Positions 1-64,000 of a stretch of DNA of 64,000 nt are shown in pieces (positions within the stretch are counted from its first letter, which is position 1; each line of letters opens with the position of its first letter). Location: positions 211,928 to 275,927 of the forward strand of contig JANOQN010000068.1 of NCBI GenBank assembly GCA_031422315.1, written 5' to 3'. Position numbers and translations under genes: made by a program. The notes beneath the pieces were generated by a model. That model was not told the DNA's origin, did no database searches, and worked only from the letters and a program-made list of their open reading frames with translations. The DNA comes from Rhodanobacteraceae bacterium (GTDB lineage Bacteria; Pseudomonadota; Gammaproteobacteria; Xanthomonadales; SZUA-5).

Positions 1-330
1 CAGCTCTTCAAGAAACAAATCGTTAGCTGGATGCGCGCGACGAATACCGCCGCCTGTCACCTCAATTGGCCCAAGTTCCTCCTCTGCATTATCTTGCGCA
101 AGCGCAATGCCGCTTGGCGCAACACCGATGGCGGCGGCCACGATTACGGTGTAGCGAACGCAAAGCGCGCCTGCTTTGCTGAGCAATGATCGCTCTTGCT
201 CGCTCGTGTAAGCGCACAAATTATGGACATCAGTTTTGCAAATGCTGCAGTGCGCTATTTTTTGCCCTTCGGCAAAAATAGGTAGTTGCGGGCAAACAAA
301 ATCAAGCGCGGGGCGGTGGCGTAGTTTCAT
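1..330 (-). CDS. Hypothetical Cys-rich protein, N-terminal 110 codons only (gene runs off left edge)
   Basis: ATG 330..328 preceded by GGAGA; frame open to position 1. Reads MKLRHRPALDFVCPQLPIFAEGQKIAHCSICKTDVHNLC... then hydrophobic VIVAAAIGVA. Family not recognised. Confidence 0.45.
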   Translation of the reverse strand, partial: MKLRHRPALDFVCPQLPIFAEGQKIAHCSICKTDVHNLCAYTSEQERSLLSKAGALCVRYTVIVAAAIGVAPSGIALAQDNAEEELGPIEVTGGGIRRAHPANDLFLEEL

Positions 331-497
331 TTTGCGTCTCCATCGGTGGCGGGCAAGTCCAAAGATTTTTCTCTGCGCGTTAGGCAAGCATGAAAATGTA
401 CTGTTCAAAGGCTCCGAATCAACTTAACAGTAAATTTTAGCCAGCGCCATATATAAAGCCATGCTAAATTTACGCGATAAAATTAAAAGAGAATTTC

Positions 498-3368
498 ATG
501 CGAAAAATCATGGCCGCGGGTTTACTGAGCTGGCTAGCGCTTAACTGTCTAGCCAATGATTCAACGGCAAACAATGATGCAATGATTGCAGCCAACGCGC
601 AGCCATCAACAGGCTTGCTACGCGTGCCGAATCGCCAGCTCAGAAGGCTGACTGACACCACGTTGGTCATCGAGTATTACGAAAGCTTTGCCCTTTTGAA
701 AGGAACAGTGGCGGAGCTTGAAGCAATCAAGACACAGCTGCTGGGTGCAGAAATTCTAGAAGGCGGCTATCAGCTTGCGTTGCCGAGCGATAGCTTAGCA
801 AGCGATCCACAATTGCGGCAGCCTTGGGATAGGAACCAGCGCAGTGAATTTGCCCCAGAAGAAGTTTATCTCGTGCAATTTCACGGCCCGAGTAAATCGC
901 AGTGGTTGGCGCAGCTGAGCGCACAGGGCGTCGAAGCGTTTCAATACATCCATCCGTATACGTATTTGGTGTGGAATCGCTCGGGTCAGTTGGCACAAGC
1001 GGCGCGCGGACTAAATTCTGTGCGCTGGGTGGGCGAATATCCGCGCTCTGCCAAATTGGCGTTTGAACCGCCCGCGCGGGCCGATGCCAGCACCCTTTGG
1101 CGCGTGGTGGCTTATCGCGGTGCAAAGCTTGCGCGCGCGGCATTGGAAGGCGCTGGCGCACAGGTTCAAGATTCCGCTGCGATTGATGCAGTTATGGAAA
1201 ACTGGATTATTAACGCACCGCTGGAATCGCTCGCCGCCATTGCCGAGCTGCCCGGCGTTCTGAGCGTGCAAGATGTGCCGACCAACGGCGGCAATCGCGG
1301 GGAAATTGCGGCGCAGCAATTTGCTGCAAACGTTATCAACAACCAGCCTCAGTTAGGCTATACCGATTGGCTAGCAGGGTTTGGATTGAACGGCACGGGT
1401 GTGTTACTGGCCAATGTAGATAGTGGGCTGGATCAAAATCATCCTGATCTGATCAGCAGAATTGTTCCCTGCATAAGTACGACCTGCGTTTCCGCGACCA
1501 ATTCTTCGCACGGCACCCATACCGCTGGCGCTATGGTGGCGAATGGTGCCACCGGCACACGCGATGTACGTGGGTTTCTAAGGGGATTGGGCGCTGCACC
1601 GGGTGCCAAAATTATCGAGCAAACCTACCCTGGGTTCTTCAATCAAGCGGGCGGCATGCTGCTGCTGATGCGTGATTCCGCTAGTAATTCGGCGTATTTA
1701 TCCAGCAATAGCTGGGGTCCATCAGGTTTGCCGCGCGGTTACGATGCGCAAACTCGGCAAGTCGACGTCGGAACCCGCGATACCGATCCCAATCTGCCGG
1801 GCGATCAACCACTGCTGTTCGTGGTATCCATCATGAACGGTAATGGCGGCGTATCCACGCAGGGCACGCCAGATGAAGCTAAGAACGTGCTGGTTGTGGG
1901 TTCCACCCATTCGCAAACCAGTGGAGGCGTGCCGCTCGCTACCTGGCAAAGTGTTTCCGCCAACTCAGGCCATGGGCCAGCATTAGATGGTCGGATTATT
2001 CCGCATGTGTTGGCTCCGGGCTGTTCAACGGATTCAACTGAGCAGGGCGGCACCTTTTCGCTGAAATGCGGCACGTCAATGGCATCTCCGCTAGTATCTG
2101 GCGGCTTGGGCGTTTTTCTTGAAGGCTACAAAAACCGCAATCAAAATCGCTTACCCAGCCCAGAGCTCGCAAAAGCATACGCGGCCGCTTCAAGCGCGGA
2201 TTTATTTGGCGGCTTGGACGCCGATAATGTCGCGCTGAGCCGAAGGCCCAACGCCAAGCAAGGTTTTGGCGCGCTGCGCTTAAATGCCATGCTAGAGCAG
2301 CTTGATAACACAGTGTTTATCGATCGGCCTGTGGTTTTTACCGAAGCCGGGCAAAGCCAGAAAATTCGTTTGAGCATCAAGGACTCCACTAAGCCGGTCA
2401 AGTTGATGCTGGCATACACCGACGCGCCAGGCGCGGGCACCTGCGCCAGCAGTACCTGCACCACGCCGGCCTGGGTCAATGATTTGGACTTGCAGGTGCG
2501 TTTGGATACTCAACTTTGGCTTGGCAATGTGTTCGGTGCAGATGGCAATTCGCAAGTCGGCGGCAGCGCCGATCAGCGCAATAACTTAGAGCTAGTTGCG
2601 CTTCCAGCTGGGCTCAGCGGAACGATGGAGGTGGATGTATTCGCCGCCAATATCGCAGGCGATGCGCTGCCCAATAGCGCTGGTGTATTGCAGCAAGACT
2701 ACGCATTGGTGTGCGTGAACTGCAAAATTGCGCAGAGTTTTACCGTCAGCCAAGCCTCCAGCACGGAAACCAGCGTGTGCGCTCGGAGCGCTGTGAGCCC
2801 GCCAGCAGTGACGTTTAACGTAATCACTGATGCTGGATTTAGCAACACGCTAACTGCTAGCTTGCAAACACCGCTACCGCAAGGCTTTGCGCTTAGCGTT
2901 TCCCCAACGAGCTTCATTGCACCAGCAAGCCTCAGCGTTTCAGGAACAATTGATAGCACGGCTCAGAGCGGCTTGCAGGTCGTGACTTTACGGATCGCGA
3001 ATGGCGCAGATGAATCGCTACGCACCTTCAACTATCGGGTGTCAGTCGCTGCTCCGGCAGTGCCTGGAGCGCTCGCACTGCTTCCGGGTGTTTCGCCCCT
3101 GCTACCCAATTTCAGTTGGGCGGTGCAATCCGGTGCCACAGGTTTTGAATTACAGATCTCTCGCACTGCAGATTTTGCCAATCCTGCCAGCATTGAATTG
3201 GCAGGCGCACTCACGCAGTGGCAGCCCGAGATTGCGCTTAGTGCAGAAACTTCTTATTTCTGGCGCATGCGTGCGATTGGGGTTTGTGGCTCAAGTAGTT
3301 ATAGCGCAGGACAAGCGTTGAATACGGGTACGTCTGGCGTTTTGGTTAATGGGTTTGAGGAGTATTGA
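498..3368 (+). CDS. Secreted subtilisin-family (S8) serine protease with C-terminal FN3-like region
   Basis: Signal peptide MRKIMAAGLLSWLALNCLA. Catalytic motifs VDSGLDQNHPDL (Asp), HGTHTAG (His), GTSMASPLVSG (Ser). 956-codon uninterrupted ORF. Confidence 0.9.
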   Translation: MRKIMAAGLLSWLALNCLANDSTANNDAMIAANAQPSTGLLRVPNRQLRRLTDTTLVIEYYESFALLKGTVAELEAIKTQLLGAEILEGGYQLALPSDSLASDPQLRQPWDRNQRSEFAPEEVYLVQFHGPSKSQWLAQLSAQGVEAFQYIHPYTYLVWNRSGQLAQAARGLNSVRWVGEYPRSAKLAFEPPARADASTLWRVVAYRGAKLARAALEGAGAQVQDSAAIDAVMENWIINAPLESLAAIAELPGVLSVQDVPTNGGNRGEIAAQQFAANVINNQPQLGYTDWLAGFGLNGTGVLLANVDSGLDQNHPDLISRIVPCISTTCVSATNSSHGTHTAGAMVANGATGTRDVRGFLRGLGAAPGAKIIEQTYPGFFNQAGGMLLLMRDSASNSAYLSSNSWGPSGLPRGYDAQTRQVDVGTRDTDPNLPGDQPLLFVVSIMNGNGGVSTQGTPDEAKNVLVVGSTHSQTSGGVPLATWQSVSANSGHGPALDGRIIPHVLAPGCSTDSTEQGGTFSLKCGTSMASPLVSGGLGVFLEGYKNRNQNRLPSPELAKAYAAASSADLFGGLDADNVALSRRPNAKQGFGALRLNAMLEQLDNTVFIDRPVVFTEAGQSQKIRLSIKDSTKPVKLMLAYTDAPGAGTCASSTCTTPAWVNDLDLQVRLDTQLWLGNVFGADGNSQVGGSADQRNNLELVALPAGLSGTMEVDVFAANIAGDALPNSAGVLQQDYALVCVNCKIAQSFTVSQASSTETSVCARSAVSPPAVTFNVITDAGFSNTLTASLQTPLPQGFALSVSPTSFIAPASLSVSGTIDSTAQSGLQVVTLRIANGADESLRTFNYRVSVAAPAVPGALALLPGVSPLLPNFSWAVQSGATGFELQISRTADFANPASIELAGALTQWQPEIALSAETSYFWRMRAIGVCGSSSYSAGQALNTGTSGVLVNGFEEY

Positions 3369-3504
3369 GGCGTGCGCTCAATGATGAGTTGATTTGACCG
3401 CAATTCTTAGAGCAGCCAATCTGAACTGAGGGTTTAGCTTACACTCCCGAATCACCCTTTGTATCTCACGCTCATGCTTCAAGTCTCAAGTCGTTGCTAA
3501 AACA

Positions 3505-3538
3505 AAAAAACCAGCGATATTAAAGTTGCTGGTTTTTT
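3505..3538. terminator. Bidirectional intrinsic terminator
   Basis: Perfect 11-bp stem AAAAAACCAGC / GCTGGTTTTTT with 12-nt loop. A-run on one side and T-run on the other, between the convergent protease and glyA genes. Confidence 0.8.
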
Positions 3539-3574
3539 CTTTTGTCAACGAGATGTATGAGTCTTGCTTTTGGA

Positions 3575-4828
3575 CTACTTCTGATACACCGGAAACTGCC
3601 GACATTGCAGCGTTACGTTCTCTCGCACGCCATCGATGACACGCGCATCGGTTGGGTTGTCAAGCACATCAGCGATCCAGTGCGCTAGCGCCGTGGCATC
3701 GGCTTCCAAGTAGCCGCGCGTAGTAATGGCCGGTGTGCCAATGCGAAGGCCGGAAGTAATTGCGGGCGGGCGAGGGTCGTTCGGAACGGCGTTTTTATTG
3801 ACGGTAATATGAGCGTGGCCAAGTGCGATTTCAGCATCTTGCCCGGTGACTTCTTTGCCGACCATGCTGAGTAGAAACAAGTGGTTTTCTGTTCCGCCAG
3901 AAACGATCTTGTAGCCGCGTTGGATCAGCACTTTTGCCATTGCCTGCGCGTTTTTAATGACTTGCGCTTGATAGCTTTTGAATTCTGGCTGTAGCGCTTC
4001 TAAAAAAGCCACCGCTTTGGCGGCGATCACGTGCATCAGCGGGCCGCCCTGCGTACCCGGGAATACCATGGACTGAAATTTCTTTTCAATCGCTGGGTTG
4101 GATTTGCAAATGATGATGCCGCCGCGCGGGCCGCGCAGGGTTTTGTGGGTGGTGGACGTGACCACATCAGCATGCGGAACCGGATTGGGGTAAACACCGG
4201 CGGCAACCAAACCGGCCACGTGGGCCATATCGACTAGAAAGTATGCGCCGACGCTTTTGGCAATCGCTGCCAAGCGTTCCCAGTCCATGATTTGCGAATA
4301 AGCTGAAAAACCAGCCACCAGCATTTTGGGCTTGTGTTCGATGGCCAAACGCTCGACCTGTGCATAATCCAGCAGCTCATTCTCATCTAAGCCGTATTGC
4401 ACGGCGTTGAAAATTTTGCCGGAAAAATTCACTTTTGCGCCGTGGGTCAAATGCCCGCCATGCGCTAGGCTCATGCCCAAAATGGTGTCACCGGGTTTCA
4501 AAAGCGCTAGGTAAACCGCGGCGTTGGCCTGTGAGCCTGAATGCGGCTGTACGTTGGCGTAGTCTGCTCCGAACAGCGCTTTGGCGCGCGCGATAGCCAG
4601 CGTTTCCGCAATGTCAACATGCTCACAGCCACCGTAATAGCGCTTGCCTGGGTAGCCTTCGGCGTATTTATTGGTCATTTGTCCGCCTTGCGCTTCCATG
4701 ACGCGCGGGCTAGCGTAATTTTCCGAAGCAATCAGCTCAACATGATCTTCTTGGCGTTGATCTTCAGCGGCAATTGCTGCCGCCAATTCGGGGTCAAATT
4801 CTGCAATTGTCATTGATTTAGGGTACAT
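3575..4828 (-). CDS. glyA: Serine hydroxymethyltransferase
   Basis: [18 protein letters not shown]-lysine motif [18 protein letters not shown] 6 nt upstream of ATG 4828. Confidence 0.97.
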
Positions 4829-4916
4829 GGCTGGCCTCGGTTTCTCTGATTGATGTTTGGCTTTTATGGTAACGGGTAATGCTGATCGGGCTAAATAATT
4901 GCAGGTCTGGTGGCTT

Positions 4917-5057
4917 CACCTCGTCATTCCCGCGAAGGCGGGAATCCAGGTTCCACAAATGCTCGGTGAATATTGAACTATTTTGACCTCATTGCTCCTA
5001 CAAACGTTTGGCGAACATTGACACCTTAGCGTCATCCCCGCCTGCGCGGGGATGACG
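4917..5057. repeat. Compound REP/MITE-like element (GTCAT[T/C]CCCGC hairpin family), copy 1
   Basis: Left arm CGTCATTCCCGCGAAGGCGGGAATCCAGG (4922-4950), right arm GCGTCATCCCCGCCTGCGCGGGGATGACG (5029-5057). Each arm is itself an 8-11-bp hairpin. Intergenic between the metH-N stop and the glyA start. Confidence 0.85.
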
Positions 5058-5132
5058 TTAAGATGTTGCCAACCTTCTAGCGAAATAACGTTTTAACTGC
5101 GTGTATCTTGCCCGAATTTTCATCCGACGCCT

Positions 5133-6164
5133 CTACGCAACCTCAACTAAACGCGGCGCAATTCCCGCCAGTGACTCAGCAATCACACGAATATGCTCTG
5201 GCGTAGTTCCGCAGCAGCCGCCAACAATATTGACCAGTCCACTTTGTGCGAATTCTTTGAGTACGCGTGCCATATCTTCAGCGCTTTCATCATAGCCGCC
5301 AAACGCGTTTGGTAAGCCGGCGTTCGGGTGCGTGCTGATCAGCGTGGCGGGTGCGGCTAGGCCAAGCTCTTCAATGTACGGGCGCAAATCCTCCGCACCT
5401 AGTGCGCAATTCAAACCAATCGAAAAAGGCCTGCTGTGCAACACTGAATAGGCAAAGGCTTCGGCAGTTTGGCCCGATAGCGTACGGCCGGATTTATCGG
5501 TAATGGTGCCAGAAATCATGACCGGCACACGCCAGCCTTTTTCCGCGTAAAGCTGATCCAGCGCATACAGCGCGGCTTTGGCATTGAGGGTATCGAACAC
5601 GGTTTCAACCATAATGACATCCGAGCCGCCTTCAATCAGCGCCAATGCGGCTTGTTTGTAGCTCACTGCAAGTTCGTCAAAACTCACTGCGCGGAAGCCT
5701 GGATTATTAACATCCGGAGAGATTGATGCGGTGCGATTAGTCGGCCCCAACACGCCCATAACAAAGCGCGGTTTTTCTGGCGTTTGCTCGGTTTTGCGAT
5801 CCGCTAGTTCGCGCGCCAGGCGTGCGCCTTCAAAATTAAGCTCGGTCACCAAATCTTCCATGTGGTAATCGGCTTGAGAAATTGTTGTGGCGTTAAACGT
5901 ATTGGTTTCCAAAAAATCTGCGCCGGCATCTAGATAAGCTTGATGCACCGCTTGCAGGATTTTCGGCTGCGATAAAATCAGCAAATCATTATTGCCTTTG
6001 ACTTCATGGCTGAAATCCTTAAAGCGTTCACCACGATAGCCCGCTTCGTCCAGCTGATAGCTTTGCAACATCGATCCGTATGCGCCATCAATAAACATAA
6101 TACGCTGGCTGGCGGATTTGAAAAGTAGCTCGGCTCGGGCCGGATCAAAATAAGGTAGGGGCAT
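5133..6164 (-). CDS. metH: Stand-alone homocysteine-binding (S-methyltransferase) domain of cobalamin-dependent methionine synthase
   Basis: Zinc-ligand motifs GLNCALG and [25 protein letters not shown]-terminus. Stops at 5133 with no pterin or B12 modules downstream. ATG 6164 chosen; the ORF-track TTG 6188 is also possible. Confidence 0.85.
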
Positions 6165-6194
6165 CGTTAGTCCAGTAGCGTTAATCAAATCAGG

Positions 6195-7121
6195 TTAGTT
6201 AAATTCGTTCGGCATGAACATTGGGCGCGTTGCGGTGAACACTAGAACCTCAAAATGCGGCGGTTTGCGTTCCCGCGTCGCGATATTGACGCGCACGTCG
6301 TCAAAGCCCGCGTTGGTAAGTAAGGTTGCAAGTGCCTCAAGCGTAAATCCGCAGTTTTTATGCCCATACGGCGCGACGATGTCTTCAAAATTGTGCGCCG
6401 CAATCGCGGTGCCGACGACTCGACCGTGGTATCTAAGTACGCGCGCTATTTCGGCGAAGAGCTTCTCTGGCGCGTCCGAGTAGGGCAGGGCTTGCAGCAA
6501 GATGACCTCGGTAAAGGTTGCGTCTGGCAAGTTCAGTGCGTGCATGTCACCGACTTCGACCTTAGCGTTATCAAAGCGGGCCAGCCGCTTGCGCGCTGCA
6601 TCAACCACGCGTTGGCTATGGTCAATACAGGTGACGGAATTCGCGCGGCTAGCGAGCAACTCGGCCAAAACCCCATCGCCACTGGCTAGATCAAGCACGT
6701 CGCGCAATTCACACATCCCTAGCAGCGCGTGCGTAAGCGCTTCCCAGGTGCGCCCGGGGGAATAATGGCGCTCCATATCGCCGGCCACGCTATCGGCCCA
6801 GCTGTTGCTGTCTTCACGTGCGCGCAGCAGCTTTTGCATGCGTTCGGTATCGGCAAGCAGCGTTGGATCATGCGTGCTGGAACTGATCGCTTGAATCATC
6901 GCCTGCTCGGCGCCGCTTAATTCAGTGGCGCTGAAGCGATAGAAAGCCTGCACGCCGCGGCGCCGGTCGGTCACTAATTTGGCTTCTTTTAACTTTGCCA
7001 AGTGGGTAGACACGCGCGGCTGCTTCAAATCGGTAATTGCGGAAAGCTCCGCCACGGTTAGCTCTTCTTGCTGCAAAAGCGCGATCAACCGCAGCCGAGA
7101 AGGCTCAGCCAGTAGCTTCAA
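6195..7121 (-). CDS. sahR: SahR-like regulator: ArsR/SmtB wHTH fused to a SAM-methyltransferase-like sensor domain
   Basis: N-terminus LRLIALLQQEELTVAELSAITDLKQPRVSTHLAKLKEAKLV (ArsR HTH). MTase motif I VLDLASGDG. Lies 6 nt upstream of the metH fragment. TTG start. Confidence 0.8.
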   Translation of the reverse strand: MKLLAEPSRLRLIALLQQEELTVAELSAITDLKQPRVSTHLAKLKEAKLVTDRRRGVQAFYRFSATELSGAEQAMIQAISSSTHDPTLLADTERMQKLLRAREDSNSWADSVAGDMERHYSPGRTWEALTHALLGMCELRDVLDLASGDGVLAELLASRANSVTCIDHSQRVVDAARKRLARFDNAKVEVGDMHALNLPDATFTEVILLQALPYSDAPEKLFAEIARVLRYHGRVVGTAIAAHNFEDIVAPYGHKNCGFTLEALATLLTNAGFDDVRVNIATRERKPPHFEVLVFTATRPMFMPNEFN

Positions 7122-7154
7122 TAAATCAGAGCAGGCATCGAGTCGGATGGATAT

Positions 7155-7174
7155 ATCTCTTTATCGCGATAGAT
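7155..7174. promoter_or_regulatory. Candidate SahR-type operator (imperfect palindrome)
   Basis: ATCTctTTATCG|CGATAGAT centred on the perfect palindrome TATCGCGATA (7162-7171), 34-53 nt upstream of the sahR-like start. Confidence 0.4.
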
Positions 7175-7223
7175 TGATGGAAGGATAGAGTTGATTGCGC
7201 GTGCGGTCAACTTCAATTACACC

Positions 7224-8438
7224 CTAATTCGAAACCTTAATCGCCTGTACGCCGAGTTCGCGTGCGTCATAGATGCTGATGATTTGATAATCGTGATTGT
7301 CAGCCTGATCAAACTTGGCTCTGGCGGCGTTGAATTGGCGTTCGGCGAGTGCAACGGATTCGGCAAACACGGCGAATTCGGGCAGTAGTTCCGCAGGCAC
7401 CTGGGTTTGCAGCTCAGCAAGCGCATTTTCACCCGCTTCGGAAATGTCGACGTCCATCGGCATTTGCCCGAGTAAGCTGACATCTAAAAACCCGAGCGCA
7501 GATTTGGATTCGTCTAGGTAAAATCCTAAAAACATATGCCCGGGCACAACAACCAAAACCGGATCAATGCCGGCGCGGATCAAAGCAGCAGCGAGCAAAA
7601 CCGAGCCATCTACACAATTCACCACGCGCTGTTTCCAACTTTCGTCCGGAAAGCGCACGCGTTGTGACAGCATTTTGGGGTGCGTGCTGACATTTTTGCT
7701 GGTGCCTAAGTAACGTACGCCGCGATTTTGCAGTGCTTGCCAGAGTGCAAAAGCTTGCAAGTAAACCGCGTCAGGACCTGCAGCATAGCCGTCAAAGCGA
7801 TCTACGATAGCCAGCTTTTGCGCCGCTGACATCAAACGCTTTACCGCTTGACTTTGCTCGTCAACATAGGCGGCAAAGATCCAGTTAAAATCTAAATCAT
7901 CGCTTGATTTATTCGGCAGATCGCCTTCGATGTATACCAGCGCATCATTCAAGCCGTGTACCGTTGCGTCGATAGTACGAAGCTGCGGCGGGGCCGCATC
8001 AAATTGCACGCTAAATTCTAGCTTACGGCGCTGTGGGCTGTTGATCGCTTTTAACGCCAGCAAACGCCAGCTCAGCGGGGGGAATATTCGATGCTCGGTG
8101 CCCGCACTTGGCAGTGCAATCACAGTTTCGCCCAACAGCAATTCAGGCTCAGAGATGCGTAGTTTAATGTTTACCAGCGGGCTGCCTTTGCGTTTTGGCA
8201 GCTTAACGCGCACGCCGATTAAGCCCTCGATTACATTTTGGCCCATGGTTTCAAATTGCGACGCATTGGCGTGCGTGCGGGGGCTCAAGGCTTCGGCGGT
8301 AATTTGAAAAGCAGGATAGATATGCTCGTAGGGTTCAATTATCGGCGCCCAAGTTGGGCTTGAAACTTGACGCGTTTGCGCGCCAGCTTCAAGCGCGCTG
8401 CTAAACCAGAAAATGAGTAAAAGCCGACCGTATCGCAT
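7224..8438 (-). CDS. Secreted hypothetical protein with transglutaminase-like Cys-His-Asp core (tentative)
   Basis: Signal peptide MRYGRLLLIFWFSSALEAGA. C-terminal NCVDGSVLLAAALIRAGI...PGHMFLGFYLD resembles the transglutaminase-like cysteine peptidase core. TGATG overlap with the upstream gene. Confidence 0.6.
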   Translation of the reverse strand: MRYGRLLLIFWFSSALEAGAQTRQVSSPTWAPIIEPYEHIYPAFQITAEALSPRTHANASQFETMGQNVIEGLIGVRVKLPKRKGSPLVNIKLRISEPELLLGETVIALPSAGTEHRIFPPLSWRLLALKAINSPQRRKLEFSVQFDAAPPQLRTIDATVHGLNDALVYIEGDLPNKSSDDLDFNWIFAAYVDEQSQAVKRLMSAAQKLAIVDRFDGYAAGPDAVYLQAFALWQALQNRGVRYLGTSKNVSTHPKMLSQRVRFPDESWKQRVVNCVDGSVLLAAALIRAGIDPVLVVVPGHMFLGFYLDESKSALGFLDVSLLGQMPMDVDISEAGENALAELQTQVPAELLPEFAVFAESVALAERQFNAARAKFDQADNHDYQIISIYDARELGVQAIKVSN

Positions 8439-9541
8439 CAAGCGCTGTTTCGCAGCGCGCGCTGCGCATGAATGATGCGCGCCAATACGTCCGGCGCGAA
8501 ATCAAAGGAATCGTAATAAAGTCGGTCCTCTGGTAGTTCAGCGGCAAGCAGTGCGGGCCTGGCGCTGGCTATCATGGCTGGCGGGCCGCTCATATAGACA
8601 TCCACCGAGCTTAAATCCGGCAAATCTTCCAGCAGGCATTCGTGCAAAGAACCATAGCGCATTGCGAAATCAACCTGTTCACTCAGAACCGGTGTGAACT
8701 GGAAGTTCGGTGCTTGCGCTTTGAACTGCGCAATGGCTGCTGGCAAGTACAAATCGGCGGTTTCCCGCACGCCCCAATAGAGCCGCAGCGAGCGCTGTGG
8801 ATTGGTGGCGCAGTAATGCTCAAGCAGCGCTTTGATCGGCGCAAATCCGGTTCCACCCGCTAAAAACACCAGCGGACGATCTGAGTCGGCACGAGGTACA
8901 AAGGTGCCGTGCGGAAGATCCAAGGTAAAATGATCACCGACTTGGCCATTTTCAAACAGGCTTTGGGTAAAGCCACCGCCCGCCACTTTGCGCACGTGGA
9001 GTTCAATCAAGCCATCCGCGCGCGGCGCGCAGGCAATTGAAAAAGGGCGACGCTTGCCATCGGCCAGTATGAATTCTAAATATTGACCTGCTAGATAAGT
9101 CACCGCAGTTTTAGGCAGCAGCATAATTCGCAGCACATCAGCCGCGAGCTGAGTTTTCTCAACTAATACCGCATCGCACTGCTGTACTTTTTGGCTCGCC
9201 ACCGCTTCAATATCTTTCAACGACAGCAGCATATCGGTCAGCGGCACGGCTTGGCAGGTCAGCGCATGATTCATGGCCTCACGCGGATTGAGCGCACTCT
9301 GCGGCAATTTGGGGTAGTGCCAGCTGCCACTTATAACTTTGGCTGCGCAAGAACCACAGCGTCCGCTCAAACAGCTGTACGGCAGCGCTAAACCGGCGCG
9401 TTTGCTGGCTTCCAATACGCTTTCTTGAGCGTTAACTGCGAACGCTTTGCCGCTGCCAGCGAGGGTGACGACGAAATCTGTTTGCGGTAAATCTGCAGCC
9501 AAAGCGATCAAGCCCGACGTGCTCAAATGCGATGTACTCAA
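8438..9541 (-). CDS. 2Fe-2S ferredoxin fused to FNR-type flavin reductase (AscD/Fre-like oxidoreductase)
   Basis: Plant-type cluster motif CLSGRCGSC...C, FAD motif RPFSIA, NAD motif GGTGFAPI. No ATG near the 5' end; TTG start(s), exact start uncertain. Confidence 0.85.
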   Translation of the reverse strand: MSTSHLSTSGLIALAADLPQTDFVVTLAGSGKAFAVNAQESVLEASKRAGLALPYSCLSGRCGSCAAKVISGSWHYPKLPQSALNPREAMNHALTCQAVPLTDMLLSLKDIEAVASQKVQQCDAVLVEKTQLAADVLRIMLLPKTAVTYLAGQYLEFILADGKRRPFSIACAPRADGLIELHVRKVAGGGFTQSLFENGQVGDHFTLDLPHGTFVPRADSDRPLVFLAGGTGFAPIKALLEHYCATNPQRSLRLYWGVRETADLYLPAAIAQFKAQAPNFQFTPVLSEQVDFAMRYGSLHECLLEDLPDLSSVDVYMSGPPAMIASARPALLAAELPEDRLYYDSFDFAPDVLARIIHAQRALRNSA

Positions 9542-9550
9542 GCGCTAAAC

Positions 9551-10510
9551 TCAACCATTGCGGCCAGCAACTAGCTTATCTTGCAGATCGCGCAGTGCAT
9601 CCCACTGGCCTTCAGCGCAAAGCCTTGCTTGCTGCGGCCAGGAACTTGGGTCGTGGATGCGATAGCGCTCGCCCGCGTCATGCAAAATCTGCTTCAAGCG
9701 GTTTATCGGCGCATCCGCAAGCTCAATAAATGTGCGTATGCCGCCTGCAAGCAGCAATTCATTGATCTTTGGGCCAATGCCCTCAACGACTTTCAAATCA
9801 TCCGGTTTGCCGGCGGCTTTCGGTTTAGCCTGCTGGCGCTGGCTATCCATCTCGCTGCGCAGCCGATCAAGCTCAGCCTGCATTGCATCTTTGCTGGCTA
9901 ACGCCGCAGATAATTCCGTGCGCGCGCCGATCAAATCGCCGCTCAAATCGTCAAACCGACTCGCTTGCGCGCGTAAGGTGCTTAGCTCAGCGTCACTGCC
10001 AATTTTACCCGCGCTCGCCTCTAATGCGCGGGTTTTTGCGGCGCACGCTTCAAGTTGACTTGTCAGTTCTAAAATTTGAGCGTTCAGCTCCGCAACTTTC
10101 CCGACATTGGCGTTCGCAGCAGCAAGCTCAGCGCGCAAACGCTCAAGCTGGGTCGGAAATGCGGCAGCTTCGGTTTTGAGCGCGCTCAATTCGCCCGCGC
10201 TGAATTCTATTTTTTGATGGCTTTCCGCCAGCTCAGTGCGGCCGCGATTGACATCGCCCTCCAGCGTGCTGATTCGCGAACCCATCGCCGTGTGCTCGGC
10301 GCGCACGCGGTCAAAGTCTGCTTCCAGCGTACGGCGGTGCCGCCGTTCTACTTCCAGTTCGCGATTTTGTGTTTCGATTTGCATGCGGCTAATGGCATAG
10401 CGCAGTAAATAGCCCAAAATAAACGCGCCGAGCAGCAGCAATAAAATCTCGAGAGTGTGGTTCCAAAGCCCCGCATTGCCAGGCCCGACCATGGGATTTT
10501 GCTCGTACAT
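9551..10510 (-). CDS. Membrane-anchored coiled-coil protein with C-terminal helix-hairpin-helix-like domain
   Basis: AGGAG SD before ATG 10510. One TM (LEILLLLLGAFILGYLL), about 200 aa of heptad-rich A/E/L/R sequence. C-terminus DDLKVVEGIGPKINELLLAGGIRTFIELA. Confidence 0.7.
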   Translation of the reverse strand: MYEQNPMVGPGNAGLWNHTLEILLLLLGAFILGYLLRYAISRMQIETQNRELEVERRHRRTLEADFDRVRAEHTAMGSRISTLEGDVNRGRTELAESHQKIEFSAGELSALKTEAAAFPTQLERLRAELAAANANVGKVAELNAQILELTSQLEACAAKTRALEASAGKIGSDAELSTLRAQASRFDDLSGDLIGARTELSAALASKDAMQAELDRLRSEMDSQRQQAKPKAAGKPDDLKVVEGIGPKINELLLAGGIRTFIELADAPINRLKQILHDAGERYRIHDPSSWPQQARLCAEGQWDALRDLQDKLVAGRNG

Positions 10511-10545
10511 TGGCTTTCTCCTAAAAGTTAAACTTCATCGCTTTG

Positions 10546-11658
10546 TTATTGAATGGTCGCTTCGGCGCGCCGATTTGCTTTGCGTCCGTCTACTGTGTCG
10601 TTATCGCCTTTGGGCGCTTCCGATGCGATTGACGCTTGCGAGAGCTCAGCTTGAATACCCGCTTGCTTAAGTGCTGCGCTCAAAAACTCAGCTCTTGCAG
10701 TGGCTAGAGCGCGGTTTTTCTCAGCAGAGCCCGACGTGTCAGTATGGCCGGTAATTAGCACGCGCTTGCCCGCCGCAGCGTCTACGAAGGCTTTTAGTTG
10801 AGCGGTTTGTTGATCGGTCAGCGTACTGGTTGACCGGTTCGAACCAAAGTAAATCGTCAGCGTCTGCGTGGAGCTATCCGCCAAGGGCAGGGCGTCAATC
10901 CAGCGAAAGCGAGCCGCTGCGAACGGGCTGGCGGGAAGTGCATCGCTTAACAACAGTGAGCGCAGCTGAGTGCGATCAGCTGCAATTTCACTCGTAAAAA
11001 GACTTTGCGCCGCTTTCGCGCGTTCTAAGCCTAGATCACGTGTGCCTGCACCCGCCACTTCGCTCTGATACCAAACACCGGTAATTTCAAACTGCTGATC
11101 CTTGCCACCTTGGCCAAACGCAGATTTAAATGCGGAAAAATCCGGGCCGGTGATCGCTGCTGCGCTGCCCGTGTCAAATACCAGCGGCTCTGGCGGCGCA
11201 ATCATCGGCACCGGCGCGTTGAGCGCCACCCAGCTAAAGTCAATGGCTTCGAAAACGCGCGTTTGTGAAGGCGCGGCCCGTGGCTCAAGCCTATTCGCGG
11301 TTTTAATTCGCTCTAACGGCAGCAAGGTTTGAAACTGCGCTGCCGCCGCCTGCGCGCGCAGCTCCCCCAAATTTGGCACGCCACCATTATCTTCGTCGCT
11401 AAAATACAGCCCGGTAATCAGCAAGGCATCTTCAGGCTTGCCCGATTGAATCAGCTGTTGCTGAAACTGCAAAAAGGCCGGCGTGGTTTTTGCTGCCGCA
11501 GTCCGATAGTCAAACGCAATGGGCGGTACGCTTTGCACCGGTGTAGCTGCTGTGGCGCGCGAATGCCCCACAGCCTTGTGATGTTTGACGTACCAATAGG
11601 CTACCGCGCCAAAATACAGCACGGAAATCGCTAAAATCCAGCGTATCCAAGCGCTCAT
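10546..11658 (-). CDS. OmpA/MotB-family peptidoglycan-binding protein with N-terminal TM anchor
   Basis: C-terminal OmpA-like motif VLITGHTDTSGSAEKNRALATARAEF...RRAEATIQ. Start trimmed to ATG 11658 (GAGGTG SD, MSAWIRWILAISVLYFGAVAYW TM) instead of ORF-track 11874. Confidence 0.85.
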   Translation of the reverse strand: MSAWIRWILAISVLYFGAVAYWYVKHHKAVGHSRATAATPVQSVPPIAFDYRTAAAKTTPAFLQFQQQLIQSGKPEDALLITGLYFSDEDNGGVPNLGELRAQAAAAQFQTLLPLERIKTANRLEPRAAPSQTRVFEAIDFSWVALNAPVPMIAPPEPLVFDTGSAAAITGPDFSAFKSAFGQGGKDQQFEITGVWYQSEVAGAGTRDLGLERAKAAQSLFTSEIAADRTQLRSLLLSDALPASPFAAARFRWIDALPLADSSTQTLTIYFGSNRSTSTLTDQQTAQLKAFVDAAAGKRVLITGHTDTSGSAEKNRALATARAEFLSAALKQAGIQAELSQASIASEAPKGDNDTVDGRKANRRAEATIQ

Positions 11659-12014
11659 GTTCACCTCAATGCATTTTCGTAAACAATGCGTAGAGTGCCC
11701 GAACTGCGGTAGAAGGCAAGTGGAAGCTTTGCCATTGTTGACGCATTCGAGAAAAGCGCGTAGGTTTTGCGCATTATTCATGCGCACTGGCCAGATTTGA
11801 CAATCACGGCGAAAAAAAACTACCAACTTGAGCCTTCCGGTGGACGTTTTATTGAGCGCACGCGCGCGGCGCAATCATTAAAAAAGCCATCTGGTAATTT
11901 AAGCTGTGCGCACAGCATTATTTTTCGCGCATTAGATTTTTTGCTTTCGGGGTACTGAAAATGTTCTTGATGGCTTCACGACGCGCTTAGCTATTTATCG
12001 CATTTTGACTAAAG

Positions 12015-12143
12015 GGAACCCTCACTACTAAGTCAAGCTAGGCGCGAAAGACAAAAATGGAGGCGGTATATAATTGATATATAACGATATTTTTTTCTTG
12101 AGTAACGACGCTTCACGACGAAAATGATGTTTTTATAGGTTCC
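12015..12143 (-). mobile_element. MITE-like TIR element, copy 1 (unclassified family)
   Basis: Starts GGAACC and ends GGTTCC. Flanked by a perfect 6-bp direct repeat CTAAAG (12009-12014, 12144-12149). About 80 % identical by eye, in inverted orientation, to 21987-22123. No ORF. Confidence 0.7.
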
Positions 12144-12705
12144 CTAAAGACTTGGCCCTCGGCGCAGATAGTGCCTTGCTATAAAACCCAGAAGGATCAA
12201 AACAGCAAACCCGCTTTTTGCCGGATTCGAGCATATTGCACGCCTTCCGTATTCGATCAATACGAGTCTTTGTTTGCTTACTGGATTCTATCCAGTGAAT
12301 CCAATCCACCTGCGCGATTGCACTAGTGCAATCCCAAACTGATTTTGCCCCAGCATTACTGGCAAGCGCCTTGGCAAAATCCGCTGGCGGCGTGGGTGGT
12401 GGCTCTTCGAGAAGCGGCGCAATTTGAACATCAACCGCATCGCCCATTTCGAGCGATGCACCCGCAAGCACCTGCAAATCAACGCGGAACCAATGGCTCA
12501 ATTGCCCATCAGGCTCCAACATGATTTGAAAGGCATCTCCGTTGATCGCCGCGTTAACCGTTATGCGCCCGCGTCTGGGAAGCCGATCACTTACAGTTTT
12601 GGGCAATACAATAAAGCCCCATGTGCTCAAGCCATGCGTATCCTCAGGCGCTAGCACGATGCCTTTGAAAGCGGCTGTATTGCTTTTGGCCTTTGTGGTG
12701 GTCAA
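12133..12705 (-). CDS. DUF1905 plus YdeI/OmpD-associated (bacteriocin-protection-type) domain protein
   Basis: N-terminal WGFIVLPKTVSDRLPRRGRITVNAAINGDAF (DUF1905-like). C-terminal DWIHWIESSKQTKTRIDRIRKACNML (YdeI-like). GAGGA SD with TTG start. The last codons and stop lie inside the MITE. Confidence 0.8.
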   Translation of the reverse strand: MTTTKAKSNTAAFKGIVLAPEDTHGLSTWGFIVLPKTVSDRLPRRGRITVNAAINGDAFQIMLEPDGQLSHWFRVDLQVLAGASLEMGDAVDVQIAPLLEEPPPTPPADFAKALASNAGAKSVWDCTSAIAQVDWIHWIESSKQTKTRIDRIRKACNMLESGKKRVCCFDPSGFYSKALSAPRAKSLGNL

Positions 12706-12893
12706 TTTTTCATCCTCGAATATTGCTGCGTAGCGCTTTTGCTTTACTTTTAACCCAACTTTTTTTCGATAGCACGGGAGTTAACTCAACCAAAGCACCG
12801 CACGTGCCAGCAAGCAAAGCGGCGAGAATGGTCTTATTCCAGTTCCAAACCAGAAACGCAAAATTGAAGCGGTCAAAAATCGTGCTTTAAAAC

Positions 12894-12940
12894 TTGGCCC
12901 CAAAGGGGCCAAATAAGACAGCCCAGGGCAACGCCCTGGG
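12894..12940 (-). repeat. Two-hairpin GC-rich module (triloop hairpins), copy A
   Basis: TTGGCCCC-AAA-GGGGCCAA and CCCAGGGC-AAC-GCCCTGGG, just downstream of the A2M stop. Same architecture (CCCTRGGCTG-N9-GCCC..GGGC) as 48052-48113. Confidence 0.5.
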
Positions 12941-13028
12941 TACAAATGGTGATATAGATTGGATCCCTGAGGGTGTAACAATTACTTGCCGAGCGTCTTT
13001 GGAATCGCTAAGTTTCAACCACTTTAGC

Positions 13029-16000
13029 TTACCGATTCACCCCACCACTCACCTCAATTCGCTCCGGAATCGATACGCCAATCGCTTGTAATTCGGGGCG
13101 ATACATATCTTCCATCATCGGCGGAGGAACGACAAAATTCCCCGGAGACACTGCCCGTGCGACGTAGTAAGCCATGGTTTTGCCTTCGCGTAGATTGAGT
13201 GCAACCACGTAGCGATCGTCTCTAAACTCTTCGGTGCGCGGGTAAAGCTCGGATCGAGCGTCGGATACTTTGATGCCGTCGATCTCAATGGCGGCGAGCT
13301 GTTCGGTCGGCACCAAATTGAGGTTTTCTGCTTCTAAGCCGCCGGGTAATAAATCGACCACGAGTGCGTCGGGCATCCAGATTTTTGATTCGATGGTCAA
13401 GCGCACAACCAGCTGCTCACCTTCCGCAATTTGGTTGCCGCTAAATCGAGTGCCGTCGATATTGAAATACGCTCGCGTGATGGAGACTGGATCAGCGCGA
13501 ACGGCGGGTGCGGTGCGCGGAATGCCAGCGGTTTGTTGAAGCAAATACACCTGTGGCGCGCTGAGCTCGATTTTTGCGCCCGCGTTCAAATCCGCCATGC
13601 TCAAATCACGTGCGAATAGGCCTGAAGTGGCGAAAGGCTCACGATTGGCACCGACAATCAGTGTGCCTTCCAAGCGATCTGGGCCACGCGCCATGGATTT
13701 GGCAAGCCGCACCAGCGTGGCGCGCTCTTGCGTCGAGAAATAATCCTTTGCACGCGCTTGATAGGCAATTTCCAGCAGCTTGCTTTCTTGACCTTTGGGC
13801 AGCGCATCGGCTTCTAACGCAAGTGCCAATGCCAAGGCTTGATCGCGCATTTCACTGCCGTAATCAGCGAGCCAGCGATCTTTGGGATACACCCAGCGCG
13901 CACCAAAAGCCTGAGCAAGCGCGGCGTCACCGCGTTTTTGATCGCCCGCGGCTTTTAACGCCAAGCCAATGCGTACCAAGGGCAGTGGCGATAGCGATTT
14001 CGCGTTTGCACCATCGTACAGCGTGCGCAAGCTGCCTAGCGGCGCTTGCTTGACTTTTGCCAGTACAAACGCCGCGTGCGCATTGTAGGAAAAGCGCAGG
14101 TGATCGGCATTATCTAAAAACACGCGGTCGTAGTTCACTTCGCCGCCGGAAAGTAGGTCCGTTTTTAGGCGCTCAAGCGCTTTTTGCAGTGTTTGTGGCG
14201 GTAGATCATAGCCTTGCGCCTGCGCATCAAGCAGTAGCTCGGCCACCAGCGGCGTGAATAATACTTCGACGTAATCAGTGCCAGGCCAGTAGTTAAAGTG
14301 TCCATTTTGCGACTGCATAGATGCTAGTCGACCCAACCCGGCATTGACTGAATCTTTGCGGCGTTTCGGATCAATTGGGCTCATGCCCAGCTTAACCAGT
14401 GCAGCATCGTCGAGCGTGACAAACGGCAGCAAACGGCTCGAGGTTTGCTCAATACAGCCGTACGGATAGTCAAATAGCTCTTTTGCCGCTTCCGCCACTG
14501 GAATCGGCGCGCGGTTCGAAAGGCTAACGCGCGAGCGCACGGTGTCAGCATAAAAGCCAGCGCTCGATACGCTTAGATCGATGCCTTTTGAATTGCTCAA
14601 GGATTCAAAGCGCGTGCTGCGCTGATCTCCCCAAGCCGGACGCACCACGGTTTCAAAGTTGCGGCTGAACTTTGCGCCATTGCCGCTCAAGCTGACCGAC
14701 ACCGCCGCAATGCCGATGCGGCCCGCGCTGATATCAAAGCTCAGGGTTTGCTTCTCTAAATCTTGCAGCGTGATCGTGCGGCTGCCGCCGACGAGCGTAA
14801 GCCCAGCGTCGGATTTCGCACTGACATTGAATTCGCCAGTTTTGCCGGTGAAATTTTGCACGTCGATACTGAGTTTGCTTACATCACCCGGCGCCAGCAC
14901 GCGCGGCAGGCTGGCTTCCACGACAATTGGTGCGCGTACGATGGTTTCCGCCGCACTCAGGCCAAAACGATCATCCGAATACACCAGCGCGCTGACTTTC
15001 AAGCTGCCGTTAAAATCAGGCACCGGTAATTTGACCACCGCCTCGCCATTGGCATCAAGTGCCACTTGGCCACTGAATAAGTCAATGGTTTGCACTTTGG
15101 CAGTTTTGCGCGCAGCTTGCGGCAGCTCGCTTATGCCTGCATCACCGCCGAAGCGAAAGCGCGCCGCATTGCCTTCCAAGGCTTCAATCACACGGCCATA
15201 AACGTCATACAAATCAATAGCAAATGCCCGCTGTGCAAAAAAGTGTTTAAACGGATTTGGCACTTCAAAGCGGGTGATATTGGTGATGCCCTGATCGACT
15301 GCGTGCAGTGAGACAGACGCGGTTTTGCCCTTCAAAGCGGGCACTTGCACGCGCACTTCTAAATCACGTTCGGGCAGAATTTTTGCTGGCGCAGTGAGCT
15401 TCACTTCTAGCTGGCGAGCGCTACGATCCATCGGCAAATGCATCATGCCAAGCGCGCGTTTGGGCGTGATGAATTCGGTGTTTGAGCCCGGCTTAAACAC
15501 CATCGCGCTAAAATACACATCGTGGCGATCCCACTCGGGTTTAATCGTCACATCTAGCGTGACGCTGTCTTTGACGGTAAACGGGCGACTTTCCAGCAAA
15601 TGATCGGATTCGATCAACAACAATCCTTCGCCCGAATTGGGTGGCGTGATGGTTAACTCAACGGTATCGCCAACTTTATAAGCCGATTTATCCATCGCCA
15701 GCTTGACTTTGTCTGGCCGAGCATCTGGGCCAAGGTTATCGCTGCCCCAGCTCCAACCCGCATGAAATGGATAGCGCGTGACCAGGCCAGTCGCGCTATC
15801 GGTCAACTCAATTCGATAGTCGCCCCATTCCACCGGAAATTCGATCTTCTTCGCGGTTTTGCCATCCAGTGCAACGGTTTGCACCGGGGTTTCGCTAAAG
15901 CTGGAAGTAAAATCCGCCACCCAGCCCGAACCCGAATTGTACGACCAGCGATAATCGCGGCGCTCACGAATCAGCTTGACTGACACGCTGCCGGTGAGCG

Positions 16001-17921
16001 ATTTACCGTCTAAATCAGCACGTTGAATTTCAAAGGCCGCTAAGGAATTCGAACCTGCATCATCATCAGCAAACAGTGGCCGCACGCCCAATACTTGTTC
16101 AGCCGGCCAAATTACGCGCTTGAAGCCGCGCGTAGTCGCTCGCCCGCCGGTTTCGAAAACACTGCCAGCGATATTGATAGCAATCGGGCCGGTCACCAGT
16201 GTTTTATCGACGGCAATCGTGGTTTGCAGTTTGCCCTCGGCGTCCAGCGTTTGATCGGCAATCTCGACGAGCTCAGGTTTGGGCAAATTGACAAGGTCGC
16301 CAAAGCGATAGCCCGGCATGCTGGGAATGGCCTCGCTTGCGGCGCTCAAATTGTATTTCGCGCTAAAGCGATTGCCGTTTGCAGGTGCGCCGTATAAGTA
16401 CGCGCCGGCGACATCTAGCGTCAATGTCTCACCCGCCAACAGCCGCGTTTGTGGGCTGGTCAAATCTAACTTCAGACGTTCGGGTAAAAATTCCTCAATC
16501 TTAAACTCGAACCGATGCGCGCGGCCTTTGCCTTCAGGGTCGGTAGAAAATTCAGCAGCCCAGCGCCCGGTCGGAACGTCCGCTGGCAATGTGCGCTGCC
16601 ATTCCACATAGCCCAGCTTGCCTGGATTGAGCGTTAGCGAGGCATAGGTTTTGCCATCGGGCTGTTTTAGCGACGCATAAATCGGCCGATCAGGCACCGG
16701 CTTACCATCGAAATCGCGCAGCAGGCCGGAAAGCCGTACTAACTCACCTGGGCGATATAAATCGCGCCCACTCCAAATAAAAATCGTGTTGGCGTCGGCC
16801 GTTTGGCCATTGATAGGGTATTCACTCAAATCTAGCGCGGGTTGGGAAAAGGGCAGGGCGGTCAGCTCTTTATCTGATTCCCCGAGCAGCACCATGGAGT
16901 TGTCCGGTGCGGCGCTAAGCAACGCTTGCCCGTTGGCATCGGTTTCACCTTGCGCTAGTGGCTCGCCAAATTTGCTCAGCAGCGTTAGCTTTGTGTTTGG
17001 TAACGCTAAGCCCGTCGAAAGTGAGCGCGACAGCACCAGCGTTTGCGCGCCATAGCGGCGCACGTGTAGCGCTAAATCACTGACCATATAGTGCGTGACT
17101 TCAAACTCATTACTAAAATCACCCGGCTTTTTCATAATGGCAAAATAAAGCCCAGGCGCTTGCAGCTCTTTAATGCCTTGAATCGGTAGATAGCTTACGA
17201 TTTGGGTGTTTGGGCGATCGTCATCAATACTAAATTGATTGCCGTATACAGCCTCGGCATAGTCGGTAATATCATTCAAGCTCCAGCCGCTGGTGCGCCC
17301 ACGAAAGGCATATCCGCTCAATACGCGCGGCACCGATTCCGGCCGAACCCGCATGAAATCGACCTGCACCGCATCCACGTTCACAGTGCGAATCGGAAGG
17401 CCTTGGCTGGCTTTAGAGGGTAGCAAGCTGCCTTGTCCGGCAAAGCCCATCGTTGGCGGTTGCTGCACGCTGCTGATGTTTTGCTCAAAGCGCTGTTTGA
17501 TCTCTTTGCCGCTCGCTGATACTAATCCAGCATTAACGGTCACTTTGTAGTCCGTGCCGGCGGTGATGCCTTTAAAGTAAAGCCGATTCGCATCGCGGTA
17601 GCTGAGTTGCCAACTACCATCAACGCTTAGGTTTTTGCCATCCAGCACGCTGATCGCGGCGTTAAAATCTTGCTCACTGGCAAACGCTTCACTGGCATCA
17701 ATTTGCAGCGCCGATTCACCTTCGAATGCGTCGCTTTTAGCCGACACAATTCGAAAGTCTGCATTTTGCATTTGCTCGGCGGATTTGGCAGCAATCGCAG
17801 TTGGCGGCGGGTTTTTGTCCTCAGCACAGGCGCTGAACAGTAAAACCGCGAAGGCCAAAATACCGCCATGAAGTAGGCTAGCGGAACGGGCAATATATGG
17901 CGTAAGCATGGTCATAGGCAT
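13029..17921 (-). CDS. yfhM: Bacterial alpha-2-macroglobulin (YfhM-type lipoprotein with thioester)
   Basis: 1630 aa, lipobox LLFSAC, thioester motif YPYGCIEQ. Size and architecture match E. coli YfhM. Confidence 0.95.
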   Translation of the reverse strand: MPMTMLTPYIARSASLLHGGILAFAVLLFSACAEDKNPPPTAIAAKSAEQMQNADFRIVSAKSDAFEGESALQIDASEAFASEQDFNAAISVLDGKNLSVDGSWQLSYRDANRLYFKGITAGTDYKVTVNAGLVSASGKEIKQRFEQNISSVQQPPTMGFAGQGSLLPSKASQGLPIRTVNVDAVQVDFMRVRPESVPRVLSGYAFRGRTSGWSLNDITDYAEAVYGNQFSIDDDRPNTQIVSYLPIQGIKELQAPGLYFAIMKKPGDFSNEFEVTHYMVSDLALHVRRYGAQTLVLSRSLSTGLALPNTKLTLLSKFGEPLAQGETDANGQALLSAAPDNSMVLLGESDKELTALPFSQPALDLSEYPINGQTADANTIFIWSGRDLYRPGELVRLSGLLRDFDGKPVPDRPIYASLKQPDGKTYASLTLNPGKLGYVEWQRTLPADVPTGRWAAEFSTDPEGKGRAHRFEFKIEEFLPERLKLDLTSPQTRLLAGETLTLDVAGAYLYGAPANGNRFSAKYNLSAASEAIPSMPGYRFGDLVNLPKPELVEIADQTLDAEGKLQTTIAVDKTLVTGPIAINIAGSVFETGGRATTRGFKRVIWPAEQVLGVRPLFADDDAGSNSLAAFEIQRADLDGKSLTGSVSVKLIRERRDYRWSYNSGSGWVADFTSSFSETPVQTVALDGKTAKKIEFPVEWGDYRIELTDSATGLVTRYPFHAGWSWGSDNLGPDARPDKVKLAMDKSAYKVGDTVELTITPPNSGEGLLLIESDHLLESRPFTVKDSVTLDVTIKPEWDRHDVYFSAMVFKPGSNTEFITPKRALGMMHLPMDRSARQLEVKLTAPAKILPERDLEVRVQVPALKGKTASVSLHAVDQGITNITRFEVPNPFKHFFAQRAFAIDLYDVYGRVIEALEGNAARFRFGGDAGISELPQAARKTAKVQTIDLFSGQVALDANGEAVVKLPVPDFNGSLKVSALVYSDDRFGLSAAETIVRAPIVVEASLPRVLAPGDVSKLSIDVQNFTGKTGEFNVSAKSDAGLTLVGGSRTITLQDLEKQTLSFDISAGRIGIAAVSVSLSGNGAKFSRNFETVVRPAWGDQRSTRFESLSNSKGIDLSVSSAGFYADTVRSRVSLSNRAPIPVAEAAKELFDYPYGCIEQTSSRLLPFVTLDDAALVKLGMSPIDPKRRKDSVNAGLGRLASMQSQNGHFNYWPGTDYVEVLFTPLVAELLLDAQAQGYDLPPQTLQKALERLKTDLLSGGEVNYDRVFLDNADHLRFSYNAHAAFVLAKVKQAPLGSLRTLYDGANAKSLSPLPLVRIGLALKAAGDQKRGDAALAQAFGARWVYPKDRWLADYGSEMRDQALALALALEADALPKGQESKLLEIAYQARAKDYFSTQERATLVRLAKSMARGPDRLEGTLIVGANREPFATSGLFARDLSMADLNAGAKIELSAPQVYLLQQTAGIPRTAPAVRADPVSITRAYFNIDGTRFSGNQIAEGEQLVVRLTIESKIWMPDALVVDLLPGGLEAENLNLVPTEQLAAIEIDGIKVSDARSELYPRTEEFRDDRYVVALNLREGKTMAYYVARAVSPGNFVVPPPMMEDMYRPELQAIGVSIPERIEVSGGVNR

Positions 17922-18250
17922 TTAGGGAGTCCAAGAATCCAAAGATTTCAGCGCGAAGGTTAAGCGAAAAGCACTTTGGCTGCTTGGACTGATGTTAATC
18001 GGGCTCAAAAAAGACAATGCAGGGTTTAATTCGGGCGGGCTAAGGGCGAACGAGCATCTGAGCCGTTCGTGGTGAGTTTGTCTCCATTAGTGGTGAGCCC
18101 TGAGCTCGACGAAGGGGCGAGCCATGCAGACGGAATAGTCAGCAAGGGCAAAAAACGCTCTGCCGATTCAACGATTCTCGAACTTCGTGCGAGAATCAGA
18201 GTCGACGCGCCGCGCTTATGCGCAATGTTTGCCACGGCCCAGGATGACTC

Positions 18251-18754
18251 ATGCCCTTGATTACCGCTCGATTAGTATTTTTTATAACCTTCCTAGCCTG
18301 CGCCAGCTTGATGGGCTACGCCTATTACGCGCAATACGTGCTCAAGTACGAGCCCTGCATGCTCTGTATGGTGCAGCGATTTTTTATGATTTGCCTAGGC
18401 GTTACTGCGCTGGTCGCTGCGCTGCACAACCCAGGCCGAAATGGCGTCAAAATTTACGGCACGATCGCGATCGGGTTCTCACTGCTCGGCGCATATATCG
18501 CGGGCCGCCATGTGTATCTGCAAGGCTTGCCATTGGGCGAAATTGACTGTGGGCCCGGATTGGAATATCTATTGAACAATTCTGACTGGCTCAAAGTACT
18601 GCGCACCATTTTTATTCGCGATCAAGACTGCGGCAAGATCGACTGGACGTTTTTAGGCCAATCCATGCCGCGCTGGGTTTTACTTTGGTTTGTCGGCATG
18701 ACCGTTCTGCTAGCCTGGGCAAGTTTTCGCAAACCGCCGTTGCAATGCGCTTAA
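18251..18754 (+). CDS. dsbB: Disulfide bond formation protein B, copy 1
   Basis: Four TM segments. CMLC (CxxC) in periplasmic loop 1; second Cys pair EIDCGPG...DQDCG in loop 2. Confidence 0.9.
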   Translation: MPLITARLVFFITFLACASLMGYAYYAQYVLKYEPCMLCMVQRFFMICLGVTALVAALHNPGRNGVKIYGTIAIGFSLLGAYIAGRHVYLQGLPLGEIDCGPGLEYLLNNSDWLKVLRTIFIRDQDCGKIDWTFLGQSMPRWVLLWFVGMTVLLAWASFRKPPLQCA

Positions 18755-18818
18755 GCTATGCGTCCAACATTGATATCGGCTTGCTTAAGCGCAACGACAC
18801 CCGCTCAGGACTAATTTT

Positions 18819-19325
18819 ATGCCTACAATTACCGCCCGATTAGTATTTTTTATAACCTTCCTAGCCTGCGCCTGCTTGATGGGCTACGCCTATTACGCGC
18901 AATACGTGCTCAAGTACGAGCCTTGCATGCTATGTATGGTGCAACGATTTTTTATGATTTGCCTGGGCGTTACTGCGCTGGTCGCTGCGCTGCACAACCC
19001 AGGTCGAAATGGCGTCAAAATTTACGGCACGATGGCGATCGGGTTTTCGCTGATCGGCGCATATATCGCGGGCCGTCACGTGTATCTGCAAGGCTTGCCA
19101 TTGGCAGAGCTTGAGGGCTGTTCACCCGGTTTGGAATACGTATTGAACAATTTTGACTGGCTCAAAGTGCTGCGCACCATTTTTATTCGCGATCAAGATT
19201 GCGGCACGATTGACTGGACGTTTTTAGGCCAATCTATGCCGCGCTGGGTTTTGCTGTGGTTCGTCGGCATGGCCGTCCTGCTGGCCTGGGCCAGCTTTCG
19301 CAAACCGCCGGTCAAAATCGCCTAG
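18819..19325 (+). CDS. dsbB: Disulfide bond formation protein B, copy 2 (tandem paralogue)
   Basis: About 90 % identical to copy 1. CMLC conserved. Loop 2 reads ELEGCSPG...DQDCG. Confidence 0.9.
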   Translation: MPTITARLVFFITFLACACLMGYAYYAQYVLKYEPCMLCMVQRFFMICLGVTALVAALHNPGRNGVKIYGTMAIGFSLIGAYIAGRHVYLQGLPLAELEGCSPGLEYVLNNFDWLKVLRTIFIRDQDCGTIDWTFLGQSMPRWVLLWFVGMAVLLAWASFRKPPVKIA

Positions 19326-19328
19326 CAC

Positions 19329-19937
19329 GTGCTTGCTAGCCCAAAACTGATATTGGCATCGACTTCACTTTATCGGCGCCAGCTGTTGGAGCGTTTAAAG
19401 ATCGAGTTTCGCTGTGAAAAGCCGGAAGTTGATGAAACGCCGCGCGCCAGTGAAACACCGCGCGCGCTCGCCAAACGATTGGCACGGGAAAAATCGGTAG
19501 CGGTAGCGCGCCGCTTTCCGAGCACTTGGGTGCTCGGCGGCGATCAAGTAGCCGATCATGCGGGTCAAATCATCGGCAAACCGGGCAGTTTGGCGGCAGC
19601 GCGCGCGCAGCTTTTGGCTTTTTCGGGCTCCACAGTGGCGTTTTACAGCGCGATCTGCTTAAGCCGCTGCGCCTCAGAAAACGACCAGGTACCCGATATA
19701 AAACCCTATTTGGACACCACCTCAGTCAAGTTTCGCCGACTCAACTTGGTTGAAATCGACACCTACCTAAGGTGCGAGCCCGCGCTGGATTGCGCTGGAA
19801 GTTTTAATTCTGAAGGCTTGGGCATCACGCTGCTAGATCGCATCGACAGTATCGACCCAACCGCGCTGATTGGCCTGCCGCTGATCAAGCTGGCGGCTAT
19901 GCTGAGGGAGGTAGGTTTCTTTGCGAGCCAAGATTAA
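19329..19937 (+). CDS. maf: Maf-family nucleoside triphosphate pyrophosphatase
   Basis: LILASTSLYRRQLLERL... Maf signature. 202 aa. GTG start 3 nt after the dsbB2 stop. Confidence 0.85.
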   Translation: MLASPKLILASTSLYRRQLLERLKIEFRCEKPEVDETPRASETPRALAKRLAREKSVAVARRFPSTWVLGGDQVADHAGQIIGKPGSLAAARAQLLAFSGSTVAFYSAICLSRCASENDQVPDIKPYLDTTSVKFRRLNLVEIDTYLRCEPALDCAGSFNSEGLGITLLDRIDSIDPTALIGLPLIKLAAMLREVGFFASQD

Positions 19938-20004
19938 CGGCCTACACACCACGATATTGGGTAAACTGCCAGCCCTGCCCGAATTAGATTCCGATTGACT
20001 CGCT

Positions 20005-20265
20005 ATGGCTTTATTGATTACCGATCAGTGCATTAATTGCGACGTTTGCGAACCGGTTTGCCCAAATCAGGCAATCTATCCAGGGCATAAGCTTTATCAC
20101 ATCACCCCAGCACGCTGCACCGAGTGTGTCGGCCATTTTGACGAACCGCAGTGCGTTGAAGTTTGCCCGGTTGAGTGTATTTTTATCGATGCCACGTTGG
20201 ATGAATCGAAAGCCGATTTAACCCTTAAATACCAGCAGCTTACGCAGCTAGCAGCGCTGCAATAA
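20005..20265 (+). CDS. yfhL: YfhL-type 2x[4Fe-4S] ferredoxin
   Basis: CINCDVCEPVCP and CTECVGHFDEPQCVEVCP cluster motifs; 86 aa. Confidence 0.9.
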   Translation: MALLITDQCINCDVCEPVCPNQAIYPGHKLYHITPARCTECVGHFDEPQCVEVCPVECIFIDATLDESKADLTLKYQQLTQLAALQ

Positions 20266-20282
20266 ATGATCCACGACCGAGT

Positions 20283-21974
20283 ATGAGATTCACGATGATT
20301 CGATTTACCCTGACCGCCATTAGCGGCCTAATTCTATGCTTCAGCCAAGGCTTTGCGGCTGAAAAACCACCTGAAGCGGCGATTGCCAGCGCCAATAAGC
20401 TGGCCACTGCGGCGGGTATTGAAGTGCTAAAAGCAGGTGGCAATGCCTTTGATGCGGCCATTGCGGTCTCCAGTGCGCTTAGCGTGGTGGAGCCGGAAAG
20501 CTCCGGCTTGGGCGGCGGTGCATTTGCGCTGCTGCATGTTGCGGCAACAGGCAAACAAGTTTTCGTAGACGCCAGAGAGCGCGCGCCGCTTTCGGCCACT
20601 CGCGATATGTATTTGAGCGCCGCAGGCGAGCCGAACCGGGAGCTTTCCGTGAACGGTCCCAGCGCTGCGGCGATTCCAGGGCTGGCGGCAGGGCTGGTAC
20701 ACGTCGCCAAAAATTACGGTAGATTGCCACTTGCAAAATCGCTCATCCCTGCGATTAAGTTGGCCAAACAAGGTTTCGCTTGGGGCGATAAAAACGCGGC
20801 CATGCAGGGTTTTCGGGTTGACGTATTAAAGCAATTTGACGCATCCGCCGCGCAATTTTTGCGCAACAAAACAGCGATCAGCAAGGGCACTAAAGTCAAG
20901 CAGCCTGACTTAGCTCGAACGCTTGAATTGCTGGCAAAAAAGGGGCACTCGGGCTTTTACACAGGCGATTTCGCGCAGTTGCTGGTCAGCGGCGTCAATG
21001 CAGCCGGCGGCAAATGGCAGCTCAAAGACTTGAGTGACTATCAGATCGTTGAGCGCGCACCGTTGGTGTTTGAATTCGGCGGCGCCAAAATTATCACCGC
21101 ACCACCACCATCGTCGGGCGGGGTGGCGCTCGCGCAAATGTTGCAGATGCTGCAAGGCTTTGATCTAGCAAAACAATCCAAGGTTGCGCGCATCCATTTG
21201 ATCGTCGAAGTAATGCGCCGAGCCTATCGGGATCGCGCGATTTATTTAGGCGATCCTGATTTCGCCGATGTGCCGATCGATCTGCTGATGAGTCCAATGT
21301 ATGCCGCCGGCCTGCGCGCGTCGATCAATCCTGACAAGGCCACGCCGAGTGATTTACTGCCCGGCATTTCGATGAAAGCCGGCGGCACTGACACCACGCA
21401 CTTTTCGATTATCGACAAAGACGGCAATCTGGTGGCCTGGACCCAAACGGTAAACCTGCCGTTTGGCAACGGCTTTGTGGCGCCCGGCACTGGTTTTTTG
21501 TTGAACAACGAAATGGACGATTTTTCCGTCAAACCCGGCGTGCCAAATGCATTTGGCTTAGTCGGTGATGATGCCAATGCGATTGAGCCCGGCAAACGCC
21601 CGCTATCGTCCATGACGCCGACCTTTTTATTGAGCAAAGATCGCATCGCCGTGCTCGGATCCCCCGGCGGCAGCCGCATCATCACCATGGTTTTGATCAG
21701 CCTGATGCAGCTCATGGACGGCGCAAGCGCAATGGATGCCGCTAGCGCGCCGCGCTTTCATCACCAGTATTTACCTGACGCCATTTCTGCTGAACCCGGC
21801 GCGCTAACGCCTGAAGAAATCAAAGCATTAGGCGCGCGCGGTTTTACTGTGTCGCCCAACGAACGCACCTGGGGCAATATGCAAATTGTGCTGTGGGATA
21901 AGCTAACTAATGAGGTCAGCGCTGGGTCTGATCCGCGCTGGAAAACGGTCGGTGGTGGAAGTGTCTATCGGTGA
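20283..21974 (+). CDS. ggt: Gamma-glutamyltranspeptidase
   Basis: Signal peptide. Autoprocessing/nucleophile motif GGTDTTHFSIID. SGGV, GSPGGSRI. Confidence 0.95.
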   Translation: MRFTMIRFTLTAISGLILCFSQGFAAEKPPEAAIASANKLATAAGIEVLKAGGNAFDAAIAVSSALSVVEPESSGLGGGAFALLHVAATGKQVFVDARERAPLSATRDMYLSAAGEPNRELSVNGPSAAAIPGLAAGLVHVAKNYGRLPLAKSLIPAIKLAKQGFAWGDKNAAMQGFRVDVLKQFDASAAQFLRNKTAISKGTKVKQPDLARTLELLAKKGHSGFYTGDFAQLLVSGVNAAGGKWQLKDLSDYQIVERAPLVFEFGGAKIITAPPPSSGGVALAQMLQMLQGFDLAKQSKVARIHLIVEVMRRAYRDRAIYLGDPDFADVPIDLLMSPMYAAGLRASINPDKATPSDLLPGISMKAGGTDTTHFSIIDKDGNLVAWTQTVNLPFGNGFVAPGTGFLLNNEMDDFSVKPGVPNAFGLVGDDANAIEPGKRPLSSMTPTFLLSKDRIAVLGSPGGSRIITMVLISLMQLMDGASAMDAASAPRFHHQYLPDAISAEPGALTPEEIKALGARGFTVSPNERTWGNMQIVLWDKLTNEVSAGSDPRWKTVGGGSVYR

Positions 21975-21986
21975 TTGGAAGCTCAC

Positions 21987-22123
21987 GGAACCTCTAAAAA
22001 CCCATTTTCGTCGTGAAGCTCAAAGCGAAAGAAAAATATTTCCTTATATATCAACCATATACCGCCCCAATATTTGTCTTTTGTGCCTAGCTTGACTTAG
22101 AAAATGGAGTTTTTAGAGGTTTC
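21987..22123 (+). mobile_element. MITE-like TIR element, copy 2 (unclassified family)
   Basis: TIRs GGAACCTCTAAAAAC / GTTTTTAGAGGTTTC (14 of 15 complementary). Flanking direct repeat GCTCAC (21981-21986) / GCTCAA (22124-22129). Sits between the convergent ggt and methyltransferase stops. Confidence 0.75.
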
Positions 22124-22139
22124 GCTCAATTAGCTGACT

Positions 22140-22766
22140 TTAATTACGAACTTCAAATTCAAACTCATGATCAAGCACAACGCCGCTTTTTACTCGCGTT
22201 CGCTCAACAATTGAGCGGCTGGAAAAGCCTTCGAGAACGTTTTCAAGTTCAGCTAGGCGCAAAAAAGTAAAATGTCTTTCACTGCGTTGAAGATAAAGCG
22301 GCTCATCGATACTAAGCTTCGGTGCTAGCGGATGTAAGTCGCCTTTCATGCCGACAGAATAAAAATATCCGTCTGGCTTAAGAATTCGCTTAACTTCACT
22401 GGCGATTTGAGCAAGCCCGGCAAAATCAGCGTGTAGCAGCGCTCCTCTATCAAGCACAATATCAACTGAGCCATTTAAAAATGGCAGATAGCGAAAATCA
22501 CCTTGAATAACCTGGGCATCCAAGTTAAGTTTTTTGAGCCTCGACCTCGCATAACTAACGGCGATTTTAGAATATTCGATGCCGAACGCGGTAAATCCCT
22601 CTTCAGCAAGAAACCGAAGATTATTACCGGTTCCCGATCCTAGCTCTAACACTACCGTTTGCGAACGATCCTTTTCTTTGCACGTACGCAAAACAAAAGA
22701 CACAATCTCAGTAAACGGCCAATGATTGTGCTGTAGACCTTGAGCGTATATTTTTTCCCAGCTCAT
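22140..22766 (-). CDS. Class I SAM-dependent methyltransferase
   Basis: Motif I VLELGSGTGNN; 208 aa; AT-rich relative to the backbone. Confidence 0.8.
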   Translation of the reverse strand: MSWEKIYAQGLQHNHWPFTEIVSFVLRTCKEKDRSQTVVLELGSGTGNNLRFLAEEGFTAFGIEYSKIAVSYARSRLKKLNLDAQVIQGDFRYLPFLNGSVDIVLDRGALLHADFAGLAQIASEVKRILKPDGYFYSVGMKGDLHPLAPKLSIDEPLYLQRSERHFTFLRLAELENVLEGFSSRSIVERTRVKSGVVLDHEFEFEVRN

Positions 22767-22867
22767 TGTATTTCCTTAATTAAATAAAACTCGCAAATTT
22801 CCAATTCTATTTCCTGATTATCGCTAATCCTCAGAAGGCTGCAATTATTCTAGCAACCTTTGCAACA

Positions 22868-22958
22868 CGTCATCCCCGCGAAGGCGGGGATCCAGAGCAG
22901 GTGTCAACGTCAATCGAACGATTAAGGAACCTGGATTCCCGCCTGCGCGGGAATGACG
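22868..22958. repeat. Compound REP/MITE-like element, copy 2 (91-bp archetype)
   Basis: CGTCATCCCCGCGAAGGCGGGGATCCAG ... CTGGATTCCCGCCTGCGCGGGAATGACG. The core CAGGTGTCAAC..GAACGATTAAGG is shared with copy 6. Confidence 0.85.
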
Positions 22959-23024
22959 GCTGCTGAAGATTAGCGCTAATCAGGTTCTATTTTCCCGTCA
23001 CATTCCGAACTCTGTGGGACATTA

Positions 23025-24443
23025 CTATTTTATGTTGTCACAGAAAACTGACAATCGTGCCATGCTATCTGCGGTTTTTTCAAACAAATTTTTCCGTTGA
23101 GACTCACTTAATCCCAATGGCGTAAAACGCGGGAATACTACCCCATCACCATATTGCCGACTAACGATCGCCAGTACTTTCTCTAGTTCGCTCCTTGTTG
23201 AGGTTTGAATAACCTGCTCGAACTGTAATGATTCCGAGAAAAAATGCGCGCCCGGAAGATCAAGATACCAAGGACGACCAAAACAGATAACTGGTTTTTC
23301 AACAAGCAGGGCTTCAAATCCAACCGTTCCTGCAATTGTTGCAACTAAGGTTGCTTTTGAAATCAGCTGATCCGATGGCGTGGCAATCGTCACAAAAAAC
23401 ACGTTTGGCAATAGTTCCAATCGCTTATAAAACGCAGTGTCGCGCGCGTAGTGTCGTTGCAAGGGATTTTCTTTGACTATAAGCGGGTAGTTCGGCGGCA
23501 GCCAAGCGGCGAGCGCCGCTATTGCGTTCACTTGATTCGCGAAACTGTCGCTAAACATGCGAACATTCGCCTCTGGCTCATAGTGAAGCGCAAAAAACGC
23601 GAAACGCTTAAGATGTTCAGGCGTTGCCATTTTGAAATTTGCTTGCAACGAACGATAGCGTTTTACCCGCAAATAGCGATAAAAAGCCGCTGCAGTAAAG
23701 TTTGAATCACCCAACTCTATGGCTAAGCGGAGCCAATCCCAATTTCTTCGGGTAGCTGCCAGGTATAGTCGCTGAAGAAATCCTAATTTACCTAAACTAA
23801 AAAAACCGAAAATGACAAACTGAATTCGACTAAGAAATGTTGCACGAATTGCAGGTTGTAAATCACGGATCGGTACAACGGGGCGTTCAATCAATCGATC
23901 TACCGTACTGAAATCCGCCGCACGAACAGTCTGCCAAGTCCCTGACTGCCGCGAAAACGCTTGGAATTTTTCAGGCAGTGAAGTCTGTCTAAATATCAAA
24001 ACTTTAAGCCCTCTGCGAATAGCCTCATACGCAAGAAGGTTATCAATACCCAAGTGCGGAATGTCGATCAGCCAAATTTCATCAGGCATATAGAAATCAA
24101 GCAAACCTTGAACCCGCGCATAGTGGAGTTGCGCCCAATCGTGGACGACATCGCCAATTATTGGGCCAATGCTCAGTGTATCGATTGTTGCCAACTTGTT
24201 AAGTGGCATGACTCTGCCAATACACTGGCTGTATTCCCACAGCAATTCGTCAGGAACTGCAAAAAACGCGCTACTGGCTGGCGGGATATCTTGGCCGGTA
24301 AATATTTCTTCAGTACTATGACTAGGCACATCAGGGGATTTGCCTTGCAACTGGCAAACCACATTAAAACCTTGCTGTCTCAATCCGCTGATTAATTCAC
24401 TTGGGAGATAGTACGCCCAAAATAAAACTCTTCGATCAATCAT
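23025..24443 (-). CDS. Capsule-polysaccharide-biosynthesis-like protein (family call tentative)
   Basis: The FFALHYEPEANV...PLIVKENP segment recalls Capsule_synth (KpsS/KpsC-type) proteins. Start placed at ATG 24443 (ATGATTGA overlap with the upstream stop) rather than ORF-track 24530. AT-rich. Confidence 0.6.
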   Translation of the reverse strand: MIDRRVLFWAYYLPSELISGLRQQGFNVVCQLQGKSPDVPSHSTEEIFTGQDIPPASSAFFAVPDELLWEYSQCIGRVMPLNKLATIDTLSIGPIIGDVVHDWAQLHYARVQGLLDFYMPDEIWLIDIPHLGIDNLLAYEAIRRGLKVLIFRQTSLPEKFQAFSRQSGTWQTVRAADFSTVDRLIERPVVPIRDLQPAIRATFLSRIQFVIFGFFSLGKLGFLQRLYLAATRRNWDWLRLAIELGDSNFTAAAFYRYLRVKRYRSLQANFKMATPEHLKRFAFFALHYEPEANVRMFSDSFANQVNAIAALAAWLPPNYPLIVKENPLQRHYARDTAFYKRLELLPNVFFVTIATPSDQLISKATLVATIAGTVGFEALLVEKPVICFGRPWYLDLPGAHFFSESLQFEQVIQTSTRSELEKVLAIVSRQYGDGVVFPRFTPLGLSESQRKNLFEKTADSMARLSVFCDNIK

Positions 24444-25050
24444 GTTTAAGCCAATTGGGTGGCCCAAAAATACGTTTAGTGAATCCTCGTACTCCGCTGA
24501 TGCGAATTGACGTATCCAATTTTGAAGCATACGCCATCAGCGCGCTTTGATAGCCTCTCACATAGTCTGTTTCGCAAGATTCCTGGCCGATTCGCTTTTC
24601 GTCTTGATGCACATCAATACCCGCTTCGTATCCACCCGTGCCATCCATAGGCGCACCGCAAATTATGATTTCGCGTGCGCCACAGGTGATCGCTAACCAA
24701 AGCGCGCTACCGATGCTGGAAGCGCACCGCAGCGCATCAGGCCAGTACACATCAACATCACAATCCGCAATCCGCGCGAGCGTTTTACCGCTATGTACCT
24801 CAACGTTTGGGTTAAGACTTCGCTGCCGAAACACGGCTGCTCGTTCGGGGTGTTGTGTCATCAAAAAATCAGCGCGGAGCACCGATGCGGCGTCATTGAC
24901 CGCGACCACTTTACAGCCCGGCAGGTGTCTGAGTGCGTCAGCGCATTCTTGTTGAACGCCAGAGGCGGAACCGCAGATAACAACCCGGTTCCACAGCATC
25001 TGGTTTTGAAGCCAATCTGGACCGCACTTCGCGGCCTGCATTACGGTCAT
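24436..25050 (-). CDS. DUF115/MptE-like protein (Maf-type putative nonulosonic-acid transferase; tentative)
   Basis: NRVVICGSASGV...KVVAVNDAAS...GSALWLAITCGAREIIICGAPMD pattern recalls PF01973-type proteins. Translationally coupled to the downstream gene. Confidence 0.5.
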   Translation of the reverse strand: MTVMQAAKCGPDWLQNQMLWNRVVICGSASGVQQECADALRHLPGCKVVAVNDAASVLRADFLMTQHPERAAVFRQRSLNPNVEVHSGKTLARIADCDVDVYWPDALRCASSIGSALWLAITCGAREIIICGAPMDGTGGYEAGIDVHQDEKRIGQESCETDYVRGYQSALMAYASKLDTSIRISGVRGFTKRIFGPPNWLKHD

Positions 25051-25080
25051 AAAATCCAGCCTACGGTCATAAATCCAGTC
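25042..25080. repeat. About 20-bp tandem duplication spanning the start codon of the DUF115-like gene
   Basis: TACGGTCATAAAATCCAG (25042-25059) and TACGGTCATAAATCCAG (25062-25078). Creates the upstream mini-ORF ATG ACC GTA GGC TGG ATT TTA TGA (25070..25047), whose stop overlaps the main ATG (ATGA). Confidence 0.8.
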
Positions 25081-25182
25081 AAAGTGTGTTCTAGAAACAA
25101 CCTTTAAGCATATTCGACTGGCTTTTCGAATGAAACAAGCGATGAGCCACCGTTAACGCCGCATCGATATTCAAGAGTCTCG

Positions 25183-26094
25183 CTACTGGAGAGGCTTCAG
25201 CTCGTCTTCCAAAAAACCCTCGATCACCCGCCAAGCCACATCACTTTCGCGTTTTTCATTACCGGCGAGCGCCTCGCGTCGGATCAAATAGCCGTGCCGA
25301 CCATTGGCGGATCGGTGCACACTGACGCGCTTACCGAGTAGGATCAATCGATTCAATAACAACTCGGCTTGCGATGCCGGCACAATCACATCGCGCTGGC
25401 CCTGGACGATCAAAATTGGCAAATTTGAAGCGATATGATCGAGGCCCAGCATACCTTGCCTGCTTTTGAAATTCTCCGGGCTCAACACAGGGCCGCGCCC
25501 ATAAATGCGCTGTGTCAATTCGTCTTTGCCGAGTTGATTGGTTTTTTGCAAGTAGCGATACCATATATCGATATCGGCCACGCCATAGGCGAACACGACC
25601 GCCTTAAATGAGTTCGGCTGACGCTTGGCCGCTTGCAAACTAATCAGCGCGCCGTGGCTAAAGCCGAGCAAAGCCACGCGATTCAAGTCAAGCATCGGCT
25701 CTCGTTTTAAATGCGCAAGCAGCGCCAAAACGTCATCGACTTCACCGAGTGCCACTTCAATCTGGCCGTCGGAGCCGTCTTCACCGCGATAGCTGGACCC
25801 TGCCAACGTGTAGCCCAGCCGACAAAGCTCAAGCATCCGGCGCTCGTTATTAAGGCCAACGCCGGAAACGCCGCCATGGTTGAATAAAATCAGCGGTCTT
25901 GCGCCGGGAAACTGCGCCTGATTCGCCGCGCAAAATCGGCCGTTGATTCGCAGCTCACCGCTGAGATAGCGAATACTGCTGATCTGCGGCTCGCCAGCGT
26001 GCGCGTGCAAAGCCACACTGGCAATTAGCGCAAAAAAGCCGCGAACCCACGATTTTGGGGTCAAATATCGGCACCACATCGAAAAAATAGGCAT
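25183..26094 (-). CDS. Secreted alpha/beta hydrolase (S9 / dienelactone-hydrolase-like)
   Basis: Nucleophile elbow LLGFSHGA; HGG oxyanion motif (FNHGGVSG); C-terminal DVIVP...GRHGY. Confidence 0.8.
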   Translation of the reverse strand: MPIFSMWCRYLTPKSWVRGFFALIASVALHAHAGEPQISSIRYLSGELRINGRFCAANQAQFPGARPLILFNHGGVSGVGLNNERRMLELCRLGYTLAGSSYRGEDGSDGQIEVALGEVDDVLALLAHLKREPMLDLNRVALLGFSHGALISLQAAKRQPNSFKAVVFAYGVADIDIWYRYLQKTNQLGKDELTQRIYGRGPVLSPENFKSRQGMLGLDHIASNLPILIVQGQRDVIVPASQAELLLNRLILLGKRVSVHRSANGRHGYLIRREALAGNEKRESDVAWRVIEGFLEDELKPLQ

Positions 26095-26195
26095 TTATCC
26101 CTTAACTAAAACTGCACATTTGCCTTAACTTTGGCACAATCGCGTAACAGTTGCGAACGTGATGGCGTGATGAAACTTAAAAACGGGAAACTGAT

Positions 26196-27560
26196 ATGAG
26201 TCAGACAAACAAGTTCGGCCGATTTTCCAAAGCAGTGCAAATGCTCAGTACCGCGCTAGTTGGATCGCTATGGCTAAGCCAAGCGCTCGCTGCAGGACCG
26301 GTTGGCGGAACCGTCAAAGCGATTGCCGAGCATCAGCATTTAGGCACCGCCACCTGCGCCAGCAGCACCTGCCACGGTTCGACTACGGTGTTCCCTGGCT
26401 CGAACGTGATGCAAAACGAGTTCTCAGTCTGGCAAGAAAGCGATAAACACGCGCGCGCTTACGATATTTTAAAGCAGCCAGAAAGCCAAGCGATTGCCCG
26501 CAAAATGGGCTTGGGTGATGCCACCAAAGCCAGCATTTGCTTGGATTGCCACGCCGATAACGTACCAGCGGCCAAACAGGGCGATAAATTCTTGATGGCC
26601 GATGGCGTTGGCTGCGAAGCATGCCACGGCGGCTCGGAAAACTGGATCGCATCACACGCTGCTAAAGGCGCGACGCACGCCGACAACATCAAAGCCGGCA
26701 TGTACCCAACGGATGAGCCGGTTGCGCGCGCGAAAATGTGCCTGAGCTGCCATATGGGCACCGCCGATCGCATGATTACCCACAAAATCATGGGCGCGGG
26801 CCACCCGCGTTTGCAGTTTGAGCTGGATACCTTCACCTGGATTAATCCGCATTACGAAATTGATGAAGACTACATTGCCCGCAAAGGCGAGTTTAATGGC
26901 GCACGCGATTGGGCGCTTGGACAAGGCGTTGCAGCCAAGAATCTGCTTGAGCAGCTCACGGATAGCAAAATTGCCTTCACCGGCATATTTCCAGAACTCG
27001 TATTGTTTGACTGCCACGCTTGCCATAAGAAAATGTCGGGCAATACGTGGGCATCACGCCCCAGCACCGGTCTTGGCCCTGGCGTGGTGCGTTTGAATGA
27101 TGCCAATTTACTGCTCTATCGACACGTGTTGAATCTGGTTGAACCGGCCAGCGGCAATCGCATTCGTGAGCAAACTAAAGCGCTGCACCGGGCCACCACG
27201 CTCAGTAAAGAAGCCACTTTTCAAGCCGCGAACGCCTTGAAAGCGTCGATTGAAGCCAGCTTGCCGAAAGTGTCGAGCTACCCGTTTGAAGCGAAATCAC
27301 TCGGGCGCGTTTTAGCCAGCCTAGTGCGCGACGCCGATGCCGGTGATTTCGGCGATTTCTCCGGCGCTGAACAGGCCGCGCTGGCTGCGCAATCGGTAGT
27401 CAGCGGCTTTGAAGCCGGTGGTGCAATTGATAAAGCCAAAGCCGATGCGCTAAATCGACTGGTCGATCAAATGAATGCGACGGTTGAAAATGGCGATAAC
27501 TATCAGCGCGCCCGCTTTGTGCAAAGCCTAAGAAATCTTGCAAGAGCGGCGCCCATGTAA
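26196..27560 (+). CDS. Periplasmic multihaem c-type cytochrome (c554-like family)
   Basis: Signal peptide. Four CxxCH sites (CLDCH, CEACH, CLSCH, CHACH) plus one CASSTCH (Cx4CH). Haem-free helical C-terminal half. Confidence 0.85.
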   Translation: MSQTNKFGRFSKAVQMLSTALVGSLWLSQALAAGPVGGTVKAIAEHQHLGTATCASSTCHGSTTVFPGSNVMQNEFSVWQESDKHARAYDILKQPESQAIARKMGLGDATKASICLDCHADNVPAAKQGDKFLMADGVGCEACHGGSENWIASHAAKGATHADNIKAGMYPTDEPVARAKMCLSCHMGTADRMITHKIMGAGHPRLQFELDTFTWINPHYEIDEDYIARKGEFNGARDWALGQGVAAKNLLEQLTDSKIAFTGIFPELVLFDCHACHKKMSGNTWASRPSTGLGPGVVRLNDANLLLYRHVLNLVEPASGNRIREQTKALHRATTLSKEATFQAANALKASIEASLPKVSSYPFEAKSLGRVLASLVRDADAGDFGDFSGAEQAALAAQSVVSGFEAGGAIDKAKADALNRLVDQMNATVENGDNYQRARFVQSLRNLARAAPM

Positions 27561-27608
27561 GGATAAGTTTCGGTAATATCGAAACTCGGACGGGTTAGGG
27601 AGAAGGTC

Positions 27609-28037
27609 ATGCAATCGGTACAACAAATGCTGGGCAATCGAAACAGCGTGACCTACTTCGTGCGCCCAGGCGACACCGTATTAGATGCGATCAAGCAAAT
27701 GGCCGAGCGCGGCGTCGGCGCACTGGTGGTTTTGGAAGGCGACACGCTCGTCGGCATCGTCAGCGAGCGTGACTACGCTCGCAAAATAGTCTTGCAAGGC
27801 AAAAATTCGAAAGACACTTTCGTCAAGGAAATTATGTCATCGCCAGTCATTACCGCTACGCTCACCCAGCGCGCCAACGAGTGTATGAATATCATGACCG
27901 ACAAACGCATCCGCCACATGCCAGTTGTAGATAGCGGCAAAGTCGTCGGCATGCTTTCAATTGGCGACATGCTCAAAGTAGTGATTGAGCACCTCAAACG
28001 CGAAAATGAGCAGTTGGCGCAATATATAAATAGTTGA
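27609..28037 (+). CDS. CBS-pair domain protein
   Basis: 142 aa with two CBS repeats (GALVVLEGDTLVGIVSERD; HMPVVDSGKVVGMLSIGD). Confidence 0.85.
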   Translation: MQSVQQMLGNRNSVTYFVRPGDTVLDAIKQMAERGVGALVVLEGDTLVGIVSERDYARKIVLQGKNSKDTFVKEIMSSPVITATLTQRANECMNIMTDKRIRHMPVVDSGKVVGMLSIGDMLKVVIEHLKRENEQLAQYINS

Positions 28038-28074
28038 GTGTTGCTAGCGCCCCTTCTCGACTTAGCTGTCACAT

Positions 28075-28117
28075 CCTCGTCATCCCCGCGAAGGCGGGGA
28101 TCCAGAACAGGTGTCAG
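28075..28117. repeat. REP/MITE family, solo left arm (copy 3)
   Basis: CCTCGTCATCCCCGCGAAGGCGGGGATCCAGAACAGGTGTCAG. No matching right arm found downstream. Confidence 0.7.
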
Positions 28118-28200
28118 ATCACGGCAATTTAAATGAGCCTAACTAGCGTTTTAATACTGGCATCTGGCGGCATTGATGGACGAAAATCAAAACAAGTCAA

Positions 28201-29628
28201 ATGAATAAATTATTAAATACGCCTGAGTCAAGCGCCCGTCCGCTCATCACCGTCTACGTACCCTCACACGCTTACGGACACTTTTTAGCGCAGAGTTTAA
28301 CCAGCGTTTTTAACCAAAGCCTCAGCAGCTGGGAGCTGATCGTCATCTCCGATGGCAGCATAGACGCAACGTTGAAGATCGCGCGGCATTTTGCCGCGCG
28401 CGCGCCGGAAAAAGTCCGAATCGTTTCCAATGCAACCCCTATGGGCCTTCGCACTTGCGCGAATACCGCGCTGGAAATGGCACGCGGCGATTATTTTATG
28501 CGTTTGGATGCTGACGATTTTCTTGATGAGAACGCGCTGCTGGTATTAAGCCACTATTTGGACACGCACCCAGATGTCGGCTTGGTTTACCCGAATTGGA
28601 CTTACGTGGATGAAGCTGGCAAAGCACTGGGCGTGGAATATCGAAAGCGTGCCGGCTCTGAGGATAAAACCCAGGATTTACCCGCACACGGCGCTTGTAC
28701 GTTGATTCGGAAGCGTGTTTTAAAAGCCGTGGGTGGCTATGACACGCGTTTTAAAGCGCAGGACGGGCACGAGCTGTGGCTGAAAGCGCTGCACCAGTTT
28801 GGCATTGGTAACGTGGCAACGCCGCTATTTTTCTATCGTCAACACGGGCAATCCATGTCGGTAGATTCAGGCGCGCTGCTGGCATCACGCCGCGCAATAA
28901 AAGCGCATTTAGCCGAGCAAAGGCGTGGCGCGGTGAATCCGCGTATCGCCATTATTGTGCCAGTCAAAAGTGGCGCGATCGGCAGCACTCATGCACTGGC
29001 AAATCCGGCGTTGGCAAATCTGGCGGGCAAAGCGCTGCTGGATTACACGCTCGATAGCCTAGTCGGGCACGCTGACTTTGCTTGCACGCTGGTCAGCACC
29101 GATGATGCAGCGGTGCTCGCGCACTGCAAAAACCGCGGTGATGTTTTACTGCACGCGCGCCCGGCCTACTTGTCGGATACCCAAGTGCATCTAGCGCAAG
29201 TGCTGCAAGCTGCGGTGCAGCACTTAGAAGCTGAGCTTGCAATTTACCCCGATATAGTCGTGCTGCTCAGCATCAACACGCCGCTGCGTCGGCTCGAACA
29301 TATTCAAGAAGCGATCAACACCTTATTGCTGTATCAAGTCGATGAAGTGTTGAGCACCTGGGAAGATTTAGGCCTGTACTACCGGCACGCCCAGCAGGGC
29401 ATGCAAGCTGTCAATCCAGGCATGTTGCAGGGTTTGCGACTAGAGCGCGAAGCGCTGTACGCCTGCAATGGCTCGATTCACGCGCACTGGCGGGAAAATA
29501 TGGGCAACCCGAACCAAACTGCCCGTATCGGCCATGTCATCATGACTAAAACCGAGAGTTTGATAGCGAAAAAACCTGAGGATTTGCGGCTATTGGAGTT
29601 GATTTTGAGCGCTGAAATTGTTCGTTGA
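28201..29628 (+). CDS. Fusion protein: GT2 glycosyltransferase plus CMP-sugar (NeuA-like) cytidylyltransferase-like domain
   Basis: N-terminus ITVYVPSHAY...ELIVISDGSID, DxD as RLDADD (GT2). C-terminus RIAIIVPVKSG...LVSTDD...VVLLSINTPLR...NGSIH (CTP_transf_3-like). Confidence 0.8.
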   Translation: MNKLLNTPESSARPLITVYVPSHAYGHFLAQSLTSVFNQSLSSWELIVISDGSIDATLKIARHFAARAPEKVRIVSNATPMGLRTCANTALEMARGDYFMRLDADDFLDENALLVLSHYLDTHPDVGLVYPNWTYVDEAGKALGVEYRKRAGSEDKTQDLPAHGACTLIRKRVLKAVGGYDTRFKAQDGHELWLKALHQFGIGNVATPLFFYRQHGQSMSVDSGALLASRRAIKAHLAEQRRGAVNPRIAIIVPVKSGAIGSTHALANPALANLAGKALLDYTLDSLVGHADFACTLVSTDDAAVLAHCKNRGDVLLHARPAYLSDTQVHLAQVLQAAVQHLEAELAIYPDIVVLLSINTPLRRLEHIQEAINTLLLYQVDEVLSTWEDLGLYYRHAQQGMQAVNPGMLQGLRLEREALYACNGSIHAHWRENMGNPNQTARIGHVIMTKTESLIAKKPEDLRLLELILSAEIVR

Positions 29629-29668
29629 AACCCAACGCGCAGTCGACTTTTCGTGCAGTTCGGCCCAA

Positions 29669-29886
29669 CTTCGTCATTCGATTTTATTGGCATCTCAGCC
29701 CGACCTCGTCATTCTAAATTGCTGGCAACTCAGCCTCACCTCGTCATTCCCGCGCAGGCGGGAACCCAGTACAGGTGTCAGCGTTCTCACCCGCATTCCA
29801 AGCACTGCGAACTGCGCATTTTTAACCTGATGAGTGCGCTAGTAGTTTTGCGAGCCTGGGTTCCCGCCTGCGTGGGAATGACGAGG
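29669..29886. repeat. Composite repeat: about 2.3 tandem 35-bp units leading into REP/MITE copy 4
   Basis: Units at 29669-29703 and 29704-29738 (about 70 % identical, each starting CYTCGTCATTC). A third unit start runs into the left arm CCTCGTCATTCCCGCGCAGGCGGGAACCCAG. Right arm CCTGGGTTCCCGCCTGCGTGGGAATGACGAGG ends at 29886. Confidence 0.8.
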
Positions 29887-29948
29887 TAGCGTTACTAGTG
29901 GTTCAATGACTAAACTATCGCACTTATTAGTCGGGCCACCCATTTCGC

Positions 29949-31013
29949 ATGATCGCAGCAGCACCTCATTCTCTCGCCCAAATTTCATCAACCTGGCAAG
30001 GTGTATTCGGCCCGCTGCTGATTGCTGAAATCGGCGGCAACCATGAGGGCGATTTTGCCTACGCAGAACGCCTGACTGATTTGGCGATTGCATCCGGTGC
30101 TGATGTCATCAAATTCCAGCTTTATCGCGGCGAATCCTTAGTCAGCAAGGTTGAGGCGCCAGATCGCTATGCACATTTCCAGCGTTTTGAGCTGAGCCAG
30201 GATCAACACATTGCATTAGCCAAGCGCTGCCAGGCAGCAGGTAAGCAATATTTGGCCTCGGTTTGGGATTTGTCGATGCTGGAATGGATCGATCCGTACT
30301 TGCCGTTTTACAAAATCGGCTCAGGCGATTTAACCGCCTACCCGCTACTGAAAGCGTTTGCCCAGCGCGGCAAACCGATTGTGCTATCGACCGGGCTAGC
30401 CAGCTTGAATGATGTGCAAGCCGCTGTGGCCTACCTGCAATCCGTCAATGTGCGCTATCAAGACCCGAACCAGCTGGCGATTTTACAGTGTACCTCGATG
30501 TATCCAAACGCCGATGCTGACGTCAATTTGGCTGTGATGGACACGCTGCGTGCTGCTACAGATCTGACGATTGGCTATTCCGACCACACGATTGGCGACT
30601 TTGCGCTACTCATAGCCGCTGCGCGCGGTGCGCAGGTGCTGGAATTTCATTTTACCGATGATCGATCCGGCAAAACCTTTAGAGATCACGCAATATCACT
30701 GACGGCCGTTGAAGTGCGCGAGCTGTGCGAGCGCTTAAACCAAATGCGCTCGTTAATCGGCAGCGCGGAGAAAATCCCGCTTGCGGCCGAAATCAGCAGC
30801 GGCCACGTACAAAGCTTTCGCCGCGCGGTGTATTGCAAGGTCGATTTAAAGGCGGGGGAAATTTTGCAAGCTGAGCACTTGTGCGTGCTGCGCCCGAATC
30901 ACGGTATTGATGCGCGCGCGTTTGAACAAGTGATCGGCCGGCGCGTGGCGCACGATACGCCGGCATTTGCGGCGCTTGAGCTGGACAATGCGCAAATTCA
31001 GGGCGAGCCATGA
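29949..31013 (+). CDS. NeuB/SpsE-family nonulosonic acid synthase (PEP-condensing)
   Basis: LIAEIGGNHEGDFAYAERLTDLAIASGADVIKFQ; C-terminal SAF domain RRAVYCKVDLKAGEILQAEHLCVLRP. Confidence 0.9.
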   Translation: MIAAAPHSLAQISSTWQGVFGPLLIAEIGGNHEGDFAYAERLTDLAIASGADVIKFQLYRGESLVSKVEAPDRYAHFQRFELSQDQHIALAKRCQAAGKQYLASVWDLSMLEWIDPYLPFYKIGSGDLTAYPLLKAFAQRGKPIVLSTGLASLNDVQAAVAYLQSVNVRYQDPNQLAILQCTSMYPNADADVNLAVMDTLRAATDLTIGYSDHTIGDFALLIAAARGAQVLEFHFTDDRSGKTFRDHAISLTAVEVRELCERLNQMRSLIGSAEKIPLAAEISSGHVQSFRRAVYCKVDLKAGEILQAEHLCVLRPNHGIDARAFEQVIGRRVAHDTPAFAALELDNAQIQGEP

Positions 31014-31726
31014 TTGCGCAAACCAACTTGCAGCTTTATGCGCAGCTGCGCAAGGCAGGCCAATCGCAAGCAGCGCTAGCGCAAGTGCATGCGGCCTATC
31101 AGTTTGCCGCTGCACTTTGTTTTCCGCTCTTTCGCGGCTCCGGCAAGCCGTTTAGCTGCCACCTAGTTGGCGTTGCTAGCCTATGCGCGCTGGTAAATTG
31201 TAAAGCCGATGTGCTGGTCGCCGCGCTGCTGCACGCAAGCTATCAAGCCCGCGTATCTGACACCGATAGCGAATCGTTTGCCGATACAAGATTCAGCTAC
31301 GCGCGTCAATTTGGCGATGCCAGCGAACGTTTGGTATACGGCTGCTACATCGCTAGCTTTGATGCTAGAGCGCATGCAGGGCAAGCGTTGCCGGAGCCAG
31401 ATTTGTTGACCGAACAAGAATCAAAATCCGTCCGCTTAATTCTTTTGGCTGACGCCCTTGAAGACGCGCTGGATGCAGGTTTGGCGCTGCATGGACAAGC
31501 TGGCGATAGCGCCGAGCAGCGCGGCAGTGCGGCTTGGCGATTGGCACGCATGCAGGCAGAGCGCGATGATTTCTTAGCCGAGGCAAACGCGCTCGATTGC
31601 CCGGAATTCGCCAGCCTTTTTGACGCGCTGCTCGCCGAAAACGCCGCGCTACGATCAAACGATCAATTTACTGGCCCATTCACTGGCCCATTTACTGGCC
31701 AATACAGCAGTTTCCGTGCTAGCTGA
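31010..31726 (+). CDS. Hypothetical protein, HD-like N-terminal region (DUF6817-like, tentative) with C-terminal FTGP x3 tail
   Basis: ATGA overlap with the neuB-like stop. SGKPFSCHLVGVASL...AALLHASYQ. Ends FTGPFTGPFTGQYSSFRAS. Confidence 0.55.
   Translation: MIAQTNLQLYAQLRKAGQSQAALAQVHAAYQFAAALCFPLFRGSGKPFSCHLVGVASLCALVNCKADVLVAALLHASYQARVSDTDSESFADTRFSYARQFGDASERLVYGCYIASFDARAHAGQALPEPDLLTEQESKSVRLILLADALEDALDAGLALHGQAGDSAEQRGSAAWRLARMQAERDDFLAEANALDCPEFASLFDALLAENAALRSNDQFTGPFTGPFTGQYSSFRAS
31667..31702 (+). repeat. 12-bp tandem repeat x3 (TTYACTGGCCMA)
   Basis: TTTACTGGCCCA TTCACTGGCCCA TTTACTGGCCAA. Encodes FTGP x3 and lies 41 nt upstream of the next gene's ATG (31743). Confidence 0.9.
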
Positions 31727-31742
31727 CATTAGCTTGAGCATC

Positions 31743-32762
31743 ATGCGCTGCCCGCTGTGTTCAAGCCCGGCGCACAAGCCTGCAGCAGCAGCGCAAGCGA
31801 ACTTGTACTCCGAGCAGCTTGCACTGCTGACGGATACCTCTGAAGCCGAATTATTAGCGCAATTTTCAAATGTGGAATGCGCGCAGTGCAGCTTGATTTA
31901 TAAGCAGCGCTGGTTTCAGCCTGAGCTATTGCAGCGGCTGTTTCAAGGCGCAGTGGCCGCACATCCACGCGGCTGGGACGTGATCTCCGAGCGGTTCTCT
32001 TTTACCAATTTCAGCCACGAGCTGGGTTTGTTTGAGTTAGCTGTCCGAAACAGTGATGCGCTTAATACTGCGCGCTATCAGCGCGCGCTCAGCGCATTGG
32101 TTGATTCCATGCCCGAATCCGCAGCGGCGCAAAAGCGCGAGTTGGTCAGCTTGATTGCCGCAAAAAATATCTCGGCGCTGCAGGCGCAATTGCCGAATCT
32201 TAAAAATCACTTCACCGCGCCTTTTCCTTTTAAGCGCTTCGCCGGATTTTCAGCACCAGAACTATGGCACTGGTTTGAATCGCAAATTGGGCCGATTGCC
32301 CGCTACGCCGAGCTAGGCTGCCCGCTGTGGGGTTTTCTCAGCGCACCCGTTGCAAACAGCGCCAGGCGCAGCATGATTACCCGAACTGAGGCAAATTATT
32401 GGGGCAAAAGCTGCATGCAAAATGGTCAAACCTGCATGGCGGCGCTGCAGCAACGCAGCGATGTTCAAAGTGTGGATTTTGCAGAATTGCCGAATGATTG
32501 TTTTGATGTGATTGGGCTGTATCAATACCTAGATCACGTGCAAGAGCCAATGCCATTGCTGCGATCAGCCCTAAAAGCCAGCAGGGCCGTCGCACTAATC
32601 GTCGATTCAGCTGAACTGCCGTGCGCAATCCAGCACCTGAGCGCCTGGAGCCATAGCGCAGTAAACGAAGCAGGCGCGCGGCTCAATTGCCGAGTAAGCA
32701 CCGGGTTTGAGCCAATTGCGCGCTCTGGCAATGCGCTTTATCTGCTGCAAAAATATGAATAA
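31743..32762 (+). CDS. Hypothetical protein: N-terminal zinc ribbon plus weak methyltransferase-like C-terminal half
   Basis: MRCPLCSS...VECAQCS (CxxC...CxxC). YAELGCPLWG and DVIGLYQYLDHVQEPMPLL recall class I MTase motifs. Start trimmed from ORF-track 31620 to ATG 31743. Confidence 0.55.
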   Translation: MRCPLCSSPAHKPAAAAQANLYSEQLALLTDTSEAELLAQFSNVECAQCSLIYKQRWFQPELLQRLFQGAVAAHPRGWDVISERFSFTNFSHELGLFELAVRNSDALNTARYQRALSALVDSMPESAAAQKRELVSLIAAKNISALQAQLPNLKNHFTAPFPFKRFAGFSAPELWHWFESQIGPIARYAELGCPLWGFLSAPVANSARRSMITRTEANYWGKSCMQNGQTCMAALQQRSDVQSVDFAELPNDCFDVIGLYQYLDHVQEPMPLLRSALKASRAVALIVDSAELPCAIQHLSAWSHSAVNEAGARLNCRVSTGFEPIARSGNALYLLQKYE

Positions 32763-32798
32763 ATTCGGCGGCCGATAGTTGTGAAAACCGTAAACAAC

Positions 32799-33485
32799 AT
32801 GGGAATTTTGGTTTTCGCGCGCAGCAGTTCAGTGCGCCTGCCCGGCAAAGTGCTGCTTGATTTTGCCGGCATGCCGCTGGTGCTTTGGATTCTCAAACGC
32901 GCTATGTCCACTCATGCACCGATAGCGCTCGCTTGCTCTACCGAACCCAGCGACGATGAATTGGCAAACGTTGTGCAGCGCGCGGGCTTTGAGGTTTACC
33001 GGGGCGCGCTTGATGATGTGCTGGCGCGCGCGATTCATGCCTGCGAGCATTTTTCCTGGACTCACTTCGCTAGGCTGTGCGCAGATCGGCCATTTTTCAA
33101 CATTGATGAAATTCGCACGGGATTAGCACTTGCCAACCATCAACCCATGCTTGATCTCATCAGCAATAATTTGGCGGGCGCTGCGTCAGCTGGATTGACG
33201 ACCGAAATTATTCGACTTAATGCGCTCAAACAAATCGCCGAGTCAAGCGCGCTGAGCAAGCACCGCGAACACCTAAGCAGCTATTTTTATGATCATCCAG
33301 CCGCATTTAAATGCCAACCGTTTGCAGTAACTCAATCGCCCGCCGAGCTTATGGCGCAGCGCTTCGCAGTTGACACACCGGAAGATTATCAACGCTTGCG
33401 CCAATTAGCGGCTGGGCACTTACCCGGCGTTAGTCTTGCCGCGCTTTTAAAGCAAAGCGCGATGGATAACTTTCATGCAAGATAA
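32799..33485 (+). CDS. SpsF/FlmC-type cytidylyltransferase (CTP_transf_3 family)
   Basis: MGILVFARSSSVRLPGKVLLDFAGMPLV N-terminus is typical of this family. An alternative GTG start lies at 32781. Confidence 0.8.
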   Translation: MGILVFARSSSVRLPGKVLLDFAGMPLVLWILKRAMSTHAPIALACSTEPSDDELANVVQRAGFEVYRGALDDVLARAIHACEHFSWTHFARLCADRPFFNIDEIRTGLALANHQPMLDLISNNLAGAASAGLTTEIIRLNALKQIAESSALSKHREHLSSYFYDHPAAFKCQPFAVTQSPAELMAQRFAVDTPEDYQRLRQLAAGHLPGVSLAALLKQSAMDNFHAR

Positions 33486-34533
33486 ACCTGACTTGTTAAT
33501 TGCCACGCTGCCGCACAATCTGTCTGGCCCGCAGCTTTATGTAGCGCAATTAATGGCGAACGCAAAACTGCATGCCGCCTTTAACCCTGAAGTATGGGCA
33601 GTTGAAGACTTATACCGAGGTTATTTGGGGAAATGGCGTTTATTGCAAGCCTGCAAAGCTAAGATTGCGGGGCGTAAAAACATCGTTGTGTATATTAATC
33701 AAGATTTAAGCTTAGTGACCTGGCTGAGTTTATGCTTTAGATTAAGCGGCATTCGAAAAATAGCCGTGCATTCGCACGCATCGTCATTTTGTGCGCCTAA
33801 CAATGCGCTGACTAGGAAAATTTATCAACTTATTCTAAATGCATGCACTGCTACGGCAATTGCGGTATCACAGGGCGCGGCAGATGCCATGTTCGGGAAC
33901 CGGGCGGCAAAACGCTGCACGCTTATTCCTGCACTGATAGATTTCAATGTGCTTGCAAAGCAAAGCGATAGCGCGCGTCAGCGCATAACTGAGGATTTTA
34001 CTTTTGCCTGCATAGGCCGAATGTCACCCGAAAAAAACCAAAAGCTGGCAATTTCCGCCTTTGCGCAATTAATAAAACAAAACCAACGCGCGCATTTGTT
34101 GCTCATCGGTGATGGAGATTTAGCCTATGAATGCGATTTAATTGAATTCGCTAAATCGTTATGTGTCGAAAAATACGTTACAATTCAACGAGCTAGCGTA
34201 AATATAGCAGCAATATACCGAAATCAAATTGACGCGGTATTAGTGCCTTCACTATTTGAAGGGCAAAACCGTGTTGTGGCAGAGGCGCAGTTTTTTGGAT
34301 TGCCAGTAGCAACGTCAATTGGAGTGCCTGATATTGCATTTTTAGACAAACGAAACGCCTATTCTGAAATTCCACTTGAGCTCAATAGCTGGAGAAAAGT
34401 AATGACAGCAATGCTTAACGGCAAACCAGCTAGGTTGAGTATGCAGATCGATGCGGCGCGCCATTCGCCGCTTTCAATTGAAAACGGAATTGAAATTCTG
34501 GTCGATACATTAAATAACGCTAATTCTAATTAA
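33475..34533 (+). CDS. GT4 (group 1) glycosyltransferase
   Basis: GRMSPEKN, PSLFEGQNRVVAEAQFFGLPV (E-x7-E). AT-rich. 11-nt overlap with the upstream gene. Confidence 0.85.
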   Translation: MQDKPDLLIATLPHNLSGPQLYVAQLMANAKLHAAFNPEVWAVEDLYRGYLGKWRLLQACKAKIAGRKNIVVYINQDLSLVTWLSLCFRLSGIRKIAVHSHASSFCAPNNALTRKIYQLILNACTATAIAVSQGAADAMFGNRAAKRCTLIPALIDFNVLAKQSDSARQRITEDFTFACIGRMSPEKNQKLAISAFAQLIKQNQRAHLLLIGDGDLAYECDLIEFAKSLCVEKYVTIQRASVNIAAIYRNQIDAVLVPSLFEGQNRVVAEAQFFGLPVATSIGVPDIAFLDKRNAYSEIPLELNSWRKVMTAMLNGKPARLSMQIDAARHSPLSIENGIEILVDTLNNANSN

Positions 34534-34540
34534 CAAAAAT

Positions 34541-35737
34541 ATGAAATTACTTATAGTCGAACCCAATGCAGATGGGCATCATTTTTTGCCATATTTGCAG
34601 TATTTCGCAATTGCCGCGCAGCAGGCAGGAATATGCGTCGAATTGATGACAACCACAGGTGCCGCCGCGCATCCAGCAATGGCGATGGTGCAAAGCACGC
34701 TTTTAAAACCTATGACGGTGGTACTCATGCCGGATGAGCCGTCCATTCAATCAAGCAGCACGTTAGCGCTATTTGCGCGCCAGCGTGAAGCATATAAAAC
34801 GGTTGCAGCAGGCTTTAACGCAATAGCTAAAGCAGATAGGCCTGACCATATTATGTTGATGTGTATGGACGGATTTGATCGTTGGTTTGCATTATTCGGT
34901 TCGCCGTTTGGTAAAATTCCCTACTCGGGGTTGCATATTGGTCTTAAATTCCATCTCAATAAACTGGGTTTTGGACCTTCAGGTCGGCTTGCGCTCGTTA
35001 ACCAATGGCTCTTTCGTCGATTGGTCAATCAAAAAGCGCTGTATGTTGCGGCGAGCATTGATGAAAGCCTGCTAAGTTTTCACGCAAATCAACCCAAGGT
35101 GTTTAATAAGCTGCGCTTTGTGCCTGATCCAGGTGAGGTTACGCTGACCGAAAGCCCTGACGCGGCGCGCGCCGCATTGGCTATGCCAAGCGGCAAATTT
35201 GCACTCATGGTTTACGGCGCTGTTGGCATGCGGAAAAACCTCGGTTTGCTTTTGCAATGCGCGGCGCAGATGCCCGAAGTGATGCTCATACTCGCCGGGC
35301 GTATGGAAATAGAAGCACGCCAGCTATGCCAAAATTCACCATTCGCCGAAACCTTGCGCGCTGAGAATCGATTCCTGTGTTTTGATCAGTTTATTGAACC
35401 CGCCCTGGAATCCAGGCTTTTTGCCGCTGCTGACTGCGTTTGGCTGTGCTACTCGCCCGATTTTTACGGGCAAAGCGCCGTGCTTGCACAAGCAGCTTCG
35501 GCGGGCAAGCCAATATTGGGGCGCAGCGGCGGGCAAATTGGCTACATGACCGAATTGCACAAGCTTGGCCCCACTGCCGCGCCGGATGACGCTGCAGACA
35601 TCTGCGCCAAATTGCGGCAATTGATTGATGATGTCGCGCTGCGCCAATTGTATTCAGACAATGCCGCCAAGTTCGCGCCAACCCGCAACGCTAGCGCATT
35701 TAGCGCGGCGATCCTGCGCTGCATTCCGGGCTATTGA
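34541..35737 (+). CDS. Glycosyltransferase-like protein (GT-B fold, tentative)
   Basis: MKLLIVEPNADGHHF N-terminus; C-terminal YGQSAVLAQAASAGKPILG resembles the GT-B donor-binding region. Confidence 0.65.
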   Translation: MKLLIVEPNADGHHFLPYLQYFAIAAQQAGICVELMTTTGAAAHPAMAMVQSTLLKPMTVVLMPDEPSIQSSSTLALFARQREAYKTVAAGFNAIAKADRPDHIMLMCMDGFDRWFALFGSPFGKIPYSGLHIGLKFHLNKLGFGPSGRLALVNQWLFRRLVNQKALYVAASIDESLLSFHANQPKVFNKLRFVPDPGEVTLTESPDAARAALAMPSGKFALMVYGAVGMRKNLGLLLQCAAQMPEVMLILAGRMEIEARQLCQNSPFAETLRAENRFLCFDQFIEPALESRLFAAADCVWLCYSPDFYGQSAVLAQAASAGKPILGRSGGQIGYMTELHKLGPTAAPDDAADICAKLRQLIDDVALRQLYSDNAAKFAPTRNASAFSAAILRCIPGY

Positions 35738-35748
35738 TTTCCGAGCGG

Positions 35749-38700
35749 CTACTCCAGCACGGTAAACTCACCAATCTCTTGATCTTGTTTGCTGGTATCT
35801 AGCCTTCGCACCACCGCCGTGTTGGCGGATTTGCCGCTGCCAAACGGTGTTTGGAATTCCAAATAGACCGTAATCGGTACGCTCAATTTTTGCTGCGAAT
35901 TACCATAGTAATGCGCATAAACCGTGTATTTTCCGGGGATGGGCTTTGCAATTGTGAAGGTCTCAGGGCCGTAACCTTGGGTAAAATCATCGCTCATTTG
36001 CCCGCCCGATTCGGTTTGCCGCTGCGCATAGTAAGCCCATTCACCGAGTGGATCACGCACCCACAGATCGATATCGACATCATTGGCGTTCCAGCCCAAC
36101 ACTACGCGCAGGCCCACCGGCAACGGGCTGACTAGCGCATCGGGCACGCCGAGCACCTGCAAATTGGGCCGAAGCTTCGCGGGCGTGGCGGCAAGCACGT
36201 CGTTAAACTCATGCAGCGCGGTCAGCTGGATTGAGTTGAAGCGCTGGTCCCAATCGTGGCTTGCTACATGCCACAGCAGCGTCAGCGCCAGTGTCGAATT
36301 CCCACCAGCATTGTCTGGCGCTCGCGCCAACGCAAGCGCGAAATCGCGTGCGCCTTGCGGTTCTTCGGTTCGCAATTGCATGACTTGCTGGAAATTCGCC
36401 AGGCTGAAAGAGTGAAACTGCCATTGGCGCAACTGCTCGGCCAATGCCCGCAGTGCGCCTACATCTTCCACTTGCGTTTCAGCAATATTGGAAAGTACCC
36501 GCAGTGCGAGTTCAGGCTGTTTTCGCTCAGAGTAAAAGTACTCCGCACAATCCAAATAAAAGCCCACACTGCCGTCGGCTTGCGCTTCAATCAAATACGT
36601 GGCGTATGGATCTTTGCCAGCGCGAATTCGGGTCAAATACGGCGCGTTTGCGGTGTAGGGTTTGATGGCAACGCTGGCTCTGGTTGCACTGGCTGCGTCA
36701 TCCGAATCATCGGCACTATCTGATTCTTTGCGCTCAGTCTTTATGCGGCTGCCGGTTACCGAAATGCTGTCAAGCGTTTCACTTTCTTCGCTAATGCTAG
36801 CCTCTGCGGCCGGCGCAGTGGCCATGGGCGCTGGCGCTGCTACTGCAAAATCGGCTAGACCCTCTCCACCTCGCTGCCGACTGAGTTCGAAAGGATTTTG
36901 GCTGCGAATGGTAGCCGTGGCCCGCTTGGCAAGTTCTGCGGTTCGCTCAGGCTTTGGCAAACGCGCCAACCAATCTGAATCAATCTGTTGCAGCGCTTTT
37001 ATTAAACTCAACGCTTCGCGGCGAGTCGATTGCGCCAACCCTTTTTGCGCTTCTAACGCCGCTAGCGCTTCAGCGCGCTTAAGCAGTTTATCAAACTGCT
37101 GCTTGGCCTTCGGCTCAGTCACTCGGGCACTCAAATTCAGCGCAAATGGCACCAAGGCGCGGCCCACCCAAGCATGCTGGCTTTGATGATGTCGCTTAAA
37201 TTCTTGCCAAGCGCCGGTCAAACTTGCCAAGCGAATTGATTTTTCTGAGTTCGCCTCGCTTATGTTGACTTTGCGCATGGCATCGAACTGCGCGCGCAGC
37301 TCAGGCTCAGGCGGCGCAATATCGTAGTTGACGTAATCTTCAATTGAATCAAGCACTAACAGCGAGGTTTGTTCGGTAACCAGCGCATATTGCAAAGCCA
37401 ATCGCAGCGATTGCGCGCTCACACTTTCCGGACTTTGCGCAAAGCCGCTTTGGCCGGTTTGTTGCAGCCGCAAAATCGTCTCAGATGCCCACGCGCGGCT
37501 GATTGGCTGGCTTGCGCGGGCGTTATTTGACATCGGCGCGGGTACTTTGATGATGGCTTCAGGCGCGTTTTCTTGGTTCCAGCTAACACGAATATTAGTG
37601 CCTTGTTTGCAGCGCGCACTGAGATAGCTAATGCCCGACTCAACCGCGCCAAGGTTTGGCGATTGCTGGCATTGCCCGGATGCAACCGTGGCGATTGCGC
37701 GCGTGGGCGGCGAATTGGCAAGCTGCATTGCCGTTGCGATGTCCACGCGTGTCAAATCTAAACGCACAGCATTCAAGCGGTGCGCCAGGGCGCCCAAACC
37801 CTGTGCATTCGCAGAAAGCGCAGCGTGTGCAATCACGTGCCGAGCTGCACCGAGTGCTGGCCGTCGCGTCAGTGCCGCAGCGCTGCTGCTGTAGTGCTCG
37901 AAAGTGCTGTCAGCGTCGGTAAAAATCAGCGCAAGATCGGCAGCATCACTAAAAGAAAGGGAATCGAGCTGCGTCGCGCCATCGTAGTCAATCTGCGCGA
38001 TGGCCTTGAAAAGCGCGGCAAAATCGTCGGCTTGCCGAGCAAATTTGCGCGCGGGCCCTGCGCTAATGGCAAAAGTTGATAGCGATACCGTTTTGATGTT
38101 TTTATCGCTCATTACCGCCCGCAAAAAAGCGAGTTCTTTGGCGAGTTGGCGCGCTTTGCCGCTGCGCGAGCTGTCCCAATAAATCGCCAGCGTGTTTACT
38201 GGCTTTTGCGCAATGACTTTGTTGATCGGTGCTTGCACTTGAGCTATTACCTGCAAAAACGGGCTGCCCGATTCGGCGATGCTGTACACCATCGGGGCAT
38301 CATTTGCGGGCAAATCCAGCGTAATCGGTGAATCCGGCACCGCGTTGGTCAGCGAGCGCTCGGCGATTTTCGCATCGCTTAGCTTTAATCCTGCGCCAGA
38401 ATTTTCAGCACTCGCTTGCACCGCTTCAACCCGCACGCGGTACTCTGCCAGCTTAGTTTTGACTGGCACCGGCATTAAATAGCGCATACCGCTGCCGTGT
38501 TTTTCCAACGCTTGTTCAATCGTGATTGAAATGCGCTTATTGCCGCGCGCCGGAATCGGGTAAATGCGGGTGCGAAACACATTGCCACGGGTAATTTCCG
38601 CTAAGCCAGGATCCACGCCGCGCCGAGTGATTTCCTCAAACGCTATGCGCGCGGTTTGCTTGGGCACCACCACGCCTTCGCGCAGCACGCCGTTCACCTC

Positions 38701-38979
38701 AAGTGCGTAGCCCACTACCCGCTGATTGGCTAGCAATGGCAATACAAACTCGCCTTCCAATACGCGGTTGTTGGGGTTGTGGAACTCAAGCGTTAACTTC
38801 GTGTTGGCCATAAAGCCGTAAACTTTTGCATCGACATCCAGCTTGCGAAGCTGCACCGGCTTTTCGACGTTCCCCACCCAGATTTGCACATCTTGATTGC
38901 TTTGCGCGTGTAACTGGGCCGCAATAAATAGCGAAAAAAGCGGTGCGAGTAATGCGGTAAACAAGCGCGTCAAGTTCAT
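35749..38979 (-). CDS. Secreted giant VIT plus vWA-like plus DUF2135 protein
   Basis: Signal peptide MNLTRLFTALLAPLFSLFIAAQLHA. VIT-like N-terminus (YGFMANTKLTLEFHNPNNRVLEGEFVLPL). vWA with DSSRSG MIDAS-like motif. C-terminal DUF2135-like DIDLWVRDPLGEW...GYGPETF. Start at ATG 38979 (GAGGG SD) rather than TTG 39003. Confidence 0.85.
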   Translation of the reverse strand: MNLTRLFTALLAPLFSLFIAAQLHAQSNQDVQIWVGNVEKPVQLRKLDVDAKVYGFMANTKLTLEFHNPNNRVLEGEFVLPLLANQRVVGYALEVNGVLREGVVVPKQTARIAFEEITRRGVDPGLAEITRGNVFRTRIYPIPARGNKRISITIEQALEKHGSGMRYLMPVPVKTKLAEYRVRVEAVQASAENSGAGLKLSDAKIAERSLTNAVPDSPITLDLPANDAPMVYSIAESGSPFLQVIAQVQAPINKVIAQKPVNTLAIYWDSSRSGKARQLAKELAFLRAVMSDKNIKTVSLSTFAISAGPARKFARQADDFAALFKAIAQIDYDGATQLDSLSFSDAADLALIFTDADSTFEHYSSSAAALTRRPALGAARHVIAHAALSANAQGLGALAHRLNAVRLDLTRVDIATAMQLANSPPTRAIATVASGQCQQSPNLGAVESGISYLSARCKQGTNIRVSWNQENAPEAIIKVPAPMSNNARASQPISRAWASETILRLQQTGQSGFAQSPESVSAQSLRLALQYALVTEQTSLLVLDSIEDYVNYDIAPPEPELRAQFDAMRKVNISEANSEKSIRLASLTGAWQEFKRHHQSQHAWVGRALVPFALNLSARVTEPKAKQQFDKLLKRAEALAALEAQKGLAQSTRREALSLIKALQQIDSDWLARLPKPERTAELAKRATATIRSQNPFELSRQRGGEGLADFAVAAPAPMATAPAAEASISEESETLDSISVTGSRIKTERKESDSADDSDDAASATRASVAIKPYTANAPYLTRIRAGKDPYATYLIEAQADGSVGFYLDCAEYFYSERKQPELALRVLSNIAETQVEDVGALRALAEQLRQWQFHSFSLANFQQVMQLRTEEPQGARDFALALARAPDNAGGNSTLALTLLWHVASHDWDQRFNSIQLTALHEFNDVLAATPAKLRPNLQVLGVPDALVSPLPVGLRVVLGWNANDVDIDLWVRDPLGEWAYYAQRQTESGGQMSDDFTQGYGPETFTIAKPIPGKYTVYAHYYGNSQQKLSVPITVYLEFQTPFGSGKSANTAVVRRLDTSKQDQEIGEFTVLE

Positions 38980-39269
38980 GGTTAAGCCCTCAAGTGGTGA
39001 CAATGATGGTAGCGCAACGATTAACTTTGCAGGCTGGGGTTAATGGCTGGAAAATTTGCATTCCGCCTTGAGCCAGAGCGTTGACAGGCGCGCTGTATAA
39101 AGCTTTGCTACCGTTTGGGTTATTAGCAATTGATTTGCCGCTCCGGCCAAATTCGCGGATTTAAAAATACCACCCACTAATTTGCGCAAAAACCATCGCC
39201 AATCCAATTGCACAACTTGACGATCGGTTCGATACTCTGAGTTGACTCGCCCATCGGACACTGCGCAAT

Positions 39270-40019
39270 ATGTTGAATGCATTGAAAAATTTGTTGTTGA
39301 CGGCAATTCTATTAGCCATCCCATGTGCGCCGCTTTTTGCACAATTTAAGGTGTTTCCGCCAAAGCTTGAAAGCACCGAACTGCGTGCCGAAGCAAGCGA
39401 ACTGCATGAAAGCGGCATCCTGCAAGACTTGGTTGCCGAGTTGAATGAGGTCTTTATTATCCCGGCGCAAGTCAAAGTGCAGTTTGCCGAGTGTGGCGAA
39501 GCGAATGCTTATTTTTCCAGTGAGGATATGGAAATCAGCATGTGTATTGAGCTGATGGAAGACATGCGCACGAGTCTGACTGAAGATTACCCGGATGAAG
39601 AGGATCGCAACGCCATAGTGGAAGGCGCGTTGACTGCTACGTTCTTACACGAAGTGGGGCACGCACTGGTTGCCGTGCTTGAGTTGCCAATTACCGGTCG
39701 TGAGGAAGATGTGGTCGATCAGCTTTCAACTTGGATACTGGTAGAGGCGGATATGGCTGAGTCGGTGTTAAGCGCTGCGGAAATTTATTATTTAGCGGAA
39801 GATTCGAGTGATGATGAAACCTTTGCGGATGAGCATTCCCTCAACCGGCAGCGCTACTTCAATATGGTGTGCTGGGTGTATGGCAGTGATACTGAGAACC
39901 ACGAAGCATTGCTAGAAGAATGGGAACTACCGGAAGCGCGTGCCGAGCAATGCGAAAGTGAATACGCACAGCTCAGCAATAGTTGGGTGAAGCTGCTAGG
40001 CGAACACGTCCGCGAATAA
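39270..40019 (+). CDS. Secreted DUF4344-type putative metallopeptidase
   Basis: Signal peptide. HExxH as FLHEVGHALV, followed by the GREEDVVDQLS motif typical of DUF4344. Confidence 0.75.
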   Translation: MLNALKNLLLTAILLAIPCAPLFAQFKVFPPKLESTELRAEASELHESGILQDLVAELNEVFIIPAQVKVQFAECGEANAYFSSEDMEISMCIELMEDMRTSLTEDYPDEEDRNAIVEGALTATFLHEVGHALVAVLELPITGREEDVVDQLSTWILVEADMAESVLSAAEIYYLAEDSSDDETFADEHSLNRQRYFNMVCWVYGSDTENHEALLEEWELPEARAEQCESEYAQLSNSWVKLLGEHVRE

Positions 40020-40042
40020 ATCGGGCCCATATGCAACCCAAT

Positions 40043-40069
40043 AAAAAACCCGGCATTGCCGGGTTTTTT
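40043..40069. terminator. Bidirectional intrinsic terminator
   Basis: 12-bp perfect stem AAAAAACCCGGC / GCCGGGTTTTTT with ATT loop, between convergent genes. Confidence 0.85.
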
Positions 40070-40094
40070 ATTGGGATATGTTTGACGCGAATCG

Positions 40095-40592
40095 CTAGCT
40101 GGCGCGCGCAGTACGCAAAACTCGATCCGGCGTCGCCGCCGAATCCTTCAATTCGCGCAGCAGGCGCATAACGTTTTTTTCAATCGCATCAAAATCGCCA
40201 CCGAGCCCGCGAATTTCGTGATAAACCACAGCCAGCCAGAGCGAGAGCCCGCGCAATTTCATTTGTACGTTTTCATCTTTGACGCGTTTGATCGCCACAT
40301 CGGTACCATTGCCCCAAGGCGCATAGCGATCTACATTTTCGCTGCCGTACAAATGCGGAACCGGCGCTAGCGCCGCGTTATTCAATTCGCGCATGACTAG
40401 CCCTAGCAATTCCCTGCGCTGTAACGAGGTCAAATCATTCAAAGTGCGCTCAATTTCTTTGAGTTGGCGTTTTAGTGCAAAACAGCGGCCCATGGCCAGC
40501 GTTCGGATAATCAACTTCATAACGGGACTTCCTCTCAAATCCTTGTACGAATTGGCAGCGGTTTCAATCACAGCGCTCATTAGCAGCTCCAT
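40095..40592 (-). CDS. Hypothetical all-helical protein
   Basis: 165-codon ORF with backbone-like codon usage. No motif recognised. Confidence 0.5.
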   Translation of the reverse strand: MELLMSAVIETAANSYKDLRGSPVMKLIIRTLAMGRCFALKRQLKEIERTLNDLTSLQRRELLGLVMRELNNAALAPVPHLYGSENVDRYAPWGNGTDVAIKRVKDENVQMKLRGLSLWLAVVYHEIRGLGGDFDAIEKNVMRLLRELKDSAATPDRVLRTARAS

Positions 40593-40840
40593 TAATACTA
40601 GATGCCGCTAATTTGCAGAAACTGCCGCTTGATATGCATGACGCGCGTCACATTCTGACTTCGTGCGTTTTGCAACCCCCAAAGTTTAGGTCAAAACTGT
40701 GATGGAATTCAAGCTGTCACGGCTTCATCACGGAATGTAACAATCGAATTTCCTTAAGTGATTTCGCTAGGAGTCAGCGAAAAGGCTGAGCTGGCGAGTG
40801 TGACGATGCAAGCGATCCAAGCAATTTGACTCCGTTGTCC

Positions 40841-41461
40841 TCAACGCACACTCGGCGCAGTAACGCTACCAAACAGCTTCTCAATAGCGGTTTTATCGCG
40901 TTCAAAAAAGAATTCAGCGGGCGCGTCAAAATAGAGATAGCTGAGCGTGTCAGATTCAACTTCAGCCAGCACCATGGCGCGGTAAATCAGCCCGCCGCCG
41001 GTGCCGGGCGTTTGGAACTGCAAATTGAAGCGAAAACCGCTGCGCTGCCCAAACGGTGCGGGTTTTAAACCGCTGCTGCTAACTTCGGCTAGGCCTGCGC
41101 TTTTGAGCGTGTCGACGAACAGTTCTTGCACCTCTAATGCGTCCATGCCTTTTTTGTACAGACTGCCTTCGCCCTTACGTTCGGATCTGGATTTGGTGTT
41201 TAAGAATAGATTTTCGCCCGGTTTTACATCGGCGAATATCCGAAAGTCGTTCAACATGAGCCCGTCCATCGTCCAGTAGCGCTCGCGGCTGGTGCCAAAT
41301 TGCGAAAAGCGCAGCGGCGAAGTTACGCTGACGTCTTTGACTTTGATGACCTCGTTTTCTTTGACGATGGCGGAAACACCACACCCGCCAAGGACTAGGC
41401 TCAATAGTGCGATCGAAAAGCATCGAGCGCGGGTCGAAAACAAGCAAAATTTAACGTGCAT
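40841..41461 (-). CDS. Hypothetical lipoprotein
   Basis: Lipobox LVLGGCG. 11-nt overlap with the upstream M48 gene. Confidence 0.6.
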   Translation of the reverse strand: MHVKFCLFSTRARCFSIALLSLVLGGCGVSAIVKENEVIKVKDVSVTSPLRFSQFGTSRERYWTMDGLMLNDFRIFADVKPGENLFLNTKSRSERKGEGSLYKKGMDALEVQELFVDTLKSAGLAEVSSSGLKPAPFGQRSGFRFNLQFQTPGTGGGLIYRAMVLAEVESDTLSYLYFDAPAEFFFERDKTAIEKLFGSVTAPSVR

Positions 41462-42605
41462 TGATATAGCTCCGAATCATGGCGGCATCATCTGCCTGGG
41501 GCGAGCGTGTGAGGTATTCCGAAAACGCGGCGTTTGCGCCTTTTTGATCGCCCTGCTTTTTCAGCGTCAAACCCAAGTCGCGGAACACCACGCTACTGGC
41601 GTTTTTATCGTTTGCAGCGCGCTGATAAGCAGCGGCTGCGCGGTTCAAATCACCCGGCAAATCGCGCTTTCGATAAAGCTCGCCCTGCGCGTAGGAAATC
41701 TGGCCTTGGCCGTACGGAATTTTCCCGAGCCGATTCAGCAGCAGCTCGGTTTGCCGATAGGCGCGCCGTGCTAGCTCATCATCAAGCCACTGGCTGCGGT
41801 GTGCGGCGATTGCGTTGGCGAAATCAATCGCACCGCGCGCTTTTGAGGCGGCCGCGCTTGGCTGTTTTGCCATTTCGGCCAAATAGCGCTGCCGTTCGGG
41901 TGATGAAGGGTGGCTGGCAAACAGGCCACTTAAAAATGGCCGAGGATCGAGTTTTTCTTCCTCAAGCACGTTAGCCCACACCAGGCTTGGCGCGTCGCTA
42001 GCGTAATTTGCCTGTTGTAGTGACGCAAAGCCGACTTCATCCGCTTCTTTTTCCTGGGTTCTGGAAAACGAGGCAAAATTGACGTAAGCGCCAATCGTGG
42101 CGAGTGCGCCAATGCCACTGCCGCCAGCCAACATGCCAATCACCGTGACCCAGCCCGCGGTGTTTTTGGCACGCCGCCAGTTCTCCAAAACGTGCCTCTT
42201 TTGGTAGTGCGCAATTTCATGGCCGATCACCGAAGCCAGCTGCGCTTCGTCTTCACAGCGCAAGAGTAGGCCGGTAAAAAGCCCCATCGCGCCGTTCGGC
42301 GTCATAAAAGCATTGAATTGCGACTGGCGCAAAATATAGATGCGAATATCCGCGCAGATATCGGGTGCGAGCTTGCATTTGAGTTCGTCGACATAGGTTT
42401 GCAGCGCCGGATCACGCACGCGTTCGGGCGCTTCTTTCATTAACGCTTCGATGCGATCCATCTGTGCCCAAAGTCCAGCTTCATCTTGCTCAACGACCTG
42501 TTCGCGGTGCTGCGCACCAGCGTCAGGTAAATTGCGGGTTGCGCAGGCGGTTAGAGCAAGCATGGCTGCTAGACTTAATGGCGAAAGCAAGCGAGTCAAT
42601 CTCAC
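41451..42605 (-). CDS. M48-family zinc metallopeptidase lipoprotein with C-terminal TPR region
   Basis: Lipobox LALTACA. HEIAHYQKRH (HExxH). TPR-like C-terminus. GTGA overlap with the upstream gene. Confidence 0.85.
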   Translation of the reverse strand: MRLTRLLSPLSLAAMLALTACATRNLPDAGAQHREQVVEQDEAGLWAQMDRIEALMKEAPERVRDPALQTYVDELKCKLAPDICADIRIYILRQSQFNAFMTPNGAMGLFTGLLLRCEDEAQLASVIGHEIAHYQKRHVLENWRRAKNTAGWVTVIGMLAGGSGIGALATIGAYVNFASFSRTQEKEADEVGFASLQQANYASDAPSLVWANVLEEEKLDPRPFLSGLFASHPSSPERQRYLAEMAKQPSAAASKARGAIDFANAIAAHRSQWLDDELARRAYRQTELLLNRLGKIPYGQGQISYAQGELYRKRDLPGDLNRAAAAYQRAANDKNASSVVFRDLGLTLKKQGDQKGANAAFSEYLTRSPQADDAAMIRSYINAR

Positions 42606-43309
42606 AGCGGCATCCCACTGAGTAAGCTTTTGATGGCTTTTCGCGCCGGCACAAGCTCGCGCAAATCACCATCCTCTGAGTTCAAATAATTCACCCAAAT
42701 CACTTTGCCGGTGTTGAGATCGACTAGCGTGGTGTAAGCTTTTTGACTGCCCAGCGGTGCGCTAAAACCGAGCACCATACCGACGACCATGACGGCTTTA
42801 CGTCCGCCAGTGGAATAGCTATCGCGCACCACGGTAGCGAGTGCATAGTCCGCTTGATAGCGCGATTGCAGCAGGCTTGCACCTGGGCCAATGCGCCAGT
42901 CAAACGTTTTTGCACGGTGCGGCAAGCGGCCGTAGGGCGCGATTTCATGCTGCAAAATAGCATTGCCGACGGTGGTGCTCAGCAGTTCTAGCTGGCGCAC
43001 GCGCGGGTCATCCGCGTCGGTTGACTTTGTTGCCTGCACGACTTTTACGCCGCGCTCAGCCAGCTCATCAGTAATCGCTGTGCCAACATGGGCGCTAGCC
43101 GCTTCGGTCCAATCCGCGCGCGGTTCGGCCATACCAGAGGCTTGCAGCTCAAACAGTTCGATATCGGCTTTGAGGATCACCACGGTTTTGCCGCGGCCAA
43201 TGCGGGCGTCGGCTTTCATGCCATCGGCGCGCTTGCTCACGGTGCTGGTGCAAGCGGTGCTCATCACTGACACGCTAAAAATCAGCAAAAATTGAATGAT
43301 TCGATTCAT
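42602..43309 (-). CDS. Hypothetical lipoprotein
   Basis: Lipobox VMSTAC. ATGA overlap with the pgk stop. Confidence 0.6.
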
Positions 43310-44505
43310 TGGCGCGCTCGCTCCTGCAAAATCGCCACGGCTGGCAGCGTTTTGCCTTCTAGAAACTCTAAAAACGCCCCGCCACCGGTGGATATATAGC
43401 TGACTTCACTACTTTTGCCAGGCAGGAATTTTTCAATGGCGGCTATGGTATCGCCGCCACCTGCAATCGAAAACGCGGTGCTGTCCGCAATCGCCAGCGC
43501 CATGGCTTTGCTTCCAGCAGCAAAAGCGTCAAACTCAAACACGCCCACCGGCCCGTTCCACACCACGGTGCCGGCTTTTAGAATGCGCTCGCGATAATCA
43601 GCGGCGGTTTTCGGGCCAATATCAAAGATCATCGCATCGGCTGGCACGTCATGCGGCACGTAAGTGCAAACCGGTGTGTCAGCAGCAAATGCCTGCCCGC
43701 ACACGACATCCAACGGCAGCGGAATCTGCGCACCGCGCGCTTTAGCTTTGGCCAGAATGGCGCGTGCTGCGTCCAATAAATCCGGCTCGTAAAGTGATTT
43801 TCCGACTGGATACCCGCTCGCCGCTAAAAACGTATTGGCTATGCCGCCGCCGACAATCAGCTGGTCAACTTTTTCAATCAAACTGCCGAGCAATTCCAAT
43901 TTGGTCGACACTTTGCTGCCCGCTACGATGGCCAGCAGCGGGCGTTTGGGTTCTTTAAGCGCTTTGGCGAGCGCATCTAGCTCCGCTATCAACAGCGGGC
44001 CCGCGCAGGCAATTGGTGCGAAACGCGCTACGCCATGTGTACTGGCCTGCGCGCGGTGCGCGGTGCCAAAAGCGTCCATGACGAACACATCGCACAGCTG
44101 TGCATAGCGTTTTGACAAGCCTTCGTCATCTGCAGCTTCACCGATATTCATGCGCACATTTTCCAGCAGCTTGATTTCCCCCGGCGCAATGGCCACGCCA
44201 TCAAGATAGTCCGCAATCAGTGGCACGGGCTGAGCTAGCGCATCACTAAGCCAAGTTGCGACCGGGCTCAGTGATTCATTCGGATCAAACTGACCTTCCT
44301 TGGGCCGCCCTAAATGGCTCATGACCAGCACCGCTGCGCCCTGCGCCAATGCGGCTTTTAGCGTTGGCAAAGCGGCTTCTAAGCGCTGAGTGGCGGTGAT
44401 TTTTCCACCAGCAATCGGCACGTTGAGATCTTCTCGAATCAATACGCGCTTGCCGCGCAAATCCAGCGTGGACATCTTGATCGGTTGGTTTTCCTGATGG
44501 CTCAT
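43306..44505 (-). CDS. pgk: Phosphoglycerate kinase
   Basis: [23 protein letters not shown] motifs; 399 aa. Confidence 0.97.
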
Positions 44506-44773
44506 GGGTGTGCTCGTGGTAGTGAAAATAGCGGTTTGTTATATGCGGTAAGTTGATCGATTCAGCTATTTGGTCGTCTGCCATGGCAGGAAACCGATTG
44601 GCTGCAATTCAAGTTAAGGTGGGAAGAAAATTTCGAATTTTATAGTTTTCCTATCAAGCTATTAAAAGGAAACTGCCCGAAAAATGCTGCTTGCGCGATG
44701 CCCCAGAATGCTTAGCCTAATTTTTTTGATGACAAACAGCTGCCAATTTTTCGAGCCAGTCTGCAAGCTACAC

Positions 44774-46381
44774 CTACATCCTAAACACCCCAAACCGCCC
44801 CTTTTCAATCGGCGCATTCAACGCCGCCGACAGTGCTAAACCCAGCACGCGACGCGTATCAGCTGGATCAATCACGCCGTCATCCCATAATCTGGCGCTG
44901 GCGTAGTAGGGGTGGCCTTGGCGTTCGTATTGATCTTTAATCGGGGCTTTGAACTGCGTTTCCTCATCACTTGACCACGCTTTTCCGTTGGCTTCTAAGC
45001 CGTCGCGCTTAACGGTGGCAAGTACGCTGGCGGCTTGTTCGCCGCCCATGACCGAAATGCGCGCGTTTGGCCACATCCAGAGCATGCGTGGGCTGTAGCC
45101 GCGCCCGCACATGGCGTAGTTGCCGGCGCCGAAGCTGCCGCCGATTAAGAAGGTGAATTTCGGTACGTGTGAACACGCCACGGCGGTGACCATTTTCGCG
45201 CCGTCTTTGGCGATGCCGGCGTTTTCGTATTTGCGCCCGACCATAAATCCGGTGATGTTTTGCAAAAACACCAGCGGGATGTTGCGCTGGTTGCAAAGCT
45301 CAATAAAGTGCGCGCCTTTGAGTGCGCTTTCGGCGAATAAAATGCCGTTGTTCGCCACAATGCCGACCGGGTAGCCGTACACGTGCGCGAAGCCGCACAC
45401 CAGCGTTTTTCCGTAGCGCGCTTTGAATTCTTGCAGCTCGGAACCATCGACAATCCGCGCGATTACTTCTCTAACGTCATACGGCGTGCGGGTGTCTTTT
45501 GGCACTACGCCGTAAAGTTCGCGCGCATCGTAAATTGGCGGGGTAGGGGCGCTGATTTTGACGTCAAGCTGTTTTTTACGGTTTAAGTGCCGCACGATTT
45601 CACGGGCGATGCTTAGCGCGTGCGCGTCGTCTTCGGCGAAATGATCGGCGACGCCGGATTGGCTGGTGTGTACGTCGGCGCCGCCTAGACTTTCGGCGTC
45701 AACCACTTCACCGGTTGCGGCTTTAACAAGCGGCGGGCCGCCCAAAAATATCGTGCCCTGTTCTTTGACGATGATGGTTTCATCGCTCATGGCTGGCACG
45801 TAAGCGCCGCCAGCGGTGCAAGAACCCATGACCACTGCGATTTGCGGGATGTTCTCGGCGGACATGCGGGCTTGGTTGTAGAAAATCCGGCCAAAGTGTT
45901 CGCGATCAGGAAACACCTCATCTTGCAGCGGTAAAAATGCCCCGCCTGAGTCCACCAAATACACGCAGGGCAGGTGGTTCTCGAGTGCGATTTCCTGTGC
46001 GCGAAGATGTTTTTTGATGGTCATCGGGAAATAGGTGCCACCTTTTACCGTAGCGTCGTTTGCCAGCACCATGACTTCCTGATCGTGGATGCGCCCGATG
46101 CCGCTAATCAGGCCGGCACAGGGCGCACCACCCTCGTACATGCCGTGCGCGGCGAGTGGTGATAGCTCCAGAAACGGCGAGCCGGCGTCAAGCAGGGCGC
46201 GGATGCGCTCACGCGGAAGCAATTTACCGCGTTCGGTGTGTTTTTTGCGGGCTGATTCGCCGCCGCCTTCTGCGGTCTTTTTCAAGGTGGCGCGCAGATC
46301 ATCTACCGCTGCTTGCAGCACGCGCGCGTTTTCTAAAAACAGCGCGGATTGGGTATCAACTTGGCTTTGAATAACCGGCAT
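44774..46381 (-). CDS. Acyl-CoA carboxylase carboxyltransferase (beta) subunit, methylcrotonyl-CoA carboxylase type
   Basis: 535 aa, typical length and sequence for MccB/LiuB ([23 protein letters not shown]). Confidence 0.85.
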
Positions 46382-46395
46382 GAGGATGGCCTTGT

Positions 46396-64000: not shown

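Follow-up and report, generated by a model that had tools for sequence, protein, structure and literature searches.

MITEs are already known as a kind of element. Correia elements have 26-bp repeats that begin TATAGTGGATTAA and duplicate TA, and REPs and REPINs are not known to have flanking target-site duplications. Published TIMEs (Tn3-derived MITEs) make 5-bp, sometimes 6-bp, AT-rich duplications (PMC4133298; PMC13367494), and in Xanthomonadales it is common for Tn3-type ends to carry unusual tips, GAGGG being one of them (PMC4337579). The window analysed here, by which we mean the whole stretch of 64,000 nucleotides, contains two copies (A and B) of an AT-rich element with defined terminal repeats, and copy A lies in the coding end of a DUF1905/YdeI gene. 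We are highly confident that the element is itself a MITE, derived from a DNA transposon, 137-140 bp long and without coding capacity; its family is unnamed. The relevant features of the window, and the copies found outside it, are as follows.

5127..5138, minus strand: end of the homocysteine S-methyltransferase gene, with the stop codon plus the bases that follow; the position at which copy C lies in L093
12009..12014, no strand: CTAAAG, left direct repeat of copy A (target-site duplication); TAAAG at 12010-12014 in a 5-bp reading
12015..12143, minus strand: copy A, decayed element, 129 bp, with the type-1 arm first on the minus strand (GGAACCTATAAAAACATCATTTTCGTCGTGAAGC...)
12015..12032, plus strand: type-2 terminal repeat of copy A, degenerate (from alignments)
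12110..12143, minus strand: type-1 terminal repeat of copy A, intact (GGAACCTATAAAAACATCATTTTCGTCGTGAAGC; from sequence, ORF and excision)
12133..12705, minus strand: DUF1905/YdeI (OmdA) gene, 190 aa (ORF; PF08922 and PF13376), with its last codons and stop derived from the element
12144..12149, no strand: CTAAAG, right direct repeat of copy A; TAAAG at 12145-12149 in a 5-bp reading
21981..21986, no strand: GCTCAC, left flank of copy B; the duplicated part is GCTCA, and C21986 is probably the element's own first base
21987..22123, plus strand: copy B, 137 bp, intact, type-1 arm first (BLAST, fold)
22124..22129, no strand: GCTCAA, right flank of copy B; the empty site of relatives has a single GCTCAG
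L093 14388-14526: copy C, full
L035 3733-3791: copy D, half copy, in a MAG titled Rhodanobacteraceae bacterium
L086 1733-1804: copy E, cut by a contig end
L096 17424-17563: copy F, full
L096 17843-17892: copy G, cut by a contig end

Reading the window placed the element and its CTAAAG flanks exactly where the preliminary description had put them. In context copy A reads ...ttga CTAAAG GGAACCCTCACTAC ... GTTTTTATAGGTTCC CTAAAG actt..., the element lying between the two CTAAAG copies, with GGAACC from 12015 and GGTTCC up to 12143 as its tips. It matches the profile of the element family with E = 1e-41 (nhmmer) and shares 85-90% identity with copies B, C and F. The end at 12015 had been described as decayed, and it is indeed 10 nt shorter than in the intact copies, reading TAGTAGTGAGGGTTCC in place of TAGAAAATGAAGTTTTTAGAGGTTCC: only the outer GGAACC of the type-2 terminal repeat is kept, and about 10 nt (TTTTTAGAGG in copy F) are gone. 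Two GAGG repeats that bracket TTTTTAGAGG are visible in copy F, and the 10 nt were lost from copy A after insertion, most simply by slippage between two such repeats. Copy A is probably an immobile fossil now. Its folding is no better than that of shuffled sequences (z = -0.6 to -1.7 as RNA, z = -0.3 as DNA). Immediately to the left of copy A (11950-12008), the stretch CTTGATGGCTTCACGACGCG has an exact 11-mer, GCTTCACGACG, and CTTGA in common with the type-1 arm; its profile score is not significant (E = 4.3), and it could be an older decayed fragment that complicates what is taken as the 'ancestral' end of ydeI.

When positions 12015-12149 were excised, the end of the predicted protein changed from ...AKSLGNL* (190 aa) to ...AKSLVKMR* (191 aa) within an intact ORF that has its own stop, which reproduces the restored end proposed earlier. 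The type-1 repeat of copy A provides the Asn and Leu codons and the TAA stop of YdeI, together with two or more bases of its Gly codon, and copy A entered four codons ahead of the ydeI stop, turning ...VKMR* into ...GNL*. The earlier statement that the 3' end of the gene had been rewritten holds insofar as the insertion lies in the coding end of YdeI, but the altered part is confined to the last four codons. Across 60 YdeI homologues the conserved ...FYSK.LSAP motif is followed by a tail of 4-8 residues with no conservation. The changed codons sit inside this freely varying tail, and a functional effect of the insertion on YdeI is unlikely. The trimming of the last four codons is an ordinary kind of event. 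An empty-site allele of copy A, which the preliminary description had proposed looking for in relatives, was not found: the nearest YdeI homologue among 5.8 billion proteins is 69% identical, and the A2M-YdeI-OmpA order is absent from the related contigs that carry the neighbouring A2M and OmpA genes (L091, L092, L093). Set against window positions 11658-13029, these relatives (L091 14955-15537, L092 6112-6608, L093 7555-9041) have A2M followed by an unrelated 121-aa gene and then the contig end, and a CcdA antitoxin gene ahead of OmpA; the ydeI region may be a variable spot.

The outer 15 nt of the element form inverted repeats, GGAACCTCTAAAAAC ... GTTTTTAGAGGTTCC, which are perfect in copies C and F, carry one mismatch in copy B and are degenerate at one end of copy A; the end motif can also be given as GGGAACCTCTAAAAAC. 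Beyond them the complementarity becomes imperfect but extends to about 34 nt and from there over the whole element, and one strand can form a long hairpin. Two arms can be told apart consistently across the copies, a type-1 arm GGAACCTCTAAAAACCCCATTTTCGTCGTGAAGC (inner part ...CCCCATTTTCGTCGTGAAGC) and an unlike type-2 arm GGAACCTCTAAAAACTYCATTTTCTAAGTCAAGC (inner part ...TYCATTTTCTAAGTCAAGC), which gives the element a polarity. The two ends of a longer parent, fused by an internal deletion, would look like this. Intact copies fold far better than their shuffles (z = -4.9 to -8.9 overall; z = -4.9 to -7.6 as DNA), the hairpin of copy B being near-perfect (-51.9 kcal/mol, z = -8.9 as RNA). Of the 46 pairs in the consensus fold, two show compensatory double changes. 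The element had been said to encode no protein, and no ORF wholly within it is longer than 25 aa, the length of the longest one in copy B. No family of Rfam 15 matched anywhere in the window at gathering thresholds, and a permissive Rfam scan returned only matches of 17-18 bits, against thresholds of 135-211 bits, to models of plant miRNA hairpins. When copies A and B were scanned for promoters and terminators, no sites emerged within the elements, and no suitable -10 element accompanies the TTGACT of the type-2 arm. An attC site was considered and dropped, since the ends do not match the RYYYAAC / GTTRRRY cores.

Seven copies were found in all, several of them at sites unrelated to one another. 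The window has A and B, one related metagenome assembly has C, F and G, and D and E come from elsewhere; copies C to G were located by pattern scans together with a nucleotide profile. The copy search suggested by the preliminary description was productive in the window as well as in three further assemblies. Lengths are 129-140 bp for full copies and 137-140 bp for intact ones. Copy B is inverted relative to copy A, with 82.8% identity over 116 nt (E = 6e-28, BLAST) or 84.9% in a global alignment; roughly 80% had been estimated by eye for 21987-22123. Pairwise identity among the copies ranges from 85 to 100%, A and B being the most diverged pair (85%), and copies C and E are identical over 71 nt, though they stand at different loci and come from different datasets, which suggests recent activity of the element. 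Two copies occur in the 64-kb window and three in about 56 kb of one relative. The terminal motif GGAACCTCTAAAAAC occurs six times in the window with up to three mismatches (1.1 expected), a number that none of 100 shuffles reached.

The pattern GAAAATGN{1,2}GTTTTTANAGGTT gave 81 loci in a genome collection that does not include the source genome, and 80 of these were single chance matches in AT-rich genomes, the sole real locus being L035. A stricter arm pattern had one match in metagenomes, L086. Only chance matches came from three scans of viral contigs and from BLAST of one arm against 72,556 plasmids, BLAST of the whole element against plasmids gave no meaningful match, and a literature search for the terminal-repeat strings returned only unrelated primer sequences. 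Copy D is truncated beside a GC-rich palindrome, CCGCCCACCCGGGTGGGCGG (L035 3690-3730), which may be another inserted repeat that cut it.

Mobility of the element is shown directly at the site of copy B, which fills the gap between convergent gamma-glutamyltranspeptidase and methyltransferase genes whose proteins fall in clusters that also include metagenome relatives. Two related contigs, L087 and L088, share about 90% DNA identity with the window and the same convergent gene pair, and have no copy B: the site reads GGTGAGTGGAA-GCTCAG-TTAGCT in these relatives and GGTGATTGGAA-GCTCAC-[137 nt]-GCTCAA-TTAGCT in the window, where the 143 additional bases are the element plus the duplication. Copy C lies directly behind the TAG stop of the homocysteine S-methyltransferase gene of L093, a contig that shares about 81% identity with the window. 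In the window, the orthologous region between the genes (around 5133) has no copy, and the DNA there has diverged too far to define an empty site to the base. The occurrence of occupied and empty orthologous sites, together with the duplicated flanks, shows insertion and not vertical descent. Genomes with copies are about 81-82% identical in syntenic DNA and their copies are 87-93% identical to each other, and this higher conservation fits either a recent spread from a conserved master copy or a constraint on the sequence. A further relative, L091, has an extra TylF-type methyltransferase gene (5458-6207) between the methyltransferase and gamma-glutamyltranspeptidase genes, where the window (21975-22139) has copy B; this gap between the genes has changed its make-up at least twice.

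The preliminary description had read the CTAAAG pair as a perfect 6-bp target-site duplication. The pair is present, but a length of 6 bp is not secure. When each of the four full copies is oriented so that its type-1 arm leads, its flanks read as follows.

Copy A: CTTTAG (left), CTTTAG (right)
Copy B: GCTCAC (left), GCTCAA (right)
Copy C: CTACAG (left), CTACAA (right)
Copy F: ATAAAG (left), CTAAAG (right)

Bases match at 16/16 positions in a 4-bp reading, at 19/20 in a 5-bp reading and at 21/24 in a 6-bp reading. The 5-bp reading assigns one extra G (C in copy B) to the type-1 end and gives the duplications CTTTA, GCTCA, CTACA and A/CTAAA; in copy A, the element then ends with C12144 (minus strand: GGGAACC). 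A 4-bp reading requires one extra base per end, leaves matches outside the repeat unexplained and needs two complementary changes in copy B. A duplication of 4-6 bp is indicated, and 5 bp is the most likely length on the evidence of the four full copies. At one site, chance would produce a perfect 6-bp flanking repeat with a probability of 1/4096, and the flanks of all four full-length copies match at five or more of six bases, for which the chance is about (19/4096)^4. The A+T content of the core targets exceeds that of the genome (52.8% G+C). An assignment of CTAAAG or CTA to the terminal repeat itself was rejected, as the flanks are direct rather than inverted and differ between copies.

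What was found corresponds to a MITE in every feature that could be tested: a size well below 500 bp, TIRs, target-site duplications, no transposase gene, and empty and occupied alleles for copies B and C. The earlier characterisation as a MITE-like, non-autonomous element with TIRs is supported by the further copies, their duplicated flanks and the empty sites of copy B. A transposase encoded elsewhere would bind both ends and insert the element at staggered cuts, the repair of which would duplicate 4-6 bp of target, most likely 5 bp, and we infer a DDE-type mechanism. An autonomous element with the same ends, an IS of the kind that the preliminary description had proposed searching for, was not found in about 295 kb of fetched DNA, in plasmids or in viral contigs.

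Three other readings were weighed. The long hairpin of intact copies (z down to -8.9), the compensatory changes at two stem pairs, the closeness of a stop codon (0-16 nt) to three of the four full copies and the conservation of the copies above that of the surrounding genome would all suit a structured RNA gene or a cis-acting hairpin, acting as a stabiliser of transcript ends or a terminator and inherited vertically without being mobile. That orthologous sites are occupied in some relatives and empty in others, with duplicated flanks, shows insertion, however, and the orientation to the upstream gene varies (type-2 arm first in copy C, type-1 arm first in A and B), copies D and F lie away from gene 3' ends, and there is neither an Rfam match nor a terminator-like site within the elements, which makes this account very improbable. 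Some copies may have a secondary effect at the RNA level. Spread by a RAYT (IS200/IS605-like) through single-stranded hairpins, as for a REP or REPIN, would agree with an element that is palindromic over its whole length and with the separate REP-like family that occurs in inverted doublets in the same genome, but the target-site duplications at all four full copies and the perfect 15-nt TIRs with defined tips fit the end of a DDE transposon, and we regard a REP/REPIN type as extremely unlikely. There is finally the reading that the CTAAAG pair is coincidental and that a native gene end resembles 21987-22123 by chance, for which the failure to find an empty-site allele of copy A could be cited; its probability is close to negligible given the profile match of copy A (E = 1e-41), the flanking repeats at every other full copy and the ORF with its own stop codon that excision of copy A yields.

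A link to the Tn3 family stands apart from these, as it refines the MITE reading and is not opposed to it, and we offer it as a tentative lead, not as a result. The element would then be a TIME that a Tn3-family transposase mobilises in trans, by replicative transposition that leaves 5-bp duplications, which we consider possible but doubtful. Pointing this way are the best-fitting duplication of 5 bp (19/20 bases); the type-1 tip of copies E and G with the flanking G (GGGGAACCTCTAAAAAC), which matches the Tn21 repeat GGGGCACCTCAGAAAAC at 14/17 positions tip to tip, a score against the Tn21 repeat that only 0.15% of the window's 38-mers equal; and arms whose similarity extends over about 34 nt and whose last bases are GAAG or CAAG, near the 38-nt GGGG...TAAG layout. 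A further point in favour is that odd tips on Tn3-type ends, for example GAGGG, are common in Xanthomonadales (PMC4337579). The Tn21 and Tn3 repeats used for comparison were verified as real plasmid sequences, beside merR and beside a Tn3 transposase gene. However, the tips of most copies are GGG or GG and not GGGG, the inner ACGCTAAG or ACGTTAAG block is missing, the repeat is about 4 nt short, and in global comparisons with the Tn501 and Tn3 repeats the element does not outscore shuffled sequences. The Tn21 resemblance was chosen post hoc and among few candidates, no Tn3-family transposase was found near any copy, and the BLAST of the arm against 72,556 plasmids gave chance matches only. A more specific version, in which this is an undescribed family of Tn3-derived MITEs that are unusually short at about 140 bp, with trimmed repeats of about 34 nt, resident in the chromosomes of an uncultured Lysobacterales lineage and with a full-length hairpin kept by selection, is unlikely. 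If it were true, the selected hairpin would explain both the conservation of the copies above that of their host genomes and the compensated stem changes, and copies at stop codons might also act on transcripts, through 3'-end stability or termination. Confirmation of the Tn3 link would extend Tn3-derived miniatures from clinical and Pseudomonas plasmids to environmental Xanthomonadales-like chromosomes.

The nearest named MnmG homologues are 73-74% identical and come mostly from Xanthomonadales/Lysobacterales genomes and MAGs (Aquimonas, Rudaea, Chiayiivirga), with a few labelled betaproteobacterial. The host is an uncultured Xanthomonadales/Lysobacterales lineage of soil or water bacteria, which fits the Rhodanobacteraceae label of L035. 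The window also holds a second and commoner repeat family, CGTCATTCCCGCGAAGGCGGGAATCC, with 11 matches at up to three mismatches (0.03 expected), mostly as inverted pairs 70-135 nt apart that resemble REPIN doublets.

4922-4941/5038-5057: CGTCATTCCCGCGAAGGCGGGAATCC repeats
22868-22887/22939-22958: CGTCATTCCCGCGAAGGCGGGAATCC repeats
28078-28097: CGTCATTCCCGCGAAGGCGGGAATCC repeat
29742-29761/29864-29883: CGTCATTCCCGCGAAGGCGGGAATCC repeats
49672-49691/49794-49813: CGTCATTCCCGCGAAGGCGGGAATCC repeats
51665-51684/51737-51756: CGTCATTCCCGCGAAGGCGGGAATCC repeats

This repeat has the ATTCCC-N8-GGGAAT layout of Neisseria dRS3, and the short-read contigs L001, L089 and L090 break within it. Contigs of the related metagenome organisms have in common a third short repeat, 37 nt long, whose occurrences (L096 17643-17679, L096 11944-11980, L093 3856-3892 and L097 13141-13177) are about 92% identical.

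The element does not challenge the current understanding of transposons. What it contributes is an unnamed MITE family from an uncultured and poorly sampled gammaproteobacterial lineage; the ends of the family are defined, a consensus is available and polymorphism of its sites is proven. For annotation, the element should be masked and gene ends that run into it distrusted, as with the element-supplied stop of YdeI; for assembly, it is relevant that copies E and G lie at the ends of short-read contigs.

Among known systems, the bacterial MITEs (MITEAba12 and the MITEs of ISfinder) share with this element a small size (129-140 bp here), the lack of a transposase gene, TIRs and short duplications, as well as several mostly intergenic copies, site polymorphism between relatives and a hairpin formed by the whole element. 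It differs from the named MITE families in having no sequence match to any that could be tested, and from bacterial MITEs generally in its host, an uncultured Lysobacterales/Rhodanobacteraceae-like lineage. TIMEs likewise have no coding capacity; they make 5-bp (or 6-bp) duplications in AT-richer targets, as the present element probably does, and the Tn21 repeat is similar in its G-rich tip followed by ACCTC.AAAAC and in an arm similarity of about 34 nt ending in AAG. Unlike the present element, however, TIMEs are 200-260 bp long and have 38-bp repeats that clearly match a known Tn3-family transposon, whereas the element described here is half that size, mostly has a GG/GGG tip and lacks the inner TAAG block. 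The ERIC consensus is probably unrelated to the element, and presumably neither a Correia nor an ERIC motif is present here. Correia (NEMIS) elements of Neisseria and ERIC/IRU elements of enterobacteria are nevertheless comparable as palindromic intergenic repeats of about 100-150 bp which, like copy A at the end of ydeI, can overlap gene ends and change a C-terminus or a stop codon.

Follow-up and report, generated by a model that had tools for sequence, protein, structure and literature searches.

A 64,000-nucleotide window of the metagenome-assembled genome of a freshwater-sediment bacterium carries two blocks of genes (22140-25050 and 28201-35737) that, together with a gene pair away from the window on contig C41, probably constitute one conserved, biochemically uncharacterized pathway for an ulosonic-acid (sialic-acid-like) sugar. 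Most likely, the system dispenses with the textbook precursor enzymes and produces and attaches a methylated, sialic-acid-like surface sugar.

Gene content and conservation of the cassette

The core of the island lies on the forward strand and opens with a GT2 glycosyltransferase (28201-29628; PF00535, E 2e-23) fused to a divergent cytidylyltransferase-like domain. An earlier note on this DNA had called that domain NeuA-like, a likeness that exists but is weak (CTP_transf_3, E 1.5e-5, residues 268-381), and the domain is conserved yet lacks the ARxxSxRLPGK loop. There follow a PEP-condensing, NeuB-like synthase with a SAF/AFP domain (29949-31013; PF03102, 211 bits), an HD-like protein (31010-31726), a methyltransferase with a zinc ribbon (ZnMT; 31743-32762), and an SpsF/KdsB-type cytidylyltransferase (32781-33485; PF02348, 64.3 bits) that is predicted to make a CMP-sugar and has an N-terminal ARSSSVRLPGK loop. 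Two accessory genes complete this block, encoding a GT4 glycosyltransferase (GT4a, 33475-34533; Glyco_trans_1_4 and Glycos_transf_1) and a divergent GT-B/GT4-like protein with weak GT4 matches (GT4b, 34541-35737). The left block, on the reverse strand, encodes an accessory class I SAM methyltransferase (MT1, 22140-22766; Methyltransf_25/31/11, E about 1e-18), a KpsC/KpsS-like Capsule_synth protein (CapS, 23025-24440; PF05159, 43.1 bits against a cut-off of 20), and a 204-aa protein of no known family that is possibly MptE/Maf-like (orf204, 24436-25050). All of these genes had been listed correctly in the earlier note, save for one label: DUF115/Maf-like for the 204-aa reading frame, for which we found no Pfam or NCBIfam match. 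Domain searches also bore out its count for the island, one synthase alongside two homologues of cytidylyltransferases; the whole genome holds three CTP_transf_3 genes, and the synthase gene is the only one of the NeuB family that was found.

Across genomes, the conserved cassette consists of GT2-fusion, NeuB, HD, ZnMT, DUF4910, and SpsF-type cytidylyltransferase, and it occurs in 25 genome loci from at least five phyla, as well as in several metagenome contigs. Its carriers include Bacteroidota, Planctomycetota, Gamma- and Alphaproteobacteria, and metagenome-assembled genomes labeled Mycobacterium, while a Methylomirabilota and a Pelagibacteraceae locus showed the ZnMT gene only. Among 30 loci, ZnMT was present in all 30, DUF4910 and the cytidylyltransferase in 27 each, NeuB in 26, the GT2-fusion in 23, the HD-like gene in 22, AcT6 in 15, MT1 in 11, and CapS in 10. 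ZnMT itself belongs to a very small family (46 clusters in a set of 5.8 billion proteins; in a set of 1.84 billion representative proteins, 332 representatives and 68 strong matches), and ZnMT and DUF4910 are each found in this genome only, among the 27 species of its GTDB family. The cassette is rare yet widely scattered, and so far unstudied. The synthase shares 53-65% identity with cassette NeuBs from other phyla, and natural fusions join NeuB to HD (P0082, P0124, P0150, P0153, and P0154, the first embedded in the same cassette), to CTP_transf_3 (P0140, P0152, and P0161), and to a methyltransferase (P0061).

The accessory genes recur beside the cassette as well. MT1 homologues (33-45% identity, many of the BLAST matches with partial coverage) adjoin it in 11 other loci, those of CapS in 10 loci, those of GT4a (36-40%) in five, and those of orf204 (42%) in two Wenzhouxiangella genomes; homologues of GT4b (35-41%) occur in L040, L047, and L014. 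The CapS reading frame extends to 24530, but the true start is likely at 24440, giving 471 aa, because the orthologue in a relative, L057, has 470 aa. For orf204, the one lead is a protein-atlas match (score 0.92) to a cluster of phage proteins, 34% of which carry MptE-like.

Precursor supply and the proposed route

The earlier note had found the usual precursor enzymes missing from the window, and our genome-wide survey likewise recovered no canonical Neu, Leg, or Pse cluster elsewhere. Specifically, neither Epimerase_2/NeuC nor NanE nor a GlcNAc 2-epimerase (AGE) was found in the genome, absences that are not absolute because it is an assembly of 85 contigs and 95.7% complete. A Wenzhouxiangella and Aestuariivirga litoralis, both of them carriers of the cassette, have no Epimerase_2 either. 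When most of the remaining large reading frames in the window were scanned with Pfam, they proved to be housekeeping and secreted-protein genes and, in agreement with the earlier note, included no epimerase, dehydratase, sugar aminotransferase, flippase, or exporter. The lack of a flippase, polymerase, or dedicated exporter in the window counts against our main reading, and a genome-wide search for a cassette-linked ABC exporter yielded no specific orthologue.

Could the product nevertheless be an ordinary legionaminic- or neuraminic-type nonulosonic acid, whose precursor is supplied by scattered genes (a PglF-like dehydratase, a DegT, and some acetyltransferase), with the HD-like protein replacing the LegG/NeuC/PseG hydrolase step? 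We regard this as unlikely. The synthase does score higher on the NeuB/LegI model (261 bits) than on the PseI model (193 bits), but it falls below both equivalog cut-offs by a wide margin. The genome holds one PglF-like gene and one DegT, but neither lies with sugar-acid genes: the former is on contig C64 beside panBC, and the latter is on contig C13 amid TauD, an aldo-keto reductase, and a GT2. In some carrier loci, DegT, PglD-like, or SDR genes do occur close to the cassette, so an NDP-sugar precursor may come from genes outside it; across the 30 loci, however, no dehydratase or aminotransferase family recurred in five or more, except one generic SDR (5 loci), and the search of the genome studied here yielded none of the known types of 2-epimerase. 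The HD fold family does cleave nucleotide phosphate esters, and a hydrolase step just ahead of the synthase would suit the NeuB-HD fusions.

The preferred reading is instead a self-contained route whose end product is a methylated ulosonic acid in CMP-activated form, and we infer its substrate, product, step order, and acceptor as follows. The synthase would condense PEP with an aldose or aldose phosphate from a source other than NeuC, PseBCHG, or LegBCHG. The HD-like protein, synthase-fused in some organisms, would perform a neighboring step, most likely the dephosphorylation of the product, in the manner of the Neu5Ac-9-P and Kdn-9-P routes of animals and Bacteroides, or, alternatively, the release of free sugar from a nucleotide sugar. 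ZnMT would methylate the sugar, with a second methyl group possibly coming from MT1; remodeling or acylation could be the work of DUF4910 and the FemAB-like protein encoded with it, and the SpsF-type enzyme would convert the sugar to the CMP-sugar. Transfer onto a surface glycan may then fall to the GT2-fusion and CapS, perhaps joined by orf204, while the two GT4 enzymes might help to build the acceptor. Across phyla, the HD-like and ZnMT genes constantly accompany this NeuB clade, which fits a non-standard route in which they would replace canonical steps. The earlier note had posed this route and precursor genes lying elsewhere as an either/or; the former fits, but the two are not exclusive, since DUF4910 and the FemAB-like gene do lie elsewhere.

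The HD-like and ZnMT genes had been described as unknown (31010-32762), but their folds are recognizable. First, the HD-like protein (model pLDDT 93) matches the Pfam families HD_4 and DUF6817 and has the Rel/SpoT hydrolase fold (SpoT 7qpr: Z 19.0, rmsd 3.5 Å, 181 residues aligned), its nearest solved structures being without exception phosphohydrolases (SpoT, Rel, small alarmone hydrolases, and Mesh1). Among homologues, H51, H75, D148, and H161 are invariant and A76 is nearly so (at least 90%); the 3' end of the gene carries a 12-bp repeat in three copies. Where Rel and SpoT have the H-D dyad and a Glu-Asp pair, this protein has H-A and Y-Q, and hydrolase activity is therefore not assured. 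The one characterized enzyme matching DUF6817 and HD_4 is SmaX, an Fe(II) oxygenase (PMC12186529) that matches no other family, and this raises another possibility: a SmaX-like mononuclear-iron oxygenase that cleaves or oxidizes a C-C bond and so either creates an unusual aldehyde substrate for the synthase or reshapes its product, with an end product other than a classical nine-carbon nonulosonic acid. Both proteins have lost the dyad Asp, both have histidines 24 residues apart (H51/H75 here, H39/H63 in SmaX), and D148 at the third ligand position (N143 in SmaX) would complete a 2-His-1-carboxylate triad. Nevertheless, we consider this idea doubtful, given the phosphohydrolase structures above, the lack of an Fe/2OG-type partner hydroxylase conserved in the cassette, whereas SmaX acts on a peptide with an Fe/2OG hydroxylase as its partner, and a comparison drawn from family names and published residue numbers.

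Second, ZnMT, which has no Pfam model, combines a zinc ribbon with a class I methyltransferase fold (model pLDDT 92.9), and its nearest structure is the sugar methyltransferase TcaB9 (3ndi: Z 15.8, rmsd 3.7 Å, 225 residues aligned). Of the four zinc-ribbon cysteines, C46 and C49 are invariant and C3 and C6 nearly so (at least 90%), and the motif ExGCPxWG is invariant.

Genomic context and maintenance of the island

The pathway proposed here is spread over three places. In other genomes, the left-block genes (MT1, CapS, and orf204) directly adjoin the core, and DUF4910 is absent from its usual site between ZnMT and the cytidylyltransferase. The DUF4910 and FemAB-like acyltransferase genes on C41, linked to the window by binning and genus-level synteny, are an insertion in genus-shared backbone. 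This DUF4910 shares 54-64% identity with nearly all cassette-embedded copies (two outliers, 38% and 49%), the best match being the cassette copy of a close relative, L058 (64%).

Repeats mark the module junctions. A MITE-like element with terminal inverted repeats (21986-22124; I4), with further copies in the genome at 83-87% identity, separates ggt from the island at its left edge. The three REP elements described earlier are present: one between MT1 and CapS (22868-22958; families D1, D2, and I2), with a pair of inverted arms of 28 nt and numerous copies both in this genome and in related ones; a half copy between the CBS gene and the GT2-fusion (28078-28116; D1, 97% identical to 22868-22906); and a full element between the GT2-fusion and the NeuB-like gene (29738-29887; I1, 32-nt arms, 97% complementary). 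The compositional mosaic that the earlier note had described is real, and its GC counts (19/60 and 40/60) were exact, but it is narrower than claimed: only MT1 (0.437), CapS (0.453), and GT4a (0.438) are AT-rich, while the core NeuB-HD-MT-CTP genes (0.53-0.56) lie near the genome value of 0.534. Likewise, the hydrolase, cytochrome, and CBS genes are indeed backbone, being the only parts of the 22-36 kb region with DNA-level matches in genomes of the same genus, but they do not interrupt a recently inserted island. Recent insertion was rejected, given that the trio also lies directly upstream of the cassette in three related metagenome contigs and that the dS of core genes relative to L057 equals that of the backbone.

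It is very improbable that a larger glycan locus has been broken up by rearrangements and REP insertions and that the island is what remains of it, decaying and without function. The three-way dispersal, the element at each junction, the vacated DUF4910 slot, and the missing exporter would all suit decay, but every reading frame is intact, L057 keeps an identical layout, and the relocated DUF4910 is itself intact. Further, purifying selection acts on all island genes, with dN/dS of 0.09-0.22 (0.12 for both MT1 and orf204) against L057 at dS 0.65-1.65. Aligned to Neisseria meningitidis NeuB, the synthase retains E25, E234, both metal histidines, and R314, with E134 replaced by D, as it is in 29% of environmental NeuBs (PMC8208679). 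By these residues, the cytidylyltransferase loop, and dN/dS, the cassette enzymes look functional.

Relation to known systems

The canonical CMP-nonulosonic acid pathways (NeuC-NeuB-NeuA, PseBCHGIF, and LegBCHGIF) likewise combine a SAF/AFP-bearing NeuB-family synthase, a CTP_transf_3 enzyme, and glycosyltransferases in one locus, and the catalytic residues of N. meningitidis NeuB are kept here. In contrast, we found no hydrolyzing 2-epimerase, PseG, or dehydratase/aminotransferase/acetyltransferase set, the synthase misses both curated cut-offs, and the constant partners are the HD-like protein, the zinc-ribbon methyltransferase, and DUF4910. In the phosphorylated Neu5Ac-9-P/Kdn-9-P route of animals and Bacteroides thetaiotaomicron, a synthase, a dedicated phosphohydrolase, and a CMP-synthetase act in turn, as proposed here; such a route, needing no NDP-sugar tailoring genes, would explain a self-contained cassette. 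The phosphatases known from it are HAD-family enzymes, whereas the candidate here, an HD protein of Rel/SpoT-like fold, has a degenerate dyad and a hypothetical phosphorylated substrate, and no NanE was found to supply ManNAc-6-P.

Among individual enzymes, ZnMT resembles the sugar C-3-methyltransferases TcaB9 and KijD1 in its N-terminal four-cysteine zinc ribbon, helical middle, class I SAM fold, and ExGC..G motif, but identity is about 13%, ZnMT matches neither Methyltransf_13 nor Methyltransf_14 of Pfam, and TcaB9 acts on dTDP-4-keto sugars, for which the cassette has no biosynthetic genes. CapS is a candidate transferase of the CMP-ulosonic acid, judging from its likeness to the KpsC/KpsS beta-Kdo transferases (above the Capsule_synth threshold) and, weakly, to the Tannerella forsythia Pse/Leg transferases (Tanf_01245/BFO_1060; 17.8 bits against a family cut-off of 200), the donors of both being CMP-activated ulosonic acids; in contrast to these enzymes, CapS matches by its C-terminal part only (profile positions 139-266 of 310). 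Finally, Das et al. (2014, PMC4000134) noted the DUF4910/SpsE/SpsF neighborhood, assigned no reaction to it, and described DUF4910 as lacking the peptidase active site. That account names neither the HD-like nor the zinc-ribbon methyltransferase partner, and DUF4910 is unlinked from the cassette in the genome studied here; the neighborhood of CA_C2195 nonetheless shows the same linkage of an M28-like DUF4910/DUF2172/HTH_47 protein to a NeuB-family synthase, and to a nucleotidyltransferase, methylases, and glycosyltransferases as well.

A cassette conserved around the synthase

The right-hand glycan genes of the window, which include the core, all lie on the forward strand. As identified with Pfam, they comprise GT2f, a GT2 glycosyltransferase fused to a weak CTP_transf_3-like domain (28201-29628), a NeuB synthase with a SAF domain (29949-31013), the HD_4/DUF6817 protein HD (31010-31726, from weak matches), the SpsF/KdsB-type cytidylyltransferase CTP (32781-33485), the GT4 protein GT4a (33475-34533) and GT4b, a GT4-like protein with weak matches (34541-35737). 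ZnMT, a 339-residue zinc-ribbon protein without a Pfam match (31743-32762), lies between HD and CTP, and the ATG at 31743 is its real start.

Neighbourhoods of ZnMT homologues in other genomes share GT2f, NeuB, HD and ZnMT, together with a DUF4910/DUF2172/HTH_47 protein (hereafter DUF4910) and CTP_transf_3. Scanning one genome for each species yielded 25 loci from at least five phyla, with carriers in Chitinophagaceae, Psychroflexus, Nitritalea, Planctomycetota, Wenzhouxiangella, Lysobacterales, Pseudoxanthomonas, Aestuariivirga and MAGs labelled Mycobacterium; loci from Pelagibacteraceae and Methylomirabilota were also returned, where the ZnMT gene alone was seen. When all ORFs in 30 loci were assigned by BLAST mapping and clustering, ZnMT was present in 30 of 30, DUF4910 and CTP in 27 each, NeuB in 26, GT2f in 23, HD in 22, a FemAB-like Acetyltransf_6 protein in 15, MT1 (a SAM methyltransferase) in 11, CapS (a capsule-synthesis protein) in 10, an ABC exporter in seven and GT4a in five, counts that draw partly on related genomes, are not independent and are minima because many loci end at contig ends. 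Apart from the SDR named below, other ORF clusters in the carrier loci were overlapping-frame artefacts. No dehydratase, aminotransferase or epimerase family recurred in the 30 loci, apart from one generic SDR (five loci).

The NeuB clade, which at ≥60% identity comprises more than 120 clusters, also contains natural fusions of NeuB with HD (P0082, P0124, P0150, P0153 and P0154, one such fusion lying within the same cassette), with CTP_transf_3 (P0140, P0152 and P0161) and with a class I methyltransferase (P0061). These fusions constitute independent evidence that the synthase, HD and the cytidylyltransferase function in a single pathway. In four loci (L036, L046, L049 and L053), stop-to-stop frames raise the possibility of a DUF4910-CTP fusion as well. 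Blastochloris sulfoviridis (VWPL01000038.1, locus L065) has a related cassette of different make-up, where a CTP_transf_3-NeuB fusion is accompanied by a hexapeptide acetyltransferase, Ldh_2, a GFO/IDH/MocA oxidoreductase, a TylF methyltransferase, a second CTP_transf_3 and several GT2 genes, without ZnMT, HD or DUF4910; the methyltransferase beside that fusion was rejected as a ZnMT relative (hhalign probability 0.7%).

One gene set in three pieces

A second block of glycan genes lies to the left of the core on the reverse strand, and consists of the class I SAM methyltransferase MT1 (22140-22766; Pfam/NCBIfam scans), the KpsC/KpsS-like Capsule_synth protein CapS (23025-24530 by Pfam, with a probable start at 24440) and orf204, a 204-residue protein without a family match (24436-25050). 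CapS exceeds the Capsule_synth cut-off (PF05159, 43.1 bits vs 20) over profile positions 139-266 of 310 only, and also weakly matches a Tannerella Pse/Leg transferase family. For orf204, there was no Pfam match at E ≤0.01, MptE-like/DUF115 (PF01973) included, and an atlas feature search linked it (0.92) to a cluster with MptE-like annotation in 34% of its members. Homologues of MT1, CapS and orf204 adjoin the core cassette in other genomes (e.g., loci L037, L040, L047, L053 and L012), and orf204 homologues do so in two Wenzhouxiangella loci; hence, we treat the left block and core of the window as one functional set.

The third piece lies on another contig. DUF4910 is missing from its usual place between ZnMT and CTP in the window, where the gap is 18 nt, and a genome-wide search located a DUF4910 gene followed by an Acetyltransf_6 (FemAB-like) gene on contig C41 (C41:63374-65829, equivalent to L062:11375-13830), between an FKBP isomerase and a TonB-dependent receptor. 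The C41 DUF4910 protein (L062:11375-12760), outside the window, carries DUF4910, DUF2172 and HTH_47 in order (317, 113 and 77 bits), and is 54-64% identical to nearly all cassette copies (outliers, 38% and 49%), the best being that of the close relative L058, a metagenome contig; homologues of its acyltransferase neighbor occur in 15 loci. The flanking ABC-F and FKBP genes are present at 68-72% DNA identity in six of six same-genus genomes, from which the pair is absent, and a REP-like 30-mer marks its left junction. The link between C41 and the window is made by binning and genus-level synteny. Within the GTDB family (27 species genomes), neither ZnMT nor DUF4910 was found outside this genome, a co-occurrence that counts as a single event, and NeuB-family genes were found in three.

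ORF listing and Pfam/NCBIfam scans bore out the gene list of the earlier note, and its hand GC counts (19/60 at 23761-23820 and 40/60 at 46081-46140) were exact on recount. The compositional mosaic that it described is real, but is limited to the accessory genes MT1 (GC 0.437), CapS (0.453) and GT4a (0.438); the core genes, at 0.53-0.56, resemble the genome (0.534). REP copies occur at 22868-22958, 28078-28116 and 29738-29887, and a MITE-like element at 21986-22124. Promoter and terminator sites predicted across 21900-36100 were no more numerous than in shuffled sequence. Most other large ORFs in the window were scanned with Pfam and gave housekeeping or secreted-protein genes only. A second AT-rich patch (53569-56603, GC 0.44) has no relation to the glycan genes; its products are a 571-aa metallopeptidase of the reprolysin-like M12B type and a 434-aa protein with FG-GAP repeats. 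Two freshwater-sediment metagenome runs contain the whole stretch, and this DNA may have come from them; no RNA run was among the runs listed as containing it.

Unrelated genes for an alpha/beta hydrolase, a multihaem cytochrome and a CBS protein lie between orf204 and GT2f, and had been read as interruptions of the island. Instead, glycan modules flank this trio, which has not broken into a recent island. In three metagenome contigs (L057, L058 and L059), the trio sits directly upstream of GT2f-NeuB-HD-ZnMT, and their cytochromes share 97%, 92% and 82% protein identity with that of the window, vs 72-78% for same-genus species genomes. L057 reproduces the full window layout, left block included; in L058, a Phd/ParE toxin-antitoxin pair takes the position of the left block, and DUF4910 remains within the cassette; and L059 has no DUF4910 in its cassette. 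Relative to L057, dN/dS is 0.09-0.22 for all island genes, and dS is 0.65-0.96 for the core genes, 0.66-0.90 for the backbone and 1.2-1.65 for the AT-rich left block. These values, together with the shared trio-cassette layout, indicate that the core is old at this site in the sub-lineage and has been maintained by selection, and the AT-rich accessory genes seem to have been added later or to change faster. The PhdYeFM/ParE pair (L058:2628-3244) lies between ggt and the hydrolase, in the gap that MT1-CapS-orf204 fills in the window, making this a variable slot. The cytochrome itself (26196-27560) is far more conserved than its neighbors, with a dN/dS of 0.018 against L057 and 0.05 against L058, and the hydrolase next to it reaches 78% and 69% identity with its counterparts in these two contigs, vs 97% and 92% for the cytochrome.

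Precursor routes and the partner proteins

The genome surveyed is a MAG of 85 contigs (5.08 Mb, 95.7% complete, 0.37% contamination), and therefore the absences that follow are provisional. The window NeuB was the sole NeuB-family gene found. It matches its Pfam profile across the entire TIM-barrel domain (PF03102, 211 bits vs a cut-off of 22.1, positions 3-241 of 241) and carries the SAF domain, but when its type was assessed by curated HMM cut-offs, it fell below both the N-acetylneuraminate/legionaminate synthase equivalog (TIGR03569, 261 bits vs 399.65) and the PseI equivalog (TIGR03586, 193.3 bits vs 340.25). Aligned to Neisseria meningitidis NeuB (2wqp/1xuu), it shows the motifs EIGGNHEG, KIGSGD, SDHT, EFHFT and VLRPNHG, and keeps E25, E234, both metal histidines and R314, with E134 replaced by D, a substitution present in 29% of environmental NeuBs (PMC8208679). 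CTP is likewise intact (PF02348, 64.3 bits vs 22.6), with the N-terminal CTP-binding loop FARSSSVRLPGK, and falls below the KdsB and PseF equivalog cut-offs; the GT2f C-terminus exceeds its threshold (CTP_transf_3, 25.4 bits vs 22.6) and is without the loop. A third CTP_transf_3 gene, on contig C22 (175 bits), is presumably kdsB.

No match to NeuC/LegG/WecB (Epimerase_2, PF02350), NanE (PF04131) or AGE/GlcNAc 2-epimerase (PF07221) was found in the 95.7%-complete genome, so all three known sources of ManNAc or ManNAc-6-P are absent. The window holds no 4,6-dehydratase, aminotransferase, N-acetyltransferase or nucleotide-sugar hydrolase of a Pse/Leg set. The single strong DegT aminotransferase of the genome (contig C13) neighbors a TauD dioxygenase, an aldo-keto reductase and a GT2, and the single PglF/WbpM-like dehydratase (contig C64) stands alone beside panBC. 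Thus, the survey turned up no complete canonical Neu, Pse or Leg cluster elsewhere in the genome, which agrees with the description in the earlier note of an island lacking the usual precursor enzymes. An exporter, flippase or polymerase for the glycan was also lacking in the window, and a genome-wide search for the ABC exporter bordering the cassette in seven loci returned generic nucleotide-binding-domain matches only, with no specific orthologue.

ZnMT has 46 relatives, none named, among 5.8 billion protein clusters, and a profile search of 1.84 billion representatives returned 332 at E ≤0.001 and 68 at E ≤1e-30. Of its N-terminal zinc-ribbon cysteines, C46 and C49 are invariant and C3 and C6 are conserved in at least 90%, and the motifs E190-x-G-C-P-x-W-G and QYLDH..P are invariant. 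The AlphaFold model (pLDDT 92.9) combines a zinc ribbon with a class I methyltransferase fold; its best match is the sugar C-3'-methyltransferase TcaB9 (3ndi; Z 15.8, rmsd 3.7 Å over 225 residues, spanning 1-339), and KijD1 had the top TM-score among the Foldseek matches listed. In agreement with this, Methyltransf_23 was detected below threshold in 14 of 31 members, and zinc-ribbon Pfam families also gave sub-threshold matches. With a four-cysteine ribbon, a predicted class I SAM fold and motif I, ZnMT has the hallmarks of TcaB9/KijD1-like proteins, and is a putative methyltransferase.

HD, with its weak HD_4 and DUF6817 matches, aligns in sequence to the Rel/SpoT hydrolase domain, and its model (pLDDT 93.1) is closest to SpoT (7qpr; Z 19.0, rmsd 3.5 Å, 181 residues aligned), followed by Rel, small alarmone hydrolases and Mesh1. 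The fold is held in common with Rel/SpoT, but the catalytic residues are not: across 22 aligned family members, the HD dyad reads H75-A76 and the Rel/SpoT catalytic E-D pair reads Y78-Q79, with H51, H75, D148 and H161 invariant and A76, Y78 and Q79 conserved in at least 90%. By rough estimate, and by analogy with the phosphorylated route of animals and Bacteroides, HD has somewhat short of an even chance of being a phosphatase that acts on the synthase product. A role as a nucleotide-sugar hydrolase in place of NeuC, LegG or PseG seems unlikely on the same rough footing. The only characterized enzyme reported with DUF6817/HD_4 matches is SmaX, an Fe(II)-dependent, C-C-cleaving oxygenase that is also without the dyad Asp (PMC12186529); a SmaX-like activity for HD is, again roughly, quite improbable. 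The remainder of these estimates falls to some other function or to a non-catalytic partner. The end of the HD gene (31667-31702) carries a 12-bp tandem repeat in three copies, 41 nt upstream of the ZnMT start, which encodes FTGPFTGPFTGQ; among 18 aligned HD homologues, this insertion is unique to the window, the others reading LR-SG.YSS.

A proposed pathway and its relation to known systems

The window encodes a PEP-condensing synthase and a cytidylyltransferase, both intact and the latter with its CTP loop, along with two proteins of methyltransferase fold, a KpsC/S-like protein of a CMP-ulosonic-acid-using family and several glycosyltransferases. We infer that these genes together produce a methylated, CMP-activated ulosonic acid and attach it to a surface glycan. 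Epimerase_2 is absent in three carriers, namely this genome, a Wenzhouxiangella and Aestuariivirga litoralis; given this and a self-contained core, the aldose substrate is likely a common metabolite or sugar phosphate. DUF4910 and the FemAB-like protein might carry out N- or O-acyl remodelling, a guess in line with PMC4000134. We give a low probability to the more specific scheme in which the cassette would be a self-contained route to a new kind of CMP-ulosonic acid, with HD, as a Rel/SpoT-derived protein bearing an H-A dyad, performing a synthase-adjacent step and the TcaB9-like enzyme C-methylating the sugar, for a skeleton of more than nine carbons.

Sialic-acid-like sugars shape bacterial surface encounters with phages, predators and hosts. 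To our knowledge, the known pathways to them all start from nucleotide-sugar tailoring. The cassette, in at least five phyla, combines the synthase and CMP-activating enzyme typical of such routes with three proteins that have no assigned reaction, and one of these three comes from a family numbering only a few hundred among nearly two billion sequences; the conservation of the cassette with such partners points to sugar chemistry that is still unexplored. Among the cultured organisms that carry it are Aestuariivirga litoralis KCTC 52945, Wenzhouxiangella isolates and Nitritalea halalkaliphila LW7. Further, the three-way split shows that a glycan pathway can remain under selection though physically scattered, and cluster-based pathway prediction should make room for such cases.

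The association of DUF4910 with SpsE and SpsF was noted in 2014, with no reaction assigned (PMC4000134), and in the literature searched we found neither the HD and ZnMT partners nor the fusions nor the split arrangement described. As judged from its genes, the present system works like a nonulosonic-acid cluster. CMP-linked C10 ulosonic acids without an assigned pathway have been reported in Magnetospirillum, and "higher-carbon" CMP-ulosonic acids without a known pathway have been detected by mass spectrometry in environmental bacteria (SugarBase preprint). Because Magnetospirillum was not among the ZnMT carriers in our species-level scan, the likeness is one of analogy only. If ZnMT does add a C-methyl branch, the cassette would offer a first genetic entry point to CMP-ulosonic acids of the higher-carbon kind described in the SugarBase preprint.
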